Source: Myxococcota bacterium (GTDB lineage Bacteria > Myxococcota_A > SURF-8). From it: DNA of 64,000 bases. Position 1 is the stretch's first letter; each line of letters opens with the position of its first letter. The notes beneath the pieces are model-generated. The model searched no databases. It was given only the letters and a program-made list of their open reading frames with translations, and had not been told where the DNA came from. Location: contig CAXXQS010000001.1 in NCBI GenBank assembly GCA_963674735.2, positions 1,408,001 to 1,472,000 on the forward strand, given 5' to 3'. Shown in pieces: positions 1 to 64,000 of this stretch. Made by a program: the position numbers and the translations under genes.

Positions 1-775
1 TTTCGAAACAACCTTTACGGAATGGCCCTCGGCAGACACCGACCCCCTAAGATTCTATTTCCAACCCGATGGCATATTATCCGAGAACTTGCCCCCGACT
101 GATGGCGGCGCGAGCACTTTTGAGCAGGATCCGGAAGCGGGAGATCGCGTAACCCTCAACAGCGGGTCGGTAAACGTTTTACAGCCGGATTATCTTTATC
201 GTCAGCTCGTTCCGGGAAAAGCAATCAGCTTTATTACCGAGCCGCTTTCGGAGACGCTTGTCATGGCTGGACCGGGTAGCGTGGATATCTGGTTGAAATC
301 AACGGCGAATGATGCGGATTTGGAAGTGAACTTAACCGAGGTCAGACCCGATGGGAAAGAAGTTTATGTCCAAAGCGGTTGGCTGCGCGCCAGCCATCGT
401 ATGCTGATGGATGAAAGTACCGACCTGCGGCCGGTTGTTTCACATTACGAGACGGATATACAACCTCTCGTAGCAAACGAATGGAATGCGATACGAATAG
501 AACTGATGCCGTTTGCTCATATCTTCCGCAAGGACTCACGCATTCGTTTAAGCATAGATACTCCGGGCGACAGTCGAGCTTGGTGGCGGTTTAAACTTTT
601 AGAACACGAAACCATTCCGACACATACTCTTTCGCATCATGGCGAACATGCATCGAGTGTCCTTTTACCTGTGATTCCCGACCTTCAGCCGCCCGAAGAG
701 TTGCCTGACTGCAATTCATTACGCGGCCAACCTTGCCGAGACTATGAAATCTACACAAATACCGAGGTTGATTAG
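1..775 (+). CDS. CocE/NonD-family hydrolase, C-terminal (PepX_C-like) domain; 5'-truncated by the window edge
   Basis: Frame is open from base 2 (FETTFTEWP...FYFQPDG). Motifs 'FITEPLSETLVMAGPGSVDIWLKS...DADLEVNLTEVRPDGKEVYVQSGWLRASHR' and 'FAHIFRKDSRIRLSI' fit the CocE C-terminal domain. Confidence 0.8.
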   Translation, partial: FETTFTEWPSADTDPLRFYFQPDGILSENLPPTDGGASTFEQDPEAGDRVTLNSGSVNVLQPDYLYRQLVPGKAISFITEPLSETLVMAGPGSVDIWLKSTANDADLEVNLTEVRPDGKEVYVQSGWLRASHRMLMDESTDLRPVVSHYETDIQPLVANEWNAIRIELMPFAHIFRKDSRIRLSIDTPGDSRAWWRFKLLEHETIPTHTLSHHGEHASSVLLPVIPDLQPPEELPDCNSLRGQPCRDYEIYTNTEVD

Positions 776-901
776 TCGGTCTTCGCAAAAGGAAGAGAAC
801 TGGAGTGGGTTGAGCGGTTTTGCAAAACAAAAAAGCTGATGATGTTATGAAAACACATCAACGGCTTGAGAAGGTATTGAAGGTTTCGATTGTTGCAAAT
901 G

Positions 902-933
902 AAAAACCCGCACGATAACGCGCGGGTTCTTTT
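902..933 (-). terminator. Intrinsic terminator after the tRNA pair (probably bidirectional)
   Basis: AAAAACCCGC-loop-GCGGGTTCTTTT hairpin with A/T tracts on both sides, immediately 3' of tRNA-Glu. Confidence 0.75.
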
Positions 934-935
934 CG

Positions 936-1010
936 TGGCGACCCCAGGGGGAATTGAACCCCCGCTTTCGGATTGAGAGCCCGACGTCCTAACCACTAGA
1001 CGATGGGGTC
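936..1010 (-). tRNA. tRNA-Glu (anticodon CTC)
   Basis: Reverse complement GACCCCA...TCGGG-CTCTCAA-TCCGA...GGGGG-TTCAATT-CCCCC-TGGGGTC-G-CCA folds into a cloverleaf with encoded CCA. Confidence 0.97.
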
Positions 1011-1018
1011 GAAATAAA

Positions 1019-1092
1019 TGGTTCGGGGACTAGGATTCGAACCTAGATTAACGGGGCCAGAACCCGTCGTCCTGCCATTAGACCATCCCCGA
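1019..1092 (-). tRNA. tRNA-Gln (anticodon CTG)
   Basis: Reverse complement TCGGGGA...ACGGG-TTCTGGC-CCCGT...CTAGG-TTCGAAT-CCTAG-TCCCCGA-A-CCA; U1-A72 pair typical of bacterial tRNA-Gln. Confidence 0.97.
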
Positions 1093-1093
1093 A

Positions 1094-1465
1094 TTATTTC
1101 GATGGTTTCGGTTTCGCGTTTGTCTGGGGGTAGCAAAAAACATAGATTTGCCCGTAAAGGTCCGTGACATTCGCTCCCTTCCAAGCTCCTCGTGCGCCGC
1201 GGTTTTGGTAGTTCACCGCGCGAACGCCCGGAATGGCCATTTCATCGGCACGCTTGACGCCTCCCACTCCTCGGTAGGTCTTTTTGTAATACTTCATGAC
1301 CTTTTCCCAAGAAAGAGAGACCCGGTAGCGATTTTCGTCCACTTTCACGGACTTAGACGGCACTTTGAAGCCCAAACAGGATTCATCCGCCCTCGACTCG
1401 CTCGGAGTCAACGCTAAACCAAGTAAAACAATAAGAGAAAGAACCATTTGGGCTGCAAACTTCAT
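1094..1465 (-). CDS. Small exported basic hypothetical protein
   Basis: 123-aa ORF with a signal peptide (…SESRA|DE), GAGGTG RBS and a Lys/Arg-rich mature region. Confidence 0.75.
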   Translation of the reverse strand: MKFAAQMVLSLIVLLGLALTPSESRADESCLGFKVPSKSVKVDENRYRVSLSWEKVMKYYKKTYRGVGGVKRADEMAIPGVRAVNYQNRGARGAWKGANVTDLYGQIYVFCYPQTNAKPKPSK

Positions 1466-1494
1466 TATGGCAACCTCACCTCTAGCGGGGCAGA

Positions 1495-1523
1495 AAATTA
1501 TCCGATGACTCCCATCTTGTCAA
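1495..1523 (-). promoter_or_regulatory. Sigma70-type promoter for the hypothetical gene-tRNA unit
   Basis: TTGACA (1523-1518), 17-nt spacer, TAATTT (1500-1495) on the minus strand. Confidence 0.5.
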
Positions 1524-1606
1524 GTATTTTTCACAAAATTTCGATTGAATGGAGTCATTTTCTTTTCCTTGTCGAAATTCAGTTCCGTGACTATACTCCG
1601 AACATC

Positions 1607-3316
1607 ATGAAACGACAAGTCAAACCTCATCAAGATTCACAAATACCCGGCAAGGGCCCCTTGCCTTTGTCTTGGGAAATCCTGGCAATCACCGCGATGG
1701 CCTTGGTTATGTTGCCGGTGGTCAATTTCGACTTCGTCTGGGACGACAGTTGGTTGATCGTCAACAACCCGGCCGTTAACGGCGGCTTGGGATGGATCGA
1801 TCTGTGGCTTTCAGATGCTTATCAAGGCTACTATTACCGACCGTTGGTCCTCCTTACTTTTCGTTTCGATTACATAATTGGGTCCGGCAGCCCTCTTCCT
1901 TTTCATGTAACCAACTTGATTTTCAACGCACTTCTTTTAGGTCTGTTTGCTCGTTATCTCGCTTTGCTCGGCTTCAACCGAACGATTCGGCTCGCCGTTC
2001 TTTTAATTTGGGGTATGCATCCCCTGCGCGTTGAAAGCGTCGCCTTCGTCTCGGCACGTGACAACCTGATGCTGGCCATTTTCGCTATTGCGGCTTTGTG
2101 TGCATTCGAACACGCGTTACGTGCACGCAATCAGCGAGAGGTAACAAAGTGGACCGCGATTCTGTCCGTCCTGGTCGGGTTGAGCCTTTTTGTGAAAGAG
2201 CTTGGTGCGTTCATTCCATTGCTCATTCTTTGGCGCTGGGCTTGTGCCCCTTCCCCTAAACCGTCATTTGTGAAGATTTTCATGTATCTGTTAGGTGTCG
2301 CGCCTTTCGCTGTCATTTATGCCTGTTTACGAATCTACGCCTTGCCGGAGGGCTCCGCTGCCTGGCAACCCCATATTCACCTGATGATGCCTCTTCACTT
2401 GTTGGCTCACTATTTGTCGGTAATGTTTTGGCCGGTTGGTCTGATCGCAGATAATTTCGATATCAGCCTCTGGAACAACCATGGCGTTACGATGTGGCGC
2501 TGGACCGGAGAAATTGCATTGACGGCGCTGCTAGCCGCCTTATTTGCCCTATCATGGAAGAAGCATCGAATGGCCGCTTTCGGTTTCGGGTGGTTCGTCC
2601 TGATGTTGGCTCCGGTCTTGAATCTGATCCCGACTCCCGGAAGACTGACATCGGATACCTGGCTGCTGATTCCCAGCGCAGGGCTGGCTATTGCGCTAGG
2701 CTGGGGTCTGAAAAACGGACTATCCCCTTTAAAGCGTCGAGATCTATGGCAATTATTTGTCGGAATCCTGATCGCCATTCCTTTGGCCTCTCTCAGCGCG
2801 CACTATCTTCCTGTCTGGCGAAACAACGACATCCTTTATCGCGACATCATTGAAAAACAGCCGGAAAATCCTCGTCCCTATACCTGGTTGGGGTTTCAAT
2901 CCCTCAGAGAAAGAAAACTGAAAACGGCTCGTTCTCTATTCGAAGGAGGGATTTCCGCCAATCCGAAATTTGGCGATAATCATTTGGGGCTGGCTCTAAC
3001 AAACCTGATGGCGGGAAAAAGCGAAGTGGGCGTTCAAGGGCTCAAGGAGACTTTGCGTATCGAGCCCCACCATGAAGGGGTCACTTACTATCTGGGTCGT
3101 TACTATCTTGAAAACGACAATCCGAGTGAGGCCTTGCGCTGGCTGACACAGGCGCGCGCGCAAGACGCGGCGTATCCCAATCGTTTTCACCTGCTGGCCG
3201 AAGCGTATAAAAGGCTTGGACAAACCGAAATGGAGAAACATTACCTAAACCGTTTCTGCGGTTATCGCCCGACGTCACCTGTTTGCCGCAACCCGATGTC
3301 CCTTTCCGGTAAATAG
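1607..3316 (+). CDS. TMTC-like GT-C fold membrane glycosyltransferase with C-terminal TPR repeats
   Basis: FVWDD, YYRPL, HPLRVESV and KELG motifs; about 10 TM helices; TPR-like C-terminus. Start moved from ORF 1448 to the ATG at 1607. Confidence 0.8.
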   Translation: MKRQVKPHQDSQIPGKGPLPLSWEILAITAMALVMLPVVNFDFVWDDSWLIVNNPAVNGGLGWIDLWLSDAYQGYYYRPLVLLTFRFDYIIGSGSPLPFHVTNLIFNALLLGLFARYLALLGFNRTIRLAVLLIWGMHPLRVESVAFVSARDNLMLAIFAIAALCAFEHALRARNQREVTKWTAILSVLVGLSLFVKELGAFIPLLILWRWACAPSPKPSFVKIFMYLLGVAPFAVIYACLRIYALPEGSAAWQPHIHLMMPLHLLAHYLSVMFWPVGLIADNFDISLWNNHGVTMWRWTGEIALTALLAALFALSWKKHRMAAFGFGWFVLMLAPVLNLIPTPGRLTSDTWLLIPSAGLAIALGWGLKNGLSPLKRRDLWQLFVGILIAIPLASLSAHYLPVWRNNDILYRDIIEKQPENPRPYTWLGFQSLRERKLKTARSLFEGGISANPKFGDNHLGLALTNLMAGKSEVGVQGLKETLRIEPHHEGVTYYLGRYYLENDNPSEALRWLTQARAQDAAYPNRFHLLAEAYKRLGQTEMEKHYLNRFCGYRPTSPVCRNPMSLSGK

Positions 3317-3322
3317 CACCAT

Positions 3323-4204
3323 ATGCCAGCAATCGATTTCCAAAAAGCCCTTGATTTCATCATACAAGCCTTAACCAATACCGGTTTGTTTCTCATGACC
3401 TCCATCTTGCCGGTTGTCCTCTTGTGTGTGCTTTTATTGCTCACTGGCCGTTGGATGAACCGCCGGTTGTATTTCAGTTTCGGCTGGCGTGGTGTATTGG
3501 CTTTGGCTTGGCTGGGAACGCCCGTTCATGAATTTTCGCATCTGGTGGCATGCTGGATCGGACGCAATCGTGTGGAAGGTTTTGCCTTGTTTATGCCGAA
3601 CAGCCAGACCGGATCGCTCGGGTTTGTCAAACACTCCTATCGAAAAGACAGCTTCTATCAACGCGTTATCGGAAACACGTTGATTTCCATTGCGCCCTTT
3701 TTCGGTGGTGCGACAGCCATTTATCTTCTGACGGGCTGGTTATTTCCCGATATTCTTCAAACATTTTCAGATCTGCCTTTTCCAGGCCTGGACGACATCG
3801 ACAGCCGCCGTGAATTTTTAACGACTGTTCTGCATTTCTGGAAGAATCTCGTGGCTTTTTACCTGCACCTTTTTTCCTCCGGGAACATGTCGAGCTGGCC
3901 ATTTTGGGCGTATTTATTCGCTATCATTTCGTTGGCAGCCCACCTAAGCCCCAGCCGCAGCGATTTTGTCGGTTTCTGGGGACCGGTGGTCATCCTTCTC
4001 GCCTTTATTTTCATCGGTCATGTCGTCAGTTTGCTCGCCCATCATTACGGTCTGAAAATCGATCTCGATGTTTCAAGCACGACATCGCTTCTATTGCCGC
4101 TTTTAGGATTGGCCTGGTTGTTCTTGATGATCGGGGCACTCGCGACCTTTTTGGTCACACTTGTGTGGGATTTGCTGATTGGTCCTCATGACGACGGCAT
4201 GTGA
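3323..4204 (+). CDS. Integral membrane zinc metalloprotease-like protein (M50B-like)
   Basis: HEFSH (HExxH) beside a TM helix, IAPFFGG, and distal SPSRSD (putative third ligand); 6 nt after the TMTC-like gene. Confidence 0.65.
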   Translation: MPAIDFQKALDFIIQALTNTGLFLMTSILPVVLLCVLLLLTGRWMNRRLYFSFGWRGVLALAWLGTPVHEFSHLVACWIGRNRVEGFALFMPNSQTGSLGFVKHSYRKDSFYQRVIGNTLISIAPFFGGATAIYLLTGWLFPDILQTFSDLPFPGLDDIDSRREFLTTVLHFWKNLVAFYLHLFSSGNMSSWPFWAYLFAIISLAAHLSPSRSDFVGFWGPVVILLAFIFIGHVVSLLAHHYGLKIDLDVSSTTSLLLPLLGLAWLFLMIGALATFLVTLVWDLLIGPHDDGM

Positions 4205-4209
4205 AATAA

Positions 4210-6084
4210 TTACAAAGAGTTAGCAAGCTCGCGTATGCGGCCGGCATCCGATGCGCGCGGAGCCATTTTGAGATAACGCAGAAAGTAGTTTTTTGCAGGT
4301 TTTTTCTGGTCGAGCTTCAGGTAGGTCAAACCGAGTTTTTTATAAACCGGAGCCGATTTGGAATTATATTTGCGGGCAAGGTTATAGTGCTTCAAAGCCT
4401 GATGGTAATCCTCCGAGCGAAATGCACGATTGCCGTTTTCGTATTCCTCAAGAGCTAATTTTTGCTTTGCTTGCGGGTCGAGCTTCGGTTCCGAGCGTCT
4501 GTTTTTCACGGTCATCTTTCGGATAGGAGCGACGCTTTTTTCGGCTTCCACTTCCGCTTCTTGTTCTAGTTCGGGATCCCCATCTGGAGGTAAAATGGCT
4601 TCGCCTGTCTTTTCGACGGCGGCTGGCTCATCCACTTCATTAATCGCCAACTTGGGATCGGTCGGCCCCGTTTCTTCCGGCGCGCTCCCAAATATCAGCC
4701 ACAGCGAGGCAACGATCACTCCAACCAGTACCACCAGAATCAGGCCTATTTTTCCTGGCGATACACCGGGACTAGACGCGTAATTGTCCGTCGAAAACGA
4801 GCCCGACGCCGTTTCACTGCTTGAAGAGCTCCGTTCATTTGACGAAGCATCCGCACCTTGTGTGATTGGAATGGGATTGTACACGAATTCGTCGGTCGTG
4901 GGCGGTGGCGTGTCATCCGTATCGGTCTGAGCGTTAACTTCCAAGGTTGTGCTGGAAATCGGCGGTAGAGGCGGAAGCCCGGGAGATGAAGACTCCTCGC
5001 CGTAAATCGCTGTTTTTGAAGGGGTCGGTTGGGGCACTACCGACTCGCTCGCCGTTTCCATAACATGTGTGCCGCCCGCTCGATTGACAACACGCCGGGA
5101 AGGCGCCGAGGCTTCGGGATCCGATTCACGTATCGACAGTTCAAGCGAAAGCTTCATGGCATGCGCATCGGGAAATCGCAGATTTCGATCTTTCTGCATC
5201 GCGATTCTCGCCACTTCCTGAAGCTTTGGATGAATATCAAGATCAGGACGACGAGCCGCGGGCGAAATCGCCTCGTCACGAATGTGCATACCCAAAATGG
5301 CTTGGTAGTTATTGGCATCGAACGGAACGAGGCCCGTTAGCAATTCGTAGAGAATGCAACCGGCTGAATAGATGTCGGTTCGCGAATCGAGATCTTTCCC
5401 CATCGCCTGCTCGGGCGACATGTATTCGGGTGTTCCACAAACGATTCCCTGCAAAGTCAACGCAGGCATACTGGAATCGCGTTCCTGCAGTTTGGCGATG
5501 CCGAAATCGAGAACCTTGACGTAGTCCTCCTGTTCGGCGCGACGAATCAGCTTGATATTATCCGGTTTCAGATCGCGGTGGATGATTTTGTTCGAGTGGG
5601 CCTCATGCAATACCGACAAAACCTGAGACAAGATGTGAACGATTCGTTCAGGCGAAAGCGGAAATTCAGTCCGGATTACGTCGGAGAGATCTTTGCCCTC
5701 CAAATACTCCATAACGATGAAGTGGCTGTTGTCGTCCGTTTGGCCGAAGTCGATGATCCCGATGGAATTGGGATGTTCGAGACGCGAAGCCGACCAGGCT
5801 TCTCGCTGAAACCGTTTGACCTGAGTCTCGTTTTGCAGAAGAGTCTTATGCAGGATCTTGATGGCAACCGTTTTGTTGAGGGACAGCTGCTCGGCTTTGT
5901 AGACTTTTCCCATGCCGCCATCGCCGAGATGGTCCAAGACCATGTATTTACCATCGAGAACCAAGCCCATGTACGTATCTTTCCGGGGTCGGTCGTTCTG
6001 CAAGGCAGCCAGGTTTTCACCGCAACCGACACAGAAGCGGGCTTCATCCTCATTCTCTCGTGCACAGCGTGGACATTCGATCAC
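4210..6084 (-). CDS. Hanks-type Ser/Thr kinase: N-terminal zinc ribbon, kinase domain, TM helix, C-terminal TPR
   Basis: CPRC..CVGC, GDGGMGKVY, VAIK, HRDLKPDN, DFG and GTPEYMSPE; GTG start at 6084 preceded by GGAGG. Confidence 0.93.
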   Translation of the reverse strand: MIECPRCARENEDEARFCVGCGENLAALQNDRPRKDTYMGLVLDGKYMVLDHLGDGGMGKVYKAEQLSLNKTVAIKILHKTLLQNETQVKRFQREAWSASRLEHPNSIGIIDFGQTDDNSHFIVMEYLEGKDLSDVIRTEFPLSPERIVHILSQVLSVLHEAHSNKIIHRDLKPDNIKLIRRAEQEDYVKVLDFGIAKLQERDSSMPALTLQGIVCGTPEYMSPEQAMGKDLDSRTDIYSAGCILYELLTGLVPFDANNYQAILGMHIRDEAISPAARRPDLDIHPKLQEVARIAMQKDRNLRFPDAHAMKLSLELSIRESDPEASAPSRRVVNRAGGTHVMETASESVVPQPTPSKTAIYGEESSSPGLPPLPPISSTTLEVNAQTDTDDTPPPTTDEFVYNPIPITQGADASSNERSSSSSETASGSFSTDNYASSPGVSPGKIGLILVVLVGVIVASLWLIFGSAPEETGPTDPKLAINEVDEPAAVEKTGEAILPPDGDPELEQEAEVEAEKSVAPIRKMTVKNRRSEPKLDPQAKQKLALEEYENGNRAFRSEDYHQALKHYNLARKYNSKSAPVYKKLGLTYLKLDQKKPAKNYFLRYLKMAPRASDAGRIRELANSL

Positions 6085-6189
6085 GCGTTCATCCTCCAAA
6101 GGGTTTAGCGACGCTGCCCATTTTACACGGGTAAGCTGGGTTCACAAGTAAAAACCCTTCGTTAACCGTTATCCCCAAAAGGAATCAGA

Positions 6190-7947
6190 CTAGAATCGGA
6201 CGCGGACTTTCCCTTTGACACCCTCGAAAGGTGGAACCCGTCGGCAAAATCCGCCGTAGCAGCGAACGCTTTCACGCACCTGACCGCCGAAAATGGAAAT
6301 CTCGACGATGTCTGAAAACGCGGAGGTGATTTCACCGGCTACGAAATGATTGCTTTCGTCATCTCCGGCGCTTGGAAGAAAATCTTTCGATTGGAAGGTG
6401 TATAACAGGCTGGCGCTGAACCAGTTGACGAACGTATAGCTGAAGGTCAGGTCCAGGTCGTCTTCCAACTGTTTCAACAACTGGTAATCTTTACGCAAAT
6501 AGAATCCTTCGAACCCGAGTACGTGCCCGTGGACAACCGGAGCCGAAACTCCGGCCTTCACGTGGATCAGCTCAAGCAACTCCTGTTTGTCGTCCAGGCT
6601 CCACTCATCGCGGAAACCTGCATCAACAAACAATTCCACCTCGCCGATTGCCTGTGTCAGTCCGGCGTAACCATGCCAGATGCGATCGCCCTGGCGTTCC
6701 GCATCCGGGGAACCGAAACCGCCGAGATTGGTGGTGCCTTGTTCGCTGGTATCGTTGACGGTGTAGTACAAAACCGCGTAAGGCTGAGTGCCCGTCGAAA
6801 CCGCGTTATACTCCGCGCGAAGTCGAAATCCTTGATCGTTTCCGTATACGCGATTGGTTTCGATATCCGTGCGTTCCAGGGTCGGCAGGTTGTGGTAGTA
6901 AACATCTTCGAAGAAATCGAGTCCCTCGGGGATCTCCTGGCCATCTTCCAGAATGTATCCGAGTGGCGCACGGCCACGGCGAAAGAAGAAATCATCGTAG
7001 CGTTTGTATTCGGCTGTTAGAACGAAATTTTCGACGTAAGCCGAGAAGCTGCCGTAAACGCCGGTTCCCGTGTCGCTGACATAGCGGAAATCGTTCAAAC
7101 TCTCCGTGACCTCCCGCCCTTCTCGCCGGATCTGGTTTCCTTCAAGATAAAATGAGGCGTAGCCGAGTATGTCGGGAACATCAATCGACATTCCCAGAAT
7201 CGTTGCCTGATTCTCTCCGACGAAACGTCGGGTGTCGTCGCTTTCGAGCAGGGCAAAGTGGGTGTCGACCAGGTGAAGTCCAAGTGACAGAGTGTCGAAG
7301 AGTCGCTGTTCCAGTCGAACGCCGGCAATCAGGTCGTAGGGGTCTTCCTGCGGCCATTCGTGGGTGGGATCGACATTGATCGTATTGGTCAGGCCGACGA
7401 GAGCCGTTGCCGTTGTATCTTGATAGCGGAATTCGATTTTGGCTCCACGGAGGGTATTGTCGATCTCGCCCTCCCCTTCTTTCCGCATGGCCAAAGCCAA
7501 ACCGCGGCCGAATGTCACGTAATAATCGCCCAGATCCACCCGCAGATTATCGCCATCGTAAACGAGGTAGTATTTCTCGAAACGATAGTCGTTACTGGAT
7601 GCCGGTTGGTGAAAAAGGACCGGTGCGTCTTGCGGCTGTGGCACGACCCTTCGCAGGCGTTCCTGGACAAGAGGATCGGGATAATACAACAGTTCCAAAC
7701 GCATTCCTGCCTGAAAGCGGTTCCATCGTAAATCGGTCTGTAGGATGTTCTTCAGCTTGACGAAGTCGTCCTTCAGCACCAGCGGACCGCCTTCGAATTC
7801 ATGTTGGCGATGCCATTCGGCAACAAAGACATCATCGACCGTCCATGTAAGCGGGCGCTCGCTGTCCTGGAAAAACGTTAATGCTTTTGCGGGCGTAGGC
7901 GCGATAAGCATGCAGAATAAAAGAAACGGAAGAAGCAGGCGGATCAT
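6190..7947 (-). CDS. Outer-membrane beta-barrel protein, DUF6029-like
   Basis: Signal peptide, GDYYVTFGRGLAL motif, alternating beta-strand pattern, C-terminal CYGGFCR…VRVRF ending in Phe. Confidence 0.7.
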   Translation of the reverse strand: MIRLLLPFLLFCMLIAPTPAKALTFFQDSERPLTWTVDDVFVAEWHRQHEFEGGPLVLKDDFVKLKNILQTDLRWNRFQAGMRLELLYYPDPLVQERLRRVVPQPQDAPVLFHQPASSNDYRFEKYYLVYDGDNLRVDLGDYYVTFGRGLALAMRKEGEGEIDNTLRGAKIEFRYQDTTATALVGLTNTINVDPTHEWPQEDPYDLIAGVRLEQRLFDTLSLGLHLVDTHFALLESDDTRRFVGENQATILGMSIDVPDILGYASFYLEGNQIRREGREVTESLNDFRYVSDTGTGVYGSFSAYVENFVLTAEYKRYDDFFFRRGRAPLGYILEDGQEIPEGLDFFEDVYYHNLPTLERTDIETNRVYGNDQGFRLRAEYNAVSTGTQPYAVLYYTVNDTSEQGTTNLGGFGSPDAERQGDRIWHGYAGLTQAIGEVELFVDAGFRDEWSLDDKQELLELIHVKAGVSAPVVHGHVLGFEGFYLRKDYQLLKQLEDDLDLTFSYTFVNWFSASLLYTFQSKDFLPSAGDDESNHFVAGEITSAFSDIVEISIFGGQVRESVRCYGGFCRRVPPFEGVKGKVRVRF

Positions 7948-7951
7948 GGCA

Positions 7952-8536
7952 TTACTCGCCAAGAAGGGCGGCGACCTGCCCTTCGATCTGACTTTGTTCC
8001 CCGGCAAGAAAGCCACGCTGTTCCATGCGCAGTTTTCCTTTTCGATCGATCAAAATAGCGAAGGGAAGAGCCTGACTTGAGTTGTAGCGGTTCAAGACGC
8101 GCATTTCGGGATCGAACAAGACCGGATAGGCCGTTTTGAGAGCGCGGGCCTGTGCCATGGCAACGGACCGCCTTTCGGCTCCATCCACGTTGATGGCGAG
8201 CACCTCGAAACCACGATCGGCATAACGATTTTTAAGATCGTTGAGAAACGTCATCTCCATTTTGCAGGCGTGGCACCAGGTCGCCCAGAACGTCACCCAC
8301 ACGACTTGTCCCTGAAAATCGTTTAACTTGATATTTCGCCCTTTTGTGTCGGGCAACGTAAAGTCAACGGCGGGTCCGGACTCAATGGCTTTTGCACCGG
8401 AATCTTGTGCCGCCACGCCATCGCCGGTTTGTGAATCCGCTCGTACTGATGTTTTGTCTGCCGTACAAGCAAACAGCATTGAAACAACGAGCAAAACCAA
8501 AGCGATTCGCACACCCTTGATCGCCACGATGGACAT
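7952..8536 (-). CDS. TlpA-family thiol-disulfide oxidoreductase lipoprotein
   Basis: Lipobox LFAC; DFTLPD, FWATWCHAC and cis-Pro ALP motifs. Confidence 0.9.
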   Translation of the reverse strand: MSIVAIKGVRIALVLLVVSMLFACTADKTSVRADSQTGDGVAAQDSGAKAIESGPAVDFTLPDTKGRNIKLNDFQGQVVWVTFWATWCHACKMEMTFLNDLKNRYADRGFEVLAINVDGAERRSVAMAQARALKTAYPVLFDPEMRVLNRYNSSQALPFAILIDRKGKLRMEQRGFLAGEQSQIEGQVAALLGE

Positions 8537-8574
8537 TCCGGTTCCTTTCTTTCAAACCTGATAATCGAGTGAAA

Positions 8575-9237
8575 TCAGTTCGATTCGTCGATAATTGCAA
8601 TCAGCCGATCTTTAATGGAAGCCGGGATATCTCCTTCCAGAAGGTACTGAATGCGCATGTCGGCGTCCAAGACGATATTCAACGGCGTCGCGTACTGTCC
8701 CCCGCCAGCCTGAATGGCCGGATGATAATCGAGGAAATGATTGTTGCCATCAACCAGTACCGGAAACGGCAAATCGTATTCTGTTTTCCACGATTCGGCG
8801 AACGCTTGATCGGCCGGTTTCCCGGCATTGTTCTCAAATACGGCTTGAAGAACAACGAGTCCATCCGATTCGAGATCGGTATACCATTCGGCCAATGTGG
8901 GGGTCTCTCGACGGCAGACGGTGCACCAACCGGCAGAATGGTTGATGAGAATGGCCGTAGCGCTACCGAAGTAATCCTTCAGCTCGACGGCATTCCCATC
9001 CGCATCTTGAAGACTGAAATTGGCCATGGTGTCGCCGAGTACATAACCATACGGACCGGCCGGATAATCGCCGCTGTCGCCATCGGGAGTGTCGCCATCC
9101 GAATCGTCTCCATCAGAAACATCGCCGTCGCTGGAGCCTTCCTCGTCATCGTATCCCCCACAAGCAGAGAAAACCAATCCCGATAGGATTACGAACGTTG
9201 TCAGAGAAAGAAGAAGACGAAAGGCCTGGGTTTTCAT
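8575..9237 (-). CDS. TlpA/redoxin-family lipoprotein with acidic DGD-repeat linker
   Basis: Lipobox FSAC; DGD repeats; AGWCTVC; ATP cis-Pro motif. Confidence 0.85.
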   Translation of the reverse strand: MKTQAFRLLLSLTTFVILSGLVFSACGGYDDEEGSSDGDVSDGDDSDGDTPDGDSGDYPAGPYGYVLGDTMANFSLQDADGNAVELKDYFGSATAILINHSAGWCTVCRRETPTLAEWYTDLESDGLVVLQAVFENNAGKPADQAFAESWKTEYDLPFPVLVDGNNHFLDYHPAIQAGGGQYATPLNIVLDADMRIQYLLEGDIPASIKDRLIAIIDESN

Positions 9238-9473
9238 TGTGCGTAATCTCCTTGGAGTTGAATCAGCCTTGCATTCCCGAATAGGAAACGACGGATTTCG
9301 GATGTTAGCACTGCTTGGCGTGGAACGTCAAGTGCACAGATAATATTGGAGAAATGATGATTCACGACTCGTTTCACGAATAATGTTTGCGGAGCCATCA
9401 TCGAAACTTGCGTTTTATCGTGCGACTTCGTAGGATATCCGTGTCGGATAGGTAAAGAGTATAGGAGGCCGAA

Positions 9474-10193
9474 GTGGCTGTTTATTTGATTACAGGTGCA
9501 TCATCCGGGATCGGGGAACAACTTTCACGGCAAGCCTGCAAAAACGGCCACACCGTCTATGGAATAGCGCGCAGAATCGATTTGCTGAAAAAGCTGGAAA
9601 AGGAACTGGATGGGCGATTCATTCCGATTGCCTGCGATGTAGCGGATGCCGAAGCCGTCCAAGCGGTTGTTGAAAGCCTGAAAGATCTGCCGGATATTGC
9701 GATCTTGAACGCCGGTGTCGGCGATTTCGATTCCAGGCGAAAAATCGATTCAGCCATGCATGCCAAAACCTTCGCCGTCAATTACTTCGGTGTTATGCAT
9801 TTTATCAGCGCCCTTTTCCCTGCCTTCGTAAGCCGTGGGAGCGGAACTTTCGTCGCGACTTCGAGCATGGCGGGTTATCGCGGACTTCCCAATGCCGCAG
9901 CCTATTGCGCGAGCAAGGCCGCCATCTCGGTCGCCATGGAGTCCATGCGCTGCACCTACCGGAAACAAGGCATCCGTTTCGTTACCATTCACCCTGGTTT
10001 TGTCGATACACCGATGACGCAAGTGAACAGCACTCCCATGCCGTTTTTATGGTCAGCCGAAAAGGCGGCTCACCACATTTTACATAAAATCGATCGCGGT
10101 TGTTGGCATATCAACTTCCCCCTCCCCATTTGGGTGGCGATGTGGATTGCCCGAGTGATTCCGGCCGGTCTCTACAGACGAATCATGAGATAA
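9474..10193 (+). CDS. Short-chain dehydrogenase/reductase
   Basis: TGASSGIG, NAG and YCASK motifs; AGGAGG RBS before the GTG start. Confidence 0.93.
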   Translation: MAVYLITGASSGIGEQLSRQACKNGHTVYGIARRIDLLKKLEKELDGRFIPIACDVADAEAVQAVVESLKDLPDIAILNAGVGDFDSRRKIDSAMHAKTFAVNYFGVMHFISALFPAFVSRGSGTFVATSSMAGYRGLPNAAAYCASKAAISVAMESMRCTYRKQGIRFVTIHPGFVDTPMTQVNSTPMPFLWSAEKAAHHILHKIDRGCWHINFPLPIWVAMWIARVIPAGLYRRIMR

Positions 10194-10217
10194 AACCATC
10201 GCGAGGAACGTTTAACC

Positions 10218-10865
10218 ATGCCCAAATCTTCCTGTAAATCCGACTTCCGCCAAGCATCGATTGCCAAACGCGACAATATCGATGCGGAACTTCGCGCAAC
10301 CTGGTCACATGAAGCCTGTGAAAGACTCACCTCGCTTGATGAGTTCCAAACGGCCGCTGCCATTCATGTTTTTGTTCCTTTCGGGTCGGAAATAGATACC
10401 CGGCCGCTAATCGAACAGGCGTGGAAAGAAGGAAAAACGGTGGTGGTCCCTAGAACCGATGTCGCCCATCAGAGACTCGAACATTGCATCATCAACGGCT
10501 GGCAAGATCTCGTCCCCGGTTATGCCTCCATCCCGGAACCGAGAGAAAACACCGAACGATTCGGTGTCTCTGAATTGGATTTGGTGGTGACACCCGGCTG
10601 CGCTTTTGATCCTTACGGAGCGCGCATGGGTTATGGCGGTGGGTACTATGACCGTTTTCTATATCTGACAACCGCCTCGCGCGTAGCCATTGCCTTCGAT
10701 ATCCAAATCATCGATCAGGTTCCCTACTGTGCCCACGATTTGCTGGTACACAAGGTGGTAACGGAAAAACGTGTTCTGATTTGCGATGCAACCGGCCAAC
10801 CACCCTGCTTTCTGATGCGCGAACACCCCGAAACCTGTCCGTATTCGGGGGACAATCGAAAATAG
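10218..10865 (+). CDS. 5-formyltetrahydrofolate cyclo-ligase
   Basis: EIDTRPLI, VVVPR, IPEP, PGCAFD, RMGYGGGYYDRFL and HD motifs. Confidence 0.93.
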   Translation: MPKSSCKSDFRQASIAKRDNIDAELRATWSHEACERLTSLDEFQTAAAIHVFVPFGSEIDTRPLIEQAWKEGKTVVVPRTDVAHQRLEHCIINGWQDLVPGYASIPEPRENTERFGVSELDLVVTPGCAFDPYGARMGYGGGYYDRFLYLTTASRVAIAFDIQIIDQVPYCAHDLLVHKVVTEKRVLICDATGQPPCFLMREHPETCPYSGDNRK

Positions 10866-10882
10866 AGTAGATTTGTTCGCGG

Positions 10883-11302
10883 CTATTCGCCGATGATTTT
10901 CACCAATACCCGCTTGCGACGACGGCCATCGAACTCGCCATAGAAAATCTGTTCCCAGGTGCCGAAATCAAGACGTCCTTCGGTGATGGCAACAACCACC
11001 TCACGCCCCATCACCTGCCTCTTCATATGGGCGTCGGCGTTGTCTTCGCCAGTGCGGTTGTGAAAATACTGCGAAGTCGGCTCATGAGGCGCCAGTTTTT
11101 GCAACCATTTCTCATAGTCTTCGTGCAGCCCGGATTCATCGTCGTTAATAAACACGGAGGCGGTGATATGCATGGCGTTGACCAGCACCAATCCCTCTTG
11201 AATGCCGCTATCGATCAGGCATTCTTCAACTTTTGGGGTAATGTTGATGAAAGCGCGGCGTGTGGGGATGTCGAACCAAAGCTCTTTGCGATAGCTTTTC
11301 AT
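10883..11302 (-). CDS. yjbQ: YjbQ/UPF0047 family protein
   Basis: [27 protein letters not shown] and [13 protein letters not shown] motifs. Confidence 0.93.
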
Positions 11303-11329
11303 GAGGAATCCTGTTCTGTTATCGGGTCG

Positions 11330-11890
11330 CTATTGCCAACGGGCGTCGTATTCAGCCGGGTCCTGGGGAGTGGATCCACCACCCGTCCATTGAACATCGA
11401 CGTTGCGACCGCCGCTGAACGTAATGGCACAGGCGAACCAACCTCCCAGGTAGGTCCACCACTGCGGCATGGGCTCGGCGAAATCGCGAACCGTTGCATG
11501 AACATGTCCCTTGCCCTGCGATTTGATCTGGATGGTTCCGCCGTTGATGACCCGCTGTTTCCAGAGAATAGCCGCAGTTTTGAGTACCCACTCAACCGAA
11601 ATGATTTTCATCAGCAAACGCTGGGTGGCGGAGAGATCAAACTCGCTGTTATGAAAGCCTAAATCGACCAGAACCTTTTCGTTTTTAGGCGTTAGAACGT
11701 CACCCACTCCTTTTAAAACCGCCGCTACATGCATGAAATCAACGTTCTTTTTGGGGTTGATTTTCGACTTGAAAATGGCGTTGGTTGAGGGCTCGAAAGT
11801 AGCGCAGACATCATGCCAAGCCTGTTGACCATACCATTTCTTTACAAACACCTCACTGGCAATCATGAAACGGTTTGTGATTTGGACCAT
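11330..11890 (-). CDS. Hypothetical protein, DUF2378/TIGR02265 (H-NOX/V4R-like) type
   Basis: Pattern FVKKWYG…W, LG…, W…G-T-I and GWFA…FSGG resembles this myxobacterial family; RBS GGAGGG. Confidence 0.5.
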   Translation of the reverse strand: MVQITNRFMIASEVFVKKWYGQQAWHDVCATFEPSTNAIFKSKINPKKNVDFMHVAAVLKGVGDVLTPKNEKVLVDLGFHNSEFDLSATQRLLMKIISVEWVLKTAAILWKQRVINGGTIQIKSQGKGHVHATVRDFAEPMPQWWTYLGGWFACAITFSGGRNVDVQWTGGGSTPQDPAEYDARWQ

Positions 11891-12050
11891 CTCACCCTCC
11901 GATTTGAATGGATTATGGACGATCAGTTTATCATAACGAGTGAGCTTGACAACTTTTTCGCAAGCAATTACCCAAACGGGCGGATAGACTCTTGCTGTCT
12001 ATTCAAGCCCAGCCTATAATCGCGGAGCGTTTTCAATCGAGGAGTGGCTC

Positions 12051-12338
12051 ATGCATGTCGGTGCACTGAAAGTCAGAGTTCGTCTTTACGCCTGCACGGG
12101 CTTAAAAGCGAAACGCTCGGAAGTCAAGCGGATACTGGCACGAATCAAAGCTCGTTTCCCGGTTGCCATGGCGGAAGTCGGGGAACTGGACAAATGGCAA
12201 GTAGCCGAGTTGGGCTTTACTTGTGTTTCAAACGATCCCACGGTCTGCGAACGTATCCTCGATCAAGTCGAAGACGAAATCGAAGCCAAAGCCGATGCGG
12301 AAGTGCTTGGAGGTGAACGCGAAATCAGTAAGTTTTAA
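12051..12338 (+). CDS. DUF503 family protein
   Basis: LKAKRSEVKRILARIKARFPVAMAEVGELDKWQ…GFTCVSND pattern; GGAG RBS. Confidence 0.88.
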   Translation: MHVGALKVRVRLYACTGLKAKRSEVKRILARIKARFPVAMAEVGELDKWQVAELGFTCVSNDPTVCERILDQVEDEIEAKADAEVLGGEREISKF

Positions 12339-15130
12339 GACGTTTTACGACGTCTCCAAAGCAGGAAGCACGAGAACAGGAACAAGGCCGCCAATCCGTT
12401 GACCGAACCTTGCCCACCCCAACAACCTCCTCCGTTATCGACAGGCTCCTGATCCGCTTGAAAGCGTTGAATCAGGTAGTGGTCGATCGAGGCCAAGTCA
12501 CGGGTTTTGACGGTCCATTCGGCCGGATCGGAGTCCAGCGCAAGCAGGGTTGCCTCCCCGTTGGTTGAAACACGGGAAACGCGATCGAGTCCGGGTGTGA
12601 TAAAGGGAAGATGGATCGTGATTTCGGTTGAGTTTACACTCCCATAGGGATCGCTGACGCGTAGAATGGAGTTATGCGCCCGTTTCAAACTTTGACCGTC
12701 GGTGGTCGTCCATTCGAGCAACGGCAGATTGCGATTGTCGGCAGTCACCGACAGAACGGCCTCTCCGGTGGAAAGATCGGTGACGGAACCGATGTAGCCA
12801 CGAACCGTTCGGTCGCCGGTCATCAGGTAGCGTTCGCGTTGATGTCGGTCGAGAAGCAACTCCAGGACCACAGCCGCGGTGACACCATGCTGGAAAGGCG
12901 ACGGCTGGCCTACTCCGCCTTGAGTAGCAAAATCTTCGATATTGTATGAACCGGGAGCCCAACCAACGCGACCGGTCAGCCCGTCATAGGCATCGTGCAG
13001 TCCACCGGGATCGGCCGCCATCAGCAGGTCGAGGGTGGCCCGTCGTAGTTCAGCCGCTTCCTCTTCATAACCATAACGAAACAACGCCGTAGCCGTCGCA
13101 TAGCTGGCCATGGGCCATATCTGCCCCTGACGAAAATAGCCATCCTGGTCGCGGTCGAAATCCGGGTCGTCGTAGGCGACCGTCGGCATGGGCCAACGTT
13201 TGACGTCCAGCAGTTCGAATTCCCCATCTTCTCGGGCGACGCGCGTTGCCCGCATCCAGAAGCGATTCGGATTGGTGATGCCGGAAAGCACTTGAAGAAT
13301 GCGGTCGGCCCGCAAAGCCAGGCCGACGTACAAAGGCCAAATCTGCGCCGGGGTATCCGATTCGACAAAGCGGAAACCGGCTCCTTTTCTTTCGCGATCG
13401 AGATAACGAGCATCCCCGGACGACCATAGGTAAGATTCGACAGCGCGGCTGGTATTGGCGGCCAAAGTCAGCCATTGATTGATTTCGCTTTGTGGAGCCT
13501 CAACCCATTTCCCCATCTGGGCCATACTCGTGTAATAGAGATACAGCCACGAATTCAAATCGACCGCTTCGACTTCTTCCGCTTGTCCTTCTTCGCACCG
13601 GGCATTGTCGCTCAAACTGCATCCAAAGCGCACGGAATCGCCCCAGCCACTTTCTGCCGGACTGACATACTCACAGAGTGCATCGGCCGCACTCTCCGGG
13701 TTGTTCCCAACGATTTCCGCGTCTCGCTGATTGCGCCAGAATTCGAGCCAGGCGGATGAAGCTTGGTACATTTCTTCCAACCAAGCGGTATCCCGTCCAC
13801 CATCGGCTTTGAAAACAGCCAGAGCCGCCGCGCCGAGACTCGGCGGAGCCGAAATATACGAATCCGGTTGCAATGGCGTTCCGTCTTCCCACATACGGCC
13901 ATGTAAAAAGCCGACGCTATCACGCGGGGTTTCCAGCTGATGAGAAAAGAAAAAGGATAATAAAGACTTGGCGCTTTCCGGGTCGAACTCGGCCAATCCA
14001 ACAGCTAAAAACGCGGCGTCGGCAAGGCGGAATTCGTTTTGATAGCTTTTCGTCGAAACCGCTGTCGGGGCCAGCATATCGCCGGTTTCCCCATAGCGGC
14101 CGTGAACCAAAGCAGCTAAGGCCAAGTCAGCCAACTGACGATCTTGATCGAAAACCGTATGAACGGGTGGCAAGGCTTCGATTTGGGTTTCCCAGCGGGA
14201 TTTGGCTTCTCCTACCAGCAGATTGGGCTGCAATCCCGCTCTTTCCATCGAGGCGTTGAGTCGAGCTCTAAGCTGTGATGGATCGACAGACGCGTCATTG
14301 ACACTGACATCTCGACCGTAGGCCAGCAATATGGCAAAGGAAAGCTTGGCCTCGGGCGCCATCGTCAGTTCGGACAAACCAACCACATATGCACCTACCG
14401 ACTCATCGCCGCTGGCCTTCAGAATGGTCGGAGCTCCGGGACCGGTGACGCCAAGAAATCGTAAAAAATGCACCGGCAAAGTTGCGTTTCCGTCGTCGCA
14501 ATCCAACAACACGGATGTCTCCTGCTTATCGACAAAACGACAGCGGTCGTCGTCACGCGAAACGGTTTCCATCGTTTCCAATTCCGTGTCGGCATCTTTG
14601 AAAAACACCATGCGCGGATTGAAGGTCAAGGTTTGCTCGGATGTGTTGCGCAGGGTGACATGCCACATCAGGACATCGCGATCGATGAAGACGACATCGG
14701 CTTCATGATAGATGACCCCGAGATAGGCTTCTTCGGTCCAGCCCCAGGGAGAAAACGTGATTTCGCGATCATCGGGAGAATAGTCGCCCTGCCCCACCAA
14801 CTCGAAATAAGATTGATCCCATTGACGGTTCAGCCGTGATTGGGCCCAGCAGGCATAATGGGCCATGTTGAGCGCGTGATCGAACCCGACCGGTTCGCCC
14901 GAGACGAACTCATGGTCGAGTCGTACACTGGCTTTAACGCCGACATGCGAAGCCAGATCGGAAAAGGCTCCCCCAACCGTGAGGTCTTCAACGAAAAAAG
15001 GAGCTCCGCTGATCGGAACGGGCGAATCATCGGGAAGCTCCACATGCGGCACTCCCGAATCGGCCCAAACCGATCCGGCGGTTAACCACACTGCACACAC
15101 ACATAAACCTATCGGCAGCCACAATCGCAT
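12335..15130 (-). CDS. Secreted GH63/MGH1-like (alpha/alpha)6 glycoside hydrolase-fold protein with MYXO-CTERM-like anchor
   Basis: Signal peptide; ESGW.DS.RF, VDLNSWLY, IWPLY, GQIWP and YDGLTG motifs; C-terminal GGGC + TM + RRRK. Start at 15130 after GGAGG. Confidence 0.75.
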   Translation of the reverse strand: MRLWLPIGLCVCAVWLTAGSVWADSGVPHVELPDDSPVPISGAPFFVEDLTVGGAFSDLASHVGVKASVRLDHEFVSGEPVGFDHALNMAHYACWAQSRLNRQWDQSYFELVGQGDYSPDDREITFSPWGWTEEAYLGVIYHEADVVFIDRDVLMWHVTLRNTSEQTLTFNPRMVFFKDADTELETMETVSRDDDRCRFVDKQETSVLLDCDDGNATLPVHFLRFLGVTGPGAPTILKASGDESVGAYVVGLSELTMAPEAKLSFAILLAYGRDVSVNDASVDPSQLRARLNASMERAGLQPNLLVGEAKSRWETQIEALPPVHTVFDQDRQLADLALAALVHGRYGETGDMLAPTAVSTKSYQNEFRLADAAFLAVGLAEFDPESAKSLLSFFFSHQLETPRDSVGFLHGRMWEDGTPLQPDSYISAPPSLGAAALAVFKADGGRDTAWLEEMYQASSAWLEFWRNQRDAEIVGNNPESAADALCEYVSPAESGWGDSVRFGCSLSDNARCEEGQAEEVEAVDLNSWLYLYYTSMAQMGKWVEAPQSEINQWLTLAANTSRAVESYLWSSGDARYLDRERKGAGFRFVESDTPAQIWPLYVGLALRADRILQVLSGITNPNRFWMRATRVAREDGEFELLDVKRWPMPTVAYDDPDFDRDQDGYFRQGQIWPMASYATATALFRYGYEEEAAELRRATLDLLMAADPGGLHDAYDGLTGRVGWAPGSYNIEDFATQGGVGQPSPFQHGVTAAVVLELLLDRHQRERYLMTGDRTVRGYIGSVTDLSTGEAVLSVTADNRNLPLLEWTTTDGQSLKRAHNSILRVSDPYGSVNSTEITIHLPFITPGLDRVSRVSTNGEATLLALDSDPAEWTVKTRDLASIDHYLIQRFQADQEPVDNGGGCWGGQGSVNGLAALFLFSCFLLWRRRKTS

Positions 15131-15272
15131 GGTTGTCCTCCTGACAAACCGGATCGGACACAGTTCGAAGGCGCAAATCCGCCCTGAGATTCGCTTCATT
15201 TTACTCCATTAAATAGAATTAGGCAACCAAAACGTATGACCAGAAAAGATGGATTCCGTAGATTCGTTGACC

Positions 15273-16565
15273 CTATGCCAGACTGCGTTCGATTCGAATG
15301 AACGTGCCTTTCCCTCGAATGCTGTCCAGGCGATCGATTACGGACATAGCACAACGGATGTTTTTCTCTTGCGTACGGTGAACCACGATTTCCAACTCAC
15401 CCAAATCCGGGACATTAGGGACGAGTTCGGCCGAGACGGTACTGACCGAGATGCCGTGTCGACCCAAGACTCCGGCTACCTCTCCGATCACGCCGGGTTT
15501 ATCGAGAACCGTCCAACGCAGGTAGTACTCCGTTTCGATTTCATCGGCGTCGATGACACGCAGTGGCTGGCTGCCGTCTTCAAGGCGGACGGCCTTCGTG
15601 GTTCGTCGGCAGATATCTACAATATCCGCGTATACGGCGGAAGCGGTTGGAAGCGATCCGGCTCCACGACCCGACAACATCACTTCCCCTACTGCGTCGC
15701 CGTTTAAGTAGACGGCATTGAATTCGTTGCGAACACTCGCGAGGGGATGCAAGCGCGGAATCAAGGTCGGATGCACACGGAGTTCCATGCCATCGCTACG
15801 ACGTCGCGCAATAGCAAGCAATTTAATCACCAGTCCCTGCGACCTGGCAAAACGGAAATCGGATTCGACCAGCCCGGAGATCCCTTCGCATAGAATATCG
15901 CCTTCCGGGAAGGCACCACCCAACATGTGAGCGCCCAAAATCCGCAGCTTTTGCATGGCATCGAATCCCTCGACATCCATTGTCGGATCGGCCTCTGCAA
16001 AGCCCATTTCGCCCGCGAGTTTCAACGATTCATGATAGCTCAGCCCTTCTTCTTCCATTTTCGTCAGAATGAAGTTTGTGGTGCCATTGATGATCGCGGT
16101 TAGCGAGGTGATTCGGTTGGCAACCAAGCTTTCGCGCAGCGTTTTCAGAATCGGAATTCCCCCTCCGACAGACGCTTCGGCATACAGGGGAGTCTTGTGC
16201 TCGCTGGATAACCGATAGAGTTCGGGGCCTTGCGCGGCTATCAAGGCTTTATTGGCGCTCACGACAGGTTTATCGGCTCTAAGAGCGGATGAGACGATTT
16301 GTGCCGCTTCTTGAGTGCCGCCGATGAGTTCCACGACGATATCGATGCTCGGATCGTCGAGAATATCATGGAAATCACGACTGATTTGAATGCCAGAAAC
16401 ATCGCAGCCGCGCTTTTTGGACGGCGTACGAACGACAGCTTTGGCCACTTCCAACTCGATTCCATACTGGGACATCAAACGGTCGTGGCGCTTCTGAATA
16501 ATATTGATGAGGCCGCTACCGACCGTACCGAGACCGAAAACACCCAATCGAATTTTGTTTGCCAT
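15273..16565 (-). CDS. hom: Homoserine dehydrogenase with C-terminal ACT domain
   Basis: GLGTVG, VVSANKA, EASVGGGIP, INGTTNFIL, GFAEADP, GRGAG and DKPGVI motifs; AAGGAG RBS before ATG 16565. Confidence 0.96.
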   Translation of the reverse strand: MANKIRLGVFGLGTVGSGLINIIQKRHDRLMSQYGIELEVAKAVVRTPSKKRGCDVSGIQISRDFHDILDDPSIDIVVELIGGTQEAAQIVSSALRADKPVVSANKALIAAQGPELYRLSSEHKTPLYAEASVGGGIPILKTLRESLVANRITSLTAIINGTTNFILTKMEEEGLSYHESLKLAGEMGFAEADPTMDVEGFDAMQKLRILGAHMLGGAFPEGDILCEGISGLVESDFRFARSQGLVIKLLAIARRRSDGMELRVHPTLIPRLHPLASVRNEFNAVYLNGDAVGEVMLSGRGAGSLPTASAVYADIVDICRRTTKAVRLEDGSQPLRVIDADEIETEYYLRWTVLDKPGVIGEVAGVLGRHGISVSTVSAELVPNVPDLGELEIVVHRTQEKNIRCAMSVIDRLDSIRGKGTFIRIERSLA

Positions 16566-16602
16566 AGTCGCGCTCCTTACTACCCGTCCTGAAACAGTTT
16601 CG

Positions 16603-17754
16603 TTATTCGGCAATGAATTGTCCAATCAACCGATTCACCTGATCGAACTCAATCAGAAATCCATCGTGACCATGAACGGACTCGATACATCCGTATTGCA
16701 CGTTTAGACCGACATGACCAGCAATATCATGTAGTTGCTTGACTTCTTCGGCTTCATACAAAATATCCGATTCAACTGAAACAAACAACAATTTAGACCT
16801 TACCAAACGCAAAGCCGATTCAATGCCTCCTCGTTTCATACCTATATCATGGGAATCGAGAATACCCAGCAACTTGATGTAGCTGTTGGCATCGAATCGA
16901 CGGATCAGTTTTTCGCCTTGGTAATCGAGATAGCTTTGAACTTGAAAACAGCTTTGATCTGATTCCAAGCTTGGATTCTCTTCACGTCCGAAACGAGTGT
17001 CGAATTCCACCTTGCTGCGATAAGTGATCATCGCGATCTGACGCGCCAGACTGAGACCCAGCATCGGAGCCGGACCGCCGTAATAGTCACCGCCTCGAAA
17101 TGCGGGATCCAAATCGAAAAGTCGTCTTTGAATATGGTTGAAAGCCAGTGCCTGTGCATTTGAAATTCCCGGGGCAGCCAGAACGGCAACTCGTTTGGCT
17201 GCAGCGGGGAACAGGATAGCCCACTCCAAAGCAATCATGCCCCCCAAGGAGCCACCGATCGCCAATGCGAGTGAACGAAACCCCAAATATTCGGCAACCA
17301 AACGATGGTGAATGCGCGCCAGATCCCGAACGGTTAGGTCGGGAAAAGCGGCCCCCATGGGTTCGTCCGCCCCAACTTCCCGATCCACCGGGCCGGAAGA
17401 ACCATAGCAACTGCCGGGATGATTGGCACAAATAACACAATATTTTCGTTTATCCAGGCAAGCACCCGGCGCAAAGAGTGGCTCCCACCATCCTTTGACG
17501 TCACCGTCGATGCTCTTATAACCAGCGCAATTTGCATCCCCGGTTAGGGCATGAAAAACGACCACGATATTCGAATGATCGGCATTGGGACGGCCGAAAA
17601 TGCGGTAGGCAACCCGTAAATTTGTAAAACGAACTCCGGCCTCGGTTATGAAAGCTTCGAAGACGGCTTTATGCAGTGTGTCCTCGGCGAGACGTGTCGC
17701 TGCAGTTGACGAAGGAGTGGCGTCTGCGTAAAAAGTAACGTTTCGGTCAGTCAC
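16603..17754 (-). CDS. metX: Homoserine O-acetyltransferase
   Basis: HALTG, GSCYGSSGP, GGSLGG nucleophile elbow, RFDANSY and HGHDGFL motifs. Confidence 0.95.
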   Translation of the reverse strand: MTDRNVTFYADATPSSTAATRLAEDTLHKAVFEAFITEAGVRFTNLRVAYRIFGRPNADHSNIVVVFHALTGDANCAGYKSIDGDVKGWWEPLFAPGACLDKRKYCVICANHPGSCYGSSGPVDREVGADEPMGAAFPDLTVRDLARIHHRLVAEYLGFRSLALAIGGSLGGMIALEWAILFPAAAKRVAVLAAPGISNAQALAFNHIQRRLFDLDPAFRGGDYYGGPAPMLGLSLARQIAMITYRSKVEFDTRFGREENPSLESDQSCFQVQSYLDYQGEKLIRRFDANSYIKLLGILDSHDIGMKRGGIESALRLVRSKLLFVSVESDILYEAEEVKQLHDIAGHVGLNVQYGCIESVHGHDGFLIEFDQVNRLIGQFIAE

Positions 17755-18997
17755 GCTTCAACCCACCTTCCAGATCCGCGATGATATCCTCCGGATCTTC
17801 CAAACCGACACTCATACGGATCAAATCATCCGGCGCTCCGGCAAGAAGACGGTCTTCCGGCGACAAGGGTTCGTGGGATGTCGAAGCGGGGTGCAGAATC
17901 AGGGTTTTCGTGTCGCCCAGATTGGCAAGATGATGGATCATACAAACCCGATCGACCAGTTGTTTTGCCGCTTCATACCCGCCTCTCAGCCCAAATGACA
18001 GCAAGGCGGGTGTCCCCCCCGACACGTAACGTTTCGCGGTCTCATACGACGGATGATCCTCGAAAATCGGGCTGTTGATCCAGGCGACATCGGGGTGATT
18101 GCGTAGCCACGTTGCAACTTTCACCGTGTTTTCGCCATGTCGCTTCATCCGCAGAGCCAGAGTCTCAAGGCCTTGCACAAACAAATAGGCGTTCATCGGA
18201 GCCATCGCCGCGCCATAGTCGCGTAACATTTCATCCCGAATTCCAAGGATGTAGGGTGACGGGAACCCGGCGTAAGCTTTCAGGTGGGGAGTATGGGATA
18301 CCCAGTCGAAATTACCGCCTGCCAGCACGATTCCCCCCAGCGACCCACCATGACCGCCGATATATTTGCTCGCCGAATGAATTACCACATCCGCGCCGTG
18401 CTCAAGCGGTCTGCATAAGTAAGGAGAGGCAACCGTATTATCGACGAATAGAGGAAGGTTGTTCGCCCGTGCAATCTCGGAAATGCGTTTGAAATCGGGG
18501 ATATCGATCCTTGGATTCCCGACGGTTTCGCAATAGAGCAGGCGGGTTTGAGGCGTAATCGCCGCGGCAAAGGTATCCGGGTCGGACGAGTCGACGAAAT
18601 GCGTGGTGATACCCATACGTGGGAGTGTGTCCTTGAAAAGATGAAAGGTCCCTCCGTAAAGCGACGCCGAAGAAATGATTGCGTCTCCAGTTTTACAGAT
18701 ATTTAGCACGGCGGCCGAGATGGCGGCCATACCCGAAGCAAACGCGACGGCCAGACTCGCGCCTTCGAGATCGGCCATTCGTTTTTCAAAAACATCGATG
18801 GTGGGGTTGTTGATGCGTGTATAGATAAATCCGGGTTCTTCCAATCGAAACAGATTGGCCGCATGCTCGCTGTCGTTGAAAACATAGGCGGTCGTCTGGT
18901 AGAGAGGAACGACTCGGGAGTTGTTGTGCTCTTCGGGATGATACCCGGCATGCAGGGCACGTGTGGCGAAGCCCCAATTTCTTGGACTTTTTGACAT
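17747..18997 (-). CDS. metY: O-acetylhomoserine sulfhydrylase (aminocarboxypropyltransferase)
   Basis: PLYQTTAY, IYTRINNPT, ASGMAA, HSASKY (PLP Lys), NLGD and HPASTSH motifs; overlaps metX. Confidence 0.92.
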   Translation of the reverse strand: MSKSPRNWGFATRALHAGYHPEEHNNSRVVPLYQTTAYVFNDSEHAANLFRLEEPGFIYTRINNPTIDVFEKRMADLEGASLAVAFASGMAAISAAVLNICKTGDAIISSASLYGGTFHLFKDTLPRMGITTHFVDSSDPDTFAAAITPQTRLLYCETVGNPRIDIPDFKRISEIARANNLPLFVDNTVASPYLCRPLEHGADVVIHSASKYIGGHGGSLGGIVLAGGNFDWVSHTPHLKAYAGFPSPYILGIRDEMLRDYGAAMAPMNAYLFVQGLETLALRMKRHGENTVKVATWLRNHPDVAWINSPIFEDHPSYETAKRYVSGGTPALLSFGLRGGYEAAKQLVDRVCMIHHLANLGDTKTLILHPASTSHEPLSPEDRLLAGAPDDLIRMSVGLEDPEDIIADLEGGLKRD

Positions 18998-19175
18998 TCT
19001 GCTCTCCCTCCCGATTGCACCAAGGCAAAATCCGGGACTTGGTTTGTTCGACTGGCAGATTTTGTCCCCAATTTGGAGCTTGTTGTCAAGTAAACCCTTA
19101 AAATATCTCGGTTTGCAGCCAACAAAAATGCATGCAGAACTAGGGAGAGAAATTGCACAACTTTAAAGAATTCTA

Positions 19176-19517
19176 TCAAATGGCATCGTATTGGCGAATT
19201 ATCTGATAGAGATTCAACGAGCTGTCATCATCAAGGCGGTTAAAAACGACTCCAAACTCAGACTGCTCTGACTCCGCTTGGGCTTCCTGAACATGAACGA
19301 CCTTAAATTCACCCGTAATTTCAATGCGCTCCGTCCCCATGGCTGGAACTAGCTTAAAGTCACCGAGATCGCCCACAGCCAGCTCGGTCGTTGTTTGTAG
19401 CGACATTCCGCTCATGCTGAGGTTATTGCAAGTGGCTTCGGTCCATTCCGTTGTGTTTTTCAATCGAATCGGGATTTGATAGGGAATTCTATTGCGTTTG
19501 CGACGTTCGTCCGACAT
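19176..19517 (-). CDS. Stand-alone PilZ-domain protein (c-di-GMP receptor)
   Basis: RRKRNR (RxxxR) and NLSMSG (D/NxSxxG) motifs; GGAG RBS before ATG 19517. The longer ORF overlaps the opposite gene. Confidence 0.88.
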   Translation of the reverse strand: MSDERRKRNRIPYQIPIRLKNTTEWTEATCNNLSMSGMSLQTTTELAVGDLGDFKLVPAMGTERIEITGEFKVVHVQEAQAESEQSEFGVVFNRLDDDSSLNLYQIIRQYDAI

Positions 19518-19724
19518 TTCATTCTCCTGAGTGATGGGTGTGAGTGTTCCTTTCCCTGATGTGACGAAAAATCGCCCATCTTTTGTCCATAGTATTTCTT
19601 TTTTCTTTTTTCTTGTCAGTGAAAATTTGGTCGCTTTAGATTGTTGATTGATTGGGATCATGTTATAAATCCAAAGTCCAAATTTAGACGTTTTCTCGAC
19701 AAACAACGATTCCGGGAGACATCG

Positions 19725-22700
19725 ATGACTCGAAACCTGAAGGTTAATCTGATTATGTTGCTTTTCGCAATATTCGCATTTGCTTGCTCCGATAGCGGAA
19801 GTGATGAAACCACTCCCGGAGACGGCGATCAAGACGCAACCGAGACAGAATCGGATGGCGACGAAGCGGAATGCGACTGCCAAACGGAAGATGCCTGTTG
19901 TGACGGCTGCCAGGCAATCAACGAAGGCGGTGCATGCAACGACGGCAATGCCTGCACCCAAACGGACACATGCTCAAACGGAACCTGTAGCGGTGGGAAC
20001 GCGGTTGTTTGTACCGAGTTGGACAATTGCCACGATGTCGGAGAGTGCGATCCGGAGACCGGAGAATGCAGTCAGCCGATGAAAGCCGACAACACCGTTT
20101 GTTCGGATGACAATCCCTGCACGCAGCTTGACGTTTGCCTGGAGGGTGTTTGTACGGGGTCCGATCCGGTCCTCTGTGAAGCATCGGATTGCCAAACCGG
20201 GGGTGTTTGCGATGAAAGCACAGGAAAATGCGTGTTTACAAATGCTGAAAACGGCCTTTCCTGCGAAGCCATTGCCGATACGTCCGGCAGTGGAGTCTGC
20301 CTTAACGGCTCATGTGAAGGCTTCGGAGCTTGTGATTCGCGCAACTACGGACAACCCGACAACTACCCCTGCAACACCGATGCGGAATGTGAAAGTGGCT
20401 TTTGCTACGACCTTGGAAACGATTGGCAAACCATCTGCACGCGCCCCTGTGCCGATGATGCGACGGTCTGCACCAATGGCATGACCTGTCGAGACACCTT
20501 GTCGGATCCGGCCTTCATTTGCCTTCCTCCCGGCGAAGAGGATTGGATCGGCAATATGCAATATGAAACCGCCCCCGGTGACGGAAGCCTGGATATCTAC
20601 GACGCTTGCAATACCAACGAAGATTGTGCCGGCGCCCTTTGTCTATCGCTGGGCGGGAAGAAATTCTGCACCACCGACTGTGGATCCGGCGACTCCGTTT
20701 GCGGCGACTGCGGCGATTGTCGAAACAACGGCGATGACCTTGGATTCCCATATGATAATTTCTGCTCGGCGACGGGAGATCAGGCATTTGGTCAGGCCTG
20801 CGAGCTGCCTTTCGATTGTGCCAGCCGCGTCTGTTTCAACAATTACTGCTCGGATCAATGCTGGATTATCTCAGAGGGGATCGATACCTGCGATGAGGGA
20901 TTTGCCTGTGTTTACGATGCCTACCAGCAAGGTGTCGGAATCTGTGTTGCGGACGACGAGTTGGACCATCCGGCCGGTTCTCCCTGTGAGGGCGACTACG
21001 AATGCGAATCGGGCTTGTGTTACGATGTTGCAGGTAATCCGATCTGTGCGATCGACTGCTTTGATGGCACGGACTGCCCGACTGACATGAGTTGTGTCGA
21101 TGGTGATCCAATGCTGCTTGATACCACATTGCGCCTATACCCCGATGGGTCCGATGAGGTTTTGCGCACAGATTACGATAGCGGCTACGAAGCCTTCTCT
21201 CGTATCTCTTACAGCTTCTCCGACGCCGGAACCTATGTGATCGAAATCACCGGCGCCGACGAATTCGCCGAAGGCCTGTACCAATTGGTGGTTGCGCCTT
21301 CAGGTTCCGAATTGACCGCCACCGACGAGAAAGAACCCAACAACACGTTTGCAACGGCACAAGAAATTGTCTATCCCGTCATCGTCCATGCCTTCCTCGA
21401 AGCCGAGGAAACCGATGTCTATTCGATTACGGTTGGCGACGACGCCCCGATCACGTTGATTATCGAAACGATACCGGAGCTGGCGCGTGTGTGCGTGGCT
21501 GACGACGTTGCGGGGCAACAGGGCTATGGCGACACATGCGAGGATGATTTCCAGTGTGAAGCCGGATTATTTTGTCTCTTCCTAGGTGTTTGCACCAACG
21601 AGTGTGAAAGTGACGCAGATTGCGAAGACGGTCTTTGTGTCAACTCCACTCTCGGCCCGATCTGTGTGCCCGAAAGCGGTATGCACCAAACCATCGACGG
21701 TCGCGCCTGCGCCCTCGACTTCGAGTGCCGCGAGGTTTGTTTCGCTGACAACGCGCTCGAAACCTACTATTGTTCGGGGGCTTGCGAGTCGGATGGCGAT
21801 TGCGTTCCCGGAATGGGGTGTTATCAGGGAATGTGCATCAAGGGTGTGAATGGAAACCAGATGCTGCACTCCTATTGCCGGATCGACAACGACTGTGAAA
21901 CCGGTTATTGCCAAGATTACCAATGTTCCACTCTTTGTGGCGATAGTGCCGACTGCGAAGGATCGACTCTTATCACACCGGAAGAATACGGCATCTGCTG
22001 GCCTTGCGAGACAAATGCCGACTGCAATGAAGATGGTGGTGAAACCCCGAACACATGTGTAAGCGTCTCGAACGGTTCCAAGTTCTGTGGAACCGACTGT
22101 TCGAGCGATCCAAGCGTTTGTCCTTATGGCACACGCTGTCACGCCCTCAACATTTTCGGTCAAGCGGCCTGTGCGCCTGTATCCCTCAGTTGCGACACGG
22201 CAACCGCGTGTACCGATGGGGGTTATTGCCTGCGGCCTTTCCTAGGCGCCGGGTCGGTTTGTAAAGACAACGCTGAATGTATAAGCGGCATTTGCTCGGC
22301 CGGTTTCTGTCAGGACGGAACGTGCTCGGATGACGCCGATTGCGGCTGCGATTATCTTTCCTGCGAAGGCTCGGTTTGTTCCGCCAACACCGACGACGCC
22401 CTGGAAGAAGTGGAACCGAACGACTTGCCCGAAAATGCCCAAGATATCGGGGATGGCGATGAGACGGTCCTAGCCTCCATGTTACCCGATGGAACCATAC
22501 CCGATACGGATATTTATTCGATTTCGCTCGATAGCGGTCAGGTGCTCGATATACGCACATCCAGCTTCTGCGGCGAGGACGCCGACACCTTCCTGCGCCT
22601 TCTGGATTCCAGGGGAAACATATTGGATGGCTGGGAAAATGATGATTTCAGCCAGTCGAATTACTTTTCCTATCTGCGCGGATTTGCCGCAGACACTTCA

Positions 22701-23954
22701 CAAAGCGTCTTGATCGAAGTCAGCCAGTCGTCGTATGTCGATGGCGTCTTGCGCGCCCCTTACGTTCTGGATGTTCTGGTCACTGACCAAGCCGCCAATG
22801 ACACCTGTGACGGAGCGTCGACACTGGGCGACATCCCGATCGAGGATGATCTGAGCGGTTTGACAAACGCCTTCGATGCATCGGGATGCACGGGTGCCTC
22901 GATGGGGCTCGACCGTGTTTACAGCATCGCCGTTCCGGCTCAGAATGCCCTGTATTTGCAGTTGGACTCCGACTTCAACGGAACGATGTACCTGCTTTCA
23001 AGTTGTGAAGATTCCGATAGTGCCTGCCTGACCGGAGTCAATGCGAATGCGGGAAGCGGGGTTGAGATTCTGGATTACGTCAACGATACGGATACGGAAG
23101 TTACCCTTTACCTGGTTATCGATAGCGCGATGGGTCTTTGGGGCGAACAGGAATACCTGATCAGCGCCATGACCGAGCCGCTTGCGGCCCCGGCCAACGA
23201 CCAGGCTTCCGGTGCTATCGCCATTGAATCCTCCGGGCACTTCGAAGGCAGCACCGGTTCCGCAACCAACGACTACGACCCCGGCGAAACCGGTTGCCTC
23301 GAAGCAGCCCAGCCCGGTCCCGACGTTGTCTATTCCGTCAACATGAATTCCTTGGAATTCTTTGCCGTCTCGCTGAATGCAACGTTCAATGCATCGATGT
23401 ATCTGGTAACCGATCATACGGATCTGAGCACCTGTGTCGCTCATGGGGTAAAGAATCTTACCTACGAGTTCGGCTCCAAGGACGATTCACAAACACTGTA
23501 TCTGATCATCGATGGCTCTACGGCAGAAGACTCGGGATTCTTCCTTATGGACGTCATTCTGGATGAGTCCGGTGATTGCTACGGTCCCTGCGATTCCGAT
23601 GAACATAACAATATCTGTGTCGCAGGTGACGGCTCCGGAAATGCTCTGTGCCAATGCAACGGCACAACAGGTTTGTACTCCATGTTGGACTGCAACCAGT
23701 ATTGCCTGGATAACGGCACCCTTAGTGGAGCGTGTCGCACCCAGACAACCGATACCAGCAGCAACTCCGGTTGTGTATGCAATGTCGATTGCGCATCGGT
23801 CGCTTCCCAGTGCGCGAACTACGACTACACAAATTGTACCTGCGCCGAAGCTGACCCTTGCGGTTGGCAGGGTGATACGTATTGCGATGAGCTTTGCGAG
23901 ACGCTTTACCCGGATGACTTCTTCGACGACTCTGCCGACTGTTCCAGCGAGTAG
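19725..23954 (+). CDS. Giant Cys-rich lipoprotein with PPC-like domains
   Basis: Lipobox AFAC; dense C-x-x-D-x-x-C modules; E(K/V)EPN(N/D)…AQ PPC-like domains; ANDTC/GPDVVY beta-sandwich domains. Confidence 0.85.
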   Translation: MTRNLKVNLIMLLFAIFAFACSDSGSDETTPGDGDQDATETESDGDEAECDCQTEDACCDGCQAINEGGACNDGNACTQTDTCSNGTCSGGNAVVCTELDNCHDVGECDPETGECSQPMKADNTVCSDDNPCTQLDVCLEGVCTGSDPVLCEASDCQTGGVCDESTGKCVFTNAENGLSCEAIADTSGSGVCLNGSCEGFGACDSRNYGQPDNYPCNTDAECESGFCYDLGNDWQTICTRPCADDATVCTNGMTCRDTLSDPAFICLPPGEEDWIGNMQYETAPGDGSLDIYDACNTNEDCAGALCLSLGGKKFCTTDCGSGDSVCGDCGDCRNNGDDLGFPYDNFCSATGDQAFGQACELPFDCASRVCFNNYCSDQCWIISEGIDTCDEGFACVYDAYQQGVGICVADDELDHPAGSPCEGDYECESGLCYDVAGNPICAIDCFDGTDCPTDMSCVDGDPMLLDTTLRLYPDGSDEVLRTDYDSGYEAFSRISYSFSDAGTYVIEITGADEFAEGLYQLVVAPSGSELTATDEKEPNNTFATAQEIVYPVIVHAFLEAEETDVYSITVGDDAPITLIIETIPELARVCVADDVAGQQGYGDTCEDDFQCEAGLFCLFLGVCTNECESDADCEDGLCVNSTLGPICVPESGMHQTIDGRACALDFECREVCFADNALETYYCSGACESDGDCVPGMGCYQGMCIKGVNGNQMLHSYCRIDNDCETGYCQDYQCSTLCGDSADCEGSTLITPEEYGICWPCETNADCNEDGGETPNTCVSVSNGSKFCGTDCSSDPSVCPYGTRCHALNIFGQAACAPVSLSCDTATACTDGGYCLRPFLGAGSVCKDNAECISGICSAGFCQDGTCSDDADCGCDYLSCEGSVCSANTDDALEEVEPNDLPENAQDIGDGDETVLASMLPDGTIPDTDIYSISLDSGQVLDIRTSSFCGEDADTFLRLLDSRGNILDGWENDDFSQSNYFSYLRGFAADTSQSVLIEVSQSSYVDGVLRAPYVLDVLVTDQAANDTCDGASTLGDIPIEDDLSGLTNAFDASGCTGASMGLDRVYSIAVPAQNALYLQLDSDFNGTMYLLSSCEDSDSACLTGVNANAGSGVEILDYVNDTDTEVTLYLVIDSAMGLWGEQEYLISAMTEPLAAPANDQASGAIAIESSGHFEGSTGSATNDYDPGETGCLEAAQPGPDVVYSVNMNSLEFFAVSLNATFNASMYLVTDHTDLSTCVAHGVKNLTYEFGSKDDSQTLYLIIDGSTAEDSGFFLMDVILDESGDCYGPCDSDEHNNICVAGDGSGNALCQCNGTTGLYSMLDCNQYCLDNGTLSGACRTQTTDTSSNSGCVCNVDCASVASQCANYDYTNCTCAEADPCGWQGDTYCDELCETLYPDDFFDDSADCSSE

Positions 23955-23973
23955 AAAAGAGGATTCCTAATTC

Positions 23974-24002
23974 AAACGGCGGAGCTTCGGCTCCGCCGTT
24001 TT
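23974..24002. terminator. Bidirectional intrinsic terminator
   Basis: Perfect 12-bp stem AAACGGCGGAGC-TTCG-GCTCCGCCGTTT between convergent genes. Confidence 0.9.
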
Positions 24003-25639
24003 CATTCGAGAATACTGCGAATTTTTCTTGCCAGCGAGCCTGGCGTGTAGGGCTTGGCTATAAACTGCACGTCCTCATCAAGCACACCATGGTGTACAAT
24101 AATATCCTCCGTATATCCGGAGGTAAACAGCGTCCGAATTTTCGGGTTGTAGGTTTGTACAGCTTCAGAGACTTCACGCCCATTCATACCCGGCATAATA
24201 ACATCTGTAACGAGGAGGTCGATAATACCATCAAATTTTTGGGCGTGCATCAAAGCCATGCTTCCATTTTCCGCTGATAAGACCTTATACCCGAGTTTTC
24301 TCAGTATTTTTGTGGTCATTTTGCGAACAAGGTCTTCGTCTTCTACGTAGAGAATGGTTTCGTGGCCTTGTGGCATCATTTCATTTTGTTCAAAAGTACG
24401 TTCTTTGTCCGGAGCCTTTTCGATCAAAGGAAAATAGAGCTTAAAAGTTGTGCCGATTCCAGGTTCCGAATAGACATTTACACAACCACCGTTCTGATTG
24501 ACAATTCCGTAAACGGTGGAAAGTCCCAGTCCCGTCCCTTTAAATTTCGGTTTGGTCGTGAAAAAGGGTTCGAAGATATGAGTCCTCGTCTCTTTGCTCA
24601 TGCCGCATCCGGTATCGTTTACGGCAACCATCACGTAAAAACCGGCTTCGATATTCTTAATCGTCACACAATTCTCTGGTTCCAGGCGAACATTGCGGAT
24701 CGAGATCGACAGATGTCCCCCATTTGGCATCGCATCACGGGCATTGACAACGAGATTGACAATGACTTGTTCGAATTGGCCTGGGTCGATCTTAATATTC
24801 CCGACTGTTTCATCCAACCTTAATGTAAGCCGAATATCCTCACCAATTAGTCGAGCCAGCATTTTTTCCAAATCTGAAGCAATTGTATTGGGACTGATCA
24901 CAATCGGTTGGACAATTTGTTTTCGGCTAAAAGCTAGTAGCTGCCTTGTGAGATTGGAGGCACGATCCGCTGCGCTTTGTATTTCCTTTAACATCTCACA
25001 AAGTGGATCTTGTGCATCAAGATCCATCAGGGTAAGCGCGATATTCCCGGTGATTCCCGTCAGTAGATTGTTGAAATCATGTGCGATACCACCGGCTAGT
25101 TGACCAATGGCCTCCATTTTTTGCGATTGTTGAAGTTGTTCTTCCAGCTTTTTCTTCTCATTTTCAGCCGTTAGTCGTTTGCATATATCGTGTAATACCA
25201 CGACCGCATAGACGTCATTTTCAATTTGATCGAAGCTGACCGTAACCTCGAAGTCGGTTCCCTTGATGACGTAATGGTGAAAAGCTCCAGCAGGCGATAG
25301 AGACGGTTCTCCTTTTTGATGTTCTGAAAACTGCTGGGCAATATCATTAAAAGCCTCTTGACCGATGACTTCACGTAACGAAAGTTCGTGATTTTGCTCG
25401 AAACTGAAACCAAGACGTTTCATCGCCGTGGCATTTGCGTCGGCAAGCTTTCCCTTCGGCATCATGGCAAAAAGAATGCAGTCGTGCGCTTTATCGAGAA
25501 GCGTTCGGAAACGATTGAGTTGGGCTAGTCGATACCGCGATTCGGAGTAGTAACTTTTCCGCATCGAATACTCGCCCAAGCCGAGTACTTTATTCCGCAA
25601 CTTTCCCCAGTCTGGCGAAACTCTAGAGTGCTTTCCCAT
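24002..25639 (-). CDS. Hybrid sensor kinase (PAS-HisKA-HATPase-REC), ErcS-like
   Basis: GIAHDFNNLL, NARDAM, DTGCG, FFTTK, GTGLGL and REC D-V-I-M-P motifs; N-terminal LGLGEYSMRKSYY as in ErcS-type kinases; overlaps the ErcA-like gene. Confidence 0.9.
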   Translation of the reverse strand: MGKHSRVSPDWGKLRNKVLGLGEYSMRKSYYSESRYRLAQLNRFRTLLDKAHDCILFAMMPKGKLADANATAMKRLGFSFEQNHELSLREVIGQEAFNDIAQQFSEHQKGEPSLSPAGAFHHYVIKGTDFEVTVSFDQIENDVYAVVVLHDICKRLTAENEKKKLEEQLQQSQKMEAIGQLAGGIAHDFNNLLTGITGNIALTLMDLDAQDPLCEMLKEIQSAADRASNLTRQLLAFSRKQIVQPIVISPNTIASDLEKMLARLIGEDIRLTLRLDETVGNIKIDPGQFEQVIVNLVVNARDAMPNGGHLSISIRNVRLEPENCVTIKNIEAGFYVMVAVNDTGCGMSKETRTHIFEPFFTTKPKFKGTGLGLSTVYGIVNQNGGCVNVYSEPGIGTTFKLYFPLIEKAPDKERTFEQNEMMPQGHETILYVEDEDLVRKMTTKILRKLGYKVLSAENGSMALMHAQKFDGIIDLLVTDVIMPGMNGREVSEAVQTYNPKIRTLFTSGYTEDIIVHHGVLDEDVQFIAKPYTPGSLARKIRSILE

Positions 25640-26789
25640 AAATAGTCTTTATTTCATCTTTGTTTGGTATTCTCGGGTTGGTAACCATACAGGCGTCACG
25701 CATCGCATTCTCAGCCAAATCATCCAGATATTCCGGTTTAACGCCCAAGTCACCAAGTGTTTTATTAAACCCCATTTCTCGTCCCAGATTTTGGATAGCG
25801 TCAAGAAGAACAACCTTTGGGGAACTGATGTTATCACCGGGGAGATCCAGGCCGAGATATCGACCCAGATTAATGTATTGTCTTGTTGCTGATTCGAAGT
25901 TATATGCCATGACATGTGGGAGTAATATGGCGTTACACATACCATGGGGAAGATCCAAGAGGCCACCCAGTGAGTGGGCCATGGCGTGGACCGCACCGAG
26001 ACTGGCGTTTGAAAATGCGAGCCCGGCAAAAAGACTCGCGAGCATCATCTGTTCGCGAGCCTGAAGATTGGTCGGTTCCTCTATGGCGGTTTTAAGGTGA
26101 CCGAAAACAAGCCTAACTGATTCGAGTGCATGCAGATCCGTGACAGGAGAACTTGCATTAGACCCTAAAGCCTCAATGGCATGTGTCAGGGCATCAAGCC
26201 CCGTGCAGGCTGTCAGTTCCGCGTCCATCGTCACGGTCGTTTCGAAATCAATAAGAGCGGCGTCCGGGATGACCGCTTTACTTATAATGGCAATTTTCGT
26301 TTTTCGATATGTATCGTTGATGATGCCGAATTGGGAAACATCGGCGGAAGTTCCGGCAGTGGTCGGAATGCAAATGAAAGGAGGAATCGGGTTCGGAACT
26401 TCGTCCACTCCTTCGTAATCCAAAATATTCCCGTTGTTCGTGGCTACAATACCGATTCCCTTGGCGGCATCCATAGGGCTGCCACCTCCCAAAGCCAGAA
26501 TGCCGTCACACCCGGAGTCTTGGAAGCGATCGACACCTTCCATGATTTGGCTGTCACGCGGGTTTGGGTCGATGTTTTCATAGATTTCGACATCGATGGC
26601 GCGTTCAGTTAAAGAATTTCGAACATCATCCAGCCAACCCGCTGCCACAATGCCCGGATCGGTTACCAGGAGGATCTTCTTTACACCGAAGTTTTGAAAG
26701 TACTGTCCCGCCAACAAACGGGAGCCAGCCCCAAACACGAATTCAGGCGCGACAAACTTCCTCAAGTTGGCGAAATCAGGTGTTTCCAT
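25623..26789 (-). CDS. ercA: Iron-containing alcohol dehydrogenase-like regulatory protein ErcA
   Basis: LRKFVAPEFVFGAG N-terminus; GGGS, PTTAGT, DALTH, HAMAH and PHG motifs; coupled to a hybrid kinase. Confidence 0.8.
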   Translation of the reverse strand: METPDFANLRKFVAPEFVFGAGSRLLAGQYFQNFGVKKILLVTDPGIVAAGWLDDVRNSLTERAIDVEIYENIDPNPRDSQIMEGVDRFQDSGCDGILALGGGSPMDAAKGIGIVATNNGNILDYEGVDEVPNPIPPFICIPTTAGTSADVSQFGIINDTYRKTKIAIISKAVIPDAALIDFETTVTMDAELTACTGLDALTHAIEALGSNASSPVTDLHALESVRLVFGHLKTAIEEPTNLQAREQMMLASLFAGLAFSNASLGAVHAMAHSLGGLLDLPHGMCNAILLPHVMAYNFESATRQYINLGRYLGLDLPGDNISSPKVVLLDAIQNLGREMGFNKTLGDLGVKPEYLDDLAENAMRDACMVTNPRIPNKDEIKTIYGKAL

Positions 26790-26915
26790 TCCTTAATCCT
26801 CCGTCACTTCGTCGTATTCTGCTCGAATGGATCCCATCATACACCGATCAGTAAAAGATGAATAATTATTTCATACCTTCAAATAGATTCCGGTATAGAA
26901 ATTCAAATCACTTCA

Positions 26916-27719
26916 TTATGGTCTTGTTTTGTTATCAATAAAATTCCGCAATATTTCCATTGCACCCATAACTTCGTGGCCTTCGGGAAGCCGTTCGGCC
27001 ATTTGATCCATATATTTGCGTTTAAAAACCGCTTTCACAGAAGCTGTGAAATTTAGATCAAAAATCCATGCCATGACCATCAATCGAAAATCGTTACGAC
27101 ATTTCAAGTCTTGAATTTTTATCAACCGATGGTTTTCTATGGCAATGATAACCTCTGGGGAAACAGTCTTCGACTCCGGAAGGTCATGAAAGATAATTGC
27201 CCGTTCAAATTCGCTGCCGTTTTTGTCAATCGCTAAAATCACTTTAAAAATATCGAGTTTATCGGCATCTCGGATCAATCGGCAAAATGGCAAAATGGAC
27301 TCGGCGATACCTTCTTCCAGATCAAAACGATTGTGGTTTCGAATGGCCGTGATAACGCAGTCCTGATTTGATTTTCCAATCCGCTCCAGGATCTTGGCTT
27401 CTTCCAGGACTTCTACACCCAAAGTCGCATGATTGACGGATTTCCGGTCGTTGAATGTCTGGTAACGCCGAATCTGTTCGAACCGACCGATATCGTGAAG
27501 CAAAGCGACAACACGGGCTAGACGCGTAACGCTTTCCGACCAATCGAGGACATTACATAATGCGTCGCTCTCGATCTCCACGCGCTTGATGTGCGCCAGT
27601 TTAAGCGCGATTCCACCTTTATCACACTGCATCCGACGATAAGGCTTTGTATATAGCTGAAACCATTCCCGAATACGACGTTCTTGATTCTCGCTTATGC
27701 CGCATAAAGGCCGATCCAT
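26916..27719 (-). CDS. HD-domain phosphohydrolase
   Basis: H…LLHDIGRFEQ…HATLG…HN…IRDADKLD motifs. Confidence 0.88.
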   Translation of the reverse strand: MDRPLCGISENQERRIREWFQLYTKPYRRMQCDKGGIALKLAHIKRVEIESDALCNVLDWSESVTRLARVVALLHDIGRFEQIRRYQTFNDRKSVNHATLGVEVLEEAKILERIGKSNQDCVITAIRNHNRFDLEEGIAESILPFCRLIRDADKLDIFKVILAIDKNGSEFERAIIFHDLPESKTVSPEVIIAIENHRLIKIQDLKCRNDFRLMVMAWIFDLNFTASVKAVFKRKYMDQMAERLPEGHEVMGAMEILRNFIDNKTRP

Positions 27720-28051
27720 TCCTTTAGCCCCTCCTATTCGATTACGCAATCGTTACACAGCACTTCCTCACTCACAATAGCAGATTATCCGAAGATTCCA
27801 AGGACTTGAAAATGAAAAGTAACGCAATGATATTTTAAAGTTCTTTGTTGATTATATTGACAATATTCTGTATTCTGATTTTGCTAAAGTTGAGAGTAAA
27901 TATGCCGATACTAAAAGTGGGAGTGAAAGTTGTCATCTCCCTTCAATCACCGGGAACGGACCTCCGGAATCACCACATCGGCATGGACGCCCCTTTATTG
28001 GCGACGGAAACAAGAAAACATTGTTTCGTGTCTGGCGGACGACCTAAGGCG

Positions 28052-31000
28052 ATGAACGCGTTGAAACATTGGTCTAACATCCTAATTATTATAGGCATTT
28101 GTGCTTCAATTGTCTGGGGTTGTCAATCTTCGAAAGCAACCGTGTCCAATCCCCCGGCCGATGGTGATACGGATACCGCTCAAACCCAACCATGTGACCA
28201 GGACCACGACTGCACGGATGGGTGGATCTGCCATCAAGCCGTGTGCGTTCCATCTTCAGCCAGCCCCTGTACTTCAGACGACGAATGCCGTCTTGATTCC
28301 GATTGCCAAGTTGATGAATATTGCAATGATTTGTGCGCGTGCAAATTGCGAGACTCCAGCGATGGAGATAGTCCATCCGATGGAGACGAGTCCTCTTCCT
28401 CTTGTCAGGATGGACCCCAGGCTGAAGTGGAAAATTTGCTGGATTTCGGTTACGTTCCTTTCGATATGGATGCCATGCGCACTCTCCATATCCGAAACAT
28501 CTGCGAAAACCAGGTTCTTAGTATCAACAATGTGGATATCGTTTCCGATTCCGCCGAGTTCCGCCTGCTTAATGCCCCCATTGAACCGGTTATTTTGAGC
28601 GATACCCATGATGTACTTGAAATCGATGTGTTGTATCATCCAACCGATATCGGCACGGATGAGGGTACGATCGCCATTTCCAGTAACGACCCGGACGGCG
28701 TTGCTCCGGTTCGTCTACAAAGTGCTTACAAAGGGGATGTTTCGATAGAAGCGACTCCCAATCCATTGACGTTTCAGGATATCGATATCACCGCAGTTGC
28801 CGAGCAACGGACACTGATCGTTCGCAACGTGAAAAACGGCGAGGAAGACAACGCCGTGCTGCGAGTCAATGCCGCCTACCTCGAGTCTACCGACAGTCCG
28901 GTATTCAACCTGACCTCCACGTCGTTCCCATTCTATCTGGGTCAGGGAAGTGAGAAAGAAATATCGATACGTTGCCAACCAACGGAAGCCGTTGAATTTC
29001 GTAACGATTTAATCATCGAAAGCAACGATCCGGAGGAGCCTCTGTATCGGGTAGAGTTGATTTGCAACGGTGTGGCGCCGGAACTGAGTCTGGATAATGT
29101 CTCGGCCGATTTCGTCTTGGATTTCGGCACACAGCGGCTCCAAATGGAAACCATTCAGTCTCTCTTGCTGCGTAACAGCGGCGATGCTCCCCTCAATTTA
29201 TTCGAGCCGACTCTAGCAGCAGGCAGCCACTCGTCTTTCACTCTGGACACTTCGGCTTTTCCGGCGGAAGGTCGCGGTCTGAACCCGGGTATGACAGCAT
29301 CCTTACCGGTTCATTTTTTAGCGGAGAACGAGGGCGTTTACCACGGTCAGATTCGTCTTCAAAGCGATGTGCCGGGTATGGAAACGCTTTTCGTGGATCT
29401 GCTTGGCGAGGCGCAGCAAATAGCGCTAAACCTGGACCCAGCCCTTCTCGAATTTGGGCAGGTCCGAGTCGGCCAAACCTTGAAACGCACGTTAACCATT
29501 GAAAACATCGGGGAAATTCCCGTTCAGATTCTGGATGTCAGTCTGGAAAACGAGACTAGCACGATTCAGTTTGATGGTGATCCCTCAATGATATTGGGAG
29601 ACCTGATTCCAGGCTCTCAAACATCCATCACGCTCCAGTTTGCCCCAGCGAGTCGGGGCAATGCACTTAACACGCTTGAGTTCGAAACCGACGACCCGGA
29701 ACATCCAATCATTCAGGTTCCGTTAAGCGGAATGGGTATCGCCCCGATTATCCAGTTGACCGAACGAGACAACCCCGACTTCACCGATCAACTCGATTTC
29801 GGGTTTATTACGCTTGATCGGCAAGGTCAGCGCCATTTGGAAATTCATAACCTGGGGGATGCAATTCTGCACATATTGGACATGGAATTGGCAACCAATA
29901 CCGCAGACGAGGAATTCGACATTCTGCAAACCGGTGTTGTGGCCGTCAATCCTAACTCCTATGCCTCCGTAACTTTAACCTATAATCCCGTTGGCTTTCC
30001 CGGGCAGGATCTGGGCCAATTGAGAATCGCCAGCGATGACAGCGATTCCCCGACTATGATCATCGGTCTGGTCGGAACGGCGACCGATCAGCGCTTGTCG
30101 GTTTCACCCTTGCCGCCTTGGAAATTCGACGATTCGTTCTTTGGCGCATCCAAGCATGAAATCCTGCGTTTATCAAACACGGGGTTGCTGGGTGTTCTCG
30201 ATATCACAGGCATTGAAGTGGTGGAAGGGAGCGAGGTTTTCACGGTCGAACCCCTCGTACAAGAGTTACCTTATACCCTCTACCCGAATCAGGGAAATTG
30301 GTTGACCATCGAAATCACCTTTTCACCACCATCCGCCGATCTTCAAGTATCACCCCGTGACTATGCAGGGCGTCTTCGTATTCAATCCAGCTCCTACACC
30401 GGCGAACTTTTTGAGGATGACCTGGAAGCAACTGCCGTCCCCTGCCCCGCCGGCTGTTGGGATAACGACGGGAACCCGGACGATTGCGAATACTGCGGGT
30501 GTAACCTGACCAACGGTGGAATCGAAATCTGCGACGACGAGGATAATGATTGCGATGGAGTAACCGACGAACCCGGTAACACTCTCCTCGACAATTGTTC
30601 CCCTCCCCAAAATGCCGCCGCCGTTTGCCTGAACGGCGCTTGCGACTTTGTTTGTACCGACAACTATCACCGCTGCGGGGATGCCTGCTATACACAGGAC
30701 GATCCTGCACACTGTGGCGAATCCTGCGAAAATTGCGCCGATGATGGACTCACCTGTACATCAACGGTATGCGAAAACGAATCCTGCTCACATGTTTTGC
30801 ATGAAGCGGCTTGTTTGATCGACGGCCGCTGCTACGCTTACAATGACGACAATCCAAGCAATGATTGTGAAGCCTGCCTACCTTTGCTGAGTCAGTCCGG
30901 GTGGAGCTCGAAAGCAAACGGTAGCCTGTGTGACGACAAGCAATATTGTACCCTCAACAGCGCCTGCCAGTTTGGTTCCTGTTTGGGAGGAGAAGATCGC

Positions 31001-33820
31001 GATTGCTGGAGCGCAGTTGTAGAAACTCAATGCCAAGAACCAGCCTGCGACGAAGAGTTGGATACGTGTTTGGCTTTACCGATCCACGAAGGGTTGGAAT
31101 GCAATGATGGCAACCCCGATACTGGGCAGGATATCTGTCGGGATGGGCGTTGCGTAGGCGAAGCCTGCACATGTTTCGAAATCAACACCTGCTGCAATGG
31201 CTGCTTCCCTCGTAATGAAGGAAGTGTTTGTACAGACGACGGTCGCACTTGTACGGACGATGTCTGCAATTCCGGAAGCTGCGAACACTCGATTCTGGAC
31301 GACTGGTGCTTGATCGACAACGTCTGTCTGTCAAATGGAACGGTTGACGAGAGCAACACCTGCCGAACTTGCGACGCAAATGCCGACTCAACAGACTGGT
31401 CATTTCGTGCCGATGGCCAACCTTGTGATGATGGGCAATTCTGCCTGATCGATGAAACCTGCCAGAGTGGAGTTTGCAGCAGTGATGAACCTCGCGATTG
31501 CTCAACTGCGGTAACCGTTCCACAGTGCCAGTCAGCGAGTTGCAACGAGGAACTGGATCAATGCGTCGCATTACCCGCGAACGAAGATCAGACCTGTGAT
31601 GACGGCAACCCGGCAACCGGAGGCGACCACTGTACGAATGGTCTTTGTTTAGGTGAAGGCTGTACCTGCTCACAGATAAACGCTTGTTGTGACGGATGTT
31701 TTCCAATCAACGAATCCCAATCCTGTACAGACGACGGATTGGCTTGTACGCTTGATCGATGCACGGAAGGCCATTGTTCGCACGATCTCTCACCCGGCTT
31801 TTGCCTTATTGACGACGTATGCATTGCGGACGGCACCGATCGGCCCGATTTTCCTTGTCAATACTGCGATGCCTTGATGCCGGACCGCTGGCGTGCCAAG
31901 CCGAATCAAACAAGCTGTGAGGACGGGGCTTTTTGCACGATTGGGGATCATTGTCAAGACGGCGCATGCCTGGCAGATGGACCGCGCGACTGCTCATCCG
32001 CCGTCGGTGATGCCCAATGCGAACAACCAGCCTGCAATGAGGTCGACGACCGCTGCGAAACATTGCCGCGCGACTACGGAATTGCTTGTAATGACGGGGA
32101 GCTGTGCAGCTATGACGACCATTGCGACGGTTTCGGACACTGCGGAGGAACGGAAATCGTTTGTGAAAACGACTCCGGCACCTGCGGTGCGGCAAGGGCT
32201 TGCAATGGATCCGCAACTTGCGAAACCACTTGGCCGGGGATTGAAACGTCATGTGATGACGGTGAGTTATGTACGTATGATGATCGTTGCGACGGTTCGG
32301 GCGGCTGCCATGGAGAAGCCGTCATCTGTACGGATGACCTTACAACATGCGGAGCCCGTCGGAGTTGCAATGGATCGAGTTTGTGCAGTATCAGCTTCCC
32401 CGGTTCCGACCAGAGTTGCAACGATCAAAACCCGTGTAGCTATGACGACCACTGCAACAGTAACGGAGCCTGCGTAGGCGTCGAGATCGACTGTACCGAC
32501 GATCCGAGTGTTTGTGGGGTAAAGCGTAGTTGCAACGGTAGTGATATCTGCTCGACGTTTTACCCGGCAGGCGAGCAAAGTTGCGATGATGCCGAGCTAT
32601 GCACGTATGACGACCACTGCAACGGATCGGGAAGTTGTATCGGAACAACAATCACCTGTGAAGACGACCCCGGCGACTGTGGAGTCCGGCGTGACTGCAA
32701 CGGAACGGCCGTCTGCTCTATCGTGCATCCCGGTGAGGAAACGAGCTGCGATGACGATGACTTATGCACAAACAGCGACCACTGCAACGGAAGCGGCACT
32801 TGTGTCGGAGAACCGGTGCTTTGCACCAGCGATCCGGCGGTCTGCGGTCTTAAAAGCGCTTGCGATGCCTCTACGGGTGCCTGTTTGGAGCATTACCCGG
32901 ATGAAACGATCAGTTGCGACGATAACGACCCCTGCTCTCCCGACGACCACTGCAATGCAGCCGGGGAATGTGTCGGAACATCTTGTCCGGATGGATATTA
33001 CTGTCAAGATACTACCTGTCGTAAAGAAGGCTTTATTTTCACCCCGGCAAGCAGCTTCTGGATGGGAAGTCGCGAAGAAGAGCTCGGACGGGAAATCGAT
33101 GAGACACGCCATTACGTCACGTTAACCTATAACCTGGAAGTGATGGACCACGAAGTTACTCAGGAAGAGTTTAGTTCACGCATGGGCTATAATCCCAGTT
33201 ACTTTGACGAAACCTGTGGAGCCCAATGCCCGGTGGAAAATGTCAGCTGGCACGAAGCTTTGGCATATGCCAATTCATTCAGCGCAGATACCGGGTTACC
33301 GAGCTGCTTTATCTGCACGGGAACACTTCCAAATATCACCTGTACCCTCGATTCGACTTACGCCAAACCGCAAGATTGCACCGGTTTTCGCCTACCGACC
33401 GAAGCCGAATGGGAATTTGTCGCCCGTGCCGGGACGGAAAACGCGACTCCAAGCGGGAATTTGATTCATACCGGTTGCGATCCTGTGGATGCGGGCTTGA
33501 ACAGCCTTGGTTGGTTCTGCGGAAACGCCACACTTCAACCCCACCTCGGCAAGCAAAAAAATGCCAATGCCTGGGGACTTTACGACATTCTTGGAAATGT
33601 TGGTGAATGGGTTTGGGACCGCTATTACATGAACTACCAGACCGACCTTCCAACGGACCCCATCGGTCCCGGCGGAACAGCATCGAGCCGCGTCATTCGC
33701 GGTGGAAACTGGCAGTACGAAGCCCGCTGGTGCCGTCTTGCCAGCCGGGCCGCCAATACAGACTCGAATCGCTTCAACAATGTCGGTTTCCGATTGGTAC
33801 GCTCAATCAGCAACCCTTGA
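28052..33820 (+). CDS. Giant lipoprotein: about 6 choice-of-anchor-D/ASH Ig-like domains, Cys-rich repeats, C-terminal FGE-sulfatase (C-lectin fold) domain
   Basis: Lipobox VWGC; repeated LDFG…N.G…SNDP Ig units; CDDEDNDCDGVTDE motif; FWMGS, RLPTEAEWE, NAWGLYDILGNVGEW, RGGNW and GFRLVR motifs. Confidence 0.88.
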   Translation: MNALKHWSNILIIIGICASIVWGCQSSKATVSNPPADGDTDTAQTQPCDQDHDCTDGWICHQAVCVPSSASPCTSDDECRLDSDCQVDEYCNDLCACKLRDSSDGDSPSDGDESSSSCQDGPQAEVENLLDFGYVPFDMDAMRTLHIRNICENQVLSINNVDIVSDSAEFRLLNAPIEPVILSDTHDVLEIDVLYHPTDIGTDEGTIAISSNDPDGVAPVRLQSAYKGDVSIEATPNPLTFQDIDITAVAEQRTLIVRNVKNGEEDNAVLRVNAAYLESTDSPVFNLTSTSFPFYLGQGSEKEISIRCQPTEAVEFRNDLIIESNDPEEPLYRVELICNGVAPELSLDNVSADFVLDFGTQRLQMETIQSLLLRNSGDAPLNLFEPTLAAGSHSSFTLDTSAFPAEGRGLNPGMTASLPVHFLAENEGVYHGQIRLQSDVPGMETLFVDLLGEAQQIALNLDPALLEFGQVRVGQTLKRTLTIENIGEIPVQILDVSLENETSTIQFDGDPSMILGDLIPGSQTSITLQFAPASRGNALNTLEFETDDPEHPIIQVPLSGMGIAPIIQLTERDNPDFTDQLDFGFITLDRQGQRHLEIHNLGDAILHILDMELATNTADEEFDILQTGVVAVNPNSYASVTLTYNPVGFPGQDLGQLRIASDDSDSPTMIIGLVGTATDQRLSVSPLPPWKFDDSFFGASKHEILRLSNTGLLGVLDITGIEVVEGSEVFTVEPLVQELPYTLYPNQGNWLTIEITFSPPSADLQVSPRDYAGRLRIQSSSYTGELFEDDLEATAVPCPAGCWDNDGNPDDCEYCGCNLTNGGIEICDDEDNDCDGVTDEPGNTLLDNCSPPQNAAAVCLNGACDFVCTDNYHRCGDACYTQDDPAHCGESCENCADDGLTCTSTVCENESCSHVLHEAACLIDGRCYAYNDDNPSNDCEACLPLLSQSGWSSKANGSLCDDKQYCTLNSACQFGSCLGGEDRDCWSAVVETQCQEPACDEELDTCLALPIHEGLECNDGNPDTGQDICRDGRCVGEACTCFEINTCCNGCFPRNEGSVCTDDGRTCTDDVCNSGSCEHSILDDWCLIDNVCLSNGTVDESNTCRTCDANADSTDWSFRADGQPCDDGQFCLIDETCQSGVCSSDEPRDCSTAVTVPQCQSASCNEELDQCVALPANEDQTCDDGNPATGGDHCTNGLCLGEGCTCSQINACCDGCFPINESQSCTDDGLACTLDRCTEGHCSHDLSPGFCLIDDVCIADGTDRPDFPCQYCDALMPDRWRAKPNQTSCEDGAFCTIGDHCQDGACLADGPRDCSSAVGDAQCEQPACNEVDDRCETLPRDYGIACNDGELCSYDDHCDGFGHCGGTEIVCENDSGTCGAARACNGSATCETTWPGIETSCDDGELCTYDDRCDGSGGCHGEAVICTDDLTTCGARRSCNGSSLCSISFPGSDQSCNDQNPCSYDDHCNSNGACVGVEIDCTDDPSVCGVKRSCNGSDICSTFYPAGEQSCDDAELCTYDDHCNGSGSCIGTTITCEDDPGDCGVRRDCNGTAVCSIVHPGEETSCDDDDLCTNSDHCNGSGTCVGEPVLCTSDPAVCGLKSACDASTGACLEHYPDETISCDDNDPCSPDDHCNAAGECVGTSCPDGYYCQDTTCRKEGFIFTPASSFWMGSREEELGREIDETRHYVTLTYNLEVMDHEVTQEEFSSRMGYNPSYFDETCGAQCPVENVSWHEALAYANSFSADTGLPSCFICTGTLPNITCTLDSTYAKPQDCTGFRLPTEAEWEFVARAGTENATPSGNLIHTGCDPVDAGLNSLGWFCGNATLQPHLGKQKNANAWGLYDILGNVGEWVWDRYYMNYQTDLPTDPIGPGGTASSRVIRGGNWQYEARWCRLASRAANTDSNRFNNVGFRLVRSISNP
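30734..32086 (+). repeat. Intragenic tandem repeat with 495-bp (165-aa) period, about 2.7 copies
   Basis: C(A/T)DDG..CT units start at 30734, 31229 and 31724 with conserved Cys spacing. Confidence 0.85.
32087..32990 (+). repeat. Intragenic tandem repeat with 165-bp (55-aa) period, about 5.4 copies
   Basis: C(N/D)D…C..DD(H/R)C units start at 32087, 32252, 32417, 32582, 32747 and 32915. Confidence 0.9.
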
Positions 33821-33855
33821 TCTTTCTCGTGTCCGATCACGGTTTTCTTGCTCAT

Positions 33856-34845
33856 TCACGCTTTCAACGGCAAAGCTTTCGCCAACGGACGAAGTATCTT
33901 TGGCAGCAAGCGTCCCAGCGGAAACGCAACAATCAAAGCCGCGAACAACGCCAAGCCAATAGGCCCCAACCAGATGCCCGGCAGCCAGTTGTCGGCAAAC
34001 ACGGATCCAAATATCAGCATAAACGCGGCGCGACCACTCATTACCGACCGGCGCTCATCGTCCTCGACCGCATCCCAAAAGCCTGCGAGCAAGAGTAGAG
34101 GCAGATCAACCCATAGTAAATACAACCAGTTGGCAGGCTCCGCCCGCAACAGGACTTCGAGCGGTCCTTCCAGACGTCCATTTAGTTGGCTGAGCGTTAA
34201 AGTGGAAGGTTGGCTTAGATCAGCCGTAAGACGATGAACATTGCGTTCATGCGCAATCAATTTCTTGCCATGTCCGCGGCGCCCGAAGCGAATTCGTCTC
34301 CAATTTCGCTTCAACACCCCCTTCACCGTTTCGTGATACCTCGGATTGCGAAGATGCAAGACATAAGAAGTTTCGGCGACTTTGTTCTCTTCCGGCAGGT
34401 GGCCATTCACTTCCAGCAACCACCACTGATCGTCGCTGTTTTGAGCTGGAATCGTCGCCTTGTCATCGGCCGACTCGAAAACAAGGCGAGTAGCGTGTTC
34501 CTGCGAAAGGAGCGGACGAACGGCAGGATAACCCGCTGCAGCAACAAGAGCCAGGCCCAAAAACACCGCTAAAATCAGGCGCCAACGCCGGAAATGAGTT
34601 CGACGACGCAGGTCGCGAACGATGAGTGCCAGGGGTATCAACAGCGCCGTACCTGTAAGAGCAACGCCCAACCATTCTTCCGGCACACCAATCAGCACAA
34701 CAGCAAGAACTGTGATCATGATCAGGAAAGGTACAACCAATGATTTGATCCAACCGTCCCAAGCCATCAAGAGATACAAGCGCCAAGAAGAAACAGTGGC
34801 GGGCTCAGATGGTGAAGGTTTCTTAGATTTTGAGGACGGTGGCAT
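33856..34845 (-). CDS. Hypothetical integral membrane protein
   Basis: About 3 N-terminal and 3 C-terminal TM segments flanking a soluble domain; GGGAG RBS. Confidence 0.75.
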   Translation of the reverse strand: MPPSSKSKKPSPSEPATVSSWRLYLLMAWDGWIKSLVVPFLIMITVLAVVLIGVPEEWLGVALTGTALLIPLALIVRDLRRRTHFRRWRLILAVFLGLALVAAAGYPAVRPLLSQEHATRLVFESADDKATIPAQNSDDQWWLLEVNGHLPEENKVAETSYVLHLRNPRYHETVKGVLKRNWRRIRFGRRGHGKKLIAHERNVHRLTADLSQPSTLTLSQLNGRLEGPLEVLLRAEPANWLYLLWVDLPLLLLAGFWDAVEDDERRSVMSGRAAFMLIFGSVFADNWLPGIWLGPIGLALFAALIVAFPLGRLLPKILRPLAKALPLKA

Positions 34846-35153
34846 AATTGGCTCCCTTTCATTGGCAAACCAACTCGGTGTTTGTCTTGAGCTTCAACTG
34901 TTTCAAGTGAGAAATAATTCCTGGAACCGTGTTTTCTCAAATTTTCCCAGTTTTGAAGACATTGGAGATGGTACCGCAGGATGCTTCACTCGTCGATTCT
35001 TCCGAATAACCGCTTATGAGGCTCCGTGCTCAAACTTGGGAGAACGATCTCATCACTGGCCTCACAATATTTGTCTATCGAGGAAATCATCACGTCGGCC
35101 GACATTCTTTGTTTCTCCAGGTAAACCGAGGGCCAATAGTTTGAATGTAATTA

Positions 35154-38100
35154 TTACTTGGCGGGATCGGCCTTCAAGTCCATATGAAATCGAGTAAAAC
35201 TTTCATTATCGCTTTCAAAGCTCAAGTATCCACCATGCTCCTTCATGATGCCATGGCTAACCGACAAACCGAGGCCAGTCCCATGTGCACGCGATTTACT
35301 CGTGAAGAATGGATCGAAAATACGCTCCTGAAATTCTTCGGGAATTCCGCAACCATGATCCTCGACCGTTAGGCGGATCCAATTTTCATCTTGTTTGTTG
35401 TAACAACGAAGCGTGATTAAAATCTGTTTATCGACGTTGAAACGGGGATAGCGCTGGTTCAAGGCATCCCTTGCATTGGTTAGTAGATTCATAACTACCT
35501 GCATCAACTGCTGACGGCGACAACGCACGCATGGCAATTTTTCTTCAACATCCACATGCGTACTGATCTGGTCTTTGTGGAGAACTTTGCGTGTTAGAGA
35601 CAACGTCTCCTCCAAGATTTCATCCAACTTTGCAGGCTTGATGATTTCTTTCTCACGGCGCGAAAAGGCTAGCAGGTTCTGAACGATTCCCGCAATCCGT
35701 TCACTTTCGGAAATGATTTCACTGGCATATTTGGAAACCTTTTCTTCATTGGCTGCCCGGCGCACGATCAACTCACCAAAATTCATAATAATATTCAACG
35801 GGTTGTTTATTTCATGGGCGACACCCGAGGCTAAGGTTCCAATGGATTCAAGCTTCTGTTGCTGACGAATTTGCGCTTCCATGTTTTTTCGCTGGGTAAT
35901 GTCACGCACCATCCAAATCACACGTCGGCTAGGAAAGTCCACGCCCTCAAGAACAGACGTTCGGGCTTCAAACCAGCATCGACCGGCAGGGACATCGATT
36001 TCATATTCAAAGAACTGCGTGGAACCGGTGTCCAAAGTGCGTCGGATCGTATCAACAAAACCATCGGCGATTTCTTTGGGGAAAACATCATGCAACAAAT
36101 TTCCTTGAAGCTTTCCGGCTTCTCTATAAAGCAGATCGCTCTTTTCTACAAGGACTTCAATGTACTTGCCGTTCTCATCAAGAATAAACGGCAAGTCGGG
36201 TATCGCTTGTATGAAGGCCCGAAGATAGCTTTCACGGACTTCACGCTCATTCTCCGCTTGTCTGAGCGCCGTGTGGTCGGCCAACATAACCACTAACTGC
36301 TCATCTCCGATCGCGGCCCCTTGAAATTCGACATCTTTGATCGTCCCGTCCTTACAGGTCACACGATATTCAATTCCCTGACGAACTCCATCGTTTATGA
36401 CAAGACGATCCCAGTCCGATAGCACGGCCGCACGATAAGCCGAGTCGGGATAAGCGGTTTCATGCCAGGTTTTCAAATCAGGAATATCTTCGAGTCGATA
36501 GCCAAGCATTTTTTCAAACTCGTTATTAATGAAATGAACATGCCCATCCAACGATATGTCGATGATGGCGACTCCATAGGGAGCATGTTGCAAAACGGCA
36601 TGAAATGTTTCACTTTTCTTGCGTATTTCCTCTTCGGCACGCTGCCGGACGGCGATTTCACATTTAAGTTTTTCATTGGCTTCGATAAATTCCTGCGTGC
36701 GCTTATTTACCTGGTCTTCGAGACGTCCGCGATATTTTTCCAATTCCACTTCAGATGTACGGCGCTCGTGAATATCTCGACACATTGCTATCAGCCGAAC
36801 ACCGTTTTCGGTTTCAATCGTATTTGCATTGACCTCCACGGGAGTGAGAAGTCCATCTGAAGTAAGATAATTGACCACGAAATTGCGCACGCGGCCGTCG
36901 GATAAACAGGTTTGCATGGCTTCCTGATTCCGATCCCGCTCATCCGGGGCTGTCCATTCCAAAACAGACCGCCCCAGGATGTCTTCAAGCCGATCATGTC
37001 CACTCATACGGACATATTCAAAGTTGGCATCTTCTACACATCCATTTGGATCGACGATCAAACACCCCGTGTCTGTTGTATCAATCAGGTCTTTGTATTT
37101 TAATTCCGATTCCAACAGAGCTTGCTTGGCTTGATGCTGTTCGGTGATATCGATCATGACCCCTTGAATATGACTCACCTCACCTTTTGAATCGAAGAAC
37201 AGATGAACGCGTTCATCGATCCAACGGATGGCGCCATCTGCGGTTTGAACTCGAAAGTGGAATGCGAAGTTTTTCCGTTTCTCCTTGATTGCTTCCAATA
37301 TAGTATCAAAAACCCAACTCACATCTTCGTAATAGACAAAATCAAGAAAGCTAACCCGACCCGAAAAGAAATCATGGCGTGTGTATCCAAATGTTTTGAT
37401 TGTTTCAGTAATATATTCTATTTGGAACATTTCATCGTTACGGACGAGGAAAAGGACGATCGGACTGTTCTGGATAATCAATTCCAGTTCTTTCAGTTCT
37501 TCATAGGCTTCCCGAAAGGCAAACTCGGATTTTTTCTGCTCGGTAATATCCGTTGCTATCCCTAAAATATAGGCACTATCATGGTGGAAGTCGACAAGGG
37601 GTGTTTTGACGGTGCGCCAGATCCGCTCATTTCCATCTTGGCTATGCACGCTTTCTGCCGTAACAACCAGTGATTCTCGACTTCTTAAAAGTTCCAAATC
37701 TTTCTCGCGAAAGAAATCGGCTTCATTTTTTGGGAAAAGATCGTAGTCGCTGCGACCGAGAACATCTTCTGCCTTGTATCCCAGTAACTGTTCGCATTGA
37801 CGGTTCCATGCGACAAACCGCCCGCTTTTCGCCTCTTTAATGAAAAGGGCGTCCGGAATATAGTTGATAACCTGCGCTAAAAATGAGTCCGGATCGTTTA
37901 TCGCGCGCAGACCATCTTCATTCCGATAAGACTCCCACTCTTTTACAAACTCGATTTCAAGTCTGTCGAAAGTTTCATTCAAGATACGATCATCAGTTTG
38001 ATTTGGAGTGGAATCTGCATAGCTCTCAGAATACAGTCGCCTTGCTTCCTTGAGCACCGCCAGGCAACTCGAGCACTTGTCACCACACTCCTTTAGAACT

Positions 38101-38327
38101 TCAATAGATTTCAAGAATTCTCGCTTTGCCTCATCTGAACCCCACTCCGCTTCAGATGACATCTCAAAGGAATTTTCGAGATAAGTGCAAATCAGATCCA
38201 TAATTGCGATTAAACATCTTTCTTTAGATGCGGCCGCGGTATCAGGGTAATATCGACCGATAAAGCGCATCATTCCCTTTTTCAGATCATCTCGATCCAA
38301 TATTTTTGCATAACTAGCGACAGCCAT
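35154..38327 (-). CDS. Cytoplasmic multi-PAS (about 5) sensor histidine kinase
   Basis: Five PAS/PAC-like units; GVAHEINNPL, NARDAL, DHGCG, FFTSK and GTGLGL motifs; no TM or REC domain. Confidence 0.92.
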   Translation of the reverse strand: MAVASYAKILDRDDLKKGMMRFIGRYYPDTAAASKERCLIAIMDLICTYLENSFEMSSEAEWGSDEAKREFLKSIEVLKECGDKCSSCLAVLKEARRLYSESYADSTPNQTDDRILNETFDRLEIEFVKEWESYRNEDGLRAINDPDSFLAQVINYIPDALFIKEAKSGRFVAWNRQCEQLLGYKAEDVLGRSDYDLFPKNEADFFREKDLELLRSRESLVVTAESVHSQDGNERIWRTVKTPLVDFHHDSAYILGIATDITEQKKSEFAFREAYEELKELELIIQNSPIVLFLVRNDEMFQIEYITETIKTFGYTRHDFFSGRVSFLDFVYYEDVSWVFDTILEAIKEKRKNFAFHFRVQTADGAIRWIDERVHLFFDSKGEVSHIQGVMIDITEQHQAKQALLESELKYKDLIDTTDTGCLIVDPNGCVEDANFEYVRMSGHDRLEDILGRSVLEWTAPDERDRNQEAMQTCLSDGRVRNFVVNYLTSDGLLTPVEVNANTIETENGVRLIAMCRDIHERRTSEVELEKYRGRLEDQVNKRTQEFIEANEKLKCEIAVRQRAEEEIRKKSETFHAVLQHAPYGVAIIDISLDGHVHFINNEFEKMLGYRLEDIPDLKTWHETAYPDSAYRAAVLSDWDRLVINDGVRQGIEYRVTCKDGTIKDVEFQGAAIGDEQLVVMLADHTALRQAENEREVRESYLRAFIQAIPDLPFILDENGKYIEVLVEKSDLLYREAGKLQGNLLHDVFPKEIADGFVDTIRRTLDTGSTQFFEYEIDVPAGRCWFEARTSVLEGVDFPSRRVIWMVRDITQRKNMEAQIRQQQKLESIGTLASGVAHEINNPLNIIMNFGELIVRRAANEEKVSKYASEIISESERIAGIVQNLLAFSRREKEIIKPAKLDEILEETLSLTRKVLHKDQISTHVDVEEKLPCVRCRRQQLMQVVMNLLTNARDALNQRYPRFNVDKQILITLRCYNKQDENWIRLTVEDHGCGIPEEFQERIFDPFFTSKSRAHGTGLGLSVSHGIMKEHGGYLSFESDNESFTRFHMDLKADPAK

Positions 38328-38718
38328 TGCTTTTATATCTTCTTGATCATGGTATTGATAATCAGGAAATAAGATACCATGTCATTCGGATATTTCAACG
38401 AATCTTTCATTGTGCTGCGGCACTTGCCAATCCCCTGCCAACTTTGCCAAGGCTATTTTGACTGTTATCCCAAACGGCGTTCGTATAACTACCAAGATGG
38501 TACGCCTGGCACCTACTGGAAACCGGAGAATGACCCGACGGATAAAGGACTAAGCATCATCAACGACGAGCCTGTCTGCATTGTAAAACGATCATGAGAA
38601 GCAAAGGGGTGGACTATATGCTCACCGACCGATAAAAATAATCCGCGTGAATTTTTGAGTAATTGTAGGCAAGAGCTCCATGTGGTAAGATTCTGTTTCC
38701 CAAAGGAGCTAACACCAC

Positions 38719-40017
38719 ATGCAAAATTCACAACCCAAAGTCATACTCAGACATTGCAACGATTACGATATCGGTCGCGTTCGGGCGGTTTTATCCGAGG
38801 TGATTGCCGATCTAGGCGTTGAAATCAAGGGACACGTCTTTATCAAGCCGAACATCGTTACAGCCAACCGGAAATACATCCACAATTCATATACTCACCC
38901 GAATTTTTCCGAAAGCGTAGTCGGTGAGCTTAGGAAATTAGGCCTAAAGAACTTAACCTTGGGTGAATCTGGCGGTTACGGCATCCCTTCTCGCCTGTTT
39001 TTCTACGAATCAGGCTACTTGGATTTGGCTAAGCGGTTGAACATACCGCTGATCGACCTCAACGAAGACAAACTGCAACGTGTCGAGCTGACGAAAGGCG
39101 TTCATCATCAGGACATGCTGTTGGCAGAGCATATTAGACTCGCTGATACGAAAATCTGGTTGCCCAAGCTCAAGTATCACATTTTCTGTTCAATTACCCA
39201 GTCCTTAAAGCTCAATATCGGCATCCTGACACACAAGGAGCGAATGCTTTATCACGATCACCGGATACACGAAAAGATTGTGGATCTTTTGGAGGCGGGC
39301 TATCCGGATCTCGTTCTTTCCGATGCGATTGATATCACATACGGTTTCGAATCAGCCCCTTATCCGGTGCGCTTGGGGCTCGTATTGGGTGCGAATGATC
39401 CGCTAGCGGCTGACGTTGTGGCGGCTCACATCATGGGCTATCAACCGCAGGATATCCGGCATTTGGTGATCGCGGCTGAACGAGGTTACGGTTCGCTCGA
39501 TATCAATGACATAGAAATCGGCGGTGACTACGATTTGCAGGAGTTGATAGATAAACCGAAGGGCAAAACACGATTGTTTCAGGTTCTCAGTGAATTAGAT
39601 ACGCCGATTCAATTCTACGCGGGGAAAGCAGCCAACAGCCAGTCCATCTGCGATGGTGGTTGCGAGGGAGCATTAAAAGGCTGCTTGGGAACCATAGAGA
39701 AACGCAATCCAGGATCTCTGGCGAAGGCAAGAAAAGGCGCAATCGTTACCGGCATCTATGAGGAAGACGTCTTAATGCCGGATGGTCCCGTCCTCCTGAT
39801 CGGCCGTTGCACCCAAGTGACGGGTAAACTGGAAGCCAAGTCCATTCATCGAATAAATGGTTGCCCCACTGCAGCCCGCGACCTATTTATCAAACTGCCT
39901 TTGATCTATCGTCTACCCAGCCCGATGCTGGATCTGAAAGATGTGGTTCAGTTTATTCGGTTTACTCTGCGTTCGTGGCTTGTGAAACTTGGTCGATTAT
40001 TCGGAATTGGGAGCTAG
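38719..40017 (+). CDS. DUF362 domain protein (putative Fe-S)
   Basis: VFIKPN, THP, LGES, LPKLKYH, LKLNIG and DPLAAD motifs; C-terminal CDGGC…GRC…GCP; AAGGAG RBS. Confidence 0.85.
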   Translation: MQNSQPKVILRHCNDYDIGRVRAVLSEVIADLGVEIKGHVFIKPNIVTANRKYIHNSYTHPNFSESVVGELRKLGLKNLTLGESGGYGIPSRLFFYESGYLDLAKRLNIPLIDLNEDKLQRVELTKGVHHQDMLLAEHIRLADTKIWLPKLKYHIFCSITQSLKLNIGILTHKERMLYHDHRIHEKIVDLLEAGYPDLVLSDAIDITYGFESAPYPVRLGLVLGANDPLAADVVAAHIMGYQPQDIRHLVIAAERGYGSLDINDIEIGGDYDLQELIDKPKGKTRLFQVLSELDTPIQFYAGKAANSQSICDGGCEGALKGCLGTIEKRNPGSLAKARKGAIVTGIYEEDVLMPDGPVLLIGRCTQVTGKLEAKSIHRINGCPTAARDLFIKLPLIYRLPSPMLDLKDVVQFIRFTLRSWLVKLGRLFGIGS

Positions 40018-40133
40018 CACTTCATTTTCACAGCGAAATAGTAGAAGGATCTCTACTCGTTCCCCTACCCCATCTTATTTCACAGGCCCAGAAGCCCTTC
40101 CGAAGAAGGGCTATCCGGGTCGACAAGCGATCG

Positions 40134-41834
40134 TTAGGGATTCATTTCATAAGCGCCATCCAAGGCGTGGACTTCCTTCCATATTTTGCCATAACGCTCC
40201 ACATCGATAACCGGTTTCCGAACCATCTTCAGGCAATACTCTTTCTGCGCTTCAGTGGAACTGGGCTTTAGATAAACCTGCAAGGCATGCTCGGAAAAGT
40301 CTCGGACCATGAAATCGAAGATCTGATCCACCAGATCCGGCGCAACATCCAGTAACTTTGCATTTTCCAGAATCAATTGCCCGTAAGCGATCTGGGTGAA
40401 AAGGTCGCCGATGCTTAGAAGGAAATCAATATCCTTCTGCTGGCCTTTGTCCGGCGGCGCCATCATTAAAGCTTCCTTGAAAATCGCGATCTGTTCCTTG
40501 AACAAATTTACGTTTGGCAGGTCAAATAGATCGTAGGCCAGGTTATAGTCGTGGAATTGGATCTTTCCCAACCCCTTGGTCGGTCCTTGATTGAAGAGGA
40601 ATTCGTCATCACGCGGGTCATCAACGGTAGGAACCTCATCGAAAGCCTTCGGATTGAACAGGAAATTGGGCATGAACTTGATGATTAGAGCAACATTGAC
40701 ATGCACCGTTCCTTCTAGTTTGGGCAAGGCGCGGATGTCGCGCGCGGCCGCCTCGAAATAGGTCTCACCTTCAAAGCCACGAGCGGCGATAACATCCCAC
40801 AACAAGTTGATCACATCCTCGCCTTGGGTTGTAACTTTCATCTTCATAATGGGGTTATAGAGCAAATAGCGTCGATCCTCTTGCGAGGCAACACGCATAT
40901 AATCGGAGGCGCGTAAACCGAAGAGTTTCATCGCAATCAGGCGGGCATAGGCGTCAACAAAGTTCTGTTTGACATGCGGAAAATCGGTCACCATCATGCC
41001 ATACAAGTTTCGATTGGCGGCATGGGTGATCGACTCATACAAAGCGTGGGTGCAGATGCCGATGCTGGCCCATCCCAAATTGTATTTGCCGACGTTAACG
41101 GTATTCAATGCAGCATGGAAAGCTCCCTTTCCCTTATGCAAAATATCTTCTTCTGTGATGGGGTAATCATGCAGCGAAAATTCCGAAACGTAGGATTGAG
41201 TGTTAACCAAGTTTCGACGACACACATAATTTTCATGTTGAGAATCGACGGCGAAAAAGACGTACTCATCCGTATCGGCGATTTTCCCGAATACCGAAAC
41301 CATCGCTGCTTCATTTCCGTTACCGATATAATACTTGTAACCGTTGGCGACATAGGTTCCATCCTCTTGCTTGGTCAGGATCATGTCGGTGCTATATACA
41401 TCGGCTCCATGTGCCTTTTCCGACAGACCGAAAGCGAAGATGCCACCTTCCCTTAAAAACTGGGCGGCTTTAGTCTTGGCCGCTTCATTGTCCGACATAA
41501 ATATCGGCCCCAGACCCAGAATGGAAACCTGCCATGTATACCAGTAGTGCAGCCCATAAAATCCGAGGACTTCATTGAACTCGCAGGCACGCCAAGTATC
41601 CCAGCGGGTATCCGGGTCGCCATCGGCATATTTTGCAGGAGTGATTAATTGGGAAAAGATCTTGTTTTCTTTTACAAATTGGAGGAGATCGTCATACCAT
41701 CGTCGTTCATGGTCATCTTCCTTTAGCTTGACCTTTCCCTTCTTTTCAAAAAATTCGATCGTTTTCAGAACGATTTCTTTGGATCTCTCATCAGGATAGC
41801 GGCGGTTGTGTTTCTTGGGGTTAAGCAGTAGCAT
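40134..41834 (-). CDS. Acyl-CoA dehydrogenase
   Basis: AFGLSEKAHGAD, NGYKYYIGN, GKYNLG and KLEGT motifs; GGAG RBS before ATG 41834. Confidence 0.9.
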   Translation of the reverse strand: MLLLNPKKHNRRYPDERSKEIVLKTIEFFEKKGKVKLKEDDHERRWYDDLLQFVKENKIFSQLITPAKYADGDPDTRWDTWRACEFNEVLGFYGLHYWYTWQVSILGLGPIFMSDNEAAKTKAAQFLREGGIFAFGLSEKAHGADVYSTDMILTKQEDGTYVANGYKYYIGNGNEAAMVSVFGKIADTDEYVFFAVDSQHENYVCRRNLVNTQSYVSEFSLHDYPITEEDILHKGKGAFHAALNTVNVGKYNLGWASIGICTHALYESITHAANRNLYGMMVTDFPHVKQNFVDAYARLIAMKLFGLRASDYMRVASQEDRRYLLYNPIMKMKVTTQGEDVINLLWDVIAARGFEGETYFEAAARDIRALPKLEGTVHVNVALIIKFMPNFLFNPKAFDEVPTVDDPRDDEFLFNQGPTKGLGKIQFHDYNLAYDLFDLPNVNLFKEQIAIFKEALMMAPPDKGQQKDIDFLLSIGDLFTQIAYGQLILENAKLLDVAPDLVDQIFDFMVRDFSEHALQVYLKPSSTEAQKEYCLKMVRKPVIDVERYGKIWKEVHALDGAYEMNP

Positions 41835-42191
41835 CGTTTTCTCCTGTGTCAATCCCTTAAGCAAGGTTGTTTAACGGCACCTAATTATGAATACCCTGTC
41901 TCACTACTACATTCAAGCCTTGTAATCTGAGAAATCATAAAGTTGGTTCATCCGTTTTCAGAAAGACCGCATCAACATCTTCGTCAATTCCCGAAATTCA
42001 TGTTTTGAGATACGAATTTATTCAGACCTACAACAACGATAATCCAACGAAGTGCTACCCGCGAAGGCGTTTCATTGGTCTCGAATGGGCGGCTTGTTTG
42101 GTTTTTGCGCTTGGATAGTTTTAGACTCCGGCGGCAAACCCATAATAAATCTACCGCCAAGCACGTCATCGTGTCAAAACTTTCATTGCAA

Positions 42192-43325
42192 TCAAATCAT
42201 GCCTTCTATGATTTCGACGTTGGCGCGTGGGATCATCGCTTCTTCACCATCCTCGAATCGAACGGACAGCACACGAACCCGCGTTTCCGATTCGAGCATC
42301 TGTAACTCCGAGGGCATACCGGTTACGCGGCCGATACGCCCGAAATAAGGCTCGCGAATACAACGAACCGGCGAGTCGAGACCAAGTCCACCCATTTGTG
42401 AGGTAGTCCTAAGTTTTTCTTTTGACATGTCGGAGTCGATGGGAATCACGACCTCCGGCCGAATAACGCCCGCCCGAATTTGAGTCGCCCCATTGATTGA
42501 AACGCTGCGACCCTCATTCTTTTTGAACAACCCAAATGTTTTATCCGCCATCTGGATGTGGCCGAACCCTTCCGTTACAATCAGTGTCAGCTTGATATCT
42601 TCGCTGCCTGTAATCGCAACACCTAAGTCATAGCCGAGATAATCGCGAAGATCTCGGTCGTCGAACCCACCCACCACGATACCGCGAATGCCCATTTCTT
42701 CGGCTCGCCGGATCGTGTCAGCCTTGGCAAGCGCCCCCCCCACCACAATGCAGTCCCGATGCGATTCACTAAGAGCGTCCGCTTCAAGAATCTGCTCGGG
42801 GCCGGACACACCCATAACCAGTTTGCCGGTTGTTTCCCCTCCAATACCAAAAATTCCCTGAATGAAGGTCGCCCAACATTCCATCACCACCCCGTTATCC
42901 GGTAAAACCTCCACCACGCGGCCGGGAATATAAGCCCTGACCTCGACGGGGAGTGGGTCACCGCGTAGAATAACCTGTCCGGTAACATTGGAAATGCTTT
43001 CGATCGTCCCCTCGCGTGGGGCGTGTACGTAGGACTTGAACAGGCCGAAAAACGAGGTACTCTTTGCTATAACTTCGTTATTCTCAACTTTTTCCCCCTG
43101 TTGCTTTAACATGGCTGCATGGACTTCTTTCGGCCCGATACCCAGAATATTCGCGATGTTAACCGGATAAACATCACCGGGTAGATCTGTTTGAGCCACG
43201 ATCGTCGCGGCATCCAGCGTTAAACCAGTTTCGGTTAAGACCTTGCCTTTGATAGGGAGAATCCGCCGTTTTTGCACGCGCATGCAATCGGCAACGGTTA
43301 AACCTGGTGTATAGGACTGCGCCAT
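42192..43325 (-). CDS. Conserved hypothetical partner of the GlmL-like protein
   Basis: Barrel-sandwich-hybrid-like segments (GEKVENNEVIA, APREGTI), IQGIFGIGGE, TEGFG, GATQIRAGVIRPE and a KOW-like C-terminus; GGAGG RBS. Confidence 0.75.
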   Translation of the reverse strand: MAQSYTPGLTVADCMRVQKRRILPIKGKVLTETGLTLDAATIVAQTDLPGDVYPVNIANILGIGPKEVHAAMLKQQGEKVENNEVIAKSTSFFGLFKSYVHAPREGTIESISNVTGQVILRGDPLPVEVRAYIPGRVVEVLPDNGVVMECWATFIQGIFGIGGETTGKLVMGVSGPEQILEADALSESHRDCIVVGGALAKADTIRRAEEMGIRGIVVGGFDDRDLRDYLGYDLGVAITGSEDIKLTLIVTEGFGHIQMADKTFGLFKKNEGRSVSINGATQIRAGVIRPEVVIPIDSDMSKEKLRTTSQMGGLGLDSPVRCIREPYFGRIGRVTGMPSELQMLESETRVRVLSVRFEDGEEAMIPRANVEIIEGMI

Positions 43326-43357
43326 CTTACCTCCCGGTGCTAGACGCCCGTTTCATG

Positions 43358-45196
43358 CTAGTTCAGTTTTTCAAGCTTTTCATTGGGATAGACATCGAGA
43401 ACGCCCATCCATTTTTTAAGACGTTCCGCCCTTTCCGTTTCGTCCTCGGGTAACTCGAGCGGCCGTCCTCTTCCATCGAGCAATAATCCGACGACTCCAC
43501 CGCTTACTCGTTTATGCGTTCGTTTGCCACGCCCTGCCCCGACATCGAAGCCTCGAGCGGGTTCGAGCTCCAGCCTGGCGTGTTCGTCTACGCCGAGGGG
43601 GATCAACTTCAATTCCCCGGCCATCAAATCGAAATGCTCCGGAGTTCCCCCTTCCCTCGTCAAGGTGAGCGCGAGAATCTTCTTTCCCGATTTTGATGCC
43701 CCCACCGGAACCACACAGGGACCGAGGTAAATCATACAATCTCTTTCGAATACTTCGGTGGCTGCCTGTGGGTGCAATTGAGAAAGCACACCAAGATGCG
43801 GCATCATAAAGATGGAGTCGACCGCCAGCATGGTTACGCCCTGCGGCTGATACGCATCCAGCAGCATCATTGCCGTCTGAGTCCGTCGGGGCGCATGAGA
43901 AAGAACGCCGCCGGAACCCACAATCAGGTCCAAGGCCATCATATCCACCACGGATTCGTCCTCACAACTATCGAAAGCATCCGAAATGGTCCGTTCTTGC
44001 TGAACGCCTTTTAGCTTGGTTGCAAACGACCGATGCTGGATAAAGGCCAAACGTAGAGCTTCTTTGGCCACCGCTTGTTCCAGCACCAGATCGGCCAGTC
44101 GTTGGGGAATCGTAGTTGGTCGGATCATCTTGTTTTTAATCGCATTGCGCAACTCCCGCTCGTTGATAGCGAAAGGAACCCAGCGCAGCACATTTGCCAA
44201 CCCGGCCTCTTTGAAAACGTTGGCAATCGAGTAGCTCATACCAAGGTTCGCAGAAACGGTACGGTTGAAAGCGTCACCGAACACCGAAAAGACATCCGTC
44301 GTGGCTCCACCGATATCGACGCCAACCACATTGATGTTTTTCTGCTTCCCGATCGTTTGGATAATCAAGCCCACCGCCGCCGGTGTCGGCATGATAGGGA
44401 CATCGGTCCAATCCATCAGCTTCTTATATCCAGGTGCCTGCTGCATGACGTGTTCCATAAACAGATCATGAATTTTGTCACGTGTCGGACCCAGATTCTC
44501 CCGTTCCAGAACCGGCCGTAAATTGGGAACCACGTCAAGATCCGTTTTTTCTGCCAGCCTTTCTTCTATCTCATTCTGCGCCTGTTTCGTTCCCGCATAA
44601 ATGACCGGGAGTTTGTAACTCGATCCAAGACGCGGACGCGGGTCGGCGGCGGCTATCAACTCCGCTAGCGTTACCACATGGCCGATTCGTTCCGTGTCGT
44701 CGGTCAGCCCTGCCAACACAATCATATCGGGTCTGAGCTGCCTAATTCGTTCAATCTGTTGATGCGGCAATCGTTTATCGTTCGAAGCGATGGTATCCAT
44801 CACGATAGCCCCGGCTCCTAAAGCCGCTCGTTCGGCCGATTCCGCGGTCATTTGTCGCACGACCCCGGCAACCATCATCTGTAACCCGCCTCCGGCTGAA
44901 CTGGTGGAGATATAGACGTCGCACCCGATTTCAACCCCATTTTCTCTTCGTGCAGGCCGAACGATCTGGCCACTCTCATCCAGCAGACGCCGTCCGGATA
45001 ATTCCTGCAGTTCCTGCAAAGCATTGACAACGCCATTTGTGACGTCCTCGATGGGGGCTTCGACTGTCGTTGGCGCTTCTCCTCGGTAGGTCTGTCGATA
45101 AACGTCTCCCACTTTTTCGAACAAGATCGCTTTTGTTGTCGTACTTCCGCAATCGGTGGCAACGATTACGTGAATGCGGTTGGGATCTGGCGGCAT
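43358..45196 (-). CDS. Glutamate mutase L (GlmL/MutL)-like actin-fold ATPase
   Basis: DCGSTTTKA, SSAGGGL, AALGAGA, MPTP, DIGGATTDVFS, RTVSANLG and GSGGVL motifs. Confidence 0.85.
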   Translation of the reverse strand: MPPDPNRIHVIVATDCGSTTTKAILFEKVGDVYRQTYRGEAPTTVEAPIEDVTNGVVNALQELQELSGRRLLDESGQIVRPARRENGVEIGCDVYISTSSAGGGLQMMVAGVVRQMTAESAERAALGAGAIVMDTIASNDKRLPHQQIERIRQLRPDMIVLAGLTDDTERIGHVVTLAELIAAADPRPRLGSSYKLPVIYAGTKQAQNEIEERLAEKTDLDVVPNLRPVLERENLGPTRDKIHDLFMEHVMQQAPGYKKLMDWTDVPIMPTPAAVGLIIQTIGKQKNINVVGVDIGGATTDVFSVFGDAFNRTVSANLGMSYSIANVFKEAGLANVLRWVPFAINERELRNAIKNKMIRPTTIPQRLADLVLEQAVAKEALRLAFIQHRSFATKLKGVQQERTISDAFDSCEDESVVDMMALDLIVGSGGVLSHAPRRTQTAMMLLDAYQPQGVTMLAVDSIFMMPHLGVLSQLHPQAATEVFERDCMIYLGPCVVPVGASKSGKKILALTLTREGGTPEHFDLMAGELKLIPLGVDEHARLELEPARGFDVGAGRGKRTHKRVSGGVVGLLLDGRGRPLELPEDETERAERLKKWMGVLDVYPNEKLEKLN

Positions 45197-45374
45197 CTCG
45201 GATAAACCTCCCCTGAAACCGATGTGCAGCCTGGGCACATTCGGCCTATCTATTCAATACCTTAAGCGTTTTCAGGCTAACATTCGTTAGAAGCGGAGTC
45301 AACGCCTTTATGCGATACAACAGGATAGAAATTCGCAATGTTAATTGTGCGCAGTGTTCCGCCGAAGATGACAC

Positions 45375-45410
45375 GAAAAAACCCGCTTCCCATTTGGGGT
45401 AGCGGGTTCT
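45375..45410 (-). terminator. Intrinsic terminator after the wHTH gene
   Basis: Minus strand reads AACCCGCT-ACCCCAAATGGGA-AGCGGGTTTTTT. Confidence 0.8.
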
Positions 45411-45434
45411 CAAAATAGATCAAATGGATCGGTA

Positions 45435-46088
45435 TCAGGCCTTCTTACGACGACCTTTGCCTTTTTTTCCGGAAGCCTTGAACTCACCAACGAGATCCAC
45501 CAACGTAGCGCCTTTAACCTTTTCGTATTCGAGGTCGAAACGCCGTTTAGCGGCATCGCTGCCCACGACTTTGGCTTTGAAATCGGCTTCACTTACGACC
45601 ATGCCTTGGACGGCAAAACCGTAGTTCAGGTTAAGAGCATTTTCGAGGATTTCGCTAAGCTCTTTTTCTTCCGCTTTCTTCAGATTCGCCACCACCACGA
45701 ATTTAGCCGTTTCGCCGGTTCGCGCATGGGAAATCGTCAAAAACGCCGACTTGACCGCAGCCTGCTTGGGTTTCATCGCTTTAACGAAAAGCTGGTTGAT
45801 GTCTTTGTTAAGCGCGCGTTCTTTTTCGAACACAGGCTCTAAAAGATCCCAAATGACTTTATGGTCACGATTGATCGTGTACGAATAAGCGCGACCTACC
45901 GCTTTGCGGAATAGCGCTTTGTTCTTAACCAGACTGTCAAGCGACAACTGGCAAGACCTCGGCGAAATACCGGCGATAGCGGCAATGCGGCGACCTGTCA
46001 TCGCATCGTCGGATTCGTACAAAACACGGAGAATCTCGACTTTGGATGTGGTCCCCAATAAATAATTGAGCATTTTTGTCTGAACCAT
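45435..46088 (-). CDS. Winged-HTH protein with a degenerate nucleotidyltransferase-like domain and basic tail
   Basis: KVEILRVL…TGRRIAAIAGIS…LDSLV…GRAYSYTINRDH wHTH; C-terminal KKGKGRRKKA; GGAGG RBS. Confidence 0.75.
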   Translation of the reverse strand: MVQTKMLNYLLGTTSKVEILRVLYESDDAMTGRRIAAIAGISPRSCQLSLDSLVKNKALFRKAVGRAYSYTINRDHKVIWDLLEPVFEKERALNKDINQLFVKAMKPKQAAVKSAFLTISHARTGETAKFVVVANLKKAEEKELSEILENALNLNYGFAVQGMVVSEADFKAKVVGSDAAKRRFDLEYEKVKGATLVDLVGEFKASGKKGKGRRKKA

Positions 46089-46136
46089 TCTTTCCTCCTG
46101 CCTTTATGTGCCTATTTCCCCACAAAAAAAACACAT

Positions 46137-46178
46137 TGTCTTAAATGTCTTTATAACCGTTTGTCTTGTTATTGTCTA
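46137..46178 (-). promoter_or_regulatory. Sigma70 promoter overlapped by four AGACA direct repeats
   Basis: TAGACA (46178-46173), 17-nt spacer, TATAAA (46155-46150); plus-strand TGTCT at 46137, 46146, 46162 and 46173. Confidence 0.55.
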
Positions 46179-46323
46179 TCTTTTATTAAGGAATAATAAC
46201 ATTTAATCTACATAAAACCTCCTTGATGAGACTCCTGTTTCTATTCCCCCCCTATCGCATTCCATTTCACATGCCTACGATTTTGCTTTCCGTGCCGAAA
46301 TTGTTCCGTCACCTCCGCAAAGT

Positions 46324-49300
46324 TTACTTCCCCTGGATTTTGAACTGAAGAATTATTCCGTCGATACCAGCCGAATAAACATTTTGTCTTCCGAAGCCAG
46401 ACATCGATTTCATACCGAACGTCGGGAATTGTTCCAGAGGTTGCCACAATTCACTGGTTGAGTCGTACAGGTAAAGCTCAAGCAACCCCGCGTTGTCGGC
46501 TAAAAGAAAGAGGAGATCGCCTGCTGCAAACAAGTCGACCGGCACGAGTGTCAGGGGTAAATCGCCGGAGATATCTCGCCAACTTCCCGAATCGTTGGTT
46601 ACAATCTGGACTTCGCCTCCAACAAAACCAGCCGCATAAACGGCCTGTGCATTGATTCCGGTTATCTGCGTAAGTCCTGCACCAGATGGGTCGTACACGA
46701 CATCCATGCTTGTTCCGTTCAGCTTGCTTACGCCGTCCGGCCCAACACCAAATAATTGGTCGACCTGATCCGTCCACAACTCCACCACCGTCTGATCGCT
46801 TGCGCCTGCACCCCAAGTAACCGACGAAAACTGGGAGCCGTCGTAGTGTTTCAAGGTCGGACCCACATAGAAATCGTCGGGAGCGAAACCGGCAACAGCC
46901 GAGGTGAATTCACTAGTCGTAACCGCGGAAGCCGTACCAGCACTATTATCGTAAATCACGACAGCGGATTGATCGGTCGCCATGAAAAGATAGCCGTCGT
47001 TACTTGCCCAAGCATGAACAAAATCCGTCGTGGTCGGGAGTGAGAGGCCGGAAAGGTTTATCGCTACGCTTGACCAATCACCGGTCGCCATTGTTTTTTT
47101 CCACAAAACGCCATCTGAACCTCCAGCGAAAACATGGGTGATATTCAAAGTCGTGATCCAAGCCAGATCATCTTCTATCCCGTTTTGTGCCACCAAGGTC
47201 ATGGCACTGGCATCTCCCATCCATATTTCGCCTAGATTGGAAAGGATAAATACCGGACTCGCTCCACCGCCAAACACATGGTGATAATCCGCCCCGAGAA
47301 TCTGCATGTCAGGAATGGCCGACCAGAGCGACCCATTGAAATGGACTGCGCGGCCCGTCGTTCCATCAATGGAAACACCGACAAGATAGAGGTCGTTGGA
47401 GCCGGTTCCCCATACATCACGAACCGTAAAGGTCGAATCGTAATTGATGGTTTCCCAGCTACCGTCGTAATGAAAGAGGCTCGTACCAAACGGAACATAG
47501 ATTTCATTCGTATCCGCGAAACCGAATACCTTTTCGTAAACCCCGGCGGTCGGTTTGACCAGGCTTGTCCAGTTCGTGCCATTATAACGGTAGACATCCT
47601 TCCCAACCACATACACATTCGAAGCGTCCTTGGCCCAGATATCCTTGGTTTCATCGAAGGTTTCCCCGTCGTTCCCAAGAATCGACCACCCTCCGTCAGT
47701 CAACATGTGCACCGTCATGGTGTTGTTGTTCTTGTCTTCGAGTAAATACAGATTCCCCAGTCCATCGAGATGGATGGCTTTAAAAAGGCTGGAATCCGCA
47801 CTTTTAACAGCCGTCGCCACCTCTCCATCCCAATCGAAGAGCGTATCTTCGGTCAGTAGAAAGATCTGCGTTTCGCTGCGTTTGGCCACATCAATGTAGT
47901 CCGGACCACCCTGGAGAACTTGGATGAATTCATTGTCGTTGGAGTCGAGGTAATACAGCAGAGCCCCATCTTCTCCGCACATCCATACATCATCCGCCGC
48001 AACGGCGTGCGCATTGGTAATGATGTTGCCGGAATGGTAGGGATTTTCCCAACAAAAACAATCGGAATTGCAGACATCATCCACATCGGGCAAGCAGGTG
48101 AACTCGATGGGCTGAGGCGATTCGTCGTCCATCTCGCCGACTTCCGCTTCGTCGTCTAGCTCAGCTTCGACTTCCAACTCGAGATCCCCATCGGTTTCCA
48201 GATCGTCCTCGACGACATCCACTTCCTGATCGCCGTCCACTTCGGTTTCCCAATCCCCATCGATTTCGAGATCGGCTTCCTCATCACCGTCAACTTCCGG
48301 TTCTTCCTCTACATATATCTCGAAGGCGTTCAGTAATACTCCGCCCTCTCCGCCCATGTACAGATTATCGAAGGAAGGACCCGCCAACTCATGCAAACTG
48401 CCATTAAAGCCCGTATCGATACGCTCGAAGTTTTGTTCACTCCTCAGCAGATACAAGCCGCCCTGGTCAGTCACGATGAAGACATGATCTTCGTCCGTTC
48501 CCCACACGCGCGTCGGATTCTCACCCACATTCAAATCGGGAAGACTCACCGATGTAAACTCTTCGCCATCGGAGAACCATACTTTGCCGCCATCGCCGAC
48601 AATCCATATGTAATCGTTGTCCGCTCCCCAAATGTCACGCAACGGAGTTGAGTCGACCGTGTCGAGAACCTTGGCGCGCCAAGTGTCATCTGCACGTCCC
48701 GGCACTTTCTGAGCAACGACGGAGCCGTCACCGACCAACCAGACATTGCTGGCCGATTCGCCCCAGACTCCATGCCAGTTGAACGGGCTGATAATTGTCG
48801 GCGCTCCCGGGTCCAGGCTCCCGTCTACTTCCGAAAGCTCCACATCCCCGTCCGGCAAGCCGGCCCAGGGAACAACCCCATCGGTCAGTTCCGCCCAGTT
48901 CAGTCCATCGAAATGAACAACGCGCCCTCCCACGGCATAGCGATCGTTATCGGCCGCCGCCCAGACTCGTTCGACGACGGTGTTGATCAATGAGTTATCG
49001 GCCTCCAAATAAATCGAGGATTCGCCGGGAGTCCAGCGATAAACCGCATCATTGAAGAATAAAACCGTCCCGTTGGACAAGACCCAGATGTCATTGACAG
49101 GCTGTCGATTGCCATCGAGGCCCAGGTGTCCGATTTCATTCCAGGCCTGTTCGATGACATTATAATATCGGATGTCGCCGATGCTGTCACCGAAGTACAG
49201 AGTGTTCAACTTGCCGCGCATGGCGGTGATATCATGATAAGTGTAGGGACCGTTTTCCCCGTCTTGAGTGCGCGGAGACGGGCGATTGATAATCTCCCAA

Positions 49301-50679
49301 CCCAACCCGGGACCGGTCGCCCAAATGGTTCCACGTAAACCGACCACGTATATTTCTCCCAATGGCGTAACCGCGACATCGGTTAAATCGGTTGTGTCCG
49401 GGGAATCGACTTTTCGCCACATATGATTTTTCAGGAAAGCAGGTGCCGTTTCATCGTCGACATACTGAGGATTGCTGGCGGTAATCAGGTCGTAAACGGT
49501 TCCCTGCGCCCCGACCAGATACAGAAGGTCGCCGTTGCCATCGATTCCGGTTAAGTTCGTGCTGTCCCCATTCGGCAAACCGAAATTCCACCATTGAGTG
49601 CCATCGTGGAACAAAACCGTTCCCGCGTCGCCTACCGCGAACACACGATCCGCTCCAAAGCCGTAGACATCGCGCAGATGATTCGAGGTCAACGCCTGGG
49701 AAGCCGGATCTGAGACGAACGTGTATTGGTTGTCCGAGAAAAGGGTAAATCCTTCATCGCCGACAATGACATACAATTCCTGTGGTATCGACCACATCCC
49801 ACTCAATCCGAGATTGGCTGTCGCCGAATTGAGCTTGGTCCACTGGTTGTTGAAGAAGCGATACAACGTGCCCTGTTCGCCGAGCACGTACGTATTGCCG
49901 ACTCCATCCAAATGGACATGCCGGAAGGTATAGCCGTTAAGTCCGGCCAAGCCGAAATTGAAGGTGGGGATTTTGCTCCAGCCGTTTTCTTCGCCTTGAT
50001 AACGTTGAACGGTGGCGTTTTCTCCGGCCGCCCATACATTGGTGTCATCCGACCCGCCGACTCCCAGCAACTTGGAGAGCGACTGACCGTTCAATCCATC
50101 AAAGATTTCCTTATCGGACGCAATTCGCGTTCCCTTGTCTCCGGCAATCCAGAGAGAGTCGTCCGGGCTATCCCAGATAGAGAACAGATCATGCGCCACC
50201 GGGAAAGGTTGAATCCAACAAACGCCGGTTGCGGTGCAGGTTTCTCCACCATAGCTTTCGGGCCAATCAATGGGGTATTCGATTTCCTGTTCCACTTCCT
50301 CTTCAGCCTCTGCGTTTTCTTCGTCTTCACCCTCGCTCAGATCGTTATCCACATCCCCATCGATTTCGTTCTCTTCTCCTTCTTCGATCTCTCCCTCGGG
50401 GATATCCATATCGCCATCGGTCGGCAATGGAGATTCGTTGCGTTCAATTTCGTAGCCGAACTCCTTGTCACCATCCGGAATTTCGCCGCACTGTTCGGGC
50501 GGTACGCAGGTGCCGTCGCAGCAAACTAGCCCTTCTTGGCAAAGGTCGCCATTGGCGCCGACACAGCCCTGCCCTTCACCGCCGACACCTGAATTCACAC
50601 AGGCCGCAAAAGGAATTAGAACGAAAAGAGCCCCTATCAGAACACCCATTCGAGTGATTATGCTTCTGGTCATCTTCAC
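46324..50679 (-). CDS. Large lipoprotein with two beta-propeller-like repeat regions and acidic DGD linkers
   Basis: Lipobox FAAC; many (V/I)WG….VW.VG..G repeats; each half opens with C…CW..P; Asp/Glu-rich linkers. Confidence 0.82.
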   Translation of the reverse strand: MKMTRSIITRMGVLIGALFVLIPFAACVNSGVGGEGQGCVGANGDLCQEGLVCCDGTCVPPEQCGEIPDGDKEFGYEIERNESPLPTDGDMDIPEGEIEEGEENEIDGDVDNDLSEGEDEENAEAEEEVEQEIEYPIDWPESYGGETCTATGVCWIQPFPVAHDLFSIWDSPDDSLWIAGDKGTRIASDKEIFDGLNGQSLSKLLGVGGSDDTNVWAAGENATVQRYQGEENGWSKIPTFNFGLAGLNGYTFRHVHLDGVGNTYVLGEQGTLYRFFNNQWTKLNSATANLGLSGMWSIPQELYVIVGDEGFTLFSDNQYTFVSDPASQALTSNHLRDVYGFGADRVFAVGDAGTVLFHDGTQWWNFGLPNGDSTNLTGIDGNGDLLYLVGAQGTVYDLITASNPQYVDDETAPAFLKNHMWRKVDSPDTTDLTDVAVTPLGEIYVVGLRGTIWATGPGLGWEIINRPSPRTQDGENGPYTYHDITAMRGKLNTLYFGDSIGDIRYYNVIEQAWNEIGHLGLDGNRQPVNDIWVLSNGTVLFFNDAVYRWTPGESSIYLEADNSLINTVVERVWAAADNDRYAVGGRVVHFDGLNWAELTDGVVPWAGLPDGDVELSEVDGSLDPGAPTIISPFNWHGVWGESASNVWLVGDGSVVAQKVPGRADDTWRAKVLDTVDSTPLRDIWGADNDYIWIVGDGGKVWFSDGEEFTSVSLPDLNVGENPTRVWGTDEDHVFIVTDQGGLYLLRSEQNFERIDTGFNGSLHELAGPSFDNLYMGGEGGVLLNAFEIYVEEEPEVDGDEEADLEIDGDWETEVDGDQEVDVVEDDLETDGDLELEVEAELDDEAEVGEMDDESPQPIEFTCLPDVDDVCNSDCFCWENPYHSGNIITNAHAVAADDVWMCGEDGALLYYLDSNDNEFIQVLQGGPDYIDVAKRSETQIFLLTEDTLFDWDGEVATAVKSADSSLFKAIHLDGLGNLYLLEDKNNNTMTVHMLTDGGWSILGNDGETFDETKDIWAKDASNVYVVGKDVYRYNGTNWTSLVKPTAGVYEKVFGFADTNEIYVPFGTSLFHYDGSWETINYDSTFTVRDVWGTGSNDLYLVGVSIDGTTGRAVHFNGSLWSAIPDMQILGADYHHVFGGGASPVFILSNLGEIWMGDASAMTLVAQNGIEDDLAWITTLNITHVFAGGSDGVLWKKTMATGDWSSVAINLSGLSLPTTTDFVHAWASNDGYLFMATDQSAVVIYDNSAGTASAVTTSEFTSAVAGFAPDDFYVGPTLKHYDGSQFSSVTWGAGASDQTVVELWTDQVDQLFGVGPDGVSKLNGTSMDVVYDPSGAGLTQITGINAQAVYAAGFVGGEVQIVTNDSGSWRDISGDLPLTLVPVDLFAAGDLLFLLADNAGLLELYLYDSTSELWQPLEQFPTFGMKSMSGFGRQNVYSAGIDGIILQFKIQGK

Positions 50680-50721
50680 TTCACGATCCTTTCTTTAATG
50701 AACCGCTTGCGCCCGAAATCG

Positions 50722-51825
50722 TTAAAATCGCGTCTGCGCCTGTACAAAAAATCCGTCGGGAGTAACGGAGATGCCACCTCCGGAACCGAATGTCTCCGGG
50801 CCTTTGTCCTGAATGTCCAAGACAAATAGAACAATCGAACTGACCAGGAAAGCTCCACCCAATCCATACATCACGTTTGAAGTGATCATATAGGTTTCCC
50901 TTTGGTCATCTTTGTCTTTCAAATCTTGAATCGTCAGGGCTTTCTTGGCATCATCGCGCGCTTTATTGGACAACACTCCAAACGTCAGCCCCAACGCGCC
51001 ACTGACAGCCGCAAGACTCAGGGTCGTCCAGGCCCCCACTTTCAAACCTAAATTCCGGGTTTTAGCAGGTGCGGGAGCTTTGTAGATCGCATCGGCATCA
51101 TCCGGCGTTGAAATGGGTACCACCATCCCGATGGGACGATCGGTGATCAATCCGGCATTGACCAACATTCGTCGATATCCCTGCTGGCCCAGATTGGGGA
51201 GTTTGCTTGAGTCATACTCGGTTTGTAGTGATTCGGCCATAACCCTTGAGCGTCTTAGATCCACCAAACGAATGAAAAGGGAGTATTCGGCCTGTTGCCG
51301 TGGAAGTGGAGAATCGGTGTTCATGCCAGCCTGCATCTCAGGCTTCGGTCCGATTGCGGTCATGCGCAACTTGGATACAACAACCAAGTCGAGATCGCTC
51401 GCTTTCAAGGCCTTCGCCAGACACGAAGCATCGATCCAGCACTTGTTGTACATGGATTTCTCAGCTGGTCCCAGGTACTTCATGACGTTATTGTGTGGAA
51501 TTACGGTACGTTGGGCTGCGTTTATCTCTTCGGATGTCATTTGAAGATATTCGAAGATCCGGCCTCTCGTGAGATCCGAAACGGCATTCTCCGCTTCAAA
51601 TGTCGATCGGACTTCCATAACACCAATGCGGAGATTGCGCGCATTCGCATTTTGAACAGAGACCCCGCTATCATCTGAATAGCCATCATCGGAAGTTGAG
51701 GAATAAGGGTCATCATTACCAACAAGAACGTCATCATCATCGGAAACTGCCTGCGCCTCAGCCGAAATCACGATCATCCCGAACATCACAAGCAAGGCAA
51801 TCGAACCGAGCTTCACTGCGTTCAT
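50722..51825 (-). CDS. Exported protein with an alpha/beta domain, hydrophobic helical hairpin and C-terminal beta-hairpin ending in Phe
   Basis: Signal peptide; C….C in CWIDASC; IRLVDL strand; two Gly/Ala-rich hydrophobic helices; …VTPDGFFVQAQTRF. Confidence 0.65.
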   Translation of the reverse strand: MNAVKLGSIALLVMFGMIVISAEAQAVSDDDDVLVGNDDPYSSTSDDGYSDDSGVSVQNANARNLRIGVMEVRSTFEAENAVSDLTRGRIFEYLQMTSEEINAAQRTVIPHNNVMKYLGPAEKSMYNKCWIDASCLAKALKASDLDLVVVSKLRMTAIGPKPEMQAGMNTDSPLPRQQAEYSLFIRLVDLRRSRVMAESLQTEYDSSKLPNLGQQGYRRMLVNAGLITDRPIGMVVPISTPDDADAIYKAPAPAKTRNLGLKVGAWTTLSLAAVSGALGLTFGVLSNKARDDAKKALTIQDLKDKDDQRETYMITSNVMYGLGGAFLVSSIVLFVLDIQDKGPETFGSGGGISVTPDGFFVQAQTRF

Positions 51826-52170
51826 CCCGAACATCCTTTCTTTGTGGACGTTTCGATCAATATGCAACTATTGTCTGCAACCGTATTGCGTTCATATAAG
51901 TTGCGGGATTTTATCATGGTTCAATCATTCTAGCAAGAAGGGCAACGTATCCCGGCTACTTTACTCTCCGCTTTCAGTCAATCCTCATTGTCGAATCCTA
52001 TTTTCATAGAAAATACCCCATTTTAGCGATTGTCAGGAGTGAACCGACCGCCTTCGTAAAAGCTTAGCTGTCCGCTCCATTTCGCTCTCAATTCTATCTG
52101 AAGTCCATAAACTGGTAATGAATCAGATTTTTCGCAGGCTTCCCGCCCCACCATTGCGCCGGAGACATGT

Positions 52171-55100
52171 ATGCGGTATGCTCGCATCAACGTAGAGAAA
52201 GGATGTTCGGTGCCAGCCAAGCCAACTGACAGTATTGTTTCCATATTCCGCTGTGCACCGTTGACCGATGCCTTCGGGGGCGCACTCGATCTGGAAAGTC
52301 TGCGTGGCAGTCTGCGCTCTTCTGGCCTGCGTGTCGCCCATCTCATTGCCCATGATACGTTTTGGGAACTGCGACACACGGAAACCGACGAACGCATTGT
52401 TGCGCTTGCCCTGACTTGTTTGCGAGAACATCTTAGCCCGTTGGTACCCATTGAGACAACTCGGGATAACAGTCTTGATGACATCGAAATAACGGATGCT
52501 CGTCACAAACCGCCGGTGCCGGTCGTACTGTCCGAATTCGGTGTGGCCGACGTCACCGAAACGCTCACTGCACTCTCTAATCGATTGTTCGTTCACCCGG
52601 CCGCAGTTCCGACGTCCATTCATCAAGCGAAAACAGACTCTTACGCCGCACCACCCACCATATGCCACATTCTCGATCAGCTGGCAAATCCCTTCGGTGC
52701 CTATGGTTTGACACCCGACACGTGGCGGGTGCGCTGGTTGGAACGCGGTTCCCTCTGGCGTGAAGCTCTTCCTATTCCTAATGTCCCGAAGTTACAGATC
52801 CTACTCTGGCAGACAGCCGAAACGGCTCAAGCGGTCTTCGTTGCCATTATCGCCGAGGACGATCCGGTGAAGGCGGACGCGGCCGCCCGATCGCTCACAG
52901 CCTTGCTGATCGAGCAACCCGAAGCTCCAGCCGCCCCCGAGTTGTGGTTGGACGGCTTGCCCTACGGCGTTGCCCGGCGTCCAATCGTCGCCGCTCCCGT
53001 CGATTACACCACCCCTCTACCGATCCTCCGCATCGAAAATCGCTGCAGTTCATGCGGACGTTGTGCCGAGGTTTGCCCGGTTCGCGTGCTTACACCGGAG
53101 GGCCTGCCCACACCCGACATGCAAACGACCTGCTTGCGCTGTTACGACTGCGTGGAAGCCTGTCCGGAAGACGCTCTGCGTCCGACACTTTCGGACGACA
53201 CCGCGACGATTGGACACACATTAAGCTATCGTTCCGGCTGGCTATCGAGGATCGTCGGTCGGCCCGGACCTGCTTTTCCAGCACCTCATATTCCCTCATA
53301 CCTCCTCCCTACATCGGACAAGGCTTGCGAAACACCGCGGGTGATCGTCGGGCTTTCGATGACCACGATGCAGGAACACGCCACCGCTTTGCTGATCGAC
53401 GGAGTCCTCGTCGGGGCGATCGAGGAAGAACGCCTGAACCGCGTGCGCCATTACGGCTGGTCACCCGCCGGTCGCTCAGGTGTGACCCTCGCCATGGATC
53501 CGACCCTTTGTTTGGAGGAGGCGCTACCCCGGCGGGGAATCCGAGCGCTTTTAGAGCATGCCGGGCTGACGCTCGACGACGTGGATTTGTTCGCCATCAA
53601 CGGACTTCCCGCCCGCTATCGGCATGCCTACTCTCTCCATAACAGCGAACGTCCGGTGCCGGTGCTGCGCTCGGGACGCGTGGCCTTTATCCCGCATCAC
53701 TTGGCTCATGCCGCCAGCAGCTATCGACTAAGTGGTCTTTCCGATGCCTGGGTGTTGACGGTGGATGGCCGGGGAGACCGGGAAACGGCGGCGTTGTTCA
53801 AAGCCGAAAACGGACATCTTGAACCTCGCAATGAAATCCTTTCACTCACCGATCATTCCATCGGCGGCGTTTACGAAACCGTGACGCGTCTGCTCGGCTT
53901 CGGCTCCCACGGACAAGGCAGTACGATGGCCCTGGCCGGATTCGGTCAAGGCGATGTCGACCTAGACAACTGGTTATCCATCCGTAACTGGTCTTCCTAC
54001 CGTATCCACGAAAACGGACTGGAGGCTGCTTTCGATGGCGTAGCGATAAACGAAACGGAAGATGTTTCGCCCGAAGGCCGTTACAATCTCGCGGCGTCGT
54101 TGCAGGATGCCCTTGAAAAGGGTGTGCTATCGCTGTTGCGAGCAGGTGGCGTTCCCGAAAAAGGAGCGGCGCTGTGCCTGGCGGGTGGAGTGGCACTCAA
54201 CTGCCAGATGAACGAACGCATTCGGCACGAATTGAAGCCCGCCTCACTGTTTATCCAACCGGGGGCCAACGATGCAGGAACCGCGCTCGGGGCCGCGCTG
54301 GAAGCCCAGGCTCTATTTTCGCTTCCGTTAAAGGATCAGCCACTATCCCATGCACTTCTGGGGCCGGCCTTTACCGACGACGAAATCGAGGCGGCCCTGA
54401 TTCAACACGGCGTACCCTATCGACCAGTAGACGACATCAGCGAAACCGCTGCGCAGCTTCTGGCCGCAGGCAAAATCGTCGCCTGGTTCCAGGATCGCCT
54501 GGAATTCGGTCCGCGCGCCTTGGGTTCACGCAGCCTGCTGGCCGATCCGCGCAATCTTTCCGTGAAAGACCGCCTGAACGCGCTCAAGCAGCGGCAATCC
54601 TGGCGCCCCTTCGGGCCATCCGTTTTAGCGGGTCACGAACGCGACTGGTTCGAGAATGCCTGCGACAGCCGCTTCATGTTGCTTACACAAACCGTCCATG
54701 CTGAAAAACGGGAGTTGATTCCTGCAGTTTTGCACGTAGATGGCACCACCCGGCCCAATCTCGTCCGCTCGGATCTTCAGCCACGCTACCATGCATTGAT
54801 TGCGGCTTTTCATCGGCTGACCGGCGTTCCTCTGGTGCTCAATACTTCGTTCAATCGGCACGGCGAACCGATCGTCTGTACCCCCGATGACGCCCTAATT
54901 TGCTATCTCGCACTCGGGGCCGACGCCTTGGCCATCGGCTCGTTCATCGTCGAAGCGTCTGCCGCTCCCCTTCGCGCCCCGCGCCTGCCCACACTCAGTC
55001 GTCTGCAAGCCTGCCCCGGCGGGCGACGCTTATCGTTACGTTTGACTATCCACTGCGAGTGCCGATGCGTCCATTGTACTTTGGGCGATATGCCGGTTTG

Positions 55101-55914
55101 TCCCGACCGTTCCTTCAATGAAGCCCTGCGAGCCCTGGCCGAGGGACGTCGTCACTCTTGCGACGAACTGGTGATCCTGCGCGGTGAAGCAACCCATTGG
55201 CCTAAATTGGCTGAATTGATCGCACGCGCCAAAGAGATGGGCTATCGCTTTGTTCAATTGCAAAGCAACGGCGCGGCTCTGGCTGCCACCGATGTGCGTA
55301 AGCCGCTTCTGGCTGCGGGTTTGGACGCTGTAGAGGTCACCTTGGTTGCAGCCTCGGAAAACGATACAGCGCAAATCATGGGAGAAGGACGCTTCTTCAA
55401 AGACACGCTTCTCGCCATCCGCGCCCTGGTACAGGCCGGTCGTTTCGTGCTGGTTTCCGTGCCGCTCCTGCGCGACAACGTCCACGCCTACCCCAAACTG
55501 ATTGCGTTAATCGCTCGCTTGGGTGTCACGCACCTGCAATTCAACTTCCCTCGGCCGGTGGAGACTCCCGCCGGACTTTCGACGAAGTCCCTGATGCGCT
55601 TGAGCGATGCCGCCGCCGCACTGGCAGCCGTTTTACCCCAGACTCGCGAACTGGGTTTGACCGTCAGCACGGAAGGGCTACCTTTTTGCCATCTCGATCG
55701 CACGCTTTGGTCTATTCCCGATGCACAGGAAGACTGGTCACGCCATCGTGTCGACGATCTGCATCTCACACACGACAGTCTGACAACCGTTCGTCAGGCG
55801 GCGCGTCCGGATGCTCTGCCTTGCCGCGTCTGCGCCGAACGAACGCATTGTCCGAAAACCTGGGCACTTTATTTGGAATTGTTCGGTTCGAATGAATTTC
55901 GACCATTCGACTAG
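52171..55914 (+). CDS. Fusion of an unknown N-terminal domain, 2x[4Fe-4S] ferredoxin, NodU/CmcH-family O-carbamoyltransferase and HxsC-like radical SAM domain
   Basis: CSSCGRCAEVCP and CLRCYDCVEACP; EEERLNR, HHLAHA, DGRG, GGVALN, EFGPRALG, RPFGP and LNTSFN; CECRCVHC, QSNG, EGLPFC and CRVC…C. Confidence 0.85.
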   Translation: MRYARINVEKGCSVPAKPTDSIVSIFRCAPLTDAFGGALDLESLRGSLRSSGLRVAHLIAHDTFWELRHTETDERIVALALTCLREHLSPLVPIETTRDNSLDDIEITDARHKPPVPVVLSEFGVADVTETLTALSNRLFVHPAAVPTSIHQAKTDSYAAPPTICHILDQLANPFGAYGLTPDTWRVRWLERGSLWREALPIPNVPKLQILLWQTAETAQAVFVAIIAEDDPVKADAAARSLTALLIEQPEAPAAPELWLDGLPYGVARRPIVAAPVDYTTPLPILRIENRCSSCGRCAEVCPVRVLTPEGLPTPDMQTTCLRCYDCVEACPEDALRPTLSDDTATIGHTLSYRSGWLSRIVGRPGPAFPAPHIPSYLLPTSDKACETPRVIVGLSMTTMQEHATALLIDGVLVGAIEEERLNRVRHYGWSPAGRSGVTLAMDPTLCLEEALPRRGIRALLEHAGLTLDDVDLFAINGLPARYRHAYSLHNSERPVPVLRSGRVAFIPHHLAHAASSYRLSGLSDAWVLTVDGRGDRETAALFKAENGHLEPRNEILSLTDHSIGGVYETVTRLLGFGSHGQGSTMALAGFGQGDVDLDNWLSIRNWSSYRIHENGLEAAFDGVAINETEDVSPEGRYNLAASLQDALEKGVLSLLRAGGVPEKGAALCLAGGVALNCQMNERIRHELKPASLFIQPGANDAGTALGAALEAQALFSLPLKDQPLSHALLGPAFTDDEIEAALIQHGVPYRPVDDISETAAQLLAAGKIVAWFQDRLEFGPRALGSRSLLADPRNLSVKDRLNALKQRQSWRPFGPSVLAGHERDWFENACDSRFMLLTQTVHAEKRELIPAVLHVDGTTRPNLVRSDLQPRYHALIAAFHRLTGVPLVLNTSFNRHGEPIVCTPDDALICYLALGADALAIGSFIVEASAAPLRAPRLPTLSRLQACPGGRRLSLRLTIHCECRCVHCTLGDMPVCPDRSFNEALRALAEGRRHSCDELVILRGEATHWPKLAELIARAKEMGYRFVQLQSNGAALAATDVRKPLLAAGLDAVEVTLVAASENDTAQIMGEGRFFKDTLLAIRALVQAGRFVLVSVPLLRDNVHAYPKLIALIARLGVTHLQFNFPRPVETPAGLSTKSLMRLSDAAAALAAVLPQTRELGLTVSTEGLPFCHLDRTLWSIPDAQEDWSRHRVDDLHLTHDSLTTVRQAARPDALPCRVCAERTHCPKTWALYLELFGSNEFRPFD

Positions 55915-55918
55915 CAGC

Positions 55919-56833
55919 CTAATCCAAACTTGCCACCCACTCTCCCAAATAGGAAAAATCGGGTCGCCAGGCCGGATCGCTTTCGGCTATCCGTGCAAGC
56001 GCGTGTCGCACATTCGTTGCCGTGTCGGGTCGTTCGTCTGGTCGTTGCGCTAACAGCGACGTCACCAACCTCGACAGTTGCTGCGGGATATCGCCAAAAA
56101 CATCGGCAGGTGTGTCAGGAGGATCATTGAGGATGGCTGTCATCGTTTCGGTAGGGGTTTCACGGCGATGAAGTTGTACGCCCAGCAGGAGTTCCCAAGC
56201 CAAAATTCCCAAAGCGTATAAATCCGAACGCGCGTCGGGCAGGGTCGTTTCAGTATTGTTCCCATCCATACCAGCTCGCTCCGGGCTCAGGTAGGAAAAG
56301 CTGCCGCAGCCAATGACATCTCGGGAAGAACGCGGGCCTCCGCGCCATACGGCGAGTCCGAAGTCGGTGAGCTTGACGGTTCCATTGAACCCAAGCAATA
56401 CATTTTGCGGCGACACATCATGATGGACCACTTCCACAGGACCGTTTTCATCCCGTAGAAGATGAATGGACTCCAACACATCCGCCAAAGCTTGCAGGAT
56501 CGCCATAACCGCCCGAGAAGGCCAGCGCCGTCCATCCATCTGGGCGCGTCGCCCCGCTTCGGCCAAGGTAAGTCCTTGTACATATTCCAGTATCGCCATG
56601 GGTCGCGAAGAGGTATCGTCCAATGAAATGAGTTTCACGAGATGCGGATGGTCGAATCGTGCTTGAAGGCGCAGAGAATCGACGAAGTAACGTCGCTCAC
56701 GTGCAATATCGGACAAGTGAGAGTGGCAGACCTTCAATACACGTTCGTGACGATCTTCATCGTGGACCAACCATATTTCGGAACTGGCCGTGCAGGCGAG
56801 GCGTTCGATGGGCGTGTAAGGCCTTGTTTTCAT
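55919..56833 (-). CDS. Ser/Thr kinase-like protein, non-RD, lacking the Gly-rich loop
   Basis: VLK, HHDVSPQN, DFG, YLSPE and DLYALG motifs; the P-loop position reads ACTASSEI. Confidence 0.82.
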   Translation of the reverse strand: MKTRPYTPIERLACTASSEIWLVHDEDRHERVLKVCHSHLSDIARERRYFVDSLRLQARFDHPHLVKLISLDDTSSRPMAILEYVQGLTLAEAGRRAQMDGRRWPSRAVMAILQALADVLESIHLLRDENGPVEVVHHDVSPQNVLLGFNGTVKLTDFGLAVWRGGPRSSRDVIGCGSFSYLSPERAGMDGNNTETTLPDARSDLYALGILAWELLLGVQLHRRETPTETMTAILNDPPDTPADVFGDIPQQLSRLVTSLLAQRPDERPDTATNVRHALARIAESDPAWRPDFSYLGEWVASLD

Positions 56834-56845
56834 GAAGTCTAAACC

Positions 56846-56873
56846 AAAATCGGGGAGGTTGGTTCCTCCCCGA
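56846..56873 (-). terminator. Intrinsic terminator after the mlaC-like gene
   Basis: Minus strand TCGGGGAGG-AACCAA-CCTCCCCGA-TTTT. Confidence 0.75.
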
Positions 56874-56883
56874 CGGTGTGAGT

Positions 56884-57555
56884 CTATTTCCCGGCTTTCG
56901 GTTTGGCGGCCGGTTCATCATCGAAGCGGTCGTTTTCGATTTTGCCCGAGGATGGCAAGTCCAGCTCGTTGAGCTTACGTTTCATCTTCTCCAGCATTTT
57001 ATCGAAGCCGTCTTTGCGAATGATCTTGTTGAACTGGGAGCGGTAGTTTTCCATCAGGCTGACATCGTCGATCAGCATGTCGAACACCACCCATTTACCG
57101 GCTTTCTCGATGAAACGAAGCTGGATGCGTCCGAGGTACTTGCCCGATTTCACTTTGAAACGCACCGTCTGGAAATCTTCACCCGGAAGTTCTTCGTACC
57201 ACTTGATTTTATAGGTCGTCGAATCGGAAATGCGCAGAAGGTAGTTTTTCTCGATCAACGACTTCAAAGTCGCGAGAAAATCGGTCCGTTGAGCTGCACT
57301 GATGTCGTCCCAATGAAACACGAGGGAACGCATGCCAAGCTCTTCGAAGTCAAAAAGAGCATTGATGGTCTCGCTAAGCTTATCTTCTTTGGCCTGATGC
57401 GCCGGAGTTCCTTTCACGGTTTTCAGAGCTAATACCTTGCGAACCTCAAGCTCCTTTTTAACCGCGAGATCGGTCGCCGGCCCGGCAAACGCCGGAAGAC
57501 TCAAAACCAGCATTCCAATCAGCGAAAACATAATCAGCACGAATGAACGTCGCAT
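56884..57555 (-). CDS. MlaC/Ttg2D-family periplasmic lipid-binding protein
   Basis: Signal peptide; FDFEELG…LVFHW; WVVFDMLIDDVSLMENYRSQF. Confidence 0.88.
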   Translation of the reverse strand: MRRSFVLIMFSLIGMLVLSLPAFAGPATDLAVKKELEVRKVLALKTVKGTPAHQAKEDKLSETINALFDFEELGMRSLVFHWDDISAAQRTDFLATLKSLIEKNYLLRISDSTTYKIKWYEELPGEDFQTVRFKVKSGKYLGRIQLRFIEKAGKWVVFDMLIDDVSLMENYRSQFNKIIRKDGFDKMLEKMKRKLNELDLPSSGKIENDRFDDEPAAKPKAGK

Positions 57556-57617
57556 GTTATCTCCTCAAAGCAGTCCGTACAGACAGGAAACACCACCCGA
57601 TTGCGGAGATGTCACCT

Positions 57618-59159
57618 TCAGTCGTTCGAGCTATTCAGATCCTTGGAATCATTAGCCATTAACCATTCCAGTTTAGCCTGAGCCAAAAACACGGCGTGCA
57701 TGGAAGCATGGTACTGGAATTGGGTTTTGATGTAAGCGGCGATACCCTCAACCAAGTCCGAGGAACTGGCGAAGCCCGCATTGTAATTCATCCATTCCGA
57801 TACCATCCACTTGCGGCCCGAGCCTTCGCTTTTCTTGCTTATTTCCATCTGTTTCAGTTTTTCATGGTAGGCTTGATAGCCCTCTTCCAATTCGATGGTC
57901 ATCATCGATTGATAGTGCTTGCGCTCTTGTTCACTCTTGTTGAATTTGGCTTCGGCCTGGCGCGAACGATGGATTTGCAGGGGCAGATCGAAGGTATATT
58001 GCAAACCGACAAAGCCGGTGAGGTAGTTCTCATTATAAGGATCGTTCAAGAAAGGATTTTCCACGTCATCGATGGAGGGCGTATAGACAAACCTGTATTT
58101 CATCGATACGAAAAAATCCGGGAAATAATAAGCGAATTGACGTTTGGATTCCAACCGGTTACGCTCGACCTTCAAGTTCAGCAAGCGAATCTCCGGACGC
58201 TGCGTCAACATTTGATTTTGAACGTCGGAACGATCCAGCAAGCTTTCTTTTCGCTCGGGGCGTTGCAGATAGCGATGATCCAGGTAAAGCGGAGCGTCGG
58301 GGGATAGCGCTAAAACTTCATGCAGCGTCCTCATCAACACTTTCCGGTTCCGTTCGGTTTCGGCAAAACGCGAGGCAAGATCGGCCTTAACCACTTCAAA
58401 TTTATAGCGATCGATCATCGAGACCGTATCCGCCCCGGTTTCCAACAACTCTTCCAGCTTATCTTCCGCCTTGTTCAGATAATCCTGTGCTTCTTCCAGG
58501 ACTTTCAACGTGCGTTCGATTAATTGAAGAGAGTAATAAATTCGTTTGACTTCATAAGTTAAACGGCATTCGGCCTGCTTGCGCCCATAGCGGCCTGCCT
58601 GCTCAGCTAACGGCCCCTGTTTGCGTAAGTTGTTGATTTTACCAAATGTATAAAGTGGGATATTGACTTCGAGGTCATTGCCCCAAACGACTCCACCCAC
58701 ACTCCACTGTTCGGGATCGTAAGAGATGAAGGCATCGGGATCTTGAGTGGAAGGAGGGTTGTAATCTGGTGCGAGTGTGATCGCACTGCGAAGCCTGATT
58801 TGCGGGAACCAAGCCCACCACGCCTCTCCGGCCAGTTCGTGTGTGTAAGCCAATTCCCAATTGGCGGCTTTGATTCCCGGATTATTGGACAGTCCCAGTT
58901 CGATCAAACGTTCCAGGCTATAGATATTTTCAGGTGGGATGTTATCCAGGCGACCATTTCCCTCCCAATCGTCATCTGCGAAGGAATCGTCGTCTCCCCA
59001 ATCATCGTTAGCCCAGTCCTCAGCGGAAACCTCGGTAGCGGGTTCACCCGATCGTGGCGCTTCGTCCTTCTTCTGCTGTACATCCTGTGCCCCTAGATTG
59101 CTACTGAAGGTGAGGAACAGAAAACAAACCGGTAGGACGAACCAATGACACTTTCTCAT
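57618..59159 (-). CDS. TolC-family outer-membrane channel
   Basis: SLERLIELGLSNNP, WFP, IPLYTFGKI, QRPEI and YFPDF motifs; helical repeats. Confidence 0.85.
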   Translation of the reverse strand: MRKCHWFVLPVCFLFLTFSSNLGAQDVQQKKDEAPRSGEPATEVSAEDWANDDWGDDDSFADDDWEGNGRLDNIPPENIYSLERLIELGLSNNPGIKAANWELAYTHELAGEAWWAWFPQIRLRSAITLAPDYNPPSTQDPDAFISYDPEQWSVGGVVWGNDLEVNIPLYTFGKINNLRKQGPLAEQAGRYGRKQAECRLTYEVKRIYYSLQLIERTLKVLEEAQDYLNKAEDKLEELLETGADTVSMIDRYKFEVVKADLASRFAETERNRKVLMRTLHEVLALSPDAPLYLDHRYLQRPERKESLLDRSDVQNQMLTQRPEIRLLNLKVERNRLESKRQFAYYFPDFFVSMKYRFVYTPSIDDVENPFLNDPYNENYLTGFVGLQYTFDLPLQIHRSRQAEAKFNKSEQERKHYQSMMTIELEEGYQAYHEKLKQMEISKKSEGSGRKWMVSEWMNYNAGFASSSDLVEGIAAYIKTQFQYHASMHAVFLAQAKLEWLMANDSKDLNSSND

Positions 59160-59269
59160 TCGTTTACTCAAGTTGCACTCCGCTTTTAGGCCCTCTCCGT
59201 ATCGAACGGGCTCAATAAAGCATATCACTGATCGAAAGTCACGAAAAAAGCGTCGGCGGCAAGCTCAAT

Positions 59270-59343
59270 AGTGACCAATGAGTCATTATTTGCTTGACAT
59301 AATTTCTCGGATCGCTATGGTCGATAGTGACAGCATCGTCACT
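59270..59343. promoter_or_regulatory. Two TetR-type operator palindromes flanking a sigma70 promoter
   Basis: AGTGAC-N6-GTCATT (59270-59287) and AGTGAC-N6-GTCACT (59326-59343); TTGACA at 59294 and TATGGT at 59316 between them. Confidence 0.75.
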
Positions 59344-59378
59344 TGGTTGTTTCTATACCATACACAGAAGTAGTCTAT

Positions 59379-60023
59379 ATGACCAAACATAGAAGCCGCG
59401 AAGACCGAATACAAGAAATCCTCGATGCGACCTCGGATGTGATCGACGAACATGGCCTGCCTGCCCTTACCATGGACGCCATTGCCGCTCACTGTAGTTT
59501 AAGTAAAGGCGGTGTCTACCGGTTTTTCCCTAATAAGCATGCTGTGTGCTTGGCTTTGTTCGATCAAATCTACAGCTTTATCGCCGAAATCAATGTCGAG
59601 GAATGTCTGTCGTGGAATCTACCCATTACGGAAACACTATCTCGCCTGATTTTTCGCGATGATTTCAGTCACGCACAGGTCACTCGCCATTATCGGCTCT
59701 GGCTTCTGTTACTTTCACAATCTCTGTTGAATGAGGATTTCCGAAAAACCAAACAAAAATACATGCTCCAGATCGAGGTGGATGCAGCACACCTCATCAG
59801 CGCCGTTTTGGCCCGTGATGGTCTGGAGTTGTCGGACCAGACAAAAAATGAACTGACAATGGCGATTCAAGTGGCCAATACCATGCTCGAAGGCATGGTG
59901 ATAGAAGCACTGTGCGGAACCCCGCGCGAAGACCTTCAGCAGCGTATCCGCTGGTGGTTGGAACGCATTCTTCGCGATGCCGTTCAAAAATTTCCTTCTG
60001 TTAATAATGACCCGAGTCTGTAG
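59379..60023 (+). CDS. TetR/AcrR-family transcriptional regulator
   Basis: ILDA…VIDEHG…LTMDAIAAHCSLSKGGVYRFFPNK HTH. Confidence 0.92.
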   Translation: MTKHRSREDRIQEILDATSDVIDEHGLPALTMDAIAAHCSLSKGGVYRFFPNKHAVCLALFDQIYSFIAEINVEECLSWNLPITETLSRLIFRDDFSHAQVTRHYRLWLLLLSQSLLNEDFRKTKQKYMLQIEVDAAHLISAVLARDGLELSDQTKNELTMAIQVANTMLEGMVIEALCGTPREDLQQRIRWWLERILRDAVQKFPSVNNDPSL

Positions 60024-60030
60024 TACGAGG

Positions 60031-61119
60031 ATGACAATGACAAAAAGTGTGACCTGGAACTTCCCGGCGAACGTCCTTCGATCCGGCTTTCTTTCCGCAA
60101 CCCTCCCTCTCTTGTTCGCGGTCATCACGAGTGGCTTGCTGTGCTCAGCCTGCAACACGGACAATCAGATTGAAGAGACACCCCCGATTCTCGTCGAAGT
60201 TCAAGTGGCGAGCATTTCCGAAAATCCGTTGACGCGCCGATTTTCCGGCTACACACATCCATGGGATGTTCACGGCGTCGGTTTCCTGGTTTCCGGGCGC
60301 GTTTCGAAATTGCTTGTCAAAGAGGGCGAATTCGTAAAAAAAGGCGATCTGATCGCGACAATGGACCCGGAAGACTACAAACTGGTCGAACAATTGGCGC
60401 AAACACAGGTGGAAGCCCTCGAACCGAACTTCAAACGTGTCGATTCACTCGTTAAAAACGACGCCCTACCGCAGAGCAAGTTGGACGAGATCAAGGGTCG
60501 CTACGACGCGGCGCGAACCCAGCAAAAACGCGCCGAGCGCCAGATGAAATACACGCGTTTGTATGCCCCCATTTCCGGAGTAGTACACGAATTGCGAACA
60601 GCGGCCGGACAGGTTATCGCCAGCGGCAGCCCGGCGGTTATTTTGCTGGATATCGATCGCTTGAAGTTAAAAATCGGCGTTCCTCAGAAGGATTTGAAAT
60701 ACTTCACGATCGGGGATGAACTTGAAGTGGACGTCCCGGGAGTGAAAAGCGGTATCGCGGGCAAGGTTTGTCATATCGATTACGTGGCCGACGCGACGAC
60801 GCGCAGTTTTTCGATCGATGTCGAAATTCAGAACGGCGACCACCAGTTACGCCCCAGCATGTTGGCGAATACGCATATCACCATCGACCGCTACAAGGGG
60901 TACTTCGTTCCGATCCATGCCGTTATGCACACACTTGAAGGCAGCCCATATTTGATGCTCGTCGATGAAGCCACGCAAACGATCACCGATGCGGCCGTCA
61001 AGATCGGAATCCGTTTCGGCGAACAACTCCAGGTTACGGAAGGACTCAAAGGCGGAGAGAAAATCGTCGTACGCGGCAACAATTTCGCGCGTGAAGGGGA
61101 CAAGGTGGTTGTCCGATGA
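60031..61119 (+). CDS. RND efflux membrane fusion protein
   Basis: VSGRVSKLLVKEGEFVKKGDLIA, LYAPISGVV, LRPSM and GLKGGEKIVVRG motifs; possible lipobox CSAC. Confidence 0.92.
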   Translation: MTMTKSVTWNFPANVLRSGFLSATLPLLFAVITSGLLCSACNTDNQIEETPPILVEVQVASISENPLTRRFSGYTHPWDVHGVGFLVSGRVSKLLVKEGEFVKKGDLIATMDPEDYKLVEQLAQTQVEALEPNFKRVDSLVKNDALPQSKLDEIKGRYDAARTQQKRAERQMKYTRLYAPISGVVHELRTAAGQVIASGSPAVILLDIDRLKLKIGVPQKDLKYFTIGDELEVDVPGVKSGIAGKVCHIDYVADATTRSFSIDVEIQNGDHQLRPSMLANTHITIDRYKGYFVPIHAVMHTLEGSPYLMLVDEATQTITDAAVKIGIRFGEQLQVTEGLKGGEKIVVRGNNFAREGDKVVVR

Positions 61120-64000
61120 ATATCCCGAAGTTTTCCCTTCATCACAAGCCGGTAATCTGGATTCTCCTCGCCCTGTTTGTCGGCATCGGCATCATGAATT
61201 ACTTCACGATCAGCCAGCGTGAAGATCCCGAATTCAAAATATCGGTGGCGTTGGTCATCACGATCTGGCCCGGGGCCGGTGCCGAGAAGGTCGAACGTTT
61301 GGTGACGTCCAAGCTTGAAGAGAAATTCGCGGAATTATCGGTAGTTGAAAGACTTACCTCCACAACCCGCGAAATGCTCTCCGTCATCATGGTCAAAGTG
61401 GACTATGAAGCCGATGTCGATATCGCCTGGCAGAAGCTGCGAAACAAGATTGCCGAAGCGAACCCGGATCTCCCCTCCGGCATTATCGGTCCGGATGTGA
61501 TGGATGATTTCGGCGATGTTACCGCCATGATCGTGTCTATGTCTTCCGAAAGCGCCGATCCCGCCGAGCTTAAATTCTGGGCCAAAGAACTGAAGACAGA
61601 AACCCGCAAAGTGGATTCCGTGGGCAAAGTTGAGTTGATCGGAGAGCAGCAGGAAGCCGTCTATATCGAAGGACCGCTTGAGAGCTTTACCCGATACTCC
61701 TTTTCACCCTTGGTCGCCAGCAAGATTCTGGATTATCAGAACGTCAACATGCCGGCCGGATATGTGCGGTCCGACGTGCGGAATTACCGTTTGGAAGTGA
61801 CCGGTAGTTTCAAGCTCACCGAACAGATCGAAAACGCGATTCTGGATGTGTCTCGAAAATCAGGCCTGCCGATGAAGGTGAAAGACGTCTTCTCGGTTCG
61901 CCGGACATTCAAAGAGCCGCCGCTCGATTTCATGATGACCGACGGACTACAGAGTGTCGGTTTGGATGTTCGCATGAAAAAAGGCGAGAATCTCGTCGAG
62001 ATGGGCACAGCCGTGCGAAAGGTCGTCGAGGAGTTCCGGGAACGTCTTCCGAACAATATCAATCTCAAATTGGTTCACGACCAGCCCCACCAAGTTGACC
62101 GCTTCATCGGCGCGTTCATGAACAACCTGTTTGAAGGTCTGCTCATCGTCATTTTTGTGATGTTTCTGGCCATGGGAATCCGGGCCGCCGGTCTGATCGC
62201 CTTGAGCCTGCCGATTTCGATCATCTTGACTTTTGCCCTCATGCCCGTAATGGGTGTCGACCTGGAAACCGTCTCCATCGCTGCCTTCATCATTGCGCTT
62301 GGGATGTTGGTAGATAATGCCATTATCGTCGCCGACAACATCGACGTTCACATGCGCAGCAATCCCAACCGCGTTCAGGCCTGTATCGAGGGGGCCCAGG
62401 AGCTGGCCATCCCGGCTCTCACCGGCACCCTGGCCACGGTGTTTGCATTTGTTCCGTTATTGTTGCTCGGAGAGGAATCCGGCGATTACATTCGCGCCAT
62501 GCCGATTGTTGTGAGCGTCTCTTTGCTGGCCTCACTGGTCCTCGCCCTGACCGTCGTTCCGATTGCGGCCGTGATGCTTCTGAAGCCCAATCAATCCTCC
62601 GACACGAAAGAAGTGCCGAAAGAGAGCGGTTTCACACGTGGGTATCGGGCCATGATGCAATGGTGCCTCGACCACCGCAAGTCGGTCAGTTTGATCACGC
62701 TCATCGTTTTTTGCGCATCGTTGATGCTGATCCCGATTGTCGGCTTTTCGTTTTTCCCGGAAGCCGAGCGCGACCAGTTTTTAATCGACGTCTGGCTGCC
62801 GGAAGGCTCGTCGCTGGAGCACACCACCAAAATCGTGCGAGAAGTGGAAGGTCTCCTTAAGGAGGAGAAGCAGATCGACAACTGGGTCACCTATGTCGGC
62901 AAAGGCGGACCGCGTTTCTACATGACGATCAAACCGGAGTTCAACGCGACCAACTACGCCCAGTTCGTGGTAACCACCCAGGATCCTCTGATTACCCGGG
63001 CCATGGTCAGACGGCTGAACGTCGAAGCAATCAAACGCATCAGCGGGGCACGCGTTCTGGTTTCCAACCTCTGGATGGGCGTCCCCATCGAAGCCCCGAT
63101 TGCCATTCGCGTCGTCGGTCCGGATCTTTACGAGATGAAGAAAATTTCCCTCCAGATCCAGGATATTCTTCGTTCGATCTCCGGGACAACCCATGTGCGC
63201 GACAACGTGGGAGAATTGATCCCCAGCCTGAAGGTGAACGTCGATTCCGAAGCCGCCGCGATGGCTGGGATCACCAACACGGAAGTCGCGCTATCCCTGC
63301 TCACGGCATACGAAGGACTTCCCATAACCAGCATGCGTGAAGGCGAGGATGAAGTCCCGGTTTACATGCGACTGCAAGCCGAAGACCGCAACATCGGAAA
63401 TACGCTTGAGGGGCTTGAGGTGCCCTCCCAGGCCACCGGCGACAAAGTTCCCTTGTCCGCGTTCTCTTCCATCGAAACGATCTGGGGGCCCGGTGTAATC
63501 AAACGCCACAACGACCGCCGCTCGATCATGGCCCTCGCCAATGTCCGAGGGCGTCTGGCTTCGGACGTCATGAAGGATCTCAAGCCCCATCTGGCGGGTT
63601 TGGCCCTCCCCAAAGGATACGCCATCGAAATCGACGGCGAAGAGAAAGAGCGCAAAAAGAATTTCAGCCGTCTCTCGATGATCTTCGCCCTGATCATCGC
63701 CCTGATTCTGCTTATGTTGGTCATTCAGTTCAATTCATTTAAGAAATCACTGGTTATCTTGGCCAGCATTCCGCTGGCGATCATCGGAGCCGTGGTCGGG
63801 TTACTGGTCAGTCAGAGCAGTTTCGGTTTCATGCCGTTTTTGGGGGTCATTTCTTTGGCCGGTATCGTGATCAAAAATGCCGTGGTCTGGGTGGAGTTCG
63901 TCGAACGTGCTACCGGCCGTGGCGAACGTTTGCGCGCGGCCATTATCGAGGCCGGAGTCAAACGGCTGCGCCCGATCATGCTGACCGCCGGAACGACCAT
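61116..64000 (+). CDS. AcrB/AcrD/AcrF-family RND permease; 3'-truncated by the window edge (absent from the ORF track)
   Basis: ATGA overlap with the MFP stop. Translates as MNIPKFSL…REDPEFK…WPGAGAEKVE…LGMLVDNAII…FFPEAERDQF…SIPLAIIG…LAGIVIKNA…RLRPIMLTA. Confidence 0.95.
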   Translation, partial: MNIPKFSLHHKPVIWILLALFVGIGIMNYFTISQREDPEFKISVALVITIWPGAGAEKVERLVTSKLEEKFAELSVVERLTSTTREMLSVIMVKVDYEADVDIAWQKLRNKIAEANPDLPSGIIGPDVMDDFGDVTAMIVSMSSESADPAELKFWAKELKTETRKVDSVGKVELIGEQQEAVYIEGPLESFTRYSFSPLVASKILDYQNVNMPAGYVRSDVRNYRLEVTGSFKLTEQIENAILDVSRKSGLPMKVKDVFSVRRTFKEPPLDFMMTDGLQSVGLDVRMKKGENLVEMGTAVRKVVEEFRERLPNNINLKLVHDQPHQVDRFIGAFMNNLFEGLLIVIFVMFLAMGIRAAGLIALSLPISIILTFALMPVMGVDLETVSIAAFIIALGMLVDNAIIVADNIDVHMRSNPNRVQACIEGAQELAIPALTGTLATVFAFVPLLLLGEESGDYIRAMPIVVSVSLLASLVLALTVVPIAAVMLLKPNQSSDTKEVPKESGFTRGYRAMMQWCLDHRKSVSLITLIVFCASLMLIPIVGFSFFPEAERDQFLIDVWLPEGSSLEHTTKIVREVEGLLKEEKQIDNWVTYVGKGGPRFYMTIKPEFNATNYAQFVVTTQDPLITRAMVRRLNVEAIKRISGARVLVSNLWMGVPIEAPIAIRVVGPDLYEMKKISLQIQDILRSISGTTHVRDNVGELIPSLKVNVDSEAAAMAGITNTEVALSLLTAYEGLPITSMREGEDEVPVYMRLQAEDRNIGNTLEGLEVPSQATGDKVPLSAFSSIETIWGPGVIKRHNDRRSIMALANVRGRLASDVMKDLKPHLAGLALPKGYAIEIDGEEKERKKNFSRLSMIFALIIALILLMLVIQFNSFKKSLVILASIPLAIIGAVVGLLVSQSSFGFMPFLGVISLAGIVIKNAVVWVEFVERATGRGERLRAAIIEAGVKRLRPIMLTAGTT

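Follow-up and report, generated by a model that had tools for sequence, protein, structure and literature searches.

A predicted ferredoxin, carbamoyltransferase and radical SAM fusion protein of Myxococcota and its rare, uncharacterised family

Architecture and genuineness of the fusion gene

The window, a 64-kb stretch of a Myxococcota genome, contains one uninterrupted open reading frame that encodes a protein of 1247 residues (Table 1; about C1:1460171-1463914 in contig coordinates). ORF calling and Pfam searches bore out the initial annotation, which had described a single ORF carrying an N-terminal domain, a ferredoxin, a two-domain carbamoyltransferase (CT) and a radical SAM (rSAM) domain. 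The motif positions were reproduced (C292 of the ferredoxin at nucleotide 53044, CECRCVHC at 55054-55077, RGE at residues 1004-1006 and QEH at residues 401-403), as was the cysteine-containing tail (C1173, C1218, C1221 and C1227). As an interpretation, the annotation held for this inventory and for its suggestion of a non-canonical module, but its label "HxsC-like" did not stand.

Table 1. Features of the fusion gene and of the protein it encodes. Coordinates are nucleotide positions in the window.
Feature	Coordinates	Strand	Basis
Whole ORF, 1247 aa plus stop	52171..55914	+	Uninterrupted; full-length homologues; identical contigs
N-terminal domain, about residues 30-270, two alpha/beta subdomains	52258..52980	+	AF2 model; family-specific
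2x[4Fe-4S] ferredoxin, residues 286-337	53026..53181	+	Pfam Fer4 families
Pro-rich conserved linker, residues 338-385, consensus RPGWLSRL..PGP..PAPFPPSYLLPK	53182..53325	+	Alignments
Kae1-like (ASKHA) half of the CT	53335..54300	+	Pfam Carbam_trans_N
Q401-E402-H403, replacing the canonical His-Asp-Ser	53371..53379	+	GdmN alignment
YrdC-like half of the CT, residues 761-928, predicted carbamoyl-AMP-forming module	54451..54954	+	Pfam Carbam_trans_C
rSAM domain, residues 951-1247, with candidate C-terminal auxiliary Cys site	55021..55911	+	PF04055, AF2, Foldseek
CxxxCxxC (CECRCVHC), residues 962-969, predicted ligands of the SAM-cleaving cluster	55054..55077	+	Motif
R1004-G1005-E1006, where the GGE SAM-binding motif usually stands	55180..55188	+	Alignments
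C1173, C1218, C1221, C1227 (C..Cx2Cx5C), candidate auxiliary-cluster ligands	55687..55851	+	Invariant Cys

For the first ~285 residues, Pfam searches returned no family and a protein atlas search returned nothing usable. Residues 1-385 were modelled by AF2 with a pLDDT of 82.7 and a pTM of 0.82. A Foldseek comparison of the N-domain model with the PDB gave nothing at E<=1e-3, and the matches that VIA-align found for residues 29-113 were all of a generic ferredoxin-like kind (best Z 6.8). When a profile of the N-domain was searched against 1.84 billion representatives, 22 proteins were recovered at E<=1e-30, polyferredoxins among them. The ferredoxin domain that follows is recognised by PF00037, PF13187 and PF13237, all above their Pfam cut-offs. 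It carries two CxxCxxCxxxCP motifs (C292/295/298/302-P303 and C321/324/327/331-P332), and all eight cysteines are invariant in alignments of 32 and of 22 sequences. In the linker, W357, L358, R360, G363, P370, P375 and P380 are all invariant. The proposal of a "self-reducing" enzyme, in which the in-chain ferredoxin would feed the rSAM domain, is plausible. However, relatives that have no rSAM domain fused to them also retain the ferredoxin, suggesting that the partner of the ferredoxin may not be that domain.

The design is shared by 64 near-full-length homologues (1111-1492 aa, 79-99% query coverage, 45-55% identity) and is found at 72 loci in three phylum-level groups, Myxococcota, Elusimicrobiota and Bradymonadia. 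In a phylogenetic tree, the window's protein falls in a clade of 36 rows with the N-domain, ferredoxin, CT and rSAM arrangement (SH-aLRT 97). Split forms are known in other genomes, where the rSAM is encoded by the gene next to the CT. Such adjacent but separate genes give some colour to the idea that an assembly, binning or frameshift artefact has joined two genes here, an idea whose probability we regard as practically nil. Against it stand the 64 independent homologues, the fused design of the 36 tree rows, and contigs that are identical across both junctions in the runs of two samples. A 48.6-kb contig, possibly the source assembly itself, covers 51900-56100 without differences, and short contigs from a second-sample run are identical over both domain junctions (53021-53347 and 54772-55176). 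Comparison of the contigs with the ORF listed no indel. Judged by the homologues and by these contigs, the fusion is genuine. The initial annotation knew of no characterised protein with this combination of domains; we likewise found none, and literature searches yielded no paper on it. By sequence comparison, the architecture is not unique to this genome and represents a small, rare, conserved and uncharacterised family.

The carbamoyltransferase and radical SAM modules

Both halves that characterise the TobZ/GdmN/NovN and NodU-CmcH enzymes are present in the CT module. Carbam_trans_N (PF02543) scored 116.4 bits against a cut-off of 24 and Carbam_trans_C (PF16861) scored 211.5 bits against a cut-off of 27 (E 7.9e-63), while the NodU equivalog NF041651 scored 132.7 bits against a cut-off of 1000. 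Solved chains of GdmN, TobZ and NovN were matched with E values of about 1e-73, and the YrdC-like half is rich in invariant residues when aligned with 32 homologues. The residues for nucleotide and metal binding and those of the oxyanion site are conserved. Like TobZ, GdmN and NovN, the fusion protein keeps the HxxxH/Asp metal ligands and the D-G-R oxyanion segment: in the alignment with GdmN 7vyj (E 1.8e-73), H133/H134/H137 and D156/G157/R158 pair with H509/H510/H513 and D532/G533/R534. Together with D701, these residues of the Kae1-like half are kept in nearly all of 71 alignment rows, and R534 alone varies.

The general-base position is different. Q401 aligns with H27 of GdmN, the general base that deprotonates the acceptor hydroxyl and whose replacement in H27N kills the enzyme (PMC9633730). 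The replacement of this His, with a His at +2 instead, sets the family as a whole apart from TobZ and GdmN: no ingroup row has His at the general-base position (0/66), and 63/66 have it at +2. HDS is present in 2/4 outgroup CTs, one of which is the source genome's own third CT. The suspicion that one module may be non-canonical was therefore well founded for the CT, since all of the closest 32 homologues have QEH in place of the catalytic HD. Given a Gln instead of the general-base His, and a His two residues later, the acceptor is probably not a base-activated hydroxyl of the TobZ/GdmN type. The fusion protein differs further from TobZ, GdmN and the NodU-CmcH enzymes in its added N-domain, ferredoxin and rSAM domain.

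In the C-terminal domain, Pfam Radical_SAM (PF04055) matched residues 959-1103 with 43 bits (cut-off 29.5), and the AF2 model of the domain (pLDDT 94.8) is a confident rSAM barrel. Foldseek comparison of this model with the PDB gave 316 matches at E<=1e-3, and the best 38 of the 316 were all rSAM-type, led by BlsE (7vob; E 1.7e-12, TM 0.63) and followed by SuiB, SkfB, viperin, DesII, PqqE, NifB and MoaA. Of 111 family C-domains, 79 have CxxxCxxC, the window's copy among them, and 32 do not. Among the C-domains that carry the motif, C962, C969 and all three residues of RGE are invariant, and the conservation of C966 is 90% or more. Across the 32 aligned homologues, G1005 never varies, and R1004 and E1006 are each conserved to 90% or more. 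SAM binding and cleavage by the window's copy, with RGE for GGE, are thus predictions from sequence. The four C-terminal cysteines are invariant even in homologues without CxxxCxxC. Plesiocystis pacifica is the only cultured carrier of the full fusion that was seen, and its protein is without the CxxxCxxC stretch. As about one third of the family is without the SAM-cluster cysteines, radical chemistry is apparently not obligatory for the family, and the 32/111 C-domains and the P. pacifica protein suggest that in part of it the radical step is dispensable or delegated.

The domain had been called HxsC-like, which overstates a best weak match as membership. HxsC (TIGR03977) scored 28.7 bits against a cut-off of 267.9 and HxsC4 (NF038332) 38 against 500. 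No named NCBIfam model scores higher, either on the C-domain or on the paralogous rSAM genes flanking relatives, but the scores lie far under cut-off; even those flanking genes reach at most 147.8 bits against 500. Furthermore, NirJ, AhbD, PqqE, MoaA and other rSAM models score similarly on the domain. The HxsC system has neighbouring genes for HxsA (a His-Xaa-Ser repeat peptide), HxsB and HxsD. Here no HxsA-like repeat peptide was seen, and ORFs within ~8 kb on each side of the gene gave no rSAM, peptide-repeat or Hxs-type Pfam match. A likeness in build is seen with the twitch/SPASM enzymes (BlsE, SuiB, SkfB and PqqE), in which a partial TIM-barrel core is followed by a Cys-rich C-terminal extension; PqqE is also the best PDB sequence match (E 6.4e-5). 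Unlike these enzymes, the fusion has RGE for GGE and four cysteines only, spaced C-x44-C-x2-C-x5-C, and Pfam SPASM gave no match in it at E<=0.1.

Genomic context of the fusion gene and its relatives

The fusion gene is an orphan at its own locus. The upstream gap is 303 bp, the downstream neighbour is convergent and 4 bp away, and the window's neighbouring genes are not conserved beside homologues, those of the same taxonomic family included, so any pathway assignment rests on relatives. The earlier observation of no precursor peptide nearby agrees with our survey: the 303-bp gap holds no plausible small ORF, and none recurs beside homologues, where the sole recurring ORF of ~100 aa (3 loci) encodes an HTH protein.

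Relatives have a richer context, which the initial annotation did not foresee: recurring rSAM arrays and nitrogenase-like genes. At least one further rSAM gene lies in the fetched flanks at 38/72 loci, at least two at 21/72, and NifH- or NifDK-like genes lie within ~10 kb at 10/72, these neighbour counts resting on crude ORF calls, with some loci mis-called and kin not independent. Nitrogenase-like adjacency is confined to Elusimicrobiota (9 loci) and one Bradymonadales locus; at the Myxococcota loci, no nitrogenase-like genes were found within 10 kb of the fusion. A Pfam check of locus L011 showed NifH-like and NifDK-like genes together with about ten rSAM genes. Fusion relatives thus lie inside clusters of the kind described as Group VI (NflHDK) in groundwater Elusimicrobia (Meheust et al. 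2020), a study that reported the same paralogues in Myxococcales. A 2026 review still lists the function of Group VI as unknown, and the portions consulted of that review and of Meheust et al. do not mention "carbamoyl".

In the source genome, three loci carry NifH-like and NifDK-like genes. In contrast to the relatives inside Group VI clusters, however, over 100 kb separate the window's gene from the nearest of these loci (C1:1576983-1581227). The predicted NflH of the source genome shares 45-49% sequence identity with Elusimicrobia NflH encoded beside the fusion. One rSAM gene of the source genome is 42-48% identical to the gene that immediately precedes the fusion at loci L010, L011 and L021; this partner-gene orthologue lies between a UDP-GlcNAc 2-epimerase gene and genes for a PMT_2 glycosyltransferase and a Wzx-like flippase. 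The other rSAM copies of the genome are all outside the window. Across a 401-genome phylum sample, with the family CT counted at >=500 bits, PF00148 was found in 11/19 genomes with the family CT and in 67/382 without it; it was not found in the remaining 8/19 family-bearing genomes, which are 84-96% complete.

Possible functions of the family

Several functions can be considered for the protein. One is glycan or sugar-nucleotide tailoring, with carbamoylation and radical modification of a sugar in a cell-surface polysaccharide or glycolipid. Characterised CTs of the TobZ/NovN class mostly use sugar and polyketide hydroxyl acceptors. The CT matched TobZ and NovN in the PDB, the sugar-modifying BlsE (rank 1) and DesII are among the best rSAM fold matches, and the flanks of the rSAM partner orthologue point the same way. 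However, that glycan context is a single locus without the fusion gene itself, glycan genes are not recurrent beside the fusion across the 72 loci, and the hydroxyl-deprotonating His is absent family-wide, so we consider this function unlikely. An amine or thiol acceptor would suit the loss of the general-base His, as in a maturase of RiPPs or other proteins. In a maturase of this kind, a Lys amine or Cys thiol of a ribosomal peptide or carrier protein would receive the carbamoyl group from the CT, and the rSAM domain would introduce a cross-link or another modification. The nearest named rSAM families, weakly, are the peptide-associated HxsC4 and HxsC, and the RiPP maturases SuiB and SkfB are among the structural neighbours. 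There is also a precedent in StdF, as described in a preprint (PMC13174530), in which a NodU-like CT fused to an S8/S53 peptidase carbamoylates the epsilon-amine of a Lys residue in a RiPP. By that description, StdF resembles our protein in joining a NodU-class CT to another catalytic domain, and its acceptor is not a hydroxyl; it differs in its peptidase partner and in lying in a RiPP cluster with a precursor peptide, which was not seen at the fusion locus. A peptide maturase is nevertheless rather unlikely, given the want of a precursor ORF here and of a recurrent small ORF in relatives, the HxsC scores, all far under cut-off, and the fact that Pfam detects no RiPP-recognition domain in the protein.

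Alternatively, the C-terminal domain might not cleave SAM even here, and might serve a structural, electron-relay or substrate-binding role in what would be a redox-linked carbamoyltransferase. The 32 C-domains that keep the four cysteines and much of the domain invariant without CxxxCxxC are consistent with this, as are the use of RGE throughout and the modest Pfam score. We think it quite improbable, as the canonical motif is found in the window's copy and 78 others, its cysteines are conserved across that subset, and the model is a confident rSAM barrel.

Our preferred reading, to which we give a probability of roughly 55%, is that the protein is an iron-sulfur-rich multi-domain tailoring enzyme of a rare, uncharacterised family, which forms carbamoyl-AMP, uses a non-canonical acceptor and couples the transfer to a radical step. 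The YrdC-like half would convert carbamoyl phosphate and ATP to carbamoyl-AMP, and the Kae1-like half would pass the carbamoyl group to an acceptor, perhaps an amine or thiol, perhaps a hydroxyl in another position. The rSAM domain would then cleave SAM and modify the same substrate by a radical step, using the auxiliary four-Cys site, with the in-chain 2x[4Fe-4S] ferredoxin as the likely point of electron entry. From relatives, the pathway may be a small-molecule or cofactor route with paralogous rSAM arrays and sometimes Group VI nitrogenase-like genes; in the source genome, the likely partners would be encoded at distant loci.

A more specific and distinctly tentative proposal is that the family supplies the carbamoyl group in a cofactor pathway with Group VI nitrogenase-like proteins and rSAM arrays, by HypF-like transfer to a non-oxygen acceptor. 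HypF, which acts in [NiFe]-hydrogenase maturation, combines YrdC-like and Kae1-like chemistry via carbamoyl-AMP, and its acceptor is the HypE thiol. HypF likewise has extra N-terminal domains, and its acylphosphatase domain (3vth) is a weak fold match of our N-domain, within the generic ferredoxin-like range (Z 4.7, rmsd 3.2, 79 aligned). The fusion protein differs in having neither Zn-finger motifs nor a HypE context, and the HypF model TIGR00143 gave nothing over cut-off anywhere in the source genome. In such a pathway the carbamoyl group would go to a carrier, at a thiol or amine, or to an intermediate bound to a cluster or tetrapyrrole, and a non-oxygen acceptor would account for the replacement of the hydroxyl-activating His throughout the family. 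The attached modules, rSAM and ferredoxin, would convert the carbamoyl group in-chain, for example to a C1/CN-type ligand, a ureido bridge or a ring. If true, this would be the first carbamoyl-dependent radical enzyme, and Group VI systems would gain their first chemical handle.

A rare family of carbamoyltransferase–radical SAM fusions

On inspection of the sequence, every motif that the initial annotation named in the fusion of N-domain, ferredoxin, carbamoyltransferase (CT) and radical SAM domain sits at the coordinates assigned to it there. The N-terminal ~285 residues have no Pfam match.

Features of the fusion, of its neighbourhood in the window and of related loci in the source genome. 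C1 and C2 are contigs of that genome; L numbers denote individual loci.
Feature	Position	Strand	Remarks
Fusion ORF	52171-55914	+	single open frame, 1247 aa
4Fe-4S dicluster families	residues 286-337		Pfam
First ferredoxin Cys, C292	nt 53044
QEH	residues 401-403
Carbam_trans_N			Pfam, 116.4 bits (cut-off 24)
Carbam_trans_C	residues 761-928		Pfam, 211.5 bits, E 7.9e-63
Radical_SAM	residues 959-1103		Pfam, 43 bits (cut-off 29.5)
CECRCVHC	residues 962-969 (nt 55054-55077)
RGE	residues 1004-1006
Tail Cys	residues 1173, 1218, 1221, 1227
DUF362 protein	38719-40017	+
Acyl-CoA-dehydrogenase-like ORF	40134-41864	-
377-aa ORF and PF13941 'MutL'	within 38719-45238		377-aa ORF without Pfam match; PF13941 of glutamate-mutase-accessory type, 405 bits
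Three consecutive ORFs (217, 1451, 381 aa)	45435-51867	-	no Pfam family at E<=1e-3
Ser/Thr kinase (convergent), then MlaC-like and OEP genes and TetR-HlyD-AcrB efflux operon	55919-63998		operon crosses window edge
Second family member, 1149 aa	C2:961549-964968 region (L098:11519-14968)	-	~500-aa N-part, ferredoxin, CT; no radical SAM domain
Nitrogenase-like locus L099	C1:1576983-1581227
Nitrogenase-like locus L100	C2:235833-240017
Nitrogenase-like locus L103	C2:757946-760338

A word-indexed protein search with the fusion returned 76 proteins at E<=0.001, including 64 (P0002-P0065; 1111-1492 aa) that are 45-55% identical over 79-99% of the query. Their hosts are MAGs of Myxococcales, Polyangiales and Elusimicrobia, and their source names are merely 'radical SAM protein', '4Fe-4S binding protein' or 'carbamoyltransferase'. 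Contigs holding the fusion gene come from three public sequencing runs of one study, with no RNA data listed among them. A 48.6-kb contig, possibly the source assembly itself, covers 51900-56100 with zero differences; short contigs from a second-sample run are identical over both domain junctions, and no indels across the gene are listed in the matching contigs. The near-full-length homologues and the second-sample contigs rule out an assembly or frameshift artefact, which the initial annotation had named as a possible refutation.

A single-sequence scan of genome contigs found no relatives, whereas an alignment-based pattern scan in which one genome represented each GTDB species recovered 72 family loci. 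A profile spanning the N-domain and the ferredoxin matched 22 of 1.84 billion representative proteins at E<=1e-30; some are polyferredoxins, and about 10 are long proteins aligned over the entire profile. The family is therefore genuine and rare. Cultured carriers are Plesiocystis pacifica SIR-1 (L021), where two radical SAM genes lie upstream of the family member, and two strains of Enhygromyxa salina, which carries the ferredoxin-CT form. Agreeing with the earlier remark that no characterised protein is known to combine these domains, a literature search, with subscription journals mostly outside its scope, found no paper on a CT and a radical SAM domain fused in one chain.

Relatives with other layouts carry 500-900 unassigned N-terminal residues; the ferredoxin is present in some and absent from others, as is the radical SAM domain. 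In split forms, a ~300-aa radical SAM gene directly follows the CT gene and its product is 34-39% identical to the fusion's C-domain. At one locus (L033:9938-14719) a CT protein of 1593 aa has a radical SAM domain at each end. At another (L056:11617-18005), a DUF362-ferredoxin-radical SAM-radical SAM protein (1195 aa) and a radical SAM-BFD[2Fe-2S]-GNAT-radical SAM protein (934 aa) adjoin or lie within family members.

A rapidly built maximum-likelihood tree covers 71 CT domains, is rooted on four ordinary CTs and leaves out loci with <70% CT coverage (e.g. L052, L064 and L069). It places the window's fusion inside a 36-row clade of proteins with the full four-part layout (SH-aLRT 97). The sister row comes from a Myxococcota MAG (L022; support 87), and the Elusimicrobia rows are nested within the clade. 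The second family member of the source genome, placed in the tree from C2:961549-963450, groups with Enhygromyxa, Nannocystaceae and Bradymonadia in a separate ferredoxin-CT clade (support 99).

All eight ferredoxin Cys are invariant. Modelled with AF2 (pLDDT 82.7, pTM 0.82), residues 1-385 show two alpha/beta subdomains that precede the ferredoxin. A protein atlas search with the N-domain gave no usable match, and at E<=1e-3 a Foldseek search of the PDB with the model matched the ferredoxin part alone. VIA-align, which covered essentially residues 29-113 and barely tested the second subdomain (residues 140-270), matched ferredoxin-like folds at generic Z, led by the PaaK C-terminal domain (6.8), with acylphosphatase at 5.0 and the HypF N-domain at 4.7. 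The N-domain profile also matched the L056 DUF362-ferredoxin-radical SAM protein (probability 97.8, E 9e-13) over columns that are mostly ferredoxin, and found no match in the DUF362 protein of the window. Kinship with DUF362 is thus a lead at most.

Catalytic residues of the two enzyme domains

The solved chains of GdmN, TobZ and NovN match residues 391-943 of the fusion at E ~1e-73. In this alignment, GdmN H133/H134/H137 correspond to fusion H509/H510/H513 and GdmN D156-G157-R158 to D532-G533-R534. These metal and oxyanion residues are kept in nearly all of 71 CT domains, taken from the family loci and the source genome; a few differ at the R534 position and one outgroup differs at the H510 position. 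Adenylate handling looks intact.

The fusion's Q401 aligns with GdmN H27. According to the accessible text of PMC9633730, H27 is the general base that accepts the proton from the acceptor hydroxyl, and H27N abolishes activity. His is absent from this position in all 66 readable ingroup rows. They read QEH (35), MEH (9), QNH (7), QHH (4), ANH (3), QEN (3), AEH (2), LHH (2) or EHH (1), and 63 of the 66 have His two positions further on. Two of the four outgroup CTs, both ordinary, read HDS; one of these is the third CT of the source genome (C1:2300062). The earlier remark that QEH stands in place of the usual motif had therefore pinpointed a hallmark of the family. We infer that acceptor activation differs from the known O-carbamoyl mechanism; family-wide replacement of the residue that defines known O-carbamoylation points to new acceptor chemistry.

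Carbamoyl transfer onto a non-hydroxyl acceptor is known from HypF, none of which was found over the cut-off in the source genome. A precedent within the same class of CT is StdF, which carbamoylates a Lys amine according to the accessible text of a preprint (PMC13174530).

The radical SAM domain had been called HxsC-like. HxsC4 (38 bits, cut-off 500) and HxsC (28.7 bits, cut-off 267.9) are indeed the best NCBIfam models, but both fall far below cut-off and the NirJ, TrsS, PqqE and MoaA models score about equally, so the term holds as the closest label and not as membership. In an AF2 model (pLDDT 94.8), residues 930-1247 best match BlsE (E 1.7e-12, TM 0.63), followed by SuiB, SkfB, viperin, DesII, GDGT-MAS, PqqE, NifB and MoaA. 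RGE substitutes for GGE family-wide. A search for shorter standalone relatives gave 11 matches, none with an informative name. Eight have Pfam radical SAM and/or CT C-terminal domains alone, as fragments of a fusion would; two are short proteins without a Pfam domain, and one is a distant standalone radical SAM protein (30% identical). Complex prediction between the ferredoxin (residues 276-345) and the radical SAM domain scored 0.00, which is non-decisive either way.

Gene neighbourhoods and nitrogenase-like genes

The fusion gene is flanked immediately by a divergent gene for a 381-aa signal-peptide protein and by a convergent Ser/Thr kinase gene. The former has a signal-peptide-like N-terminus and a hydrophobic stretch near its C-terminus. 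Further out lie the 1451-aa ORF, the MutL-type gene and the MlaC/OEP/TetR/RND efflux genes. The group from DUF362 to PF13941 is 7-13 kb upstream; at L056, DUF362-ferredoxin-radical SAM fusions adjoin the CT. A comparison of 15 window ORFs with the 72 family loci turned up nothing beyond generic kinase or PAS-type similarities, and none of these loci has a counterpart of an immediate neighbour; homologues, same taxonomic family included, do not repeat these neighbours. The gene is thus isolated here, and what the window contributes is evidence on distribution and sequence, not on the pathway.

By crude ORF calls within the fetched flanks, 38 of the 72 loci have at least one further radical SAM gene and 21 have at least two. 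NifH- or NifDK-like genes occur at 10/72 and are confined to Elusimicrobiota loci and one Bradymonadales locus, with no Myxococcota loci among them. One Elusimicrobia-type cluster confirmed by Pfam (L011) holds a NifH-NifD-like fusion, two other Oxidored_nitro genes and seven radical SAM genes, one of them B12-binding. As far as the accessible text of Meheust et al. (2020) goes, paralogues of Group VI, the NflHDK systems of groundwater Elusimicrobia, are also found in Myxococcales, and the proposed role is making a tetrapyrrole-type cofactor. The product has been open since 2020, and in the accessible text of a 2026 review the function is still entered as unknown; 'carbamoyl' is absent from the accessible text of both. 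The surroundings of ferredoxin-CT forms lacking the radical SAM domain (L024, L025, L026, L028) repeatedly contain SDR genes and fusions of an Aas-like acyltransferase with an AMP-binding domain, and a link to lipids is possible there.

The source genome (5.26 Mb, 3 contigs, 94% complete) has 20 radical SAM domain matches to the fusion's C-domain. Two of its three nitrogenase-like loci have a NifH-like gene (C1:1580439, C2:235833) and two NifDK-like genes; the other is DK-like only. Radical SAM genes do not flank these loci; the neighbours there are PAS histidine kinases, an FNR-like reductase and an amine-oxidase-like flavoprotein. The NflH proteins are 45-49% identical to those adjoining the fusion in L010, L011, L025 and L063, and a radical SAM gene at C2 ~1.2546 Mb resembles the one directly upstream of the fusion in L021 (48% identity), L010 (47%) and L011 (42%). 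These counterparts lie at separate loci, suggesting that the partners of the fusion are probably present in the source genome but scattered.

The second family member lies beside a NACHT-domain gene, with a possible ~300-aa radical SAM-like ORF of ambiguous strand ~2.5 kb off. Elsewhere (L101, C1:1873596-1877409), four tandem radical SAM domain matches in three or four genes adjoin a 2519-aa ORF.

Within the phylum, 19 of 401 sampled genomes have a family CT (>=500 bits; next best match 367 bits). PF00148 was detected in 11/19 of these compared to 67/382 others, and was not found in the remaining eight (84-96% complete). Since kin are non-independent, this co-occurrence is a tendency, not a rule.

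Proposed function and significance

We favour, at a probability of roughly 0.55, a reading in which the fusion joins a carbamoyl-AMP-forming transferase, a radical SAM step and a ferredoxin in a small-molecule or cofactor pathway. The CT would form carbamoyl-AMP and transfer the carbamoyl group to a non-canonical acceptor, coupled in-chain to the radical SAM step, with the ferredoxin as electron entry. Partner genes would be clustered in some lineages and scattered in the source genome.

A glycan substrate is improbable, although the C2 ~1.2546 Mb radical SAM gene has a UDP-GlcNAc 2-epimerase on one side and a PMT_2 glycosyltransferase and Wzx-like flippase on the other. For a domain whose closest label is HxsC, a peptide substrate may come to mind, and we consider it quite improbable; upstream of the fusion no credible small ORF was found. 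In that region Rfam gave a chance-level match alone (E 0.27). An inert radical SAM module is the least likely of these alternatives. CxxxCxxC is absent from 32 of 111 family C-domains, a set in which P and L ids overlap in part: an Elusimicrobia clade has DDCDPAHAP, other members have CxCx5C or no Cys at all, and the Plesiocystis copy is missing the stretch. It is present in the other 79, the window's fusion carries the canonical form, and the four C-terminal Cys are invariant throughout, with or without it.

The favoured coupling of carbamoyl transfer to a radical SAM step would unite TobZ/NodU-class carbamoyltransferases and radical SAM enzymes, each well studied separately. This window contributes an orphan copy from Myxococcota, a CT tree, figures for genome-level co-occurrence and the observation that the general base is replaced throughout the family. 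With Plesiocystis pacifica SIR-1 and Enhygromyxa salina as cultured carriers, genetics and metabolomics are feasible, and for the relatives embedded in Group VI nitrogenase-like clusters a search for the product could look specifically for a carbamoyl mark (+43.006 Da).
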